From: Macrostomum lignano
Lineage: Eukaryota
NCBI GenBank assembly: GCA_002269645.1
Contig: NIVC01003005.1
Coordinates: 62,001-126,000, forward strand
Length of the DNA stretch: 64,000 nt
Direction of reading: 5' to 3'
Shown one piece after another: positions 1-64,000 of the stretch; within the stretch, counting starts at the first letter, position 1, and each line of letters starts with the position of its first letter. The notes below the pieces were generated by a model that saw only the letters and a list, made by a program, of their open reading frames with translations, was not told where the DNA came from and made no database searches. The translations under genes and the position numbers were made by a program.

Positions 1-540
1 TCTTCAATCCATCTTACCAATTCTTGACACGTTTGAGAAGCATTTTCAGCAGAGAACAATCCTAATTCACTCAATGTACATCTGAGCTGCTTTGTTCAAC
101 TGGACTACATGAGTACCAATGCATCTCCCTTGACAACCCTGAAACTTGACTTTGAGCACTGTGTCTCTAACTCCAAAATTTTTGTTGGTAAGAGGCCAAG
201 TCCTTGCTTCAGCATTTAGCAATGCCCCATGAGATCCAGAAGCAATACTTTGCTTGAGCAAGGCAATTCTACATGGCACTTGCAACTTTCCTGCAATCAC
301 ACTATTGTGTTGTGCACTTTCGCAGTGCAAATGCACCTTGCCCTCCCAGACAGTTTGGGTCACCCCTGTTTGCATCCATTTTTTGTTATCACCCCTTCTG
401 AAAAGAGTCTGTAAAGGCAAATGCCTTTCTAAGCAAATACCATAGAAAAAATCTGGCCCTGCAGATGGAAAAAAGAATCTAGAAAAGGCTGAGGATAATC
501 TGGCTAAGAAAAAGTGCAAATTAGAGGCCAAGCAATGAAG
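1..540 (+). pseudogene. Decayed hAT-superfamily transposase fragment (several stops and frameshifts; runs off the window start)
   Basis: Stitching + frames gives LQSILPILDTFEKHFQQRTILIHSMY ... SNSKIFVG/EAKSLLQHLAMPHEIQKQYFA*ARQFYMALATFLQSH ... CLHP. This follows the motif order I recall for hAT transposase insertion-domain segments (FLQxxLPxF..FQ...LIH / IFIG..K.LL..L / F..VR.FY.A...YL...LP / CLHP). Recognised from memory, not from a search. Confidence 0.55.
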
Positions 541-2472
541 CATATGCATATGACAATTGACTCAAGTTTATAGAACATGGATTCAGAAGGATTAATTCAG
601 GGGCTGCTAAAAGAAATAAGGCTAGATATTAAATGTGCTTCTAGTAGTGAATATAACTAAACATTTTCATACAAGCTTAATCCTTGATCTGCATCAAAAA
701 CTTATCTAGCATAAACTCATTAAACCACTAATTAGCACAATTAACAGAAACAAGTGACTGATTAAATAGTAAGGTAGGCATATTATTGATTGAAATATTT
801 GTATTTAATACTACTTGGTGTTTGAATGAGTTTTATTATATATTTGAATTGAATCAAATCAGTTCAAAAATTTTTTTTTGTCTTATCTTTAGGCTTAGGC
901 CTACTATACAGAAATTATAGTATCAATATAATGTTTGATATTAATTGTCAAATTTAAACTAACAATGCTAAACATTCATCATTATTTCTAAAGACAATAT
1001 AGAAGGTTAACATATTAATAAATAAAATTTAAGAAGATCATAAACTAGTCTAATGCAAGTACAAACTACTTTGGCAATAGAGATTCACCATAGACAAATT
1101 TGGCAAAAGAGACTTTAGTAACAATCTAGTCAAGTTTAGCAATAATAATAAAATTATAATTATGGATAATTGCTAACCTAACCTATTAGGTAACAAACAA
1201 ATTCATTGACAAAAACTCACTATGCCTGGCCTATAGACAAATTTAGCAAAAGCAAATATTCAACAATAATCTAATAATAAAATTTGTCAATAATGTCAAT
1301 GAAAAAGCAATTATATATAATTATTAACCAATTTTGTAACAACCAATTTTAGATTAACTCAAGACAAATTTAGCAGAAATAAATTTGGCAATAGGCCTTA
1401 ATCTAGCTAGTCAGATACAATTTATATTAATATATTATAATCTTAATGCTATTTACATATTTTATTAAATATAAATCAAATACATATGAATATAGTGTGA
1501 CTATTACCATTTTGACTAAAAATATTATCTTTTTGAATGTCACCTTTTTGATTGTCACATTTTTGATCTATTGCCTTTTTGACTTATAGCCATATGATAA
1601 GCTTAGGCCTATCTAGAGGTGCTAGTCATTTTATCTACTAATACTAAATAGTTAGTCTATTAGGTACACAAAAGTTTTTTTTCTAAAACTGTTTGTCTAT
1701 TAGGAAATAGGATGAAGATATAGAGTAAGATATAAAGCTACCTAACAACCTTCTCATTTGCTGAAATGCTTTAGGGATATTGGTTTCCTCAAAAATGATA
1801 AATGCTATCTATGCATTATAGGCCTACTAGGGACTCCTGGTCTCCTGGGACTATCAATTTTTAAATACATGCCCCAAAAATTCTTAGTGTCATTGATAGC
1901 ATACAAGTTACTAGATAAGAATGGTTTTACAAGCTTGTAGAGAGCATGGAAATATGATATGCAACAACTCTAGATTTTAAATGAAAGCTTCTTAACAAAT
2001 ATGATTAATTTTTGTTTGACATTATGACAGGCTTAGTTATCTACAAAGTGTAAAGAATTAAATAATAAATAAGAATTACTATCAGTTGATATTTTTATCT
2101 TTACCAAGTTTTAAACAGCTTTTGTTCTACTGTTTTTAGCTTTTTATTGTAAATGTGCATATTGTAAAATTTGTAAAAATTATGGAGGAAGGACCCCTGC
2201 AGCGCTTTAACAATGTCAATGGAGAGGTTGTTGGGTAGCTCCCCACCCACTCCTCATCTCACCCCACCCTCATTTCCCAGCAGACAAACAGTTTTAGAAG
2301 ACGAACTGTCAGCAGACGAATGAACTGGAAATGATCATAAAATTTTGATGCCATAAGCTTTAAGGTCATAAGGAGGCGCAGTATCAGCAGGCTAGTATTA
2401 TGCTAGGGAGTGTACCACATTTTGACACCTTTACGTACATTTAAGATAGCAGAAGACTACGTTTGAAGCCTC

Positions 2473-2665
2473 CAGTAGCGCAACCAGAAATTTTTCAAGG
2501 GGGGGGCGGATTCTGAGGGTAAAGTCCCGGGAGGGGGGGGGGGCGGCGGAGGGGTGGCTCTGTTTTTGGCGAAAATTCGCTTGGTCCCCCCTTTGATTTT
2601 TTTTCGGTCCCCCGCCTAAGGGGGGGCGACCGCCCCCCCCCGCCCCCCCCCTGGTTGCGCCACTG
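2473..2665. mobile_element. hAT-type MITE, 193 bp, young
   Basis: TIRs CAGTAGCGCAACCAG (2473-2487) and CTGGTTGCGCCACTG (2651-2665), 14/15 match. Perfect 8-bp TSD GAAGCCTC at 2465-2472 and 2666-2673. G/C-run interior. Confidence 0.9.
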
Positions 2666-4280
2666 GAAGCCTCAAACTAAAAACCAAGGACGACTTAAGT
2701 CGTCCTTGCTTAAAACACACTCAATCTGAGCTTTCTTAGAAGAGAATTATTTAAATTTATTGAAGCTTTAAGCTTTAAAGCTAATTCAAATAAAAACTAA
2801 TGTGAAATTTTATTTGTGTTAGTAATCAGCATTTTAGAACTGGAAGATTTCGGTTTAATAGTCTATGTAAATCTGATTGTTAAAATATAAGTCGCCTTTC
2901 TTAGAAAAATGTTGTGCATGCATCATCTTCATTTAACCTCCTTGTCCTAAATCATGAAGTCCAAAAATACTTTTATTAAACGAACAGAAGGTTGCTTCAC
3001 GGTAACCAAGCGACAGCAGCTGCATCTTTTTGCTAAATTCATATATTAAGAGATTTTCCAAAATGGCCTAAAATTGTTGTCTAAGTGACTATCGCCGAAA
3101 TGTCTTGTCGCTAAAGTAAAGTCTAGGCGTAGTCTAAGACTTAAGTGTCCAACGCCGATGGTGATTGGTCTTGTCGCCGAAAGTAGATGGTAGCCGTTTG
3201 ATTCCTATTCACTCTGTTAATATTCTCTGCTTTTACGAGTATTCTAATTCTAATCTAATATTTATTAGGTTTTTGTGTAATATGCTTATGCTTTATTACT
3301 ATTAGAGTAACAACAACATTCAACAATGTCAATAACAAGATAGGTTAGGCCTATTTGTTTTAAAAACAATAGAGAAACCCACTTTTGCCTCCTTACTGAC
3401 CACCAAAAAAAGAAAGATGTGTTCTCTAGTCTAGTTTAAGTTTGAATTTTTTATGTTAACTTAAGGCCTTAATTGCAATGTTTTCATTGAAATATTAAAT
3501 TTGTTGTGTTTTGTATTATTATTAGGCCTAGGCCTAGGCCTTTAGTTTTTATGGCTAGATTCTATGAGTATGACAGTTGTAGATTTTAGGATATGGGATA
3601 TCTAGTTATAATACTGGTTTTTAATATGAAAAAGATAATTTGTACATTTTTTGTCCAAAAATAGGCCTAGCAAGTCTGTGTAGTAGTTTATATAAGGGGC
3701 CTAGACAAAAATATTTTGAAACTGTAGTTTTATTTAGAAAAATAAAAAATGTTTTAGTAGATATAGTTACAAGTCATTTTATTTGCTGTCAGTTTTTCTG
3801 CCATCTTATTCCCAAATCTTACATTCCAATAGCTACAAAGAAAATTCTAATATACAATAGTCAATAGACTTGAAAAAAAGGTTGGCATAAAGTATCTAGC
3901 TTTCTAGTTCTAGCTATCTAATTAATTATGTAATTTAGAGATACAGCCATATATATATATATATATATGTTTGTTTTCTTTTTTAATGCTAATTTTTTGT
4001 TTTAATGTATAATAAAATATGATCTAAATTATTGCTAGGCCTACAATAATTATGTTATTACAATTTTGCTTATTATGATATGAATTAATATGAGTTGTTT
4101 TAAAAGTCATTCCTTTCAAAAGTGTGACAATTAAAGCTAATTTGAATAATCACTATCAAAAGATAAGAAAGGGTTTTGGTTACAAACAAGGTAAAGCTAG
4201 AAATACTAAAAGAAGATTTGTCATCAAAGTTAAGAATCAATGCACAAAGTTAAAATTATAACGTTTAAAAATAGTCCATA

Positions 4281-4402
4281 GCCAAATGGTCTATGGTCAA
4301 AATGTCCATGGTCAAAATGGTCTATGGGCAAAATGCCTGTGACCAAAATGGTCTATGGGCAAAATGTCCATGACCAAAATGGTTTATGGGCAAAATGACC
4401 AG
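4281..4402. repeat. Degenerate ~20-bp tandem repeat (ATGGTCAAAATG...)
   Basis: About 6 imperfect copies of ggtc/ggcAAAATGtcc/gtc-tATG. Confidence 0.7.
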
Positions 4403-6471
4403 TTAGGCCTACCTATTGGCATATAAAAGACCAAAATATTGTAATGTAAAAATGGTCTTATATTGCTACAATGCAAAAAAGGTTTTTATTGTTGCAATAT
4501 CTTTTTTTAATGTCCAGTGTACATATCACAAGTATATTTGTTCTTCTTGTGTAAATTTTAATTTATAGTGTAGCGGAATCATTTTTTCTAGTATACCATA
4601 TAATAGATTTATGATTATGTGTCTGCCAGAGATCTATGCTAAGATAGACAGTTTATCTGCTATTGTGTCCAATGAAAAAATATACCACAGTCCAGATCAT
4701 GCTAGGTGCACAGCCAAACAAAAATTGAATAATTATAAATGCATGCCAAAAAAATTAAGTGCACACATATTTTCAAATCTATGCCAGTATTGCAATAATA
4801 ATGACCATTTGGGTTGAATAAAAACCCTTTTGGATAATAATTTGGTTGATTTTTGGCTTTTTTGCCTATACTATTTATAGAAAAAAATCAATACACAGTA
4901 ATATTTGTTCAAATGCCTTATTACAAGCTTAAAATACCTAGAAAGCTTGAAATTTATGCTTAAAATGAGCTTTTTTATCTTTTTCCACCTAAGACTAACT
5001 CTTACTTGATTCTATAAAGTGCATACCAGGTGTGCAAGCACACTTCTTAGGAGTGATGCACATTAACTGTGTACATCTATTTTTGGCATGCAAGGCCAAT
5101 AATGCATGCCCAAATTTTTAGGTATATACTACATGATTTGGAGTGTGAACAATACCTATCAATAAAGCAGTAAAGAATGTATTGGTTCAAAGAGAAATTG
5201 CTGCAAAAACATATATTTTTACCATTTAGTGCAACTTTTGTTAAGATAAATATAGATTATTAGATAATTATAGATGAATAAAGATTCATCTTAGGTTTTG
5301 AATGTATATTTTGGTAGAAATTTTGCACAAAGTAAGGCGACAAATGTTTTTCTCTGTGCCATTCTTGTAGTATTACAAATAATAAATAAACTTAATGTAT
5401 AGTAGGGGCTTAAATACATTATAAAATCACATTTAAAATGTCAAAATCAAAGTGTAAAATCAGTTAAAATGAAAGCTAAATTATACAATGTCATATCTTC
5501 AAAATACGCTATGCAACAGACAAACAAACTATAACATTTTCCCTTTGCTTTGAATATTAGGACTAAGCACAAATTAATTTATTAATCATATAATTGTAAT
5601 ATGCAATATATCATGTAGTCATGTAGAAATGAACAATGAATGCATCCATCATTGAATAGTCATTTGTCTGCTGGCAAATAAACTAAGAGCAAACAAAATA
5701 ATTGCATCCCATAGATATGCTAGTTGTTGCCACAAAAATATGCACATATCAGACAAAAATAATTGCTCTTGAATTACTATGAATTTTGGTTGCCTGATCA
5801 TCTTTCTAGGTAATTTTAGATTTTGGACTTCACCCAAATTTGGATAAATAGCAGGAGTATTTATAACTATATTATTAAGGCTAAATATCTTGTGATCTAA
5901 TTAAGACTGAATTCAGATTACTTCTATGTATTTTTAAAGTGGGCATTTTTGCAACTTACCTTGGCTAGGCCCTTTGCCAGTCAGCTAGATTGGCTAGCTT
6001 GGACAGGTATTGCAAGGAAATAGTCAAGGAAATATACATTAACATTTGGTACAAAAATCCTATGATAGTTGTAGCTAACTTGGTAAAGGTTTTGTGTGTA
6101 ATGTATGAAACATCATGAAAACTAAATTTACTATATAAAAGTACATATAAGTAGCTAATTTTTTGTGTATTTTTCTAATACTATACATGCTAGAACCATG
6201 CAAAAAACTTTGAAACTATTTTTATGATAGTCATAGCTACTGCTACAATTTTGAGCTTTCAAGGCAAATTTCTCTTTTTTTAGAAAAGCCTTTTTAAAAA
6301 AAGCTTTCCAAAACTATGCATAAGGCAATATAGTCTAAAAGAAAATATATAAACCCATGTTATTTATAGGAAGCTAAAAATGAAATTAAAAAGACTATTA
6401 TATATTGTAACACTTATTTTAGACTATATGTAGGCTTACATTATAATTTTGCAAAAACTGTCATTTATTCA

Positions 6472-6782
6472 CAGTGGTAGATCTAGAGTTTCATTTTGGG
6501 GGAGGGGGGCAGTCTAAGTTTGGACACAAATATAAGGGTGCCAATTTTTTAAGCTAGGGGGTGCCAAAGATGTATATATAGGGCAAAAAGTCAAGCTTAA
6601 GGGTGCAAAAATGCATGTAGAGGGTGAAAAGTCAAACTTAGAGGCACAAAAAGGGCATTGAGGGGGGGGGCAAAAAATCAAGTTTAGGGGGTGCAAACTC
6701 ATGTTTTGGGGGGCACAATGTTCTTTCAGGCTCATTTAGAGGGGGGGGGGTGGCTGCCCCACCTCCCCTAAATCCAACCCTG
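6472..6782. mobile_element. Older hAT-like MITE
   Basis: Ends CAGTGGTAGATCTAG ... CTAAATCCAACCCTG (11/15 inverted match) with a G-run interior like the 2473 element. No intact TSD. Confidence 0.5.
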
Positions 6783-7822
6783 ATCTAAACTATGGGTACC
6801 TCTACAAAAAGAAAAATATATATGCAATGAAATATGCTAGGCATGTAATGCAAGTATAATATATTACATCCAAACCTAAATATTTGTTAATCTATAGTTG
6901 TTTTATGTATTCATGTATAAACTCAGCATTATATAAGCCATGTTTTCTTAGTTATGATTTTAAAAATGTGAAAGTTGAATGTAGTTTATAGCAAATTACC
7001 CAAAAATATAGGTCAGGCAATGTTGTCTATTTAATGATTTATCTTAGTTATACTATAAGTTACATCTTTTTATTTTTGGCTAAAAGAGAAAGTTCTTGCA
7101 GTTTCCAAAGTTAAGCCTATATAAATTTCTAGAAACTTACAGAAGGTTTTGTGTGCAGAGGTGTATAAATGCCATTGACTGATGCAGATCAACCCAAATT
7201 AAGTTTCAGGTATAGAGCTACAGTACCTTTACATTTACTTAAAGTATTTCAATTCATAGTGGGCTTTATTAAAAACTGCAAGAACTTTCTGTTTTACCAA
7301 ATATATAATTCCATTTGGCTAGGTAAGCTTTTAGGCTTGTTTCATAACTGAGGTAGTTAAACATGACATTTTTTCTTAAAATGGTATGCATATTTATTAT
7401 ATTTGTCTAAAAATCAGACTAATGCAAAGCGGCATATATTAAAACTAAAAAAATTTTCAACTAGAGCCTTAGTGTTTTTATTCTTCCTTGAGCAATAATA
7501 TCAGTTTTCCCCTTAAGTCCTAACTTTAAAGTCTCATTTGATTTTTGTGTTATTGTAGTATTCTATATTACTAACATGGCATCTTGAAAGACTATGTACA
7601 CTTGTACAGTGTGCTAATTCTTTATGAAATAGAAACCTGTTTAAATAGAAAGCTAATTCATACAGCATATAATTCTGTTTGCTTCATGACAATGCCATTG
7701 ATTTCTTGTTCAATCTAACATTAAGTCGCTAGTTAGTCAGATTTCCAAGTCACAAGCATTCCTAGGTGGCAAAAAAGATTAAAAGATTTCCGCACTATAC
7801 TACTTGAATTAGTAGCTAAAAG

Positions 7823-8234
7823 ATGAATAAATTATTAAGCATGGAAGATGAATACGAATCACTGCTGCCAGATAGCACGCCCAGTCAGCACATGATTGCG
7901 GGAGCCTGCGCCGGGGTGATGGAGCACACCATTGTGTATCCGGTTGATTGCGTCAAAACCCGGCTGCAGTGCCTGCGCCCGCTTGAAGGTGCTCGCTATG
8001 CCGGCTTGATCGACGGCCTGAGAACACTGATGCAAACTGAGGGCATTGGAAGGTCGCTGCGCGGCATCGGCGCCGTGGTTGCCGGAGCTGGGCCCGCCCA
8101 CGCAATGTACTTTTCCTGCTACGAACAGGGCAAACGGAGCCTATTGGGTCTGGGCTGGAATGAACGGGCCAGCTATCTAGTTAGCGCTATTGGGGCTACT
8201 CTTCTGCACGACGCTATTATGACGCCCGCAGATG
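7823..8234 (+). CDS. mfrn: Mitoferrin (SLC25A28/A37-like mitochondrial iron carrier), exon 1 of 2
   Basis: EDEYESLLP..HMIAGACAGVMEHTIVYPVDCVKTRLQ and GAGPAHAMYFSCYE are mitoferrin signature segments. Donor G|GTCAGT at 8234/8235, phase 1. Confidence 0.95.
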
Positions 8235-8321
8235 GTCAGTTGCTCTTGATATTAGCAAATTGTCACTTCTTGCTTGTTGCTAGGCGGCTCCAGGTGTGAT
8301 ATTTTGTTTCAGAAGACTGAT

Positions 8322-8758
8322 GTGAGTTTCTCAGTTTGATGAGAGTGACATTCCTGGTGTGAGTTTCCCAGTTTGATGAGGGTGACATTCCTGGTGTGAG
8401 TTTCCCAGTTTGATGAGAGTGACATTCCTGGTGTGAGCTTTCCAGTTTGATGAGTGACATTCCTGGTGTGAGTTTTCCAGTTTGATGAGAGTGACATTCC
8501 TGGTGTGGGTTTCTCAGTTTGATAAGGGTGACATTCCTGGTGTGAGTTTCCCAGTTTGATGAGTGACATTCCTGCTGTTGGTTTCCTAGTTTGATGAGAG
8601 TGACATTCCTGGTGTGAGTTTTACAGTTTGATGAGAGTGACATTCCTGGTGTGGGTTTCTCAGTTTGATAAGGTTGACATTCCTGGTGTGAGTTTCCCAG
8701 TTTGATGAGAGTGACATTCCTGGTGTGAGTTTCCCAGTTTGATGAGAGTGACATTCCG
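8322..8758. repeat. 37-bp minisatellite (~12 copies) in the mitoferrin intron
   Basis: Unit GTGAGTTTCCCAGTTTGATGAGAGTGACATTCCTGGT, period 37 (8322, 8359...). Confidence 0.95.
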
Positions 8759-8868
8759 GTCTGAGACCCCAGCCTTGTACAAATCAAAGAGCTGCTCAAC
8801 CCCAGAACAGGTACCGTGGTTAACTTGCAAAGTCTGCAATAGCTGGCACCACCCCATTGCACCCGCAG

Positions 8869-9461
8869 CTGTCAAGCAGCGAGTCCAGATGTTCCGCTCC
8901 CCCTACTCCGGCTGCATCGACTGTCTCCGCTCCGTTCTCCGTTCCGAAGGCGTCTCGGCTCTGTACCGCGCCTACGGCACCCAGCTGAGCATGAACATAC
9001 CCTTTCATATGGTACATTTTAGCGCCTACGAGTTGGGTCAGGATCTGCTCAATCCTCAGAGGAATTACGCACCCCATACTCACGTACTAAGCGGAGGTTT
9101 TGCCGGCGTTTGCGCCGCCGCCTGCACCAACCCGTTGGACGTCTGCAAGACCCTGCTGAACACTCAGGAACGATGCGCACTGCAGGCCGCTGGCACCGCT
9201 GCCAGCACTGAGATCGGTGGCCCCGCCGCTGCTGCCGCCTCCAGCCCGACTCAGAATCGAGTAATTATCAGTTCATTCTTATCCGCAGCTAAAACTGTTT
9301 ACCAACTAGAAGGCCTATCGGGTTATTTTCGCGGAGTACAAGCCAGGGTGGTGTTTCAAATGCCCGGCACCGCTATCTCTTGGTCCGTGTACGAAACCTT
9401 TAAATGGTATTTGAGGCAGAGATCCGCCAATGCCAAGCAGCAGCAGAGCCAGCAAACTTAG
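8869..9461 (+). CDS. mfrn: Mitoferrin, exon 2 of 2 (spliced protein 334 aa)
   Basis: Acceptor cgcAG|CT joins in frame to give MTPADAVKQRVQM. Contains MNIPFHMVHF, TNPLDVCKTLLNTQE and QMPGTAISWSVYETFK carrier motifs. Stop TAG at 9459-9461. Confidence 0.95.
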
Positions 9462-9609
9462 CCTTAACTCGCGCTTGTTCCAGCATCCTCTGATCCCTCC
9501 TTGACCTGTCCTTAACCGTTCGCGCTTATTGTAGAATAGCTGGCCTTTTTGGTTAGCTCTGCCGCGAAAGATAGAGTGAGATTATCCAATTGATTCTGTT
9601 ATGTATCGG

Positions 9610-10628
9610 GGTTCAGATTATCCTATGTTTATCTATGAAGGTCAGATTATCAATCTGTTGTCTATGGGGCTGAGATTATCAATCTGTTGGCTATGGAGGG
9701 GTTGAGATTATCAATCTGTTGTCTTTAGGGGGGCTGAGATTATCTATCTGTTGGCTATGTAGGGGCTGAGATTATCAATCTGTTGTTTATGGGGGTTGAG
9801 ATTATCAATCTGTTGTCTTTAGGGGGGTTGAGATTATCAATCTGTTGTCTTTAGGGGGGTTGAGATTATCAATCTGTTGTCTATGAAGGTCAGATTATCA
9901 ATCTGTTGTCTATGGGGCTGAGATTATCAATCTGTTGGCTATGGAGGGGTTGAGATTATCAATCTGTTGTCTTTAGGGGGGCTGAGATTATCTATCTGTT
10001 GGCTATGTAGGGGCTGAGATTATCAATCTGTTGTTTATGGGGGTTGAGATTATCAATCTGTTGTCTTTAGGGGGGTTGAGATTATCAATCTGTTGTCTAT
10101 GGGGGTTGAGATTATCAATCTGTTATCTATGGGGGCTGAGATTATCAATCTGTTGGCTATGGAGGGGCTGAGATTATCAATCTGTTGTTTATGGGGGTTG
10201 AGATAATCAATCTGTTGTCTATGAGGGCTGAGATTATCAATCTGTTGTCTTTAGGGGGGGGGTTGAGATTATCAATCTGTTGTCTATGGGGGTTGAGATT
10301 ATCAATCTGTTATCTATGGGGGCTGAGATTATCAATCTGTTATCTATGGGGGCTGAGATTATCAATCTGTTGGCATTGGGGCTGAGATTATCAATCTGTT
10401 GTCTATAGGGGGGCTGAGATTATCAATCTGTTGGCTATGGGGCTGAGATTATCAATTTGTTGTTTATAGGGGGGCTGAGATTATCAATCTGTTGTATATG
10501 GAGGGGCTGTGATTATCAATCTGTTGTCTATGGAGGGGCTGAGATTTATCAATCTGTTGTCTATGGAGGGGCTGAGATTATCAATCTGTTGTCTATGGGG
10601 GGCTGTGATTATCAATCTGTTGTCTATG
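9610..10628. repeat. ~30-33-bp minisatellite (~30 copies) downstream of the mitoferrin stop
   Basis: Unit GGGG(C/T)TGAGATTATCAATCTGTTG(T/G)CTAT with a variable G-run. Confidence 0.95.
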
Positions 10629-10633
10629 GTTTC

Positions 10634-10639
10634 AATAAA
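10634..10639 (+). promoter_or_regulatory. Candidate polyadenylation signal of mitoferrin
   Basis: First AATAAA seen after the stop codon, immediately after the array. Confidence 0.4.
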
Positions 10640-11355
10640 CAGCACGACAATTTAGGCTTGTCATTACTAATGTCTATACCGATAGTAAATTCTGTAAGCA
10701 TTAGTATTCAGTTGATTTTCAATCGCACCTTTGAGCTTGATCCATTCAATATGCCGAGAAGTGTGTTTGACCCCAGTGACTTCGTTGCATATATTCTAAA
10801 TCGCGCTTTGCTTTAAACGTTATTTAGTAGTTTGTGTGTGTTTCTATTAGGTTACCCTGTACTGATTTGCTTTGATTGATTTCACCTCCTATGGGTTGCA
10901 TTATTTACTAATTTTTTATCCCGTCTCCGCTTCCAAGTGTGCTAAATCAACTGAGATAAACTAATTTGCTTCAAGACTTCTGTGCTTGTCCTGTTACTCC
11001 TAAGCTAGCTGAAATTGATTAGCTGAATTATAACACTTGTATTCAATTAGAAAACATTACAATTAAAACCAATTTAAAATCCGTACTATACTACTTGTAT
11101 CGGCTTGTCTGTGTCAGTAGTGCGTTTGCGAATAGCTTTAATTTTTGTTCAATGTCAACTTTCTTCTATGTATGCGCTGATCTCTTTTACGGTTGTCTCG
11201 CGTGCTCCGCTCTAAACTGCGCCTGTGCTCCATTGCAGCTGGCATTTGCAGTTCTCAATTGTGAGGATTTCAAGCCAGTCTAGAGCATTAATCTGCATTG
11301 ATTTGCTGTTGCCTGACCTGGCTGTCTTAATGAGAAATAAAGCTGGGGAATCGAT

Positions 11356-11408
11356 CAGACAGACAGACAGACTGACAGACAGGCAGGCAGTCAGACAGAC
11401 AGACAGAA

Positions 11409-11456
<48 letters not shown>

Positions 11457-11473
11457 GACAGACACATAAACAC

Positions 11474-11557
<84 letters not shown>

Positions 11558-11620
11558 GCAGGCAGACACATAAACACACAGACAGACAGACAGACAGACA
11601 GACACAGGCAGGCAGGCAGA
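11356..11620. repeat. (CAGA)n microsatellite
   Basis: Direct observation. Confidence 0.97.
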
Positions 11621-12809
11621 GCAGCACCCTGGGGCCAGTCAGTGATTGCTTTTACAAACGCATTACGCACAATGCTGAGACCATTATGGGCCATTGTTCA
11701 CAACGCAGCACCCTTGGTGGCAACAATGACTTTTTTAGAGGGCGCTTTAGTGAAAAGGTTGCGCCGTACTTTCTTTACTTTTTCATTGTAATTCGCTTTA
11801 AAGGAAGCAATTTATTGTTTATGTGGACTACTGGAAACTGCTTCGCATTGCTTGCGCTCGAATAAATATTTTGTGACAATTTCCGTTTTCTCGCGCTCTT
11901 CCCGCGTTCGTGTCTATTTTCTAAGAATTAATTTGCAGTGTGTATGTAGAGATGATGCCCGCAGTCATTGTCCGTGTTATTTTTTATTTAATAGACTAAT
12001 AAACCGTAATTACACAGTTGCCGTTGATAAAAATGGTCTTATTTATATTTATTTATAAATACGTTAGTAAGTAAATAGCATTGTTGAGCAATGGAGCTGA
12101 GCAGTTGTTTTGTGTCACAGAGACATTCGCGAACCTTTTGGAGTTGAAAATTCAATTGGAAGTTTTTCTATGTTATTCTTTTTTGCCGTTTATCGCATTT
12201 ATTGACATGTACACTCTGTACGCAGAGTCAATTATCGTACACTTAAGCCCCAACTGAATGTGGCCTTGCATGGAATCGGTCGTAGTCGTAGCGTGATAGC
12301 CAGACGCTGAACGTAACGGAGCAACGCAAGTACACGCAATTCAATAATACTGGCTAAGCTTTTTGTTGCACATCTTCTCAGACAAAAAATCAAGTCGCTG
12401 GCCCTCCAGATAGCTCGTATTCAACATTTCTGCCAACATTCTGCCAAGCTTCACCAAATTTCATCAGGACGTTGACCACATGTGTCTGCATCAGCTCTGA
12501 CTTCATTCGTCTCTGGCCTTCACCCAGGCGGAGCTTTTGGACCTTTAAAAGGTGGCACCAGGTGACTAAGGACACTCTGTTGCGAGTTTCTCTGATATCG
12601 CTGATCAAACCTCGACTGGTATCAAGTCTCAACTGATAGGTGATCCTCAAATTATCTCTTAAACATTCGGGCGTCATCTTAGACGCCGTCGACTCTTGAC
12701 GACTCTTAATAATCACTCAACGGAGTCTTGACATTGATTTAATAGAATACGAGTATTCTTAAGAGCTGGAAAAAATCTTGATGATAAATCAACGGAATCT
12801 TAATTACGA

Positions 12810-13135
12810 GCCATATCTAAACGGAATCTTGATAGTGACTCAACGGAAACTTAACGATGACTTAACTAAATCTTAATGATGACTCAACTAAATCTTAATG
12901 ATGGCTCAACTAAATCTTAATGATGACTCAACGGAAACTTAACGATGACTTAACTAAATCTTAATGATGACTCAACTAAATCTTAATGATGACTCAACTA
13001 AATCTTAATGATGACTCAACGGAAACTTAACGATGACTTAACTAAATCTTAATGATGACTCAACTAAATCTTAATGATGGCTCAACGGAATCTGATGATG
13101 TCTCGATGGAATCTTGATGGTGGCTAAAATAGGCT
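12810..13135. repeat. Degenerate ~22-bp tandem repeat (GGAATCTTGATGATGGCTCAAC family)
   Basis: Imperfect copies; same family as 14870-15720. Confidence 0.85.
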
Positions 13136-13764
13136 CGTAGTCTTGACAATGGCTCCACGGAATCTGGACAGTTATAATCTCTCAAGCCTTCATTCATCAT
13201 CCAGACGCCGTCGCCTCCTTCAACGGGTGACACCAGGGGACGAGGAACACCTAAACGAAAGTTTTTACTGTCACGCGAATCGAACTTAAGATAAAAAATG
13301 CTATTACAATCCACATGTAGGTACAATAGCAACAATCATTATGTTTGCGCTAATTTTCCTTGTTTTTTATTGTTAATACTTCGTCGTGGCTCGTAGTAAT
13401 AAGATTTTAAGAACAGAAACCTCTGTTTACTCAACTATCAGCGGGTTGGGTGCCCTTGTACTTTTTTAGTTTGACTTGGGTGCGTCAGCGAGTCTCTGCT
13501 GAGATGCTTTTAACTCGGTATTCTAGATAATTATCCTACCTAATAAGTCTCTGGGTCGTCACGTTTGTCGTGTCAATCCCTCTATACTTTGACTTTGAAA
13601 TCGCAAAGTTTTTATGAGCCTTAGTTGAAGTCAGCCATTAATGTTTTGTGTTCTTTGTATAAGTTCGTGGCTAGCCTGATAATTAGTGCTTTCGGAATAG
13701 AGATGCTGTGTCAGTAATCATCAAAATTAAATTAATTCATTTCACAGAAAAATCAATCCATTTG

Positions 13765-14035
13765 AATTCTCATCTCACAAACATATCGATCTGTTTAAAA
13801 TCTCATCTCACAGAGAGATATCGGTCTATTTGAAATCTCATCTCACAGAGACAAGTCGATCTATTTGAAATCTCATCTCACAGAGACAAGTCGATCTATT
13901 TGAAATCTCATCTCACGGAGACAAGTCGATCTATTCGAAATCTCATCTCACGGAGACAAGTCGATTTACTTGAAATCTCATCTCACGGAGACAAGTCGAT
14001 CTATTTGAAATCTCATCTCTGGAGATTTTAAATAG
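13765..14035. repeat. 35-bp minisatellite (~7 copies)
   Basis: Unit GAAATCTCATCTCACAGAGACAAGTCGATCTATTT, period 35 (13832, 13867...). Confidence 0.9.
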
Positions 14036-14869
14036 ATCTATCAGCATTCCACTTGTCCGGTACTCTGATTGATCTCAACTAGCAATTTAGGCACCGTTTA
14101 GGCATGGCTGGAGCTGCGAGTCTGCAATTGCAAAGCAGGGCTGCAAGCAGAATTTACAAGCTTGGATGCAGTAAAAGCATTTAAATGTATTTTTTCTGGA
14201 ATTAAAATACTTTTCCTCCAAAAAACACAATTTATTTGTAGAACTATCAATTAAACAGATCAATTAATCTTGTCGCTAAATCATCACGACATCATTCTGA
14301 GAGCTGCATCCTCATTGAAGCACTACAAATTTATTTTAATGTTGCTTCTCAGTTGAGCACAGCACTACACAAAGAGTCGCTGCATGCAGTCAGTTGAGTA
14401 TTTTTTCTAAATTCATCCGCCTGAGTGGAGTGTTGAGTGCCCACAGCTGCAAAATCGGACGCACGGAGCTTTGAAGGAATTGAAAGAAAGATGGTTTTGT
14501 TGGGATCAGATCCTTGCGTGTGTACAATGATTTTCTTTCTGTTGTGTGCGATTTCGCAGGGTCCGTGGGCATTGGTTAACTGACTGACTTGACTGATTTT
14601 TTACAATCACTTAGAATGCATCAAAGTTATTAAAATGATTATTGATTCCCAAAAATCACACAACAGAATATAACTGACTCAGCGAATAAAAGTGACTCAG
14701 CGACATCGTGATAAAAACTTTATGATCTTGCTAATTAAACATATAATCTCGAAAATAACCCAAATAATCTTGATGGCTAACATAATCTGATTAGGACTGA
14801 CATCATCATGATAATCACTTAACAGAATCTTGACATTAATTTGAAAGAATCCTTAAAATGGCAAGACAC

Positions 14870-15720
14870 AATCTTGATGATGGCTAAACAGAAACTTGAT
14901 GATGGCTCATCGGAATTCTAATAGTGTCTCAATGGAAACTTGATGATGGCTCATCGGAATCCTAATAGTGACTCAATGGAACTTGATGATGGCTTATCGG
15001 AATCCTAATAGTGACTCAATGGAAACTTGATGATGGCTCATCGGAATCCTAATAGTGAGTCAATGGAAACTTAATGATGGCTCAACGGAATCTTGATTGA
15101 TGACTAAACGGAATCTTGATAGTGACTCAACAGAAACTTGATGATGGCTCAACGGAATCTTGATTGATGACTAAACGGAATCTTGATAGTAGCTCAATGG
15201 AAACTTGATGATGTCTCGATGGAACTTCAGTGATGACTCAACAGAATCTTAATTATATCTAAACGGAATCTTGATAGTGACTCAATGGAAACTTGATGAT
15301 GGCTCAACAGAAACTTGATGATGGCTCATCGGAATCTTAATAGTGACTCAAAAGAAACTCGATGATGGCTCAATGGAATCTTGATTGATGACTAAACGGA
15401 ATCTTGATAGTGACTCAAAAGAAACTTGATGGCTCAACATAATCTGATAATGGCTCAACGGAATCTTGATGATGTCCCAATAGAATCTTGATTGATGACT
15501 AAACGGGATTTGATGTCTCGATAATTATATCTGAACGGAATCTTGATAGTGACTCAACGGAAACTTAATGATGGCTCAACGGAATCTTGATGATGTCTCA
15601 ATCGAAACTGATGATGGTTGATGATGGTTGATGATTGATGGTTGATGATGGCTCAACGGAATCTTGATGATGTCTCAATCGAAACTTGATGATGGCTCAA
15701 CGGAATCTCGACAGTTATAA
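14870..15720. repeat. Degenerate ~22-bp tandem repeat (GGAATCTTGATGATGGCTCAAC family)
   Basis: Many imperfect copies. Confidence 0.88.
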
Positions 15721-18335
15721 TCGAATCTTACTTATAACCTTGATAATTAATATTGATGTTCGCTCATGTATATACTCACTTCACTATAACTATGCTTGCG
15801 TATCATTGTTTTTATTATTAACGTCAAAAATACATGTAAATCAGATAGGTCCATACATTGAGGCAAACGCTTTTATAAACCATTCAGGTAAGAATTAAGC
15901 CATCTAAAAAAGTAAAAAAGTGTAAAAAGCCCCCGATTTCCATCAATCGAAACCAACTCATTGTAGCATAGAGGAAGTAATGAATTAATCAACTTCATCG
16001 AAATTCACTGAGAGTATTATTAGCCACTTAACTGTGTCCCAAGGTTCTAAAGTCCTCCACTTCCACTAGAAGAAGTTGCCTCATCCTTTAGCATCCGCTT
16101 CTGGCTCTCTAGAGAAAAAAATGAATGACTGACTCTGTCAGGGGAAACAATGCGCTATTCCTATTGCCGCCATCGAGTGGGGGGGACTTCCTAACACAAA
16201 GGCTGTACTCACTCAAGCCCCTCCAGCAGATGCGCCCCACTCAAAGCATCCTGTTTGCCGACTAAATTTGAAAGAGAGCTGTCCATTTTGTCATTGTTTT
16301 CTACCTTCCTGTTGGACCTCTACTCGTATGAAAGGGGGGGGCGCAATTCATGTTTTATAGTAGCCATGCTTTTCTTAGAATATCGGCCTAAAATAAATAG
16401 CCCTTTCTTAGAATCTTTTCATTCAAGTAGATGAACGACTTCTAAAAAAATTTCTCTGGATTATTAACAGCTTTTTTACAATATAGCCTATAGATACCTG
16501 AAGTTCTGCCTTACAATTTAATTTATCGCGAATTATGTAGGATCAGATTCAATGCTTAATCTTCCCCTATAACTAACTTTTTGTAACTGGAGTCGGTTTT
16601 TTTAATCATTAGACCATTCAACCTGACTGGGAATATTGCCCTAAAACATCGTAATTAACTGCTTCTTTCTTGGAATCTCGATCTAGAAAATTCATATTTC
16701 TAAGAAACTTCTCCTAGATATAGCATTTCTTAGAATCGTGCCTTTTGTCCATTTGTCGTTTTATAGAAATCTTATTTTTTATGATATCATCTAACCAGAG
16801 ATTTGATTCTTACCAAGATTACATGTATCTGTCATACGAGATCGAACCAGTGAACCTTATTCAACTCGCAAGGGATATTCTTGACAATTTCTCTTGAAGC
16901 ATAACTTATTGACAAAACCCCAGTGTGTATGAAAAAAGCACAGAAAATCCCCAAGCTAGGGGGCCTAACACTTGGCAGCCGTGCACCAAGTCATCAAAGA
17001 ATTTATTTTCGCAAGAGCGCCCGACAGCAGAGCACAGCAAGGAAATGAGCAGATGGAGCTATCTGTGCATCTATCATGACAGGAAGTCTATCCCTGAATA
17101 TCTATTTGGGAAGCAGCTAATCCCAAATCCCTAATGTAGGTGGGATTTCCAATCCCGGCCCCCTAATTCCTGTTGCTGATTGAGAATGAGGTTTCGAGGC
17201 GAAAGATGTGGAGAAGGGTCGAGGAGAGAGCTAGCTGAGATCCCATCTGTTTTTCATTTTCCCCGTGATCTTAAATGAACTTCTTTCTTCCTTTTCTACA
17301 GCGATCGGGTCCCAATACTTGCTAAGCGTGTGTGTGTGAACAGATCTAACCGTTTGTAAATAATAAACACTTCTCTATCAAACTTAAGACGCTTGATTCA
17401 AAATATTATTGTCGGTTGATAAACCTTTTTGAGTCGATTTTTCGAAAATAATTTATTGAACAGGAACTCATGATTATATTGACTTTTAAACTTTCAAACC
17501 GTCAAATTCCGGGTGCCACCTTGAGTATACAGCACAGGGGTGTGACACTCAGTGTGACACAGAGTTCGCTGCTATACATCTTACACTATAAGCTGCGCTG
17601 CTCTGGGAAACGCTGGGAGAATTTAGATTAGGCATGCAGTGACTTCATCTCAACCGATTCTGTATTGTTTTTTATTTCTACTTTTTACCTCTTCTGTCTC
17701 TATTACTTACAGATGTAATGCAATTTAAGAATAGCTTAGTTATAAGTAAATAGCATCAAATCCAAATCTGCAGAATCGATCGATCTTATCATCAATGAAA
17801 GCAGTCTAAAACCTAGAGCCAGCTGTAGAGACCCATGCTGTGCTTTGTTTTAATCTAATTTTTCTGCACCAATTCTGACGCACAGGGCGCGCCGGTAGTG
17901 CAGTGCTTTTCAAACAAATCAAGTTGGTCAGTGGCGCGTACTAAACTTAGTCACTACTGATCATACTCGCCAAAATTAAATATCTATATCTGTGTATGAA
18001 ATTGAACCGGAAAGATTCCGCATGATTCCTATGATTTGAAAGTCACCGTTAATATTGTACGCTTACTTACGACTTATCTAAAAAGGTTTATTATAACTAG
18101 AAAAGCGTATTTTCTAGAAAAGAAATTGTAAACACTAAAGAAAAGAATTAATTCTAAACGATGCTTCTGTTTCTTTATTAACAATAACTACGAGTATGAG
18201 TCAATAGCCGAGCCAATAATAGCATAGCAAAAATATATAGTAGGCAATAAGTTAACTTTTAATTTCCGGAATTTGGTCGAATCTGCATCTTTTGTAGTAT
18301 TCCTTTCATAAGATATTGACTCAATTGATTAGTAA

Positions 18336-18672
18336 TAGGCTTTTCATATTACCGATTCCAGAACCAGAATCGGTTCGAAGCTTTTCATATTGTCTGTTCC
18401 GTTTTCAGAATCGGTTCCAGAACCGTGATCCGATTCTGGAATTCGGTTCGAGAAATTTTCTCGATCCGTTGTCGCATTATTATAGAAACAAAAGGACGAA
18501 TTTGAAATAACATTTCAAACATTTCGAAAAGAATTCTGGTTTTTCGATTTTAGATAAAAATGTTTTATCTTTTGAGAAGTAATATAATTTGACAGAAATC
18601 GAATTAAAAAATTCGACGCTTTTCATTTTCCTACCGATTTTGGTTCTGGAACCGATCTTCGTGAAAAGCCTA
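18336..18672. mobile_element. MITE with TA/TAA target duplication (Tc1/mariner- or PIF/Harbinger-type)
   Basis: TIR TAGGCTTTTCA ... TGAAAAGCCTA flanked by TAA on both sides. Subterminal inverted TTCCAGAACC(A/G)AATCG motifs. Confidence 0.7.
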
Positions 18673-19206
18673 TAATAGGCTAAAGTAAAAAATCATTCAT
18701 TAACTAAATGACTTAAAACAACAAAAATACTTTCAAGAGTCTACTAGACTTGTTTGCACAAACATTCACAACGGCTATGCATTTAAAAATGTTTATTGAA
18801 AATTAAATTTATTCAAGTAAGCAGCGCCAATATTTTCCTGGACAACAAAGTTACAAAAAATGGTTCGGAAACTAACTATGGCTTGTAATGGACTGTACTT
18901 TTATTCAGAAGTGTTTTAAATATGCTCGTACAAAAATTCAACTATTATAACAAAAGCGACAGAAAATGCACGAATCCGTTTAAGCATGAAATTTCGATTG
19001 ATTTATCGTCGCAAATTGTTAGGATAATTAAAATATGAGCGCACTTTTTAGCAAGATTTTTGGGTCAAAGAAGAAGATCAAAATATCCAAGGTATTAAGC
19101 ATCAATTTCAATAGATATCTTAATTATCTATCTCAAACAGTCTGACGCACCTTAGGGTCCTTCAACGCGAGTAAATAATTTACTGACATTCAGGCGGCTC
19201 GGGTGG

Positions 19207-19362
19207 CTATACAAAAGAAGAACTGAACAAATTTATCGTTTTTGAATGCTGCTGTTGACGCTGCGATGGAGTCTGCTGCTGCTTCTTGCACAGCTGCCGG
19301 GTCTCGCGGCGGTCAACTTGCAGACTGCCGCATCTTCGCCAGTTTGGCGTTGATGCTGTCGA

Positions 19363-19408
<46 letters not shown>

Positions 19409-19604
19409 AACAGTTGGTAGCTGTGCCTGTCTGAGAGAGTTTCCATCGCCTGATAGTCCTCTAGAAGATGAGAATCCGACTCGGCAGGGCATCGCTGCTG
19501 CTGCTGCTGCCAGATTTCTGTAGGGTAGCTGCAGTCCTCGCTGGCCGGAATTCGGCAGTCTGCGGATCGGTCGAGGAGGCGCGGAGTCCACTTGTGGCCT
19601 TTTG
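19207..19604 (-). CDS. Protocadherin terminal exon 6 (poly-Q; ends SSSFV*); alternative acceptor at 19661 is in the same frame
   Basis: Phase-1 acceptor catccAG|CA continues into an open frame ...HLLEDYQAMETLSDRHSYQLL(Q)14KST...NLFSSSFV-TAG. Full spliced protein ~1150 aa after frameshift correction. Confidence 0.6.
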
Positions 19605-19751
19605 CTGGATGTTTAGTTGGGGCGGTACATGTGGAAAGGAGTTCAGAAAGTACTTGGCAGACTGAGGTTCTCAGCGTTCAGCTAGAGATGCCAGATAATG
19701 TAGTGAAAGACTCCTTGAAAGACACCATACAAAAAGACAAAGGACACTCAC

Positions 19752-19881
19752 ACATGTTGGCTTCTCCGCTACCAACTGACGGCCTCATGGTTTTGACTTG
19801 ATGCGGAGTGCCATGCGGCATCTGCTGGCCTGAGTAGTGCTCCATCACCGCTGACTGAGGCATCGGCAGTGTGGCGAATCT
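19752..19881 (-). CDS. Protocadherin exon 5 (cytoplasmic)
   Basis: ctgactcattcgcAG acceptor, phase 0, RFATLPMPQSAVMEHYSGQQMPHG...EANM. Donor T|GTGAGT, phase 1. Confidence 0.65.
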
Positions 19882-20429
19882 CTGCGAATGAGTCAGTGTT
19901 TGTGTCAGATCTATCGATCGGTCGTCAATCTATCGATTTTGGCGCTGATTCTTTCCCGGCAAGTTTCAAATGTTGCAGCAACATTCGTTAACAATTGGCT
20001 ATTTCTTTACCCTGGGTGTCAATCTAAATGGGAGAAATTTGAGAAGCATATTTTGCTATGGCTGAGTTCCATTTGCGTGAGAGCCGGGGCAGCTGTGCGT
20101 TTTCAACTGTGTATTGGCGAAATTGGATACCGCGTGCAGGACAGTGAAGTGATGCGCACAAAGGTCTTGAATCAAGGCTTTATTTAAGCACATTTTAATT
20201 CAAAAATTATGTTTTATAGTTTTGTAAGGAATACAATATTATTGTAGCCATATTCAAACACTTTGCCTGGCTTTGCAACCTCAATTCTTTTTTATGAGTG
20301 CACTTCCAAGCACGTGTGTTTATCTCTTGATGTTTGACTAGTTTAAATATTTACTGATGGAATTGCGATTTTATCCGTTGACAAAACAGACTTTTGTGAC
20401 ACTTTTGCCAGAGTAAGAGAGGAAAAAGT

Positions 20430-20880
20430 CAGACAAGGAGAAGTTCAAAGGGAGAGAGTCAGAAAAGAAGAGAGTCACGAGAGAGCATGGAGAGAATCAG
20501 ACGGAGTTAGTCAGAGAGGAAGAGAGTCAGACAAGGAGAGAGTCAGACAGGAAGAGAGTTGGACAGGGAGATAGACAGGGAGAGAGTCAGACAGGAAGAG
20601 AGTCAGACAGGAAGAGAGTCAGACAAGAAGAGAGTCAGACAGGAAGAGAGTCAGACAGGAAGAGAGTCAGACAAGAAGAGAGTCAGACAGGAAGAGAGTC
20701 AGACAAGACGAGAGTCAGACAGGAAGAGAGTCAGACAGGAAGAGAGTCAGACAAGAAGAGAGTCAGACAAGAAGAGAGTCAGACAGGAAGAGAGTCAGAC
20801 AGGAAGAGAGTCAGACAGGAAGAGAGTCAGACAAGAAGAGAGTCAGACAAAGAGAGTCAGACAGGGAGAGTCGGTGGAGA
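20430..20880. repeat. 16-bp minisatellite GAGAGTCAGACAGGAA (protocadherin intron 4)
   Basis: Direct observation. Confidence 0.93.
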
Positions 20881-21744
20881 GTCAGAGAGGAAGGTAGAGA
20901 GCCAGCAGGGACAGTGATGAGGATATAAAATCAACACAACAAAGGGGTTTGAGTGGGAAAGTAGGCACATGACTTGCAATACAATAGCATCAATTCGGGT
21001 AAGTGTCTTTGATGTCATGTTTGAATACACGAAACTTGCCCGTAAAACAACTCAAGACCACACACCAAAGAAACGCACGCACTGACACAACCGTCAAGTA
21101 GCATTTTAACGGGACGGATCTGTGTTTGCACAGTTTGCATTTCTGTTCTTCATACTCTCGTCCCACCCGTGGGAATTGAGAAATTGTTGCTCCCCTCAAA
21201 AGACGGATCGAGAGCGCTGGTGGCTGACTGCATGGCTCTTTGCTCGCGGGTGAAATTCTGAGAGGCTTTCTCAAGTGGGATCTTCTGCTTCTTTTGTGGG
21301 GAGGAGGGTTAGAAATGCCCGCCATGCGCAGGCTCCGGGGAGGAGGGGGTCATCCATCAGTGGCTCAATGCCGTTCTTAATTCTCCTCGCTTAATCCCGG
21401 CGTTTCATATTTGTTTCAGAGGCTGCAGGGCTGGGATTTTTTATCGCTCTATGAGTAATCGGTGCTGGACGACTCTGAACTTATAGTTTAAGCATTCCAG
21501 ACTCCATGGATTTATGTGTAACATCATGCCAGCTCTGGTAGGGGTGGAAGAGTCAACTTCTAAAAGAAGACATTTTATGAGCTATTTTAAAAGAAGAGAT
21601 TACCAGATGCACGGATTAAAAAGTTCAAGATTTAGGTTTGATCGCTAGAGCAATCTTTTAGGAATAAAGCAATAACATGATCCAGATAAACAGATAATGT
21701 GTGGGATAGGAGTGCCTTAATGTCATCATCTAGAGTCTTAAAAT

Positions 21745-21958
21745 GGTACACCTCAGACTCAAAATGACACACACAAACACACACACCTCAGACTCAAAAT
21801 GACACACACACACACACACACACCTCAGACTCAAAATGACACACACACACCTCAGACTCAAAATGACACACACAAACACACACCTCAGACTCAAAATGAC
21901 ACACACACACACACCTCAGACTCAAAATGACACACACACACACACCTCAGACTCAAAA

Positions 21959-22010
<52 letters not shown>
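21745..22010. repeat. ~31-33-bp repeat CCTCAGACTCAAAATGA(CA)n plus (CA)n (protocadherin intron 4)
   Basis: Direct observation. Confidence 0.92.
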
Positions 22011-22083
22011 ACACCTCCAAATGACACGCACCTCAAACGCACTAGGAATCCAGCAGGGCTGGTTGCTTTGCAAATCGTCTCAC

Positions 22084-22767
22084 CTTCAAGCTCATGCCAG
22101 ACTGCCCGTCAATGCTGTCAGATCTGTTTTTAGCAGCAGTTGCCATGGACTGTGTGTGCCGCTGGCCTCTTTGCTGTTGCTGTTGCTGCTGCTGCTGCTG
22201 TTGAGAAGATCTTCTCATCCTCAACCACAACAGCCCGACCAGAAACACCACAGCCAGAAGAGCCCCCAGCAAAGCCAGACAGACAATTAGAATTAAGCTT
22301 TTCTGGTACTGCTGCTGCTGCTGCTGCTGGTTGAACCGCCTGTCACTGTCCGAACGACCTCCACCGGCGAGGTCGAAGCGGCCTCGACCTGCCAGTTCGC
22401 TGCCGGAGTCGGTCGGCAGAGCCGGCAGCTGCCGTACGGCCACAGTGAGAACGGCGGCCGACCTCAGCTGAGGCGAGCCGTGATCGGCAGCCTCGATGAT
22501 CAGCGGGTAGCGGCCGCAGTTGGCTATGCTCAACTGCCTGGCCAGGGTGAGCTGTCCCGTGTCCGGGTGCAGGCTGAACAGACCGGCACTGTTGCCGCCC
22601 AGAAGGCGGAACTGGACCCTTGAATTGGACGTCTCCTCGTCAGCGTCTTTAGCCTGAAGGTCGGCCACTGGCGCCCCGGCAGCGTTGAAACAGGAGGTGT
22701 CCACGATCGTGGTGTTGTCGGAATTTGGGTAGATGAATCTTGGCGGATTGTCGTTCAGGTCAGTCAC
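22084..22767 (-). CDS. Protocadherin exon 4 (EC7, transmembrane helix, start of cytoplasmic tail)
   Basis: Acceptor ctgcAG|GTG ACT GAC CTG AAC GAC. TM LILIVCLALLGALLAVVFLVGLLWL followed by RMRR. Donor AAG|GTGAGA at 22084/22083. Confidence 0.9.
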
Positions 22768-22849
22768 CTGCAGTTGTGCGGTTGCTAAGGCTTCAAAAAA
22801 TTGTGCGTAAGACGCAGAGGCATCCTAGGATACAAAATGGCATCGGATG

Positions 22850-23145
22850 TTTCAAAATGGCACACTACGATTCAAAATGGCGTTCCATGATTCAAAATGA
22901 CACTCAGTGGTTCGAAATGGCATTCCATGATTCAAAATGGCACCTGATGATTCAAAATGGCACCCATGATTCAAAATGGCACCCAGTGATTCAAAATGAC
23001 ACCCAGTGATTCAAAATGGTACTCTATGATTCAAAATGGCACTCAGTAATTCAAAATGACACCCAGTGATTCAAAATGGTACTCTATGATTCAAAATGGC
23101 ACCCAGTGATTCAAAATGGCATGTCATGATATTCAAAATGACACT
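22850..23145. repeat. 20-bp minisatellite TGATTCAAAATGGCACCCAG (protocadherin intron 3)
   Basis: Direct observation. Confidence 0.92.
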
Positions 23146-23819
23146 CCAAGAAACAAATTCGCATCCATGGGATAACAAAGTGGCACCACCTGAATATTGA
23201 GTAACAACTCTGAATAAAATCTTTCTTTCAGAAACTCTTAAAAGTTCAAACATCCACTATTGCCACAGCCGCTACCCTACACCAGCTCTCGAATATTGGC
23301 TGGGTGTCCACTTGCATGCACCGAGCACACGCACAAAAAAAGTTTTCATTCCCTCATCGTCCACCCAGACTCCCTCCGTCTCCCCGGCATCACTCGTACT
23401 AACTCTGGAGCTCTCGCAGAATTTTATCAATTTTGCCAAGGCGTCTGCCTTCAGACTTGCTGTGAGAATCCTCACTTGCAGAGAGAACATATGAAGGCAT
23501 GAATTAAGTGGCAACCGCACATGCTTGGAATAGATTAACTGTCCCCGGGCTGACAGCTTTTTGCTTCTTCTAGGAGAGACAGGATTCGGCGGAAAAATTT
23601 CAATTTTGCCGCCTCTCTGAGCCGGTTAACTCCGGGGTCAAGAGCGACAGTTGAGGACAGCTCGGTTATCTGCTTGGTGACACAAATTGACAGAAATTAT
23701 CGACTGAGCTTTCCTGGGGCTGAGTATTTTTTGGAATTGTTGGTTTAAGAGAGAGGCGAGTTTGGTGAAGCACCTTCGAGGAAGCTGAAGGATTTGAAGA
23801 GTGATAACCAGTGAGACTG

Positions 23820-24656
23820 AAGAGTCTGAAGGATCAGGGGATGGTAACTAAGCCTGAAGGATCAGAAGGATCAGGGAGAGGATGGCAACTAAGCCTGAAG
23901 GATCTGAAGGATCAGGGAGAGGATGGTAACTAAGCCTGAAGGATCAGAAGGATCAGGGAGAGGATGGCAACTAAGCCTGAAGGATCTGAAGGATCAGGGA
24001 GAGGATGGTAACTAAGCCTGAAGGATCAGAAGGATCAGGGAGGGGGCGGCAACTAAGCCTGAAGGATCAGAAGGATCAGGGAGAGGATGGTAACTAAGCC
24101 TGAAGGATCAGAAGGATCAGGGAGGGGGCGGCAACTAAGCCTGAAGGATCAGAAGGATCAGGGAGAGGATGGCAACTAAGCCTGAAGGATCAGAAGGATC
24201 AGGGAGAGGATGGCAACTAAGCCTGAAGGATCTGAAGGATCTGGGAGGGGATGGCAACTAAGCCTGAAGGATCTGAAGGATCAGGGAGAGGATGGCAACT
24301 AAGCCTGAAGGATCTGAAGGATCTGCGAGGGGATATGGTAACTAAGCCTGAAGGATCTGAAGGATCTGCGAGGGGATATGGTAACTAAGCCTGAAGGATC
24401 TGAAGGATCTGCGAGGGGATATGGTAACTAAGCCTGAAGTATCTGAAGGATCAGGGAGGGGATATGGTAACTAAGCCTGAAGGATCTGAAGGATCTGCGA
24501 GGGGATATGGTAACTAAGCCTGAAGTGTCTGAAGGATCTGCGAGGGGATATGGTAACTAAGCCTGAAGTATCTGAAGGATCTGCGAGGGATATGGTAACT
24601 AAGCCTGAAGTATCTGAAGGATCTGCGAGGGGATATGGTAACTAAGCCTGAAGGAT
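23820..24656. repeat. 41-bp minisatellite GGTAACTAAGCCTGAAGGATCAGAAGGATCAGGGAGAGGAT (protocadherin intron 3)
   Basis: About 20 copies with a variant gradient along the array. Confidence 0.95.
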
Positions 24657-25011
24657 CCCACTAAAAAACTTAACCATAGCATGTATCACCTTTTAGATAA
24701 TTATCGGGATAATTTGCCGCTAAGCATGAGTCGATGGGAGGCTGGGGGAAAGTGTGAGAAATGTGACAGACTGCCTCTCCTAAAAGCAATAATCTGGTAG
24801 ATCGTGACACGTGGCAGATAACAGACGAACAAATTTGCAATCATAATCTCAGGTGCTGGATGAGAGACGACCCGCTAGGAAGAGCCATAGGGGTCAGCTG
24901 CCACGTGGGGCGTGACTATCCAAATGAATTGGAGGGCTGCTGGGTGTGCTTCTCAATGAGCCCAGATGCAAAAAGCCAGCAGATTCCCAATCTTCATCAC
25001 CTTCTCTCCGC

Positions 25012-25043
<32 letters not shown>

Positions 25044-25448
25044 TCCTTCCAAGTCCCCATAAAAAGTATTTGTGATTCACTGTGGCAGGATGCGGGGAGT
25101 TGCACAGGAGCTTCCTACTGAGCAGTCTAAAGAATCTGCATTGAATTGGGGGCAAGGCCTCAGTTGGGGGGTACTGAAAAATCCTATCACGAAGAGTTAG
25201 CTATGGGATTTAATAACAGCGTACAATTATTGCAAACTGTGTGCCAAGTTGTACACTTGTACACCACCTGGTATACAAAATTGCAACTCAAAATTTAACA
25301 ATCAGATTGAAGCCAGACTTTGTTATAATGGCCAGCTGAAAAGTTCTCTAATTTAAAATTGTCACCTCATTGATTTTTTATACACTTTTTATAAAGTTCA
25401 TTCTGATATTTCAAAGTGCTAAAGATATTTACGACGACACAGACGACG

Positions 25449-26125
25449 CTACAGAGTCACTCATTTGGCGCCGCAGAGTCACTCATTTGGCGCGCTACAG
25501 AGTCACTCATTTGGCGCGCTACAGTCACTCATTTGGCGCGCTACAGTCACTCATTTGGCGCCACAGAGTCACTCATTTGGCGCGCTACAGAGTCACTCAT
25601 TTGGCGCGCTACAGAGTCACTCATTTGGCGCCACAGAGTCACTCATTTGGCGCGCTACAGAGTCACTCATTTGGCGCCACAGAGTCACTCATTTGGCGCG
25701 CTACAGAGTCACTCTTTTGGCGCCACAGAGTCACTAATTTGGTGCGCTACAGAGTCACTCATTTGGCGCCACAGAGTCACTCATTTGGCGCGCTACAGAG
25801 TCACTCATTTGGCGCCACAGAGTCACTCATTTGGCGCGCTACAGAGTCACTCATTTGGTGCGCTACAGAGTCACTCATTTGGCGCCACGGAGTCACTCAT
25901 TTGGCGCCACAGAGTCACTCATTTGGCGCGCTACATAGTCACTCATTTGGTGCGCTACAGAGTCACTCATTTGGCGCCACAGAGTCACTCATTTGGCGCC
26001 ACAGAGTCACTCATTTGGTGCGCTACAGAGTCACTCATTTGGCGCGCTACAGAGTCACTCATTTGGCGCCACAGAGTCACTCATTTGGCGCCACAGAGTC
26101 ACTCATTTGGCGCCACAGAGTCACT
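25449..26125. repeat. 22/24-bp minisatellite AGAGTCACTCATTTGGCGC(CAC|GCTAC) (protocadherin intron 3)
   Basis: Direct observation; explains the spurious ORFs at 25370-26212. Confidence 0.95.
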
Positions 26126-26584
26126 TATTTACACACAAAAATTCGTAAATTTTCTTATCACAGGCTCAGTTCCCTTCTTTCTCCCTTCTTGACAGCCAGC
26201 AGCCGCCCGTGATGAAGCTGTCAAACTTTGCTAGCATAAAATTTTCTTAGAAAACCAGCGACTGAATCGAAAATGAGGGAAGGCTGCGTGAACTTCCGGT
26301 TCACCTTAACGCCAGGTTGCTCAAAAAAACCCGTTACAAGATTACTATGATCTCTATAAAAGCAATTTTTTGGAGCCGTTGTCTGCCTGCTTGACAATGG
26401 TGCAGCCCTGTGCTACTTCAATTTCTAACTGCTCAACGAAATGATTAATTGGGTGCAAATGAATAAAGTCTGGTTTGTGGCCCGTCTGTCTGTCTGGTTC
26501 AAGTCGCTAAATCTATTGTAATATTGAATCTAACCCGTTTATTAGCCCTTTCAGTTGACTTTCTGGTTAGCAAGAGGCTGTAAA

Positions 26585-27540
26585 TCAGTTCATGAGATCA
26601 TAGGTGAGTTCATGAGATCATCATGAGTGAGTTCATGAGATCCTGAGTGAGTTCATGAGATTATGCGTGAGTTCATGAGATCATCATGAGTGAGTTCATG
26701 AGATCCTGAGTGAGTTCATGAGATTATGCGTGAGTTCATGAGATCATTGGTGAGTTCGTGAGATCATAATGAGTGATTTCATGAGATCATAGGTGTAGTT
26801 CATGAGATCATAGGTGAGTTCATAAGATTATCATGAGTGAGTTCATGAGATTATGCCTGAGTTAATGAGATCATAGGTGAGTTCGTGAGATCATCATGAG
26901 TGAGTTCGTGAGATCATCATGAGTGAGTTCATGATATCATGCGTGAGTTCATGAAATCATGAGTGAGTTCATGAGATCATAGGTGAGTTCATGATATCAT
27001 GCGTGAGTTCATGAGATCATGAGTGAGTTCATGAGATCATAGGTGAGTTCATGAGATCATAGGTGAGTTCATTAGATCATCATTAGTGAGTTCTTGAGAT
27101 TATGCGTGTGCTCATGAGAACATAGGTGAGTTCATGAGATCATAGGTGGGTTCATGAGATCATAGGTGAGTTCATGAGATCATAGGTGAGTTCATTAGAT
27201 CATCATTAGTGAGTTCATGAGATTATGCGTGAGTTCATGAGATCATGAGTGAGTTCTTGAGATTATGCGTGTGCTCATGAGAACATAGGTGAGTTCAGGA
27301 GATCATCATGAGTGAGGTTATGAGATCATAGGTGAGTTCATTAGATCATCATTAGTGAGTTCATGAGATTATGCGTGAGTTCATGAGATCATGAGTGAGT
27401 TCTTGAGATTATGCGTGTGCTCATGAGAACATAGGTGAGTTCAGGAGATCATCATGAGTGAGGTTATGAGATTATGCGTGAGTTCATTAGATCATGAGTG
27501 AGTTCATGAGATTATGCGTGAGTTCATGAGATCATGAGTG
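26585..27540. repeat. ~20-bp minisatellite GTGAGTTCATGAGATCAT(AG/GC) variants (protocadherin intron 3)
   Basis: Begins ~25 nt from the exon 3 donor. Confidence 0.95.
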
Positions 27541-27564
27541 AGTGAACACCGAGCCGGTTCTCAC

Positions 27565-27844
27565 CTTGACAACAACAGACGCGCTGCCCGACCTCCTTGG
27601 GTTGCCTCCGTCGAACGCCATCACTGTGAAGCTGTACGTCGATCTCTCCTCCCTGTCCAGCAACCGCAACGTTTTAATTTGGCCGTCGTGCCGACCGACG
27701 CTGAACACGGAGCGCAGGCTGATCTCCGCCAGGCTGTAGGTCACGTGACCGTTCGGACCTTCGTCTGGGTCGTGCGCCGTCAAGACACCCACCAGTTCGC
27801 CCGGTCGCTGCTGTTCAGCGATGCGGAACTCCAGGGGCATGTTT
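27565..27844 (-). CDS. Protocadherin exon 3 (EC6)
   Basis: Acceptor ttcAG|A AAC ATG. DPDEGPNG, LDREE, DGGNP motifs. Donor AAG|GTGAGA, phase 0. Confidence 0.92.
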
Positions 27845-27849
27845 CTGAA

Positions 27850-28813
27850 GTTAGTTATTCAGTTAGTTAGTTAGTTAGTTAGTCAGTTAGTTAGTCAGTT
27901 AGTCAGTTAGTTAGTCAGTTAGTCAGTTAGTTAGTCAGTTAGTCAGTTAGTCAGTTAGTCAGTTAGTTAGTTAGTCAGTTAGTTAGTTAGTCAGTTAGTT
28001 AGTTAGTCAGTTAGTTAGTTAGTTAGTCAGTTAGTCAGTTAGTTAGTTAGTCAGTTAGTTAGTTAGTCAGTCAGTTAGTTAGTCAGTCAGTTAGTTAGTC
28101 AGTTAGTCAGTTAGTTAGTCAGTTAGTCAGTTAGTCAGTTAGTTAGTTAGTCAGTTAGTTAGTTAGTCAGTCAGTTAGTTAGTCAGTTAGTCAGTTAGTT
28201 AGTCAGTTAGTCAGTTAGTTAGTCAGTTAGTCAGTTAGTTAGTTAGTTAGTTAGTCAGTTAGTCAGTTAGTTAGTTAGTCAGTTAGTTAGTTAGTCAGTC
28301 AGTTAGTTAGTCAGTTAGTCAGTTAGTTAGTCAGTTAGTCAGTTAGTTAGTCAGTTAGTCAGTTAGTTAGTTAGTCAGTTAGTTAGTTAGTCAGTTAGTT
28401 AGTTAGTCAGTTAGTTAGTTAGTCAGTTAGTTAGTTAGTCAGTTAGTTAGTTAGTTAGTCAGTTAGTCAGTTAGTTAGTTAGTCAGTTAGTTAGTTAGTC
28501 AGTCAGTTAGTTAGTCAGTTAGTCAGTTAGTTAGTCAGTTAGTCAGTTAGTTAGTCAGTTAGTCAGTTAGTTAGTTAGTCAGTTAGTTAGTTAGTCAGTT
28601 AGTTAGTTAGTCAGTTAGTTAGTTAGTTAGTTTGTTTGTTTGTTAGTTAGTTAGTCAGTTAGTTAGTTAGTTAGTTAGTCAGTTAGTTTGTTAGTTAGTT
28701 AGTCAGTTAGTTAGTCAGTTAGTTAGTTAGTCAGTTAGTCAGTTAGTCAGTTAGTTTGTTAGTTAGTTAGTCAGTTAGTCAGTTAGTCAGTTAGTCAGTT
28801 AGTCAGTTAGTTA
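27850..28813. repeat. (GTTA/GTCA)n microsatellite filling protocadherin intron 2
   Basis: About 960 bp of TAAC/TGAC tetramers on the transcribed (-) strand. Confidence 0.97.
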
Positions 28814-28818
28814 CGCAC

Positions 28819-29893
28819 CCGCACGGAGCGGCAGCCTCAGGGCAGAAGCTCGGCGCATTGTCATTCTCGTCCAGAACTTGGACCACGATGTCCAGCGGTC
28901 GCGAAGTCTTGGCCGGTTCTCCGCTGTCCTTGGCCGACACTCGCAGCTGGTAGCTGGCCTCCTGCTCCCTGTCCAGGGTTTCCTTTGTCAGCAGCAGTCC
29001 GTTGCGCTCCCCCAGGCTGAACAATCGGCTGTGCGGTGTGTCCTCGAGAACGTACGTCACCCCGTCTCCGTCAGCGTCCGTAGCGTTGAACTGGTGCACC
29101 GGAGCGCCTGGCGGCCGGTTCTCCACCACCCGCAGCGTCAGAATCGGCGTCGTCATTGTCGAACTCAAGCTGGTCGCCTCGGCGAACTCCGGCCGATTGT
29201 CATTGACGTTTCCGACTCGGATGGTCAGGCGGCGTTGAGTGACGAGCTCGGCTCGCCGCCGTCTGAGCAATTCAGCAGCAGCTCGTGCTGCTTAGCGGCC
29301 TCTCTGTCTAACGGCCTGGCGGTTCGGAGCTCGAACTCGCGCTGCTGGCCGCGGCTGAGTCCGCCGCCGCCCGTTCGCGAGACCAACTGGAAGGATCGAA
29401 GAGACTCGGCGCCGCCCAAAAGGCTGCAGTCTAGTCGGCTGGGGCCACCGTCCGCGTCAGTCGCCGTTATCCAAGCCACCAGCTCGGCACCAGCTCCGTT
29501 TTCCATCACCTCAAGGTTGCCGGCTCCAACGTCTTCGGTTGCTGGCGTGACATCGATGACTGGCTGCTCGTCGTTCCGGTCCAGGACGCTGACGGTGACA
29601 GTGGCGCTTCCGGTCTGCGGCCCGACTCCGCTGGAGTCCCGCCTGCCGTCTCTGTCCACGGCCTCGAGGATGATTACGTGCACCGGCTGGTGCTCGTAGT
29701 CCAGCCGGCGGCGCAGGAACACGCCGCCAGTGGTCGGGTCGACGCTGAAGAAGCCGCCGACGCCTCCGACGCCACCGGCGACGCTGCTCAACCGGTAGCG
29801 AATCTGAGCGTTCAGTCCCTCGTCCGGGTCGGTTGCGTTCATTCTGATGAATACGGTGTTCAGCGGAAGGTCTTCCTGCACGTGGACCGTCAT
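28819..29893 (-). CDS. Protocadherin exon 2 (EC3-EC5), 1-nt deletion frameshift at ~29247-29249
   Basis: Acceptor aaacAG|ATG ACG. Motifs DPDEG, LDYE, DRNDEQP, LDRE, NVNDNRP, DENDNAP are split across two ORFs that overlap at GAG CCG AG CTC GTC. Donor GG|GTGCGT. Length 1075 needs +1 nt to meet the phase-2 acceptor of exon 3. Confidence 0.9.
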
Positions 29894-30012
29894 CTGTTTA
29901 AATGGGTTTTGTTGGTGTTCTTGCGCAACGAAGAAATCAAAGCTGTACTACTTGTTTTCAACACTCTGATTGACCAGTGGGCGACATCCAAGCATTGAGA
30001 AAGCTTCCAACT

Positions 30013-30803
30013 TGTCCGCTACCTAAGGGCTACCGAGTGAGTGACCATCCACTTTCTGGACTCTCCGCGGAGGGCGACCGCACTGCGGACACCGGCACCA
30101 CCGGATCTCCCCTGCCCAGCACAACAGCGCACAATATTTAGGCCAACTTGACCGAAGCTACTGAGTGTCTGCGTTAGTTCGTAATGTAGTAGGGGGGTTT
30201 AGTTCAAGCAGTTTTGCTAAGGCGTTTGCCATTCGTCGGGATGAATTATTTTAGTAGCATGAATTCGAGAATAAGCAGTTTTGCTTTTACGCTACTATTA
30301 GTAGTTCACCTTCGGGAAAATATCTGAAGCTATGGGAATTCGAGTCTTAGCGGGTTTCTCTATTAGTAAAAGGCTGTTTGGCCTCGGGAAAAGCATCCTG
30401 TTCAGGACCGTCCATTGGACAACATTTGTAAGAGATCTAAGTCTCAAATAAGCCAGACTAAGGGAGTCTCCCCTTTATAAAATAAAAGAATATATATAAG
30501 AAAGTATAAAAGGTAAGATCGGGGTAAAATAGGGAGGCTAAGAGGAGTCTACCGCTTAGTCAAAACGGAGTCTACCGAGAATAGGAATTAGTACAGTCAG
30601 TTAGATAGAAGTAAGGGAAAGGAACCAGGAGTCTACCGGTTCTAATAACATAGTAATAATAGTGCTTAAATCTTTGCATATTTGGTTCAATAATATCATT
30701 TTCTTTTGTTTGTTTATTCCAATAATCTTCCATGAAGTCGACTCTTGTCTCACTTATTTTAATCTAAAACTATTATTATAAGGGACATTAGTCTGGTGGC
30801 AGC
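30013..30803 (+). mobile_element. Probable LTR (TGTCC...GGACA, 30013-30787) followed by a tRNA-Leu-type PBS remnant, in protocadherin intron 1
   Basis: 5-bp terminal inverted TGTCC/GGACA, internal TATA/AATAAA-rich block, TGGTGGCAGC at 30794-30803. No TSD and no gag/pol. Confidence 0.4.
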
Positions 30804-30916
30804 AACCTACCAAATTAGAGTACATAATAACAGAAGTAATAATAGAAAACCAGAATAAACCAGTAGCCTAAACCGCAGGTACCACGCGTGTTCAGTAATT
30901 TGAAACAACGGCCCAC

Positions 30917-31801
30917 CTGTTCCTTGGAAAATCGCGGCTTCTCATCGTTCCGATCGATCAGTCGGACGTCGATCTGCAACCGGCCGACCCGAGGCGGACT
31001 GCCGCCGTCCTTGGCCAGCAGTTCGAGCTTATGCCGAGCAACCTTCTCCCTGTCCAGCGGCCTCACCGCAATCAGCTTCGGCTGCAGTCTGCTGTCGCCC
31101 AGGCGAAAGTACGGAAGGTCGCCGTCCTGCTCTAGCGAGTACTCTTGCACATTGAACGGCTCAGCGTCCAAGTCGACAGCCATGGGCAATTTGAACTCTT
31201 CGCCATCTTTCGGATGCTCGTCGATGTTTAGAATGAACTCCGCCTGGGGAAAGGTTGGCGCGTTGTCGTTCAAGTCGCGCACCCGGATGGCGACCTCCAC
31301 CATCTGGCTGGCGTCCGGATTCACGGCGTCAATGACGCGAACTCGCAATGTCAACTCGCAGGCGTCAGTCGGCGATCGCGAATGCGCCCAGCCGGAGCGT
31401 CGACTCCGTCCTCTTCGGCGTCTCCGTTGGAGTCGGCTTCTGCGCGGCTGCCGACAGCAGCGCCGCACCAGGGTGCACATCCGGTCCCGGTCGAGGCTCA
31501 CGTTTGGCGCCGTGCTGACCAGCCCGCTGTCCCCGTCCACTCTGAAGTACCGCAGGCCCGGCTCGCTGCTCGCCTGGCCCAGGCTGACGAACCGGGCGCC
31601 GCCCGGGCCTCCGACGGGAAGCCCCGGCTGGCCGGACAGCCGGCCGATTTCACGTGGCCGAGCCGGCGGCTGCTCGCCTAAGTCTTCGTCTGTCTCAAAG
31701 GTGACTCGGATGGCGCCGCCGCTCGTTGTTGACAGCCACAGCGTTGACAGAAGTAGCAGCGCCGAGCCAGCGATGAAGCTGTTTGAGAGGCTGTAGGTCA
31801 T
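30917..31801 (-). CDS. Delta-type protocadherin (7 EC repeats), exon 1: signal peptide, EC1, EC2
   Basis: ATG at 31801 gives MTYSLSNSFIAGSALLLLSTLWLSTTSG (signal). Cadherin motifs DLNDNAP, DLDAE, LDRE, DRNDEKP. Donor CAG|GTGGGC, phase 0. Confidence 0.92.
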
Positions 31802-32790
31802 TGACTCTGTCGTTGGTAGAAGCACTGTTGGTGCAATCTGTTGCCAATAGCTAGTCTTATAATTTGATTCGAATTCAGCACGGACTGGGTCTCACTGAGC
31901 TCCAACAACTGAACAAATTTATCGGCAATATCATTTGCCTCCTGTTGCTCGACAAGCAATCCTTTCTTATAGATCCCTTCTCAACCCCCCTTGTGCTCAC
32001 AAACCTTCTCAGCGAGTCTCCGCCAACCGGAGCAGTCGGGCTGGTTCCATTGGCTCTGGCCGGCACACACCGACACCGGTACACCTGCGCAGGTCACGTC
32101 TCAAAGGCATAAATTTCTGTAGCCAATTCGCGGGCAAGCAGGGCATTTCTTCTACTTTCTACTATTAAAAAAACACTTCCCTGCGTGTAGCAAGCAGTTG
32201 CAGGTCCGGTTATTCAACTGAGGCCAAAATTGCTTTCCTTTTTTCCATTTCGGTATTAATAGCAAAGAAAATTAACTATTCCAAATATAGTAAAACTCTC
32301 AGCATTCCTCCTTTTCCCTCCCGCAAATGCTATCCAAACCAAATCGAGAAGCGAATTAGCGAAAATAAAGCTGAGTCACTTGGCCGGAACAGAGTCAATC
32401 AAAACCGAGTTTTTATTCGCTAAACTCCAGCTCGGTTTGATCTCAAATCAGGACAGAGTCGCTTGAGAAATGAAAGACAATAGTTAGCAGTTTCACCCGG
32501 GAAAGAGGCTGGATGGGGAGGTGGGGCTGCGGACTCGCTCAGCAGGACTTCCGGCTGCGATTCGTCCGGCGCGTTGTTTAATTTGAGTTTTCCCGGGACA
32601 CGAGAGGCAAACTCAAATAAGGGCTGCTCACGCGTGAGGGCGTGGAGACGGCTGGCTATGGTGTACTGTTTCAGTGCGCGTTTGCGATTTCGCAACTTTG
32701 AAGCCTCACCAGTTCATGAGATTTCACAACCTCAAATAATTGATTACACCTGCCCTAATGAGCAGATTTGCAACCGACAGCTCAACCGCA

Positions 32791-32977
32791 GCTGCGTACG
32801 GCTGTTCAGTCCAAGGACTGGCGGGTCTCCACACACAGCCTCAATTACCCCAGCTAATGCTCAAGCTAGGTGTCTTGCTCAAGGACACAAACTGTTCCCA
32901 GTGGGTCAAGAATCGAACCAGCGACCTTTCAGTCGTGACTCCGACGCTCTAGCCACTCGGCTACACTAGGCCGGTCC
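32791..32977 (-). mobile_element. tRNA-headed SINE copy 1 (CORE domain largely deleted)
   Basis: On -: A box TAGCCGAGTGG, B box GGTTCGATTC, then GTGTCCTTGAGCAAGACAC. Shares its 3' tail (AGCATTAGCTGGGGTAATT...GGACTGAACAGCCGTACGCAGC) with copy 2. Confidence 0.85.
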
Positions 32978-33539
32978 AGAGTGGCTGGGTTGCCAACAAA
33001 AACAGCAACAACAACCTCAAAGCTTCACCAACTCATGAGATTTCACAAACTGAAAGCTTCATCACCTTTGACTCTGAAAATTTCTCAGAATAGGAGTATA
33101 CTGTATAAGTAAGATTTTGTAAAAATTGTATCTTCCAGATCCATGAAAACAGTAAATAAAAAATTGCTTAGTCCTACTTATGAGTAGTAAACCATGCAAA
33201 TTAAATATTTCACTCCAAGATAACCCCAAACCAGTTTTTAAGCATCCAGAAAATCGATACCGGTATATTACTCCATTCTTAATTTAAAACGATCAAATCA
33301 GGAATATAAATGACTGCTAGGAGAAACAACAAATTAACATTAGTAGTGTACTGGATATTTTGTATAAAGAAGCACACTGCAGTTTGATATCAAACTTTCT
33401 AAAAGTGTAAATTGAAAAATATTGAAGCTAGCTAAATATTTATATCACGTTCAATAACTTATGTTTCAGTACGTTGTTCGATATATAATTGTGGGGGTTG
33501 TCGATTGAAAGGTCGAAGATAGAACAGAGCGTATAAGAA

Positions 33540-33850
33540 AGCAGAAGACAGAAAGCAGGCCAGAAAGCAGAAGACGGAAAAGAAGAAGACAAAAGCAGAA
33601 GACACAATAGGAGAAGCCAGAAAGCAGGAAAGAAAGCAGATAACAGAAGAGCAGAATACAAAAGCATAAGACAGAAAAGCAGAAGACAAAAAGCAGAAGA
33701 CAGAAAAGCAGAAGACAAAGCAGGCCAGAAAGCAGAAGACAGAAAAGCAGAAGACAAAGCAGGCCAGAAAGCAGAAGACAGAAAAGCAGAAGACAAAGCA
33801 GGCCAGAAAGCAGAAGACAGAAAAGCAGAAGATAGAAAGCAGAAGACTCG
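33540..33850. repeat. GCAGAAGACAGAAAA / GCAGGCCAGAAA compound repeat
   Basis: Direct observation. Confidence 0.9.
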
Positions 33851-33933
33851 AGACAGAAAAAAATAATTCAACCGTCAGATATCAAATAATTCAAATTAAG
33901 ATCCTCAGAAATTTTCCGTGTCTCCTTCCAGCC

Positions 33934-34585
33934 TCAGAAGCCTTCGTAGCTGTTTGTAACGGGAATTCGAGGCAGTCGGCCGCCGCCGCCGACGCCACCG
34001 CCGCCGCTCCAGTTGTTGCCGGCATCGAACCGGGCATCGGGTTGTTCAACCGGGTACCTCTGCATCTGGTAAGCCTGCTCGCCATTGCCAGCTTTAGCGG
34101 CGCTTCCCGTCGGCGTGTAAGGCGATCCGAACTCGTCGAACTTGTCGGATGGCTCGCCTCGCTGCTGCCGCTGCCGCTGGTTGGGCAGCGCCAGACCAAC
34201 CAGGCTGGTTCCGGCTGCGGCCAGACAGGCGCTAAAGGCCGCCAGGGCGATGTAATAAGACGCTCCAGGTGTCACTTTCGTAGCCAGCTGCAAATTGCTC
34301 GGCAAAGCGTTGTAGATCGACAGGCCGGCCGAAGCTACAGCCGTCGTGCCTGAGATTGGCGGCAGCAGCTCGCGCATCAGGGTGTTGTTGAAGGCGATGT
34401 GGGCCCCGAACTGCAGTCCAGCAGCCAGCAGACTCAGACCAGTTGGCGCTACCAGACCGGACATTTCGCTGGTGCTGGCCAGGATGTACAAGCAGACTAG
34501 CAGAGAGACGCAGAGCACAGCTCCGGAGGCCAGGTGCAAACCAATGTGCAGCCTGCGGTTTTTGTTCAGGTAAAGCCAGGGTTTT
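33934..34585 (-). CDS. Claudin-like protein, coding exon 2 (TM2-4 and tail; spliced protein 332 aa)
   Basis: Acceptor tttctaAG|A keeps the frame. Three hydrophobic helices; PGASYYIALAAFSACLAAAG matches the claudin-family TM4 lead-in (G.SF.LA). Stop at 33934. Confidence 0.8.
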
Positions 34586-34669
34586 CTTAGAAAGGTGGCG
34601 ATTGAATTTTCGTTTGAATCTAGCTTTCTATTTACCAACACACCTAAGTTCTTCATCAACACCCAACAA

Positions 34670-35215
34670 GACTCCAACAACAACTGCACAACCCAAGTTC
34701 ATCCTCAACGACAGCCAACCTCTCTCCAACAACTGCACAACCCAAGTTCATCCTCAACGACAGCCAACCTCTCTCCAACAACTGCACAACCCAAGTTCAT
34801 CCTCAACGACATCCAACCTCTCTCCAACAACTGCACAACCCAAGTTCATCCTCAACGACATCCAACCTCTCTCCAACAACTGCACAACCCAAGTTCACCC
34901 TCAACGACATCCAACCTCTCTCCAACAACTGCACAACCCAAGTTCATCCTCAACGACAGCCAACCTCTCTCCAACAACTGCACAACCCAAGTTCATCCTC
35001 AACGACAGCCAACCTCTCTCCAACAACTGCACAACCCAAGTTCATCCTCAACGACATCCAACCTCTCTCCAACAACTGCACAACCCAAGTTCATCCTCAA
35101 CGACATCCAACCTCTCTCCAACAACTGCACAACCCAAGTTCACCCTCAACGACATCCAACCTCTCTCCAACAACTGCACAACCCAAGTTCATCCTCAACC
35201 ACAACCAACCTCTCT
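34670..35215. repeat. 49-bp minisatellite (~11 copies) in the claudin-like intron
   Basis: Unit CAACTGCACAACCCAAGTTCATCCTCAACGACAGCCAACCTCTCTCCAA, period 49. Confidence 0.96.
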
Positions 35216-35240
35216 AACAACTATAAGAAAAAGGACTCAC

Positions 35241-35587
35241 TTTCTGAGCACCAGAATGGTGTCAGCACCAGTCCCCAGATAGCTGGCGTCGGTGTTATTC
35301 AAATTGCCGCCGAGGTCAACGTCGAAGCAGCTGCCGAACTTCACCTGACTCGAGTAGGCGGACGCCGACAGCGGAGGGGCGCTGGTGTTGGACAGGCAGG
35401 TGAGAAAAGCTCCGCGACTGCGGGTGAAATAATCCAAGCCTGTCCTATTCGACAAAGTGCTCCGATCAACTTCGAACTGTAGCCAGTTGGGCAGCGACAG
35501 AGACACCACGTTCAGTGTGATTGCGGCTAGCAAGGTTAAAATGGATAGAAAACCAATAAATCTTCGCATAACGCCGTCGTCCTGCAT
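35241..35587 (-). CDS. Claudin/PMP22/EMP-superfamily tetraspan protein, coding exon 1
   Basis: TM1 FIGFLSILTLLAAITLNVVSLSL, then NW...RGAFLTC...C, a variant of the claudin W-GLW-C-C signature. Donor AA|GTGAGT, phase 2. Confidence 0.8.
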
Positions 35588-36206
35588 TCTGGCTAAGAAG
35601 ATGAGATAGATAGTAGGGTTCAGGTATACTGTGAATGGGCGTTAGTTAGAATGTCTTCGCTTGGTCGTCGGCCCTGTAGGCTCACGTATTTTTATAGACA
35701 GTGCAAGACTTAACCCGCGGTCTCTCATTCTTTGTGCCGCTCTCTCAGCCTCACCCGCCTGCCTTCGCCACTAGGCGGGTCAACAGACCTCCCCGACTCC
35801 ACCAGAGCTTTCTATTGTCTCTTTTTCTAATTAATGGGCGTCTTCGCCAATTCGCTTGGAGAGAAATTGCATTCACTGCGGCTCTGGGTCGGTGCTGGGA
35901 CCCTGCCGCCCTGCTGAAATATTCAAACTCTCTACTTGGATTGTCTGTGCGTGATGCATTGTGAACAGCGAAGCGAATGCCTTACCCCTGTCCCACCCTC
36001 TGTCTCTCTCTTCTTGTCTTTTACTTATCTTGGCTGTCCGAATGCACTCACTCACTGTATCTTCAACTGCGAGGTCAACAAAATAATCTGAATGCCTCAC
36101 TACTGCGGAGTGCTGAATGATAGGCGAAACAATTTACGTCGGGCTAACAATTAGCAAGCAGTGCTACTGGAAGTAACCGAATAGAGTGTTGGTAAAGTTT
36201 TTAAAA

Positions 36207-36388
<182 letters not shown>

Positions 36389-36909
36389 ATCTGTCCTATT
36401 CTATCGAGTCAGACCGCATTCTAAGAAAGAAGGCAGTCTCAGAGAAAGTTTTTTCCTATGCAGAAAAAGATATCTCTTTCAGATTTTATCTAGAAATATC
36501 CCCCCAGAATTTCTCCCTCGGGGACTTCGAGCCAAGATTGATAGCCAATATCCAGTTCTCAGGATTCATCTGCACCAGTTGGGCGTTGGGAACTGCAAAA
36601 TTGGGAAAATTAGTCAAAATCTTTTCCCAATACTTTCTTCCCATCATACTAGGGATTTAAGCCGCGGGCTTGCAACCTCAAAGCGACGCGAATGTCGGCT
36701 TGAATTTCTAAAATCCATGAAAAATTATTTCTGATGCTGAATGGGATAAGGAGGTATTCGAACAAACCAGTTTTATTTCAGGGTTTTTTTCTTTAGCCAA
36801 TGAGGCTTAAAAATCTTATATTTTTATCATGACACTATTAACTGTCATGTTCACTAAATTGCTTGATCAATTTTTTAAAGTTTTTTATTGTAATTCCTCA
36901 GCCACCAAA

Positions 36910-37500
36910 TTTCAAGGTCATTAGCGATCAAAGTCACTTGAACGCGTGCCCCAATAAAATTCAAGGTCAGTAGCAGTCAAAGTCACTTAGAACGCGTGCC
37001 CCAATAAAATTCAAGGTCAGTAGCTGTCAAGGTCACTTGAACGCGTGCCCCAATAAAATTCAAGGTCAGTAGCTGTCAAGGTCACTTGAACGCGTGCCCC
37101 AATAAAATTCAAGGTCAGTAGCTGTCAAGGTCACTTGAACGCGTGCCCCAATAAAAATCAAGGTCAGTAGCAGTCAAAGTCACTTAGAACGCGTGCCCCA
37201 ATAAAATTCAAGGTCAGTAGCTGTCAAGGTCACTTGAACGCGTGCCCCAATAAAATTCAAGGTCAGTAGCAGTCAAAGTCACTGAAACGCGTGACCCCTT
37301 TTAACTTCAAGGTCGTCAGTTAACTGTCAAAGTCACTTAATTTTCGTGCCCCAAAAAACTTCAAGGTCAGTAGCAGTCAAGGTCCCTTGAACGCGTACCA
37401 CAATAAACTTCAAGGTCAGTAGCAGTCAAGGTCCCTTGCACGCGTGCCACAATAAACTTCAAGGTCAGTAGCAGTCAAGGTCACTTAAACCACTGAAGCG
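36910..37500. repeat. 49-bp minisatellite TCAAGGTCAGTAGCTGTCAAGGTCACTTGAACGCGTGCCCCAATAAAAT
   Basis: Period 49-50, ~12 copies. Confidence 0.94.
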
Positions 37501-37575
37501 CGTGACCACTGAATCATTGGGTCATCAGCAGTCAATTTCGCTCGCTAGAAAATCAATTAAAAGTGACTTAATGGA

Positions 37576-37889
37576 TCATTGGAATACAGTTTTCTGTTCA
37601 ATTTCCTCATCTAATTTTTTTTCATCAGTTTTGAGCAAGCTTAAATGTACTTTTATCGGTATCTGCTCATTTCTAGAGACACGCCGAGTTCCATCTGAAT
37701 GGCTTTGGTATTCCCCAGCTGGAATTGGTGTGCCGCAAGCCAGCTCGCGAGTGTAAACAGGAACTTCAGCCAATGTAAGATGCCAATCTCTCTCAGTCTG
37801 CGCGGAATCTGCAGCGGTCGAAATTAGGACCGGGACTGGGGGGGGGGGGCTGCTGGGCTGAGAAGTATTTATTCCCACGGGGATCGCCG
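37576..37889 (-). CDS. Orphan putative terminal coding exon, unknown protein
   Basis: tactaattcccAG acceptor followed by 104 open codons (AIPVGINTSQPSSPPPP...KLDEEIEQKTVFQ*) with non-repetitive, protein-like composition. Upstream exons not identified. Confidence 0.4.
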
Positions 37890-38189
37890 CTGGGAATTAG
37901 TAAAACTGTATGCTGAGGGGCGTGAAGTGCTTGATTGCATTCTGTTTGCTGGGCTGCTATCAGTTGCAATTGCCATATATGCCGATTGCACCCGCCTCGC
38001 GATTGGCCTCAGACTGACGCTTGAGCAGAGAGTCAGCTCGGCTCTGAGTTCGCGTCAAAGGGGAACAAACTCTCTAGCTTAGGGAATCCAGTGAGTCAGG
38101 GGGGGGGAACAACACAGATCTTGCTGGCTTCTATAGATGCAAAGAGAGATCAGGTAGAGATCAGAGTGAGATTAGAGAGATCAGAGAGA

Positions 38190-38300
38190 GATCATGCAGA
38201 GGTCATACAGAGGTCATACAGAGGTCATACAGAGGTCATACAGAGGTCATACAGAGGTCATACAGAGGTCATACAGAGATCATACAGAGGTCATAACAGA
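38190..38300. repeat. 11-bp repeat AGAGGTCATAC
   Basis: Direct observation. Confidence 0.9.
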
Positions 38301-38695
38301 GACCATAAAGAGATTATACAGACGTCACAGAGGAGACAGAGACCATAGTCTCTAGGTTGCTAAATTGCAGTTCCTGACAGACAAGCAGATCAGCCTCTGC
38401 ACCAAGCGAAGAGTTTCAGTTTTGTTGCAAAGCACAAGAATGCAGGATTGCTTTAGAATTTTTGCGAGCATAAAATGTTTAACGACAAAAAATGAATGAC
38501 AACTGAAGATGGGGAACAGAGTCAACACAGGCCTGAAAGGATGCAGTCAGGTCGTTGCGAATGAGTAAGCAGCTGAGAATTTGAGGTTCTAAAAGAGATA
38601 ATTGCAGTGAGGAAGATCCTAAGCTTCACGAGGCCGTACAGCTTTAATTGACAAGAGGAGAAAACTGCAGTCTACATGCGTGCAAGTTTGTTTGC

Positions 38696-39318
<623 letters not shown>

Positions 39319-39956
39319 GAGACGACACACGCTTATCTCTCCAGGATCCTGCTGTGGAATAGAATCGAAAAAGTTCTCTATTCTATGAAATTCAGCCCCC
39401 AGCCGTAGGGCCGCTCACTGCTCACCCTAATCCTTGCTAAAGAAAAGCTTTCTCTCTTCATTTGTGCACGCGCAACGCTGCATGCTGCAGCTCAGAAGAG
39501 ATTCTGAGTCGAGAGAGGCGCAGTCAGTCAGTGGGATAAATTGGGCAAACTCCCAAGCAGACACTTGGTCAAGAACGGAGCAGAGATAGAGAGATAGAGA
39601 TGGAGGCGGAGACTGCGACACAGCCTGCAAAATGAGATCAGCCGTCCAGTGCGTTACATTTGGGATAAAGCAGGGACCAAGGAGAAGAGGATTTTGCCTT
39701 CTTCGGCTCTCGACTCGGCCAGGGGACTCGATGGATTGCCGGGGGATCGGCATGACGAGCGAGCACTGCAAATTACATACATGAGGGACGCACCGGCACT
39801 TCAAAGGGGAGTGGATGGGCCAAGGGAAAATGAAGCAGTCACAGTGTAGGGGAGCCTTTGCCTGAGACATTACTAATAACAGGACAATCAAATGATAGGC
39901 TTTGCCGTGAGGTCTGGACGAAGTTCCCGAGGAGGAAGATTAGAGAGATGGGAATA

Positions 39957-41447
39957 CTGGGTTTACCGGGTGCTGGGTTTACCGGGTGCTGGGTTTACCG
40001 GGTGCTGGGTTTACCGGGTGCTGGGTTTACCGGGTGCTGGGTTTACCGGGTGCTGTTGGGTTTACCGGGTGCTGGGTTTACCGGTTGCTGCTGGTTATAC
40101 CAGGTGCTGGGTTTACCGGGTGCTGGGTTTACCGGGTGCTGGGTTTACCGGGTGCTGGGTTTACCAGGTGCTGGGTTTACCGGGTGCTGGGTTTACCGGG
40201 TGCTGGGTTTACCGGGTGCTGGGTTTACCGGGTGCTGGGTTTACCGGGTGCTGGGTTTACCGGGTGCTGGGTTTACCGGGTGCTGGGTTTACCGGGTGCT
40301 GGGTTTACCGGGTGCTGGGTTTACCGGGTGCTGGGTTTACCGGGTGCTGGGTTTACCGGGTGCTGTTGGGTTTACCAGGTGCTGGGTTTACCGGGTGCTG
40401 AGTTTACCGAGTGCTGGGTTTACCGGGTGCTGTTGGGTTTACCAGGTGCTGGGTTTACCGAATGCTGGGTTCACCGGGTGCTGGGTTTACCGGGTGCTGT
40501 TGGGTTTACCAGGTGCTGGGTTTACCGAATGCTGGGTTCACCGGGTGCTGGGTTTACCGGGTGCTGTTGAGTTTACCAGGTGCTGGGTTTACCGAATGCT
40601 GGGTTCACCGGGTGCTGGGTTTACCGGGTGCTGTTGGGGTTTACCGGGTGCTGTTGGGTTTACCAGGTGCTGGGTTTACCGGGTGCTGTTGGGGTTTACC
40701 GGGTGCTGTTGGGGTTTACCGGGTGCTGGGTTTACCGGGTGCTGTTGGGTTTACCAGGTGCTGGGTTTACCGAATGCTGGGTTCACCGGGTGCTGGGTTT
40801 ACCGGGTGCTGTTGGGTTTACCAGGTGCTGGGTTTACCGAATGCTGGGTTCACCGGGTGCTGGGTTTACCGGGTGCTGTTGGGGTTTACCGGGTGCTGTT
40901 GGGTTTACCAGGTGCTGGGTTTACCGGGTGCTGTTGGGGTTTACCGGGTGCTGTTGGGGTTTACCGGGTGCTGTTAGGGTTTACCGGGTGCTGTTGGGGT
41001 TTACCGGGTGCTGTTGGGGTTTACCGGGTGCTGTTGGGGTTTACCGGGTGCTAGGTTTACCGGGCGCTGCTGGGTTTACCGGGTGCTGTTGGGGTTTACC
41101 GGGTGCTGTTGGGGTTTACCGGGTGCTGGGTTTACCGGGTGCTGTTGGGGTTTACCGGGTGCTGGGTTTACCGGGCGCTGCTGGGTTTACCAGGTGCTGG
41201 GTTTACCAGGTGCTGGGTTTACCAGGTGCTGGGTTTACCAGGTGCTGGGTTTACCAGGTGCTGGGTTTACCAGGTGCTGGGTTTACCAGGTGCTGGGTTT
41301 ACCGGGTGCTGGGTTTACCGGGTGCTGGGTTTACCGGGTGCTGGGTTTACCGGGTGCTGGGTTTACCGAATGCTGGGTTTACCGAGTGCTGGATTCACCG
41401 GGTGCTGGGTTTACAGGGTGCTGTTGGGGTTTACCAGGTGCTGGGTT
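39957..41447. repeat. 16-bp minisatellite CTGGGTTTACCGGGTG with +TGT variants
   Basis: About 1.5 kb; source of the spurious GFTGCWVYRV ORFs. Confidence 0.96.
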
Positions 41448-41814
41448 TTGAGCTTACCTGGTTATCACCTATTCTGTAGCAGTAGAACTACGAGTACGAG
41501 TGTAAATCAATATTGTTGAGGAAACTTCAGAGAGCTTAATCTGTGAAAGTTCATCGAATACTATGAACTGCTCAGCGAGTCGAGTAGAGTACATGTAGAG
41601 TACGTTTGTGCATATCGTGACTTTTTCGGTCACTGCCTAATTTAGATTTTTTCTATTCTAACAGAACTACAGTTCGTAATTACTTGTCTGAGGTAGCACT
41701 GAGGGTTTGGGTGGCAATTCGGCAAACGAATATAGAGACTTAAATTTTTTAAATAATCAATTTCATTTTATGATCAGGATTATAGAGTGGGTGATACAAC
41801 GCAGGGAGATGAGT

Positions 41815-42705
41815 GAAAAGAGGAGAGGAGAGGAGGGGAAAGGAGGGGAGAGGAGAGGAGAGCAGAGGAGAGGAGAAGAGAGAGAGAAGAGAAGAAGCGA
41901 GGAGAGGAGAGAGAGGAGGAGAAGAGAGGAAAGGAGAGAGAGGAGATAGAGGAGAGAAAGGAGAGGAGAGGAGAGAGAGGAGGAGAAGAGAGGAGAGGAG
42001 AGAGAGGAGAGAGGAGAGAGAGGAGAGGAAAGAAGAGGAGAGGAGAGGAGAGGAGAGGAGAGGAGAGGAGAAGAGAGGAGGGGAGAGGAGAGGAGAGGAG
42101 AGGAGGGGAGAGATGGAAGAGGAGGGGAGAGAGGAGAGGAGAGGAGGGGAGAGGAGAGGAGAGGAGAGGAGTGGAGAGGAGAGAAAAGAGAGAGAGAAGA
42201 GGAGAAGAGAGGAGAGGAGAGAGAGGAGATAGAGGAGAGAAAGGAGAGGAGAGGAGAGAGAGGAGAGAAAGGAGAGGAGAGAGAGGAGAGAGAGAGGAGA
42301 GGAGAGGAGAGGAGAGGAGAGGAGAGGAGAGGAGAGAGAGAGAGGAGAGAAGAGAGAGGAGAGAGAGGAGAGGAGAGAGAGGAGAGGAGAGAGAGGAGAG
42401 GAGGGGAGAGGAGAGGACAGGAGAGGAGAGGAGGGGAGATGAGAGGAGAGGAGAGAGAGGAGAGGAGAGGAGAGGAGAGGAGAGGAGAGGAGAGGAGAGG
42501 AGAGAGAGGAGAGAGAGGAGAGGAGAGAGAGGAGGAGAGGAGAGGAGAGGAGAGGAGAGGAGAGGAGAGGAGAGGAGAGAGAGAGGAGAGGAGAGGAGAG
42601 GAGAGGAGAGGAGAGGAGGGGAGAGGAGAGGAGAGGAGAGGAGAGGAGAGGAGAGGAGGCGAGAGGAGAGGAGAGGAGGGGAGAGGAGAGGAGAGGAGAG
42701 CAAGG
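41815..42705. repeat. Polypurine (GAGAG)n low-complexity tract
   Basis: Direct observation. Confidence 0.96.
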
Positions 42706-43334
42706 GAGCAGAGCGGTAAGGGAGAAGACACAGTCAGCAAGGCAAATCAGAGCAAAGCGGGCAGGCCCAATCCTTTCAATCCAACCCCAAGCTCCCAGCC
42801 AGCAGAGGTTCAATCGGTTTTTCCTCTGCCTTGCTGCAATTATTCTAACAAAATATTGCTGGCCGAGCCAGAAGCAGCCAGTAGAGTTCAATAAGGAAAA
42901 ACTTGAGCAGCTATTAATTTTAATGGCCCAAAGCCAAACCAAACCCCGACGCTTCGTCTCAGCTGGGCCGCCAATTCCCCACAGTCAACTCAGCCCCATC
43001 AGCCCAGAGCACTGAGCAGTCTTGGCTTTCTTAGACAACATGCAAATCCTTTTCTCCTTACCCGACGGGCTCAGGGTATCAATTCTGAACTCAGGGTCTT
43101 TGAACTGCCTCCCGCGTGACTGCGCATAACAATGCTCTCATCTCTGCCTCCGTTTGATCATAGCTAATGCTTCTTGCTTTGACAAGTTCATTCAGATATT
43201 TCATGCTTCAGAAGAACTTGTTTTCGCCTTGCCATTTGTTGCGAGAACGTCTTCTAGTGCAGTTCTTTTCAGAGAGGGAAACGGGATAAAGCATGTATTG
43301 GTTATTTATCCACAAGAGAACTTTTACTTATCTG

Positions 43335-43500
43335 ATCTCTCCCCTCCTCTCCCATGTCTCCCCTCCTCTCCCTTCTCCCCTCCTCTCCCATCTCTCCCCT
43401 CCTCTCCCATCTCTCCCCTCCTCTCCCATCTCTCCCCTCCTCTCCCATGTCTCCCCTACCCCCTACTTCACCCCTCTTCCCCTATTCTCCCCTATTCCTG
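43335..43500. repeat. Polypyrimidine TCTCCCCTCCTCTCCCA repeat
   Basis: Direct observation. Confidence 0.9.
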
Positions 43501-43944
43501 TACTTCTTCCCTCCTCCCTATTTCTTCTTCCAAACTAAGGAACTGAATTCCCTCCTTCATCTCTACAAAATATTTTCAAATATCGACTCTTTAACATTGT
43601 TGAAGAGACCAATTGGAGCTGAAGATTGCTGCTGGTCTCCCAACCAATAACGAGTACCGGAGCAAGGACTGAGTTGCAGACCTATTGACCCAATTTTATC
43701 AAGTGGTTAATCTATCAACTAAGTTTGCTGCAAGGACTACAAGGGCTGCAAGTTGTTAAGTAGTCCTTGGTTCGCTGTTGAAGGCGGCACAGAAACGAAG
43801 AATTGATCGAATATATCTGTCTTTTCCGCCTGCTGCTGAAGAAAGTCCATGTAAATTTTGCTTTTAAAAAATTTTCTGTTGGGTCACGGTATTTTGAGAC
43901 GCAAAAAGAAACAGCAAGAAGATAAATTTAGTGTGCAAAAGCTA

Positions 43945-44270
43945 GGGGAGAAGTAGAGAGAGGGAGAGAGAAGTAGAGGGGGAGAGAGAAGTAGAGAGAG
44001 GAGAGAGAAGTAGAGAGAGAGAAGTAGAGAGAGGGAGAGAGAGAAGTAGAGAGAGGGAGAGAGAAGTAGAGGGGGAGAGAGAAGTAGAGAGAGGGAGAGA
44101 GAAGTAGAGGGGGAGAGAGAAGTAGAGAGAGGAAGAGATAAGTAGAGGTCGAGAGAGAAGTAGAGAGAGAGAAATAGAGAGAGGGAGAGATAAGTAGAGA
44201 GAGGAGAGATAAGTAGAGCTCGAGAGAGAAGTAGAGAGGGGGAGAGTAGATAGGGGATAGAGAAGCAGAG
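43945..44270. repeat. GAGAGAAGTAGAG purine-rich repeat
   Basis: Direct observation. Confidence 0.92.
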
Positions 44271-44680
44271 AAGTAGACAGCAATCCTGCAGTGCTGGAGA
44301 GTTTGCAGTCCAAGACAAAAAAGATTATAGAAACTCTTCGAAGCTTTCAAATATATGCAGCGATCTCGACAAAGGAAATTAGCGATCGAACAGAAGAAAT
44401 TTGCTCGATATTAGCTAACTAGTTTATTTTATCACTGGACAACCAGTTTTCAAGTGTGAACAGGTTCGAATCTGTCTGCGGCTACGCAAGGCTAAATGTT
44501 TTAGTTGATTCGATAATTTTTACACAGACAACCTTCGAAGTGCTTCGCTTTCAGCTCGCATTGGGCCAAGTAGATAGGACTGAGATAAGAGTTCGACAGA
44601 GGGACAGGCGCACAACCTTGATTCCGCTTCGCGACAACCTATTCATTGAGACAGCGTGTTGGCAGGCAGCTGACTCTGCT

Positions 44681-44943
44681 TTAGTTTTCATTGACGCTTC
44701 GCTTCTTGCGGTAGGAGCTGCGATAGTAGCGGCTGTAGTACTCGCCAAGCAGAGTGCCTAGGTCCTTCTCGTTCATCGAGCAGTCGGTCTTGCAGGAGCG
44801 GATGCTGGAGCCGCGGATGCCGAGGGCGGAGCTGACGCAGCACTGGCCTGGCGGGCAATCCGAGTCCACCTGGCAGTCGATGCGGCGTGGCATGCCGAAG
44901 TCGTAGTAGCGCGGCATCTCTCGCTCGCAGACGCCGCCGTATC
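44681..44943 (-). CDS. Secreted double cystine-knot-like precursor, exon 3 (Cys6, second Cys domain, RKKR site); total 149 aa
   Basis: Acceptor tacgcAG|GA matches phase 1. RYGGVCEREMPRYYDFGMPRRIDCQVDSDCPPGQCCVSSALGIRGSSIRSCKTDC...RKKRSVNEN*. Confidence 0.85.
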
Positions 44944-46369
44944 CTGCGTAGTGTTTGATTGGTTGCTATTTTTAGCACAGGAGGGTTTGTCCGACGAGTC
45001 GAGGGGGGGGGGTTTAAACGAAGAATGCGTTTGATTGGTTGCCATTTTTAGCACTCCCTCGGCAGGGATACAAGTGAAAATCACGGGCTCTTCTAATTGG
45101 TTGCTATTTTTAGCGTGGCAGGGCTACCCCTGGGCAAGGAAAACCTTTTTTGCTTGATTATATATTTAGAGCTCAACATTTTTTCTCCAGAAAGTAAAGT
45201 TTAGCGCTCAGTGTTTCTTTAATTGGCTCGCTAATTTTATGCCCTCGCTAATTTAGATTTTTAAAAATGGAAACCCAATCAAAAGGTTCCCGATTATTGA
45301 ATACTCGGAGCATTAAAAGTGCAAACTTACTGAAGATATTCCATAAAATGGCCCATTGCAGTTCTCTACGAAAACACAAAACTTTCAGGCAAAAGTTGTC
45401 CGAGCCCACTCAACAAACTGCATTTTATCCTTGGGATTCGAAATCCAATTCTGAGACCGGAAAACGGCGTCGCGCCCTTCCCAGCGCCACAATTTGATCA
45501 GCTTAAGGAGGCTTTAAAATCCCCCCCCCGATGGGACCTCAGAGTGCTGGGAATCGGCGACAGACGAGAAGGGAAGAGCGAGGATGAAGACTGGGAGACT
45601 CCCCGGTCTCATGGCAAACTTGGAATATTCGATAAGGCTGGGGAACAGCCCGCTGGGGATTCTGACTTGGGGAAACGATTTCTCCTGCCGCACGGAACCT
45701 CAGCTTTCAATGCTTCTTTGTTGCCAAGTAGGGCGGAGAATCTTCTTTTCGGGGAACTGCTCAGAACTCTGCCATGTCCCCCCCCCACCCAACGAAATAA
45801 AATGCCACTTCTCGCGGCTGCTAACTGAATTCTGGAGAAAGAGAATTTGATTGAGGGGAAAATGGTTGATTTTATGGACCGGGCCGAGCTGGGCGCCTCA
45901 TCAATTTTCAGCTCCCTGCTGCTGCTGCTGCTGCTGGCTTCTTAGCCGGCCAGCAGGAATGCAAAATGAGGAGAGCTGCAGTGGCGGCTCTTCTCCCCAC
46001 AGAATAAAAATTGGCCAAGCAAAACAGAGAGAACTGGCCCCTCATTGCGTGGCGCGGAAATGTTAAAAATAAGTCAGTGGCACAAGAAATTATGGCAAGA
46101 GATTTCTGGCAGCATTCTGGATGTGGCCGCTGAGCCAGCTGTGCAACATTTATTAACGAAGTTTTGAGTGGCAGCTTTTTTGTACCCAAAACTGCATGTG
46201 GATACTAAAAATAGACTTTATTGTAAATAGACATCCGCGATGGAAGTCTGGGTGGTGCATTGATGGGAACATATTGCAACGGTACTCATGTGGTTTAAAA
46301 ATATCCCCAAAAGAAGCGCTCCGTATGGAAAGCTTTTAGAATTGGTATATTTATTTTTGTCTGGGTCCC

Positions 46370-47430
46370 CGATGTTGGCTAGATTAGCAATCCATTCTAT
46401 TCCTTCATCAGTGATGCTGGCTAGATTAGCAATCCATTCTATTCCTTCATCAGTGATGCTGGCTAGATTAGCAATCCATTCTATTCCTTCATCAGTGATG
46501 CTGGCTAGATTAGCAATCAATTCTATTCCTTCATCAGTGATGCTGGCTAGATTAGCAATCCATTCTATTCCTTCATCAGTGATGTTGGCTAGATTAGCAA
46601 TCCATTCTATTCCTTCATCAGTGATGCTGGCTAGATTAGCATTAGCAATCCATTCTATTCCTTCATCAGTGATGTTGGCTAGATTAGCAATCCATTCTAT
46701 TCCTTCATTAGTGATGTTGGCTAGATTAGCAATCCATTCTATTCCTTCAGTGATGCTGGCTAGATTAGCAATCCATTCTATTCCTTCATCAGTGATGCTG
46801 GCTAGATTAGCAATCCATTCTTATTCCTTCATCAGTGATGCTGGCTAGATTAGCAATCCATTCTATTCCTTCATCAGTGATGCTGGCTAGATTAGCAATC
46901 CATTCTATTCCTTCATCAGTGTGATGTTGGCTAGATTAGCAATCCATTCTATTCCTTCATCAGTGAGATGTTGGCTAGATTAGCAATCCATTCTATTCCT
47001 TCATCAGTGATGCTGGCTAGATTAGCAATCCATTCTATTCCTTCATCAGTGAGATGTTGGCTAGATTAGCAATCCATTCTATTCCTTCATCAGTGATGCT
47101 GGCTAGATTAGCAATCCATTCTATTCCTTCATCAGTGATGTTGGCTAGATTAGCAATCCATTATATTCCTTCATCAGTGATGTTGGCTAGATTAGCAATC
47201 CGTTCTATTCCTTCATCAGTGATGTTGGCTAGATTAGCAATCCAATCTATTCCTTCATCAGTGAGATGTTGGCTAGATTAGCAATCCATTCTATTCCTTC
47301 ATCAATGATGTTGGCTAGATTAGCAATCCATTCTATTCCTTCATCAGTGATGGCTAGATTAGCAATCCATTCTACTCCTTCATCAGTGATGCTGGCTAGA
47401 TTAGCAATCCATTCTACTCCTTCATCAGTG
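46370..47430. repeat. 42-bp minisatellite GATGCTGGCTAGATTAGCAATCCATTCTATTCCTTCATCAGT in knottin-gene intron 2
   Basis: About 25 copies; begins ~20 nt from the exon 2 donor. Confidence 0.96.
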
Positions 47431-47451
47431 TCACTCATCAGGGTCACTCAC

Positions 47452-47527
47452 TCTTATAACCGTATCGGCAGACCAGGCCATCGCAGCACACCGTGTCCGA
47501 GTAGCAAAACGAGCCCTCAAAGCCGCA
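47452..47527 (-). CDS. Secreted double cystine-knot-like precursor, exon 2 (ICK domain Cys1-5)
   Basis: Acceptor cacctttttAG|TGC, CGFEGSFCYSDTVCCDGLVCRYGYK. Donor A|GTGAGT, phase 1. Confidence 0.85.
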
Positions 47528-47674
47528 CTAAAAAGGTGCAAAAAGGTGAAAATCGCAAATGACGAATATCGAATATCTTCAGCACACGCAGATCTCATCA
47601 GCGCAGAAACCGATATCAAATTTCAACGAATAGCTTATAGTTAGATCGAATATGATGATTCGATTGCAACTCAC

Positions 47675-47785
47675 GTTGCTATCTGAGCCGCCGCCCATGA
47701 TCCTGATGAAGCCCGCAGCCTCCCTAGGACCCATGCTGATCGACAGGGCGACAGTCAGAGCAATCAAAATGGTTGCAGCTGTCAT
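47675..47785 (-). CDS. Secreted double cystine-knot-like peptide precursor, exon 1 (signal peptide)
   Basis: ATG at 47785, MTAATILIALTVALSISMGPREAAGFIRIMGGGSDSN. Donor AAC|GTGAGT, phase 0. Confidence 0.85.
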
Positions 47786-48104
47786 TTCGCTGCTTTGTTA
47801 AAATATGGAATTCAGGGAAAACTTTTCAAAGGTTGAAAAATAGTTTTCTTAGGATCGACTTGAACAGCTAGCGCGCCCTGGAGATGCCGCTGGGTCCCTG
47901 TTTTAGCTGACGAAATTGATGACTTCTTCAGCCGCTCGACTAGAAAGTGATTCTTTCCAGCGGCAGCCCGAGTGCAGAGGGTTTATACCCCACCGAGGCT
48001 GGGGTTCCTGACCAATGGGGAGAGGCCTCAGACTGGCTGGCAGTTTGAGGAGCTAGCTCGATCATTGGCAAATCACATTCTGAGCATGGGTACCATGAGA
48101 CTCT

Positions 48105-49685
48105 AACATCATGAGACTCATTATCATGAGAGTTGAGCATCAGGAGACTTTAGTATCATGAGAGTCTAGCATCATGAGAGTCTAGCATCATGAGAGTCTA
48201 GCATCAAGAGAGTCTAGCATCATGAGAATCAAGCATCATGAGAGTCTAGCATCATGAGAATCAAGCATCATGAGAGTCTAGCATCATGAGAGTCTAGCAT
48301 CAAGAGAGTCTAGCATCATGAGAATCAAGCATCATGAGAGTCTAGCATCATGAGAGTCTAGCATCAAGAGAGTCTAGCATCATGAGAATCAAGCATCATG
48401 AGAGTCTAGCATCATGAGAATCAAGCATCATGAGAGTCTAGCATCATGACAGTCTAGCATCATGACAGTCTAGCATCAGAGACTTCAGTATCATGAGAGT
48501 CTAGCATCATGAGAATCAAGCATCATGAGAGTCTAGCATCATGACAGTCTAGCATCATGACAGTCTAGCATCATGAGACTTCAGTATCATGAGAGTCTAG
48601 CATCATGACAGTCTAGCATCATGACAGTCTAGCATCATGAGACTTCAGTATCATGAGAGTCTAGCATCATGACAGTCTAGCATCATGACAGTCTAGCATC
48701 ATGAGACTTCAGTATCATGAGAGTCTAGCATCATGAGAGTCTAGCATCATGACAGTCTAGCATCATGACAGTCTAGCATCATGAGACTTCAGTATCATGA
48801 GAGTCTAGCATCATGAGAGTCTAGCATCATGAGAGTCTAGCATCATGAGAGTCTAGCATCATGAGAGTCTAGCATCATGACAGTCTAGCATCATGACAGT
48901 CTAGCATCATGACAGTCTAGCATCATGAGACTTCAGTATCATGAGAGTCTAGCATCATGACAGTCTAGCATCATGACAGTCTAGCATCATGAGACTTCAG
49001 TATCATGAGAGTCTAGCATCATGACAGTCTAGCATCATGACAGTCTAGCATCATGAGACTTCAGTATCATGAGAGTCTAGCATCATGAGAGTCTAGCATC
49101 ATGACAGTCTAGCATCATGACAGTCTAGCATCATGAGACTTCAGTATCATGAGAGTCTAGCATCATGAGAGTCTAGCATCATGACAGTCTAGCATCATGA
49201 CAGTCTAGCATCATGACAGTCTAGCATCATGAGACTTCAGTATCATGAGAGTTGAGCATCAGGAGACTTCAGTACCATGAGAGTTGAGAATCAGGAGACT
49301 TCAGTACCATGAGAGTTGAGAATCAGGAGACTTCAGTACCATGAGAGTTGAGAATCAGGAGACTTCAGTATCATGAGAGTTGAGAATCAGGAGACTTCAG
49401 TATCATGAGAGTTGAGCATCAGGAGACTTCAGTATCATGAGAGTTGAGCATCATGAGACTCAGTAAGTATCACGAGAGTTGAGAATCAGGAGACTTCAGT
49501 ATCATGAGAGTTGAGCATCAGGAGACTTCAGTATCATGAGAGTTGAGAATCAGGAGACTTCAGTATCATGAGAGTTGAGCATCAGGAGACTTCAGTATCA
49601 TGAGAGTTGAGCATCAGGAGACTTCAGTATCATGAGAGTTGAGCATCATGAGACTTCAGTATCATGAGAGTCTAGCATCAGGAGA
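48105..49685. repeat. 16-bp minisatellite GAGAGTCTAGCATCAT with longer GAGACTTCAGTATCAT-containing variants
   Basis: About 1.6 kb array upstream of the knottin gene. Confidence 0.95.
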
Positions 49686-50644
49686 CTTTAAGAAACGGAC
49701 ACTTCTGTAACATAAGACTTCAGTAATATACACTTTAGTATCATGAGACTTCAGTGAACAAACACCAGTCACTTCAGCAACAGACACTTGAACAGCCAAG
49801 CCTTTTTCAACCAAACATGCAAATACCTTTGCCATGGGATGCTAGCTAATGCAGTCTGTGTTGATTAATAAATCAGACATATGCAGTTTCATGCACACGG
49901 TTCTGTATCCGATCCGCCCCAGCTTCATTCCTTTAGCGCGTAATTACGCACACAGCGAATGCAAAGGGAGAACGACGGCCACAAAGGACCAAAAATCGAT
50001 GACCTGAATCGAAAATTTTTCTCTCTAGAAGTCCTTCTCCAAGCACACCAGGCCAATGCTTGGTCGATGCAGATACAGCTACACCCGGTCTCTGTGATAC
50101 ATACAGGGCCATATATTATTTTCCCACAGCAAAGCAACAATTAGAGCTAGAATGGTTGACAGGTGAGAATTCTCTCACAAAGAAAAATTGTGTATCATGA
50201 AATATTCATTAACACTAAACACTACACTATTATGATTATTTATTGCATTCTGTTGTAAGGGAAACAAACAGACAGCAGTGCTGCATTTGGCAACTAATAA
50301 TATTTACTCTTTTCATTTCATGCCATCTGCATATTTATTGATTTGTATTATTATTGAACAGTCGGATACAGTAAAACTCATAAGACAAGGGCAGTACAGA
50401 CCGACCATACAAGACAAACAGCAGGCATTTGGCGTAAAGCAAAACAAGAAAACAAGAGGATTACAAAACAAGACATATTATAATTACGACAACAAATTTG
50501 AATAGTGTTTAGCTGCATATTTTACCAATAGAACAATATTTATTGTTTATAATTACAGTCAAACATTGGAATTTTGTTGATTATTGGACACATTGAGAAT
50601 CCAAACGCAATGCACATTTTCTATATTTGGAATTTTGCTTATGG

Positions 50645-51060
50645 GGAGATGAAGGGAGAGACGAAGGGAGAAAAAAGGAGAGATAAAGGGAGGGATAAAG
50701 AGAGAAAGATGAAGGGATGGATGTAGGGAGAGAGGAAGGGAGAGATGAAGTAGATTAAAGGGAGATATGAAGCGAGAGAAGGGAGATTAAGGGGAGGGAT
50801 GGAGGGAGGGATGAAGGGAGAGGTGAAAGGAGATTAAAGGAAGATGAAGGGAGATTCAAGGGAGAGATAAAGGGAGGAATGAAGGGAAGGATGAATAGAG
50901 ATAAAAGGAGAGATGAAGGAAGAAATGAAGGGAGATTAAAGGCGGAGATTAAGGGAGGGATGAAGGGCGAGATAAAGGGGGATGAAGGGAGATGAAAGGG
51001 AGAGGTGTATTTTTAGGAGAGGAGATACAAGGAGAGAAGAAAGGGATAAAATGGAGGGAT
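50645..51060. repeat. Purine-rich low-complexity tract (GGGAGA/GATGAA)
   Basis: Direct observation. Confidence 0.85.
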
Positions 51061-51660
51061 ATAAGAGAAGCATTAGCCAGCAAGAAGAAGTCAAAACGAT
51101 GGGGCAACAAGAAGCGAAAGCGAGCACAGAGCAGCGGCTCTATGTTTAACACAGTACTGCAAACCCGAGCAGACACGAGCAAGCACGCGGGAAAAGCCAT
51201 ATACGGAAATGCTAACAATAACCAAAAAAGAACAGAAAAAAAGCATTTTGACGTAAGCGGAATTAACGAGATTAGTTTATAGAGATAGGGGAGAGGAGGA
51301 CACGGGGTCAGGCTGTAACGGTCAGGCCTCTCTGAACTTAATCAATAAAATCAGCACAAAGGAAGAAATAAGAAAGCGCTCAGATGGCATGCATTGAAAT
51401 AAAAAGAATGAAACAAAATCCGTTTAATGCTACTGGCATATATTTTACTCAGTAGCTAAACGCGAATACAATTGTGTATAATTCTCCTCTATCTTTGCAC
51501 AAGCAAACAAATTTGAGAGATTTAAATAAATTATCATGCAGAATACAAACAATGAATGGATGAATTTACAAGCACACGCAAAATAAGACTGAATTTTCAA
51601 GTTGAAATACCTTGCGACTTTTGATTTTCAACTTCTCTATTTAAATTGAAAGTCTTAAAG

Positions 51661-51894
51661 GCTGCGTACGGCTGTTCAGTCCAGGGACTGGGGGTCACCA
51701 GGGGTCACCACACACACCCTTAATTACCCCAGCTAATGCTGGCACCCATTTTACAGCTGGGTGAACTGAAGCAATGCAGAGTTAAGCGTCTTGCTCAAGG
51801 ACACTAATTGTTCGAGTAGTAGGTGGAGAATCGAACCTCCGACCTTTCAGTCGTGAGCCCAACGCTCTAGCCACTAGGCTACAACCATCCCCCC
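51661..51894 (-). mobile_element. tRNA-headed CORE-type SINE copy 2 (full length)
   Basis: On -: GGGGGGATGGTTGTAGCCTAGTGG (A box) ... GGTTCGATTC (B box), then GTGTCCTTGAGCAAGACGCTTAACTCTGCATTGCTTCAGTTCACCCAGCTGTAAAATGGGTGCC, which resembles the MIR/CORE domain. Confidence 0.88.
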
Positions 51895-51930
51895 TAATTG
51901 GACAAGAAAGAAGTTGAAAACCAATAATCT

Positions 51931-52665
51931 CTAGCTACCGATATGTATCGAAAACAGCGTACAATCGTCACAGCTGATGCCTGTACCGGCACGAGGCGCC
52001 CCTGGTGCAGGCCCCCGGTTCCGGCCGCCGTGGAACCACATCCGGCAGACGCCTCTGGGCGGATGCTGGAACCGGGGATGATGCGGCAGCTGCACGTGAG
52101 GCGGCGGGTGGCTCTGCGCGAACGACGACCCAGATGAGGATGAAGGGCCGCCGCCGCGGCCGCGACCGGCGCCACGAAAAGGATGCGGCTGATGGTGATG
52201 ATGATGGTGATGGCCAGGGAATCCGAACGGAGGGCCTCCAGCGGCTGGAGGCGGCGGCGGAGGCGGCTGCTCAAAGTATTGAGGATTAGCCGCTGACGGT
52301 GGCGGCTGTATCGGCGGTTGCGAGGGTGGCCCCGAGGGGAACAGAGAGCGGAGCACCTGCGGGAACATGCCGCTAGCGGCCAGTTCGCCCCGCAGCGGCT
52401 CCAACAGCTGCCTGATCCTTTCCACTGTGAGGTCCTCAGACTGCGCGTGCAGGTCCGGATAGTGAGACTTAAGCAGATTCCACAGCATCTCTTTCACTGA
52501 GCTGCCGCTGCTTGAGGAAGCTGGGGCCGAGTCTGACGATGAAGCCGGCTGAGGCGGCTGTTGCTGAGGCAGCGGCGGCGGCTGTTGCTGGGGAGGCACT
52601 GAACTGCTTAAGCCGGGTGATGCCGCCGATATGCTGCTGGTAACCTGCTTCAGGATGTCCGCAAT
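51931..52665 (-). CDS. PPP1R10: PNUTS exon 3 (Pro/His/RGG-rich, terminal Cys/His finger-like)
   Basis: Acceptor ccaacAG|ATT GCG, phase 0. IADILKQV...HHHHHHH..RGAGRGRGG..CRMWF...CDDCTLFSIH*. Spliced total ~910 aa. Confidence 0.88.
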   Translation of the reverse strand: MADILKQVTSSISAASPGLSSSVPPQQQPPPLPQQQPPQPASSSDSAPASSSSGSSVKEMLWNLLKSHYPDLHAQSEDLTVERIRQLLEPLRGELAASGMFPQVLRSLFPSGPPSQPPIQPPPSAANPQYFEQPPPPPPPAAGGPPFGFPGHHHHHHHQPHPFRGAGRGRGGGPSSSSGSSFAQSHPPPHVQLPHHPRFQHPPRGVCRMWFHGGRNRGPAPGAPRAGTGISCDDCTLFSIHIGS

Positions 52666-52715
52666 CTGTTGGGTATAGACAGGTGCACATAGGTATATTT
52701 AGGGTCTGAGAAATT

Positions 52716-52799
52716 ACAGACAGACAGACAGACAGACAAACAAACAGACAAAGAGAGACAGACAGCCAGCCAGACAGACAGACAAACATACAAAAAGAC

Positions 52800-52832
<33 letters not shown>

Positions 52833-52962
52833 GAGACAGACAGACAGAAAGACAGAAAGACAGACAAACAGACACTAAGACACAGACAGACAGACAGACA
52901 GACAGACACACAGACAGGCAGACACTAAGACACAGACAGACAGACAAAGACAGACAGACAGC
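52716..52962. repeat. (CAGA)n microsatellite in PNUTS intron
   Basis: Direct observation. Confidence 0.95.
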
Positions 52963-52986
52963 CAATCAAAGCAGGGTGCCACTCAC

Positions 52987-53461
52987 CTCAGGCTTCAAGG
53001 AGATGCCGCCGCCACCCCCAGAGATGTCGCCAACAGCCAGCAGCTGATGACTGGCGGACTCAGTCGGCACCGCTGAAGTCGCTACTGCTGGCCCGTTGCT
53101 ACTAGAAGTAGCAGCAGAAATTGCAGACGTAGCCGCTACTATTGCAGCAGAACTCGCAGTGGTTATTGTTGCAGAAATTGGGGCGCCAGTAGACAGCGCA
53201 GAAGCAGCCGCCTCTGTGGCCGCCGCCGCATCGGAGGGGTCGCTGGTCTCAGCTGCCGCCTCGCCGCCAGAGGATGTCGGAGCCGCACTTGCCGAGGTCG
53301 CGTTCTCTAGGGGAATAATGATGGGCTCTTCGGCGTCGAAATGCTCAACATCCGGCTCGGTGGCGCTGGCGGGAGTGGTGTCCAAGCTGAAGTAAATCAC
53401 CTGCAGCATGGTCTCCTGCCGCTTGGCCTGCTTGGCCCGCTCCGTTGACTTTGCGCCCGAT
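52987..53461 (-). CDS. PPP1R10: PNUTS exon 2
   Basis: Acceptor ctaaccttcAG|A. RSGAKSTERAKQAKRQETMLQVIYF..TEPDVE matches the PNUTS S.E...Q..RE..L...PxEPD segment. Donor GAG|GTGAGT. Confidence 0.9.
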
Positions 53462-53494
53462 CTGAAGGTTAGGGATTTTCGGGGTGCCTATTTA

Positions 53495-53945
53495 GAATCC
53501 CACATCCTTTTCCTTATCTAGAATCCCACATCCTTTTCCTTATCTAGAATCCCACATCCTTTTCCTTATCTAGAATCCCACATCCTTTTCCTTATCTAGA
53601 ATCCCACATCCTCTTCCCCATCTAGAATCCCACATCCTTTTTCCTATCTAGAATCCCACATTCTCTTCCCCATCTAGAATCCCACATTCTCTTCCCCATC
53701 TAGAATCCCGCATTCTCTTCCCCATCTAGAATCCCACATTCTCTTCCCCATCTAGAATCCCACATCCTCTTCCCCATCTAGAATCCCACATTTTCTTCCC
53801 CATCTAAAATTCCACATCCTCATCCCGATTCAGAATCCCATCCTGCTCGCCACTCAGAATCCCATCCTGCTCGCCACTTAGAATCCCATCCTGCTCGCCA
53901 CTTAGAATCCCATCCAGCTCGCCACTCAGAATCCTATCCTATTCC
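53495..53945. repeat. 26-bp (TAGAATCCCACATCCTTTTCCTTATC) then 24-bp (AGAATCCCATCCTGCTCGCCACTC) arrays in PNUTS intron
   Basis: Direct observation. Confidence 0.93.
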
Positions 53946-53997
53946 AGACGAACTCGGACAGACCCATAAAAAGATAGAAAGAAGCCAGGTGGCGCAC

Positions 53998-55517
53998 CTA
54001 TACGAGGCTGTGTACTCAGGCATGCCGTGAATCCGGTGCGGCTTATACCACACAATAGCTTTAGCAACATCCGCTCCGAAGTCATCCGAACCGGAAGCGC
54101 CGCCTCGCCTGGCTCTGGTGAGCAACTCGCACTCGCGCTCGTGCTCCCGCCTGGCCATCTCCTCGACGCTGGAGCCGCTGGCATCGGCGCCGCCGGGAAG
54201 CTGCGGCGCTGACGAAATTGCCGACCGCCTCTCGGATGGGTCCAACTCAAAGTAAAAGACCTGCTCCAGAGCGTCGAAATGAGCCCAGGTGACTCGTTTT
54301 CGTTTGCTTTGCTGCTGTTGCTTTTGCGTCTGTTGCTCTTGAGCTTGCTCAGATTGCTTATCTTTCTGCTTCTTAGACTGGGCCTGGTTTGCACCGATTG
54401 GTTCAGCTGCGGCTTCCGGCTTCTCTGCTTTAACCGGCGCAGAAGCAGCAGACCCGTCCGAAACAGCAGACGGTGCTCGTTTTTTTCTAACAATTTTTGG
54501 CAAAGAGGACCGACAAACGCCGAATAGCGAGTCCATGAGGAACTGGGAGCCGTCGGTTGACACGCCAGCAGGCTTCGCTACTGCAGCAGAGGAAGGAGAG
54601 GTTGGAGACGGCTTGGACGGAGGGACAGCGATCGGGTCCGCTTCTAAAGAGCTCGTCGGCCGAACTTCGATAGACGAGTGAATGGACTCGAGGTCGTTCT
54701 GCTGCTCTAATCTGGCCCGTTTTGCAGGCTTGCCAGATGAGGCGGACGCGGCAGAAGAAGCCAATTCTCCAGATAACTGTTTCTGTTGTTTTCTTTTAGA
54801 TCCTGCCGGCTGCTGCTGGTCTTCAGACACCAACTCGTCCAAAGCCAGCAGGTTGGTATCGCGAAATGTTGCTGGCGCGGTTCTCACGGTGGAGGGCACC
54901 GACTGCTGGCGAACTGACTCGGCCTCTCTATCCGGCTTCTCTTTTTTAGACTTCTTCTTTTTCTCTTTTTTGTCTTTCTTCTTTTTCTGCCGGCTAGTCG
55001 AAGACGCGGCATCTTCTGAGATGTCGTCGCCGCTTTCCGGGGCGGTGGCCGCAACCGCAGCAGCGGCCTCCTGCTCTGCGGCAGCCTTGATGCAGGCCAG
55101 CCACCGCTCCACCACATTGGCAGCCAGCGGTGCCAGCTCCGAGTCAGCTGATTTGGCAATCTGCTTTACCACCTTGGCAGTGTTGTTGGCCTGCAGCATG
55201 TCAACGCCTACAGGCAAGCGGAGGAACACATCCAGCAAGAGTTTCTGCAAGGCGACGTTTGTTTCTGAGCAGGCTGTGTTAAGCCAATCATTGAGCATCT
55301 GCCAGCCGCCTTGACGGCAAAACTCTGATAGCAGGCTGGAGTCTTCGGTGATCTTCAATATGTTGAGCATGATAGCCTTGCTAACCAGCTTGCTGGCCCG
55401 TTGCATCACGGCGTGCAGCTTGGCGACGGAGTCGCGCGATCGAATACCGCCGCGGTCATCGATGAGGCCCTCGCGGGCCAGCTGTCTGAAGAATTCCAAA
55501 TGCTGGGCTTCCGATTC
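53998..55517 (-). CDS. PPP1R10: PNUTS / PP1 regulatory subunit 10, main coding exon (initiator codon unresolved)
   Basis: N-terminal TFIIS-N (LW) domain closely parallels human PNUTS (GGWQMLNDWL..LPVGVDMLQANNTAKVVKQIAK). PP1-docking motif KRKRVTW..LEQVFYFELD. Donor AG|GTGCGC, phase 2. Confidence 0.92.
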
Positions 55518-56596
55518 CTGCAATTTATTTGCGTTTAGATCGAGAATTTTTCATTATATATTCTATACTGGCCTACTTATAAACTTACTAAGTAGTGTAA
55601 ATAGAGTTTTATCTATTATTTAGCTAAATACAGAAAATCCATAGCTAGGTTAACAGATTCAGCAAAATGTCGGGACTATTTATCGAATTAAAAGCTACTA
55701 ATTTACATTCAGATAAATAGCAAATTTCAATCCGCGAATTAGTCCCAGACAGAACCATATTTTTTTATAATCTGGCACGCAATCTACTCCCGAACTTACT
55801 CCACAATGCTAACAGGAGTAACGGGTTTTAAGTTTTTTTTGCGTGCATATTCGTGGCTTCAATTCGTTAATATTTTACTTTTTTCTTGGCTTTAGAGCTT
55901 TACTGACAACAATAACATATTTTTATGTAATCACTATTTCATATTGGAAGACAAATTTATTTGAACTCATGGCACGCAGCCACAGCGTGTGTTGCAGCGG
56001 TGTGGAATGTTAAAACAAGCGGAAGCTCCCCGCCATTTTTGGTAGCGCGCGTTTATTCCTCATAAATCAATAAATATAGATTGATGCAATAATTATTGAT
56101 AAGAATATATAGTGTCACAGCTAGGTATATAAACTTTATAGTAGGCACCATTAGAAGTTTTTAAAAAAGTATTAATGAAAATGGAAGGCATCAGGAACTT
56201 TGATCCTGTGGTTTTTGCCAAGTTTAAATCGCGGATTAAATATGTACAAAGACACTGTACTTACTGATAGGGTTGTAAGTGTAAAACCCATCGTACATTA
56301 CAAACATTTACCAGTTCAGCATGATAGGAAGCAACAAATGTAAACAGTGAGCATGTATTAGGTTGGAATGTGATTATAAAAAAAATATACATTAGAAGCA
56401 AGATGCAAACAAACAAACTTAGTTGAACGAAATGAAACGTGATGTAATTTTGCTTTCAAAATTCCTTTTTTATATCAGATAGAAACGGTTAGGGTCATGA
56501 ACTACATGCTCAAATGTTGTTGCTGTTGTTTTCAAACTGACTTATTCTTTATAGTTCGTTGTAAACAAAACAAACTAGAAAAGTAGTCGCACAGAA

Positions 56597-56859
56597 TCAC
56601 GACACCAGCTTATCGGTGGTCAGCCAGATTGCAGCTAAGCCGGATGAAGCAGCGATCAGCAGCCACTTGGACCAGCTGGCAGCACTGAACAGCCCGCTAG
56701 CGCCATTACAGCCGTGCTTATTTTTGCAATGACAATAGCGCATCTTCACTCGCAGAGTGCCCAGCCGTTCGGTGCACCAGCGGCCCTCCTCTTGGCCAAT
56801 TTCGCCGTGCACCGCGCAGTCGCGAATGTACCGCCGATCCCAGGCGCCGTCGAAATAGG
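56597..56859 (-). CDS. qvr: Quiver-like protein, exon 3 (total 164 aa, 10 Cys, GPI signal)
   Basis: Acceptor cgccAG|CC. IRDCA..GRWCTERLGT..YCHCKNKHGCNGA then a hydrophobic C-terminus. Confidence 0.9.
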
Positions 56860-57039
56860 CTGGCGAGGGGGGGGGTTGCGGTCGGCGGGGTCACTGATTA
56901 ATACTAATTTGATTTCTATAAGTATATTGCACAACTGATGCTACGCAACTCTTACTTAAAGACGAGTGGCCCCTATAGATATGACATTCAACATTTTCTA
57001 GACATGAAATTCCTCAGTTCCAGACACAATCAGATCCCC

Positions 57040-57412
57040 CATTTGTAGACATCATGACATTTCTCATTTCTAGACATCATGACATTATCCATTTCTAGAC
57101 AAGACATTCCTCATTTCTAGACATCATGACATTATCCATTTTTAAACAAGACATTCCTCATTTCTAGACATCATGACATTATCCATTACTAGACAAGACA
57201 TTCCTCATTTCTAGACATCATAACATTATCCATTTCTAGACAAGACATTCCTCATTTCTAGACATCATAACATTATCCATTTCTAGACAAGACATTCCTC
57301 ATTTCTAGACATCATAACATTATCCATTTCTAGACAAGACATTCCTCATTTCTAGACATCATGACATTATCCATTTCTAGACAAGACATTCCTCATTTCT
57401 AGACATCATAAC
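57040..57412. repeat. 47-bp minisatellite in quiver-like intron 2
   Basis: Unit GACAAGACATTCCTCATTTCTAGACATCATGACATTATCCATTTCTA, period 47. Confidence 0.93.
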
Positions 57413-57977
57413 TGAAGTGACGGTTCGTTGGTTTGTGAACTGGCTAATTGTGTGGGATTTTTTTGCTTATAAATTTATTCCGTACTCTCTCCACTTATTC
57501 AGCCACTGGCATCAGTGAGATTCAATATTAAGAATATTTAAGCTATTGCTCTCATGTAGTGTGGAAAGGCGCTATTAGAGGCTTTGAGCTGGGGGAAAGA
57601 GCCGATAAATGAGCATTGGCTTTAAAAATACATTAAAATGCTTCCGTTTAACTTACTACTGAACTGAAAGTAGCTTGCACGCTAATGTGCTGAGTGGCCC
57701 ATTTTGTTTTTTTAGTATCTGTGATGTTTCATTAAGTAACTTTGACTATTCTACAAATATATCGCAGAATTCACACTCGTTATTAAAACACAATCAGTTC
57801 CTGACTTTCGAGTCACGTCAATGACATTACCCCAGTTCTAGACGTCTCATGACATTCCCAATTTATTGATACCATTACATTTCCCAGACATGAAATTTCG
57901 CATTTCTAGATAAGACATTGACTATTCTAGACATCATGACATTGCCCCTAACTAAGTTGTACAAAGCAGACACTTAC

Positions 57978-58127
57978 TCTCTTGAATAATTTTGCGACAC
58001 ATGGTGTAGTTCTTATCTCCGGGGCACGGCTCAATCAGTCTGGTCCGATTGTCAAAGAAGTCGGCACAGCGATGGTCCAGGAATGAGTTGCAGATGTAGC
58101 AGTGGAAGACTGTGTTGTTAGTCATGG
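57978..58127 (-). CDS. qvr: Quiver-like protein, exon 2
   Basis: Acceptor ccttatttAG|CC. CYICNSFLDHRC...C...CRKIIQE three-finger start. Donor A|GTAAGT. Confidence 0.9.
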
Positions 58128-60845
58128 CTAAATAAGGATTAAAAGAATTGAATAATTTGTATGACATTGCTGTATTAGTTTAGAATTAGTTATACACAAT
58201 TTGGCCTACAGTTTATATAATTTATAATCATGAGATTAGTTCCATATTTTTGTATATTGCTTCTCTGTAGTCTATAGTCAAAATGGCTTAAAATTAAATA
58301 TAGTTTGCATTAATAATATAATACAAATAAGCTACAAATGTACATAGAGGGCTATGGCCTAAGCTTGAAAAAATTGCACATTCATAAATTTGGGGTTAAA
58401 TTGGAATCATGGCCTGGGTCTGCTTGTACAACTAATTCCTTTGGGAGATAGCTCCCCAAGACACATGACTAATGATAATAAAGTTAAATCCATTATACAT
58501 GACCATGTGTATACATAAACAATACACATCTATGTACTTGCATGTCGATTTAAGGGAGCTGGAAATTTGGACAATGAATGCCTCTTGCCAGTTTGAAAAT
58601 TGTTGCTTAGAGTTTGCTTAAAGATCACTAGTCTCAAAAAAACAAAAATTTGTTAAACTCTTTCTTAGAAAAAATAAATTAAATGCCAATAAGCTATACT
58701 CTTGATAACATTTAAGTGGAAATGATAAAAATTAATACAAAAATATAAATTTAAAAATATGCATATATTTGCTATTATTAAAATTTTACCTTGTTCAAAT
58801 GTCAAATGTTCCAATTTGGTTTTTTAGCAAAGCAAATGATTATATGAAATCTCTGGAATTTAGGACTCAAATTGGTTGGGTGGTAAGGGCTAAAGTTAAT
58901 ATGAATGTTTTCACTTTTAAGGGGAGCTTAATTAGATCGCTAGGGTAGGGGACTGAGATGGGATTAGGATATTAGAGATAAAATATATGAGCTAAGATGA
59001 ATATTTTCATTTTGTGAGAGCCAAAGGGAGCTCTTAAGTCTCTAGAATTGGGGACTCAAGCAACAAAGACAGAAATTTTTGACACTATATGTTCATTAAT
59101 CAAGAGGTTCAAGTTAATATATGTTTTCACTTACAATACAAAGGGAGCTCTTAAGTCCCCAGGGACAAGGACTCAAACAAAATTTTTGACACCATATGCA
59201 AATGATTAGGATGATGAGGGGCTTAAGTTAAGATGAATGAATCCAATGGAGAAGCCCCCTAGCATCTATCACTATCAAAGAAGGCTAGATTGCAAAGGAA
59301 AGAAGGCTTCTTAGAAATCAACTAATGAGTAGGCCATTGCCCTTGCAGATCTTGGTAAGAATAAGAGATTTTGTTACTTTGGCTATTTAACAATATGAGA
59401 AAAGGAGAAAGGGAGAAAATAGTGAAAAGGGAAAAAAAGAAAGGAAAAAGGAAAGAAAGAAAGGAAATGGGGTGGAGAAAAGAGGAAAAAGATAAGAGGG
59501 GGAAGAAGGGCTAAAAAAGAATATTTGCCCTTGGCCTAGCCTATATAGTACCTGCAGCTTGAGCAGTACCTGCAGCTTGAGCAGTACCTGCAGCTTGAGC
59601 AGTACTAGCATTTTGTATAGTGGCTCAAAGTGCATCCTTGTATAAAATGTGGCATTAATAGAGATCTGACAAAATCTCAATCTCACAATTTGTATTGAAG
59701 ATTTTTTTCTTTATTGAATCTTGATCAAAGCTCATTTTTAAAAAGTGCCAAGAATCTAAGATATAAAATAAAGTAAAATAAAGAGCCCTAGGTTGAATAC
59801 AAATATTTTGAATACAATATAGATAACCTAGACCAATATAAACATATTGAATTTAAAAAAAAATCATATTAGTGCCAAAAAATCAACTTATTTTAGTTTT
59901 ACCCATACTAAGAGATTTAGCTAAGTGTTTGGAAAAATGATGCACCCCAAAAGTCTCATGTTTTTATGAATTAAAGATTGTGATTTTTAATAAAAGTGTA
60001 TAAAGTTTACTTTTGCTTTATGTATATAAAACATTATAGAAATGGAATTGGTATTTTAATTTTTAGCTTTGTTTTATTTGAATTAAATATCTTGAAGTCT
60101 CAATCAAATCTTGTATCATATCATCAAAGAAGTATTAAATCTCAAATCTTAAAAATTCAATATTGTCTAATCTCTAGGCATTAGTCTTCCTGTTTTAGAG
60201 TACTGAACACTCCAAACACCATATATAACATGACCACATAAATAGCATCCAGCTGCCTCTCTAATGTGTTATACTAAATATAGAAAGTTTATTAGCTATG
60301 GCTACAAATATAGATATAGGAAAAATTTGAGTATAATTTAATAATGCAAACTTCCTAATGAAAGTGTTCTGTGTCAGCATTTACCATGGCTACTCAAACT
60401 TTTCTATTTGTTTTTTCTGTTCTTAGTCATATATTTGAAGTATATAATAAAACTTTATGCATTATATATTTTTATATTAATTTAAAAACTCAAAACTCTT
60501 TTATCACTAAACTAATTTTTATCAATAAGCATTTGTTTAATGATGACTTATATAGTTAAAATGTGTTATTTTTGGATTACAGTTGTTTTGGTAACAAAAC
60601 TTTTTGGTGATAGTAATTGTGGTTACAAGCAGAAAATTATTTGCTAATCATAATTGATATAAAACCTAAATTTCAGATACTTCTAAAATTGTAAAATATT
60701 TTTATTTAATTTTGCTTATTTATTTTTTATAGAGTTGCAATGTTTCAAATTTGTATTTTTCCAAATCTAAGATATATAGTATATTTCTCTGTCAGTCATG
60801 ACTTTTGTCTATGTAGACTATGCTTTTTTCAAAGTTAGCATTTCA

Positions 60846-62072
60846 CAGTGTTCACAATACTCAAAAAAGTATAGGTGAAAACTGATACTCCAATACCCTT
60901 TCTGAAAAAAAGTATTGTCAATACCTGAAAGTCTAATACCTAAATTTGAGTATTGGTAATACCCTAATTCAGATATCTGGTTTTTGCAAAAAGAATGCTT
61001 AATGAACATAGATACATATAATTTAAGCCTTTCAGACCTTTTCCTAGATTTTTATGGTGAATAAAGCAAGCTTAGCATTGTTTTAAATCACGAAGCCTTT
61101 AGTAAAACAAATAAAATAAAAAGTAACAAATGAAAACCAACAGTTGCAATTGCCACTATAGTCAATCATTAACTATTTACTAGCCTCTATAGTCATTTTT
61201 CTTTATGCCTATCAGCACTGTCATTGTTTTAGTATAGTGCAACAACCTGTCAGTCTGCAATTGGTGCACCTGTAGGCTTAACCTCAGCCTTTTTTTTGGT
61301 TTGAGCACACTTACATGTATACCAGACCAAATGCTTTAAGCTGAGATAGATACTTTAAAGCCTTACCTTAGATTAGGCAACACATCACCCCTCTACTCTT
61401 TATACATGTAAACCTAAGTAAATTGCGTTACTTCTCTTCCCTTTACTCAACTTGGCCTCCCAATATATACTTCCAAAATAGTAGATATATTTATTTATTG
61501 CTGTATGCATGTAGACATACACATATGTTTGTATATGTACATATCATTTACTAAATTGCTTGTGTTACTAGTGTAACATTAGTGTATTTGCTATTGAAGA
61601 AATTGTAGAATCAATTGGCAATCAGTGACTGATAGTGTTATAGAACTTGCAGTATGATATTTGACTAAATAATATCATTTTAATGATAATTACTAATTAT
61701 TATAAGCTAATTAATAAAGCATGTATAAGTGCAAGCTATTTTAAAAAGTTTAAAAAACTTGCTTTAAGATTGGAAATATTAATTATTTTAGCTTTATTGA
61801 CCTAAAACTGAAGTATTTATCATTATTTTCTATAAAATTATGCAACTATTTCATTCTTTTTAACAAAATTTTGATTGATTGCATATTCAAAATTTTAAAA
61901 GTATTAGACTATTGCATATTGTGAAAAGTTGAAAACTGTATTGGAAGTTACCAAAGTCCAATACCATAAAAAGTATTGACTTTCAATACTCTGATACCCA
62001 AAAAGTATTGCCAATAGTATTGGAATATTGGAGTATTAGAGTATTGGAATATCAGAATTGTGCCCAACACTG
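60846..62072. mobile_element. Non-autonomous hAT-type element, ~1.2 kb, in quiver-like intron 1
   Basis: Ends CAGTGTT---CACAATAC and (reverse complement) CAGTGTTGGGCACAATTC. TSD GCATTTCA / GCATTTTA (7/8). Subterminal AATAC/GTATT clusters at both ends. Confidence 0.75.
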
Positions 62073-62935
62073 GCATTTTATGATGAGGATCCTTGAATAT
62101 GTTTATAGTTGTGTCTAAATATTTTAAGATATTTCAAAATGATCTATACAAAAAACAATAATCAATATAATTATTTTTTTAAATTTCTTAAATACAATAA
62201 CCCCCTACAAATATAAGTATTAAAGCTTTTGATGGATTTTTAAATATATATTTACAAAATTAATCTTAATGAAACCTACAAACTACTATTTATAATGCTT
62301 CCCATCATTAAAATGACTATTATAGACATTGAATCTTCATTTTTTACAAAAGGTTGTGTGTCTGTCACAAAAGAAACTTATGACCAAAATGACTTGTCAC
62401 TGAAATGACTGGCACCCATCACTTTTGCATTAAAAAGGATTACAAAATAATGTTGATCTTGTCATTTATTACTTTATAAGATAGGTCTACAAAGTTTTAT
62501 AAATTGTATATTACTTGACCAGTTTTCAAAAGGTGTCTTTGTACTCATGCAAATGAGATTTATCTAATAAATAAAAAATACTTAAAACTATAAGTAACTT
62601 TCAAAATCTATTTGGAGCCCAAGATCTAAGACCAAATGAGTATTTATATTATTAGGCTTATTATTAAGTCTAGTAATATGCTCTATGACTACAGGAACTT
62701 TTACAACTTTTTAAAGTCCTTAATTTTTTCAACTCACTAAAATCGCTAAGTAACATAGAGATTTTGATATATGACAAAATTGCTATTGCTTCTGTACTAG
62801 CCTAAAATTTGAATTAAAAAATGCAACTACAAGGCAACAAATAGTTTGACCTCTTAACTTTTTGATAAAAATATTTCGGTGTCTAGTACCTTGTAAGCAA
62901 TACTGATTTTTAATAGTGGTATGCAGAAAACTTAC

Positions 62936-63017
62936 ATGGAATTCCCGATCCAATTCTAATTTGTGCTTGTGCAGACGAGGCTGCGAGCATGACTCCTACA
63001 AAAACAAGCCAAAACAT
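62936..63017 (-). CDS. qvr: Quiver/sleepless-like Ly6/uPAR GPI-anchored protein, exon 1 (signal peptide)
   Basis: ATG at 63017 with in-frame TAA upstream, MFWLVFVGVMLAASSAQAQIRIGSGIP. Donor T|GTAAGT, phase 1. Confidence 0.8.
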
Positions 63018-64000
63018 TCTTTAAGTGGATAAGTCTAGGCACAGGGCTGTAGAGCTGTAGAGAAAAAAACGTAAATATTAAATGCACACTAATTCTTATG
63101 AGCAGTTTTGAGTGATACAGGCGTTAAAGAAGAAGCTAGCCCTGAACTTTGGTTAGCCGGAACACATTAAACAAGGAAAAGTGTATTTTAATTTTATTCT
63201 TAATAAAAGAAATTAATTATTAACTTGCAAAAATAGTTAATATAATTAAAAAGCTACAGGCTTCTGTAGAGTTAAAAACATAAAGAAGAGTTTATTTACA
63301 GTTTAATAAAAATCATTCGTTTTACCTTTTTGTCGTCGGAAATAAATGATCCGAATAGATTTTTTCATTGTTTCGTACCTTCAAGCGGGTTAAAAAATGT
63401 ACAATTGGCGAATAACCTGGCCATGGCGAGCTGGTTGTTAAAATAAAGTTTTTAGACCTTAATTTACGTTGTCTCTAATAATAAGCTAAGTTTGCTGTTG
63501 TTCTTACGGAATTCTAAAGAACATCATATGGAGACTTCCATTAATTGGGAAAAGGACTGGATGGCTCTTCCTTGTACCGATCCCAGCTTTTACAAACGTT
63601 ACAGTAAATAATGATACTTTTGCTATCGTTGAAGAAGAAATTAAGTAAGTCGATCTATAATTTGAGTTAAAAGAATTCAGTCGATGAATTGAATGGATGC
63701 ATGCATTCAACTTGAAAGTCCAGCTTTTACTATCAATTGAAACGCAGAGAAAAAGTGCCTTGTTCGGTCATATAACCTGCGGTGACTCGTGCATATGGAG
63801 ATTTATCTGGAACTTGTCGTGCGGGGGTGCGATTTTCACGAGGGCCCAGTCCACAAGTTCACACCTGATGATGAAATCAAGCACGTCATGCATCGTGTGC
63901 GCATCTACCGTGTACTGCCTGAACTGCCTGCACTTTTCAGTGGCTGCCGTTCGGCTGTCGTCTCAATTTGCGGCCTGTGAAGTCCAATACAACCGAAATA

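Follow-up and report, generated by a model that had tools for sequence, protein, structure and literature searches.

The 64-kb window, i.e., the whole stretch of Macrostomum lignano DNA analyzed here, carries on its minus strand the gene Mlig005172, which encodes a precursor with two cysteine-rich domains. The coding sequence is divided among three exons of 111, 76, and 263 nt (the last including the stop codon), which splice to 450 nt, that is, 149 codons plus the stop (Table 1). Both introns have GT–AG boundaries, start with GTGAGT, and lie in phases 0 and 1, respectively. The exons, splice sites, and phases were re-derived from the sequence, and the three-exon, 149-aa model of the original prediction proved correct; in addition, the contig that carries the orthologue reads through both exon junctions without introns. 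The list of open reading frames continues exon 1 into intron 1 (68 aa) and begins exon 3 at an internal Met (78 aa), while over the exon 2 stretch it holds a frame other than the coding one (47431–47619, 62 aa), as had been remarked earlier. Exon 2 encodes Cys I–V of domain 1 (CGFEGSFCYSDTVCCDGLVCRYGYK). The length of intron 2 across genomic copies is 2508, 2555, and 2117 nt, and these differences are probably due for the most part to the 42-bp minisatellite. The 5′ flank of the gene is partly alignable with the 5′ UTR of the orthologue.

Table 1. Features of the Mlig005172 locus, with positions counted from the first nucleotide of the window.
Feature	Position	Strand	Remark
Exon 1, coding part, residues 1–37	47675..47785	-	Signal peptide and conserved N-terminal stretch GFIRIMGGGSDSN
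Predicted signal peptide, residues 1–25	47785-47711	-	Within exon 1
Intron 1, phase 0, directly before Cys I of domain 1	47528..47674	-	GTGAGT...TTTTTAG
Exon 2, 76 nt, residues 38–62 and first base of codon 63	47452..47527	-	
Intron 2, phase 1, 2508 nt, five residues past Cys V of domain 1	44944..47451	-	GTGAGT...CGCAG
42-bp minisatellite, 25 copies, within intron 2	46371..47430	.	
Exon 3, coding part, including end of domain 1 (Cys68, to 44927) and linker	44681..44943	-	
Domain 2, Cys86–Cys117	44875-44780	-	Exon 3
Tyr-rich predicted helix	44779-44711	-	Exon 3
RKKR site	44710-44699	-	Exon 3
SVNEN and stop codon	44698-44681	-	Exon 3
TATAAA, possible core promoter element, 202 nt upstream of ATG	47982..47987	-	Pattern search; putative function
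AATAAA, probable polyadenylation signal, 252 nt past stop	44423..44428	-	Pattern search; putative function

The gene had been described as hidden; it is, in fact, already publicly annotated as hypothetical protein BOX15_Mlig005172. The window product (P0001) matches, with 100% identity over 149 aa, the M. lignano proteins PAA53895.1, PAA74677.1, and PAA82649.1 (BOX15_Mlig005172g1/g2). Identical exon boundaries were found in two more genomic copies of M. lignano, and a tblastn search revealed no second copy within the 64-kb window. The orthologue (P0003), which shares 59% identity with P0001, comes from run SRR28338164, where a Logan contig of 925 nt contains its coding sequence uninterrupted by introns. 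The dN/dS ratio for the pair is 0.40, and conservation is focused in the segments GFIRIM, CRYGYKRYGGVCERE, CQxDSDCPP, and LGEYYxRYYRxSYRKKRS. Paralogues form three further groups in M. lignano, bringing the family to four together with the Mlig005172 group. All share a common layout composed of a signal peptide, a [G/A][F/Y] start, a six-Cys domain, a linker, another six-Cys domain, a Tyr-rich tail, and a terminal basic site; the paralogue Mlig031025 also has both introns at the positions seen in Mlig005172. Near-identical proteins of this Macrostomum family bear conflicting UniRef names (Ixodegrin, WAP, Calglandulin, Prokineticin, ITG-like, and Disintegrin), and these names therefore carry little weight and were used as leads only. 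The literature search retrieved nothing linking Macrostomum with knottins, prohormone-3, or ixodegrin, and nothing on Mlig005172. A match to a 3142-aa repeat protein (P0006) was judged spurious; its best reported stretch, one of 12, covers only query residues 16–58 and lacks the Cys framework.

The N-terminus of P0001 contains a hydrophobic core with a mean Kyte–Doolittle value of 2.25, and AF2 placed a helix at residues 3–17. Based on the −3/−1 rule and the alignment with prohormone-3, the signal peptide is predicted to be cleaved after G25; in five of five Macrostomum sequences the hydrophobic N-terminus is followed by G or A and then, across the predicted site, by F or Y. Two basic sites are present, RR at residues 82–83 and RKKR at 141–144. 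The original prediction that the precursor is secreted, has two cysteine-rich domains, and carries a C-terminal convertase-type site is supported, and the latter site is conserved, whereas RR is not, P0003 having PR instead. The SVNEN peptide downstream of RKKR is not conserved. A likeness between the tail segment QYYSG and QYTSG of hymenopteran ITG precursors was considered but not counted as evidence: the family consensus at that point reads HTAGEKR, and the tail alone gave no hhalign signal.

Domain 1 has its cysteines at positions 38, 45, 51, 52, 57, and 68, i.e., C-x6-C-x5-CC-x4-C-x10-C; the Cys spacings reported earlier for both domains were reproduced exactly from the spliced product. 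With loops of 6/5/0/4/10 residues, it falls within the inhibitor cystine knot (ICK) consensus used here, CX3-7CX3-8CX0-7CX1-4CX4-13C, in which a hairpin bears Cys V and Cys VI. AF2 modeling with a 2-sequence alignment resulted in a pLDDT of 47 and was discarded; the 48-sequence alignment used in its place gave a mean pLDDT of 76.5, with values of ~90 over domain 1, and predicted hairpins at residues 55–59/66–70 and 97–101/110–114, the strands of the first containing Cys57 and Cys68. The best Foldseek matches to this model are ICK and double-ICK toxins, all with E > 0.001. Single-domain spider ICK toxins (Toxin_12; Magi4, Hc3a, PcTx1, and ProTx-II) have the same Cys framework and predicted hairpin, and superimpose on the domain 1 model with TM scores of 0.6–0.76 (target-length normalised) and rmsd of 1.4–3 Å over 32–42 columns; unlike them, domain 1 sits inside a larger precursor. 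The Pfam Toxin_12 profile (cut-off 21 bits) gave no match on P0001, scoring 16.8 bits on P0003 and 21.2 bits on module 1 of Platynereis prohormone-3. Pfam scans of P0001, the orthologue, and the paralogues produced sub-threshold matches only, to Dickkopf_N, Conotoxin_I2, WAP, and Toxin_12. By its spacing, domain 1 is a typical ICK framework, and the fold matches, at the E-values given above, are suggestive of a threaded I–IV, II–V, III–VI connectivity; the original assignment stands, the nearest solved relatives by both sequence and predicted fold being ICK and double-ICK arthropod toxins.

Domain 2 has a different organization, with cysteines at positions 86, 92, 97, 98, 113, and 117 (C-x5-C-x4-CC-x14-C-x3-C) and the predicted hairpin situated between the CC doublet and Cys113. 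This placement, together with the gap of only 3 residues between the last two cysteines, is incompatible with the Cys V–Cys VI hairpin of a classical ICK, and the domain is thus probably not the second cystine knot that had been proposed. The predicted hairpin and the Cys spacing instead fit a two-disulfide hairpin module with one extra disulfide. In both hhalign and MAFFT alignments, Cys86, Cys92, Cys98, and Cys113 correspond to the four-Cys middle module of prohormone-3; equating domain 2 with the third prohormone-3 module, with which it shares a CC doublet, was dropped on account of these alignments. Two names found in databases were likewise discarded. The WAP four-disulfide core requires eight cysteines, and the Pfam WAP profile (cut-off 20.8 bits) does not match P0001, while a paralogue and the orthologue score 15.6–16 bits over only ~18 residues. 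Ixodegrin, the name under which UniRef lists P0001, denotes disintegrin-like peptides of tick saliva that bear RGD or KGD, and both motifs are absent from the 149-aa P0001.

To compare the whole precursor with the prohormone-3 (ITG-like, space blanket) family, the Macrostomum alignment was aligned by hhalign with 44 prohormone-3 sequences. The match has a probability of 93.5%, an E-value of 2.4e-7, and a score of 51.1 over 85 columns, and it is collinear, comprising both modules in order; controls scored 24.6 for the reversed template and 8–18 for 30 column shuffles. Taken singly, each module maps to the expected prohormone-3 module, with scores of 25.5 and 24.1. For domain 1 by itself, the remipede toxin Xt3a gives a better score (32.2) than module 1 of prohormone-3 (25.5), so the ICK part is generic, and the assignment to prohormone-3 rests on collinearity and on the shared intron. 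MAFFT independently aligned all ten corresponding cysteines, and the six Cys columns of module 1 are invariant in the joint alignment. BLASTP with prohormone-3 gave a pairwise E-value of 5e-4, collinear from the signal peptide onwards, and the prohormone-3 HMM scored only 14.4 bits on P0001 (E 0.069 at Z = 60,000). A profile of P0001 and P0003 searched against 1.84 billion representatives retrieved no non-Macrostomum protein, prohormone-3 included, at E ≤ 0.001. The original prediction had stated that a close match to ITG/prohormone-3 would render it ordinary; such a match does exist, and it is remote rather than close. The phase-1 intron located five residues past Cys V is present in the window gene, its two other copies, and Mlig031025, as well as in the arthropod prohormone-3 genes of Apis, Lepeophtheirus, Cloeon, and Tenebrio (bee, copepod, mayfly, and beetle). 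In all compared genes, another intron, in phase 0, lies ahead of the Cys-rich part, at a position that is not alignable.

The correspondence extends to the arrangement of the modules. Module 1 of prohormone-3 follows C-x(4-6)-C-x(5-6)-CC-x4-C-x(10-11)-C, to which domain 1 of P0001 conforms; the Platynereis version, C-x6-C-x5-CC-x4-C-x11-C, differs in the last loop, which is x10 in P0001. Module 2, C-x5-C-x2-G-x2-C-x10-C, is matched by C-QVDSD-C-PP-G-QC-C of P0001, where, however, the final loop is longer (x14 against x10) and an extra pair, Cys97 and Cys117, is present. After the signal peptide, prohormone-3 proteins have a small residue followed by an aromatic one (A–W in arthropods, G–W in Platynereis), as does P0001; according to the supplement of the Platynereis paper, SignalP places the cleavage at ALG-WS. 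A dibasic site near the C-terminus is also shared, the RKKR of P0001 aligning with the EKR that precedes ITG in prohormone-3. On the other hand, P0001 is only ~23–34% identical to arthropod and annelid prohormone-3. The third module, C-x5-C-x(6-10)-CC-x13-C-x8-C, which brings the total to 16 Cys in arthropods and the annelid, has no counterpart in the 12-Cys P0001; the ITG-type peptide ITGQGNRIF with its dibasic flanks is absent, and the downstream peptide SVNEN is unrelated to it. The Tyr-rich helical tail is a further difference, and prohormone-3 is usually encoded by one gene, in contrast to the four paralogue groups of Macrostomum. The family is variable in this respect: 12-Cys forms with an 84-aa Cys-rich peptide have been described in oyster and scallop, and the ITG peptide is not carried by all members (PMC8398477). 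The Cys-rich part of P0001 measures 80 aa, similar to the bivalve forms as described. We consider it probable, at roughly 0.6, that Mlig005172 encodes a shortened and divergent flatworm secretory precursor of the prohormone-3 family, 149 aa in length.

A possible although unlikely alternative is that the gene belongs to a Macrostomum-specific family of secreted bivalent knottin-like exocrine proteins unrelated by descent to prohormone-3, such as seminal-fluid or prostate proteins, adhesive or epidermal gland secretions, or ion-channel toxins for prey capture or defence. Consistent with this, significant E-values were obtained for Macrostomum sequences only, the family has grown to four paralogue groups, dN/dS, at 0.40, is not particularly low, and a spider venom has itself been found to contain ITG-like proteins (PMC7407881). 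Among solved structures, the best relative by both sequence (family profile E 2.5e-4) and fold is a double-ICK venom toxin, Phi-xibalbin3-Xt3a (PDB 7rz3), which has C-x-EG-x-FC...CC-x-GL-x-CR...YG-VC in common with domain 1 and, like P0001, two tandem Cys-rich modules; the double-ICK toxins Hi1a and DkTx are also among the fold matches. All fold matches, however, have E > 0.001, and Xt3a consists of two true six-Cys ICK repeats joined by a 4-residue linker, whereas P0001 has a 17-residue linker, a second module with another framework and hairpin placement that is unlike a second ICK in the predicted structure, an N-terminal peptide, a C-terminal helix, and a convertase site. The strict retention of the N-terminal peptide, the tail, and RKKR is typical of processed hormones; the two-module collinear match to the prohormone-3 profile lies far above its controls, and an exact common intron position and phase is hard to explain by convergence. 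M. lignano has no known venom apparatus, which also counts against an exocrine knottin, and, unlike Xt3a, Mlig005172 has no known venom context.

The Dickkopf/prokineticin flavour noted earlier for domain 2 raises another reading, a truncated colipase-fold cytokine or growth factor of the prokineticin/astakine/Dickkopf type with an N-terminal knottin, which appears distinctly improbable. The flavour itself is present, at the level of sub-threshold similarity only: prokineticins open with C-x5-C-x4-CC, as does domain 2, and in prokineticin, MIT1, astakine, and the Dickkopf CRD2 this start is followed by a basic hairpin, again as in domain 2. Weak Pfam Dickkopf_N matches were recorded (15.3 bits, E 0.026), albeit under the 25-bit cut-off, and Pfam Prokineticin did not match. 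The Dkk4 N-terminal region, Dkk1, MIT1, and procolipase occur among the fold matches, but with TM scores of 0.15–0.19 and rmsd > 11 Å, and domain 2 alone, searched against PDB sequences, retrieved nothing significant and no prokineticin, MIT1, or Dkk chain. The prohormone-3 profile itself matches Dkk1 CRD2 (E 0.008) over modules 2 and 3. One paralogue is named "Prokineticin domain-containing protein" in UniRef, where names across near-identical proteins are inconsistent; moreover, domain 2 has six cysteines as opposed to ten, and the AVIT N-terminus is absent. A host-defence antimicrobial precursor of the tachystatin-like knottin type is highly improbable: tachystatins A, B1, and B2 do appear as weak PDB sequence matches to domain 1, but with E-values of 0.26–0.9, too high for significance; the predicted mature protein (residues 26–140) has a near-neutral pI of 6.4 and is not strongly cationic, and the two-module architecture with a processing site is unlike that of tachystatins.

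Under the preferred reading as a prohormone-3 relative, removal of the signal peptide after Gly25 would expose an aromatic N-terminus, Phe26, where other prohormone-3 proteins have Trp. Folding in the ER would then produce two disulfide-rich modules separated by a variable linker, module 1 (Cys38–Cys68) being a domain of the inhibitor-cystine-knot type and module 2 (Cys86, Cys92, Cys98, and Cys113) the four-Cys hairpin module of prohormone-3, C-x5-C-x2-G-x2-C-xn-C. A putative extra disulfide, Cys97–Cys117, may anchor the start of the Tyr-rich C-terminal helix. Furin or a prohormone convertase could cut after RKKR144, followed by carboxypeptidase removal of the basic residues, which would leave two products, a secreted protein that has six disulfides and runs for ~115 residues to about Tyr140, and a short C-terminal peptide that is not conserved. 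The product would most likely act as a neuro-endocrine or paracrine ligand, by analogy with the neuronal expression of the family in insects, annelids, and oysters. The oyster prohormone-3 transcript is found mainly in the visceral ganglia (PMC8398477), and spab is expressed in 20–25% of Drosophila midbrain cells (PMC5927767).

Since the gene is already annotated and most likely a prohormone-3 relative, the finding is real but modest and does not concern a hidden new toxin; beyond the extension of the family, Mlig005172 is an ordinary annotated gene. Prohormone-3 is an old protostome prohormone with broad neuronal expression in insects and without a known mechanism, and we know of no receptor for any member of the family. 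The divergent two-module members, backed by the common intron, extend the family to Platyhelminthes, and the Macrostomum two-module form suggests that its conserved core comprises the ICK module and the first hairpin module. If a canonical 16-Cys prohormone-3 is also present in M. lignano, the Mlig005172 family would be a paralogous offshoot. A bolder, and in our view improbable, extension is a flatworm-specific radiation of bivalent ligands, each an ICK plus a hairpin module, re-purposed from the ancient prohormone-3 scaffold, with the four paralogues serving as endogenous or exocrine ion-channel modulators and the same scaffold independently giving rise to arthropod double-ICK toxins such as Xt3a. 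Were this true, a class of venom knottins would have its long-sought endogenous ancestor in prohormone-3, and this protostome prohormone, so far an orphan, would have ion channels as its class of receptor. M. lignano is amenable to RNAi and transgenesis, and its four paralogues are offered here for functional work. The analysis also corrects machine-generated database names, including Ixodegrin, WAP, and Calglandulin, assigned to these proteins.

The product of the three-exon gene (P0001, 149 aa) is 100% identical to three M. lignano NCBI entries, PAA53895.1, PAA74677.1 and PAA82649.1 (BOX15_Mlig005172g1/g2). This makes the window flatworm genomic DNA, and the gene, which the original prediction took to be hidden, is already annotated with an identical product. 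The proposed splicing was borne out, with the exon/intron boundaries joining into a 450-nt CDS of 149 codons plus stop and intron phases of 0 and 1. The ORF list runs exon 1 on into its intron, starts exon 3 only at an internal Met and has a different frame open across the exon-2 stretch, so the earlier description of that track as fragmentary and misframed was accurate. Exon boundaries are identical in two further genomic copies in GCA_002269645.1 (L002 and L003); the encoded proteins are identical, and intron 2 measures 2508, 2555 and 2117 nt across the three copies. Much of intron 2 in the window is taken up by a 42-bp minisatellite (25 copies, 93% matches, 46371-47430).

An orthologue, P0003 (154 aa, 59% identical), is encoded uninterrupted on a 925-nt contig from SRR28338164 that is continuous across both junction sites; this is the kind of transcript support for the junctions that the original prediction called for, albeit from a related species. 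The dN/dS between P0001 and P0003 is 0.40, and identity is centred on four stretches: GFIRIM, CRYGYKRYGGVCERE, CQxDSDCPP and LGEYYxRYYRxSYRKKRS. In the older gene model P0002, exons 2 and 3 are mis-spliced, and another, P0004 (380 aa, 'Secreted protein'), joins the upstream P/Q-rich gene to the knottin-like gene. Mlig005172 is a conserved, spliced gene whose product has a hydrophobic N-terminus, 12 conserved Cys in two modules (domain 1, Cys38-Cys68; domain 2, Cys86-Cys117) and a conserved RKKR.

Features of the Mlig005172 gene and its surroundings (window coordinates)
Feature	Position	Strand	Remarks
Exon 1, 111 nt	47785-47675	minus	opens with ATG at 47785; GTGAGT donor next
Exon 2, 76 nt	47527-47452	minus	TTTTTAG acceptor before, GTGAGT donor after
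Exon 3	44943-44681	minus	CGCAG acceptor before; TAA stop ends at 44681
Intron 2, 2508 nt	between exons 2 and 3	minus	holds 42-bp minisatellite
TATAAA	202 nt 5' of ATG		motif search
AATAAA	252 nt 3' of stop		motif search
Satellite arrays, examples	48094-49685, 39957-41448, 41819-42700, 38695-39318, 27849-28813		TRF
P/Q/H-rich 222-aa ORF	51931-52599	minus	without Pfam match; joined to knottin-like gene in P0004
Cadherin-repeat exons with transmembrane end (protocadherin-like)	22042-31825	minus	
Mitochondrial carrier gene	7823-9461	plus	
Protein with Med26/TFIIS-type helical bundle	53934-55523	minus	

When 1.84 billion representative proteins were searched exhaustively with the profile, only Macrostomum sequences, plus one spurious repeat protein, came back at E <= 0.001. 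Beyond Mlig005172, M. lignano has three paralogue groups (Mlig031025/019154, Mlig022787 and Mlig030832). The layout common to all groups comprises a signal peptide followed by [G/A][F/Y] and a Gly-rich stretch, C-x6-C-x5-CC-x4-C-xn-C, then a variable linker, C-x5-C-x4-CC-...-C-...-C, a (Q/E)YY tail and a basic site at the end, which is RKKR, RKRFG, RRFGR or a last-residue R. Both intron positions and phases of Mlig031025 are as in the window gene. Two groups, those of P0012 (…YYPRRFGR) and P0015 (…MMRKRFG), have RF-G or RF-GR ends, which usually signal C-terminal amidation (RFamide), whereas the window gene product ends in …SSY-RKKR-SVNEN, without Gly, so that C-terminal processing may differ between paralogues. 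UniRef names across the Macrostomum proteins (Ixodegrin, WAP, Prokineticin, Calglandulin, Disintegrin, ITG-like) were treated as leads only, because near-identical sequences bear different names.

The Cys spacing of domain 1 conforms to the inhibitor cystine knot (ICK) consensus, in agreement with the framework originally proposed. AF2 modeling with a 48-sequence alignment reached an average pLDDT of 76.5 (about 90 at residues 41-70 and 75-86 at residues 81-120). Two hairpins, 55-59/66-70 and 97-101/110-114, are predicted, together with a helix spanning 124-145. The second classical knot claimed for domain 2 is unlikely on this model, because the predicted hairpin bears the CC doublet and Cys113 rather than the last two Cys, which stand just three residues apart. 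Domain 2 shows the C-x5-C-x2-G-x2-C-xn-C pattern of a two-disulfide hairpin module (disulfide-directed beta-hairpin consensus); Cys97 and Cys117 of domain 2 would make an additional disulfide pair. A Foldseek search of the PDB with the AF2 model found nothing at E <= 0.001; the matches above this threshold were mostly knottins, headed by the double-ICK toxin Xt3a (E 0.049), followed by Hi1a and DkTx. One module could be superposed on single spider ICK toxins with TM scores, normalised to target length, of 0.6-0.76 and rmsd of 1.4-3 A, and Dkk4-N, Dkk1, MIT1 and procolipase were also listed, each at a poor TM score. In sequence comparison, the family profile matched Xt3a at E 2.5e-4. Among solved structures, this remipede venom toxin (PDB 7rz3) is nearest in sequence to domain 1 (P0001 residues 37-71), and C-x-EG-x-FC, CC-x-GL-x-CR and YG-VC are present in both.

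Prohormone-3, the ITG-like peptide precursor known in Drosophila as space blanket (spab), was examined because one paralogue bears the name 'ITG-like peptide' and because the original prediction had itself named this family as a match that would make the gene ordinary. Platynereis and hymenopteran sequences from paper supplements were used, then a database search, which gave 244 matches; among the best 120 of these, all named sequences were arthropod and about 30 were unnamed transcript assemblies. Prohormone-3 opens with a signal peptide and a conserved N-terminal peptide beginning with W, continues with six-Cys, four-Cys and six-Cys modules in that order and, in many species, carries the ITG peptide behind a KR site. 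The spacing of domain 1 recurs in Platynereis module 1 bar one residue in the last loop, and this module reaches Pfam Toxin_12 at 21.2 bits, against 16.8 bits for P0003.

Pairwise BLASTP against prohormone-3 gave E 5e-4, collinear from the signal peptide on. With hhalign, a 5-sequence Macrostomum alignment matched 44 prohormone-3 sequences over 85 columns (probability 93.5%, E 2.4e-7, score 51.1), placing domain 1 on module 1 and Cys86/92/98/113 on the four-Cys module; control scores were 24.6 for the reversed template and 8-18 for 30 column shuffles. Each single module finds its expected partner (scores 25.5 and 24.1), and an independent MAFFT alignment brings all ten Cys into common columns, with KKR opposite the EKR preceding ITG. 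The relationship is remote, and the prohormone-3 HMM reaches only 14.4 bits for P0001 (E 0.069 at Z = 60,000). With domain 1 alone, hhalign scores Xt3a above prohormone-3 module 1; the ICK part is therefore generic, and it is collinearity and the intron that carry the assignment. Xt3a itself has an hhalign score of 28.9 against the prohormone-3 profile, and its recruitment into venom from a prohormone-3-like gene is conceivable.

Gene structure provides support independent of sequence scores. In the prohormone-3 genes of Apis dorsata, Tenebrio molitor, Cloeon dipterum and Lepeophtheirus salmonis, a phase-0 intron lies ahead of the Cys-rich part and a phase-1 intron exactly 5 residues past Cys V of module 1 (C-VDVDG/V, slash marking the intron). 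In the Macrostomum genes, a phase-0 intron directly precedes Cys I, and one of phase 1 follows exactly 5 residues past Cys V (C-RYGYK/R). The chance of such an exact coincidence, given two arthropod introns in about 255 aligned nucleotide positions, is estimated to order of magnitude at about 1%.

P0001 has neither the third module of prohormone-3 nor its ITG peptide. Oyster and scallop prohormone-3 are reported to share just 12 of the 16 Cys and to have a Cys-rich peptide of 84 aa (PMC8398477); going by that description, its length is close to the 80-aa Cys-rich span of P0001. The prohormone-3 family alignment (positions 106-174, modules 2 and 3) matches the Dickkopf-1 C-terminal cysteine-rich domain (colipase fold) at E 0.008-0.03, which points to a canonical prohormone-3 made up of an ICK domain and, behind it, a colipase-fold domain; no statement of this layout was found in the literature consulted.

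The best place for Mlig005172 is in the prohormone-3 family, as a divergent and shortened member from a flatworm. The secreted double-knot gene first proposed survives in the gene itself and in the ICK framework of domain 1, while its hidden status does not, and its second classical knot probably does not either. A novel double-knot toxin was rejected in view of a predicted domain 2 hairpin unlike a knot, and the collinear match and common intron with prohormone-3. What is new here is the family assignment and the two-module variant. In the proposed processing, the signal peptide would be cleaved after Gly25, six disulfides would form in the mature protein, with 38-52, 45-57, 51-68, 86-98, 92-113 and 97-117 as the expected Cys pairs, and a convertase would cut after Arg144, with trimming to about Tyr140, yielding a secreted protein of ~115 residues with a pI of about 6.4. 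RR82-83, at the end of the linker, is not kept in P0003, so that separate release of two knottins is unlikely.

By analogy with the prohormone-3 family, the most likely role of P0001 is that of a neuro-endocrine or paracrine ligand; to our knowledge, a receptor is known for no prohormone-3 family member. Transcripts of spab are present in 20-25% of cells in the Drosophila midbrain (PMC5927767), an RNAi screen for thermal nociception picked up spab (bioRxiv 053413), and the oyster transcript is found mainly in visceral ganglia (PMC8398477). An exocrine or toxin role is conceivable. One spider venom is rich in ITG-like proteins (PMC7407881).

Long mini- and microsatellite arrays are packed unusually densely in the window (36 TRF rows at score >= 300), and an array of a 16-bp unit x99 starts just ~300 nt 5' of the ATG of the window gene. 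In the other genomic copies, a QVR/Ly6-type gene lies farther upstream. Between the window gene and its orthologue, a 5' UTR block, TTTGAAAA..TTTCCC, is conserved ~40 nt 5' of the ATG, and a 3' UTR block, GAAGGTTGTCTGTGTA.AAAA (window 44510-44545, minus strand; 757-790 of the orthologue's contig, L001), is common to both by eye, MAFFT placing it out of register. The two shared blocks could be regulatory elements.
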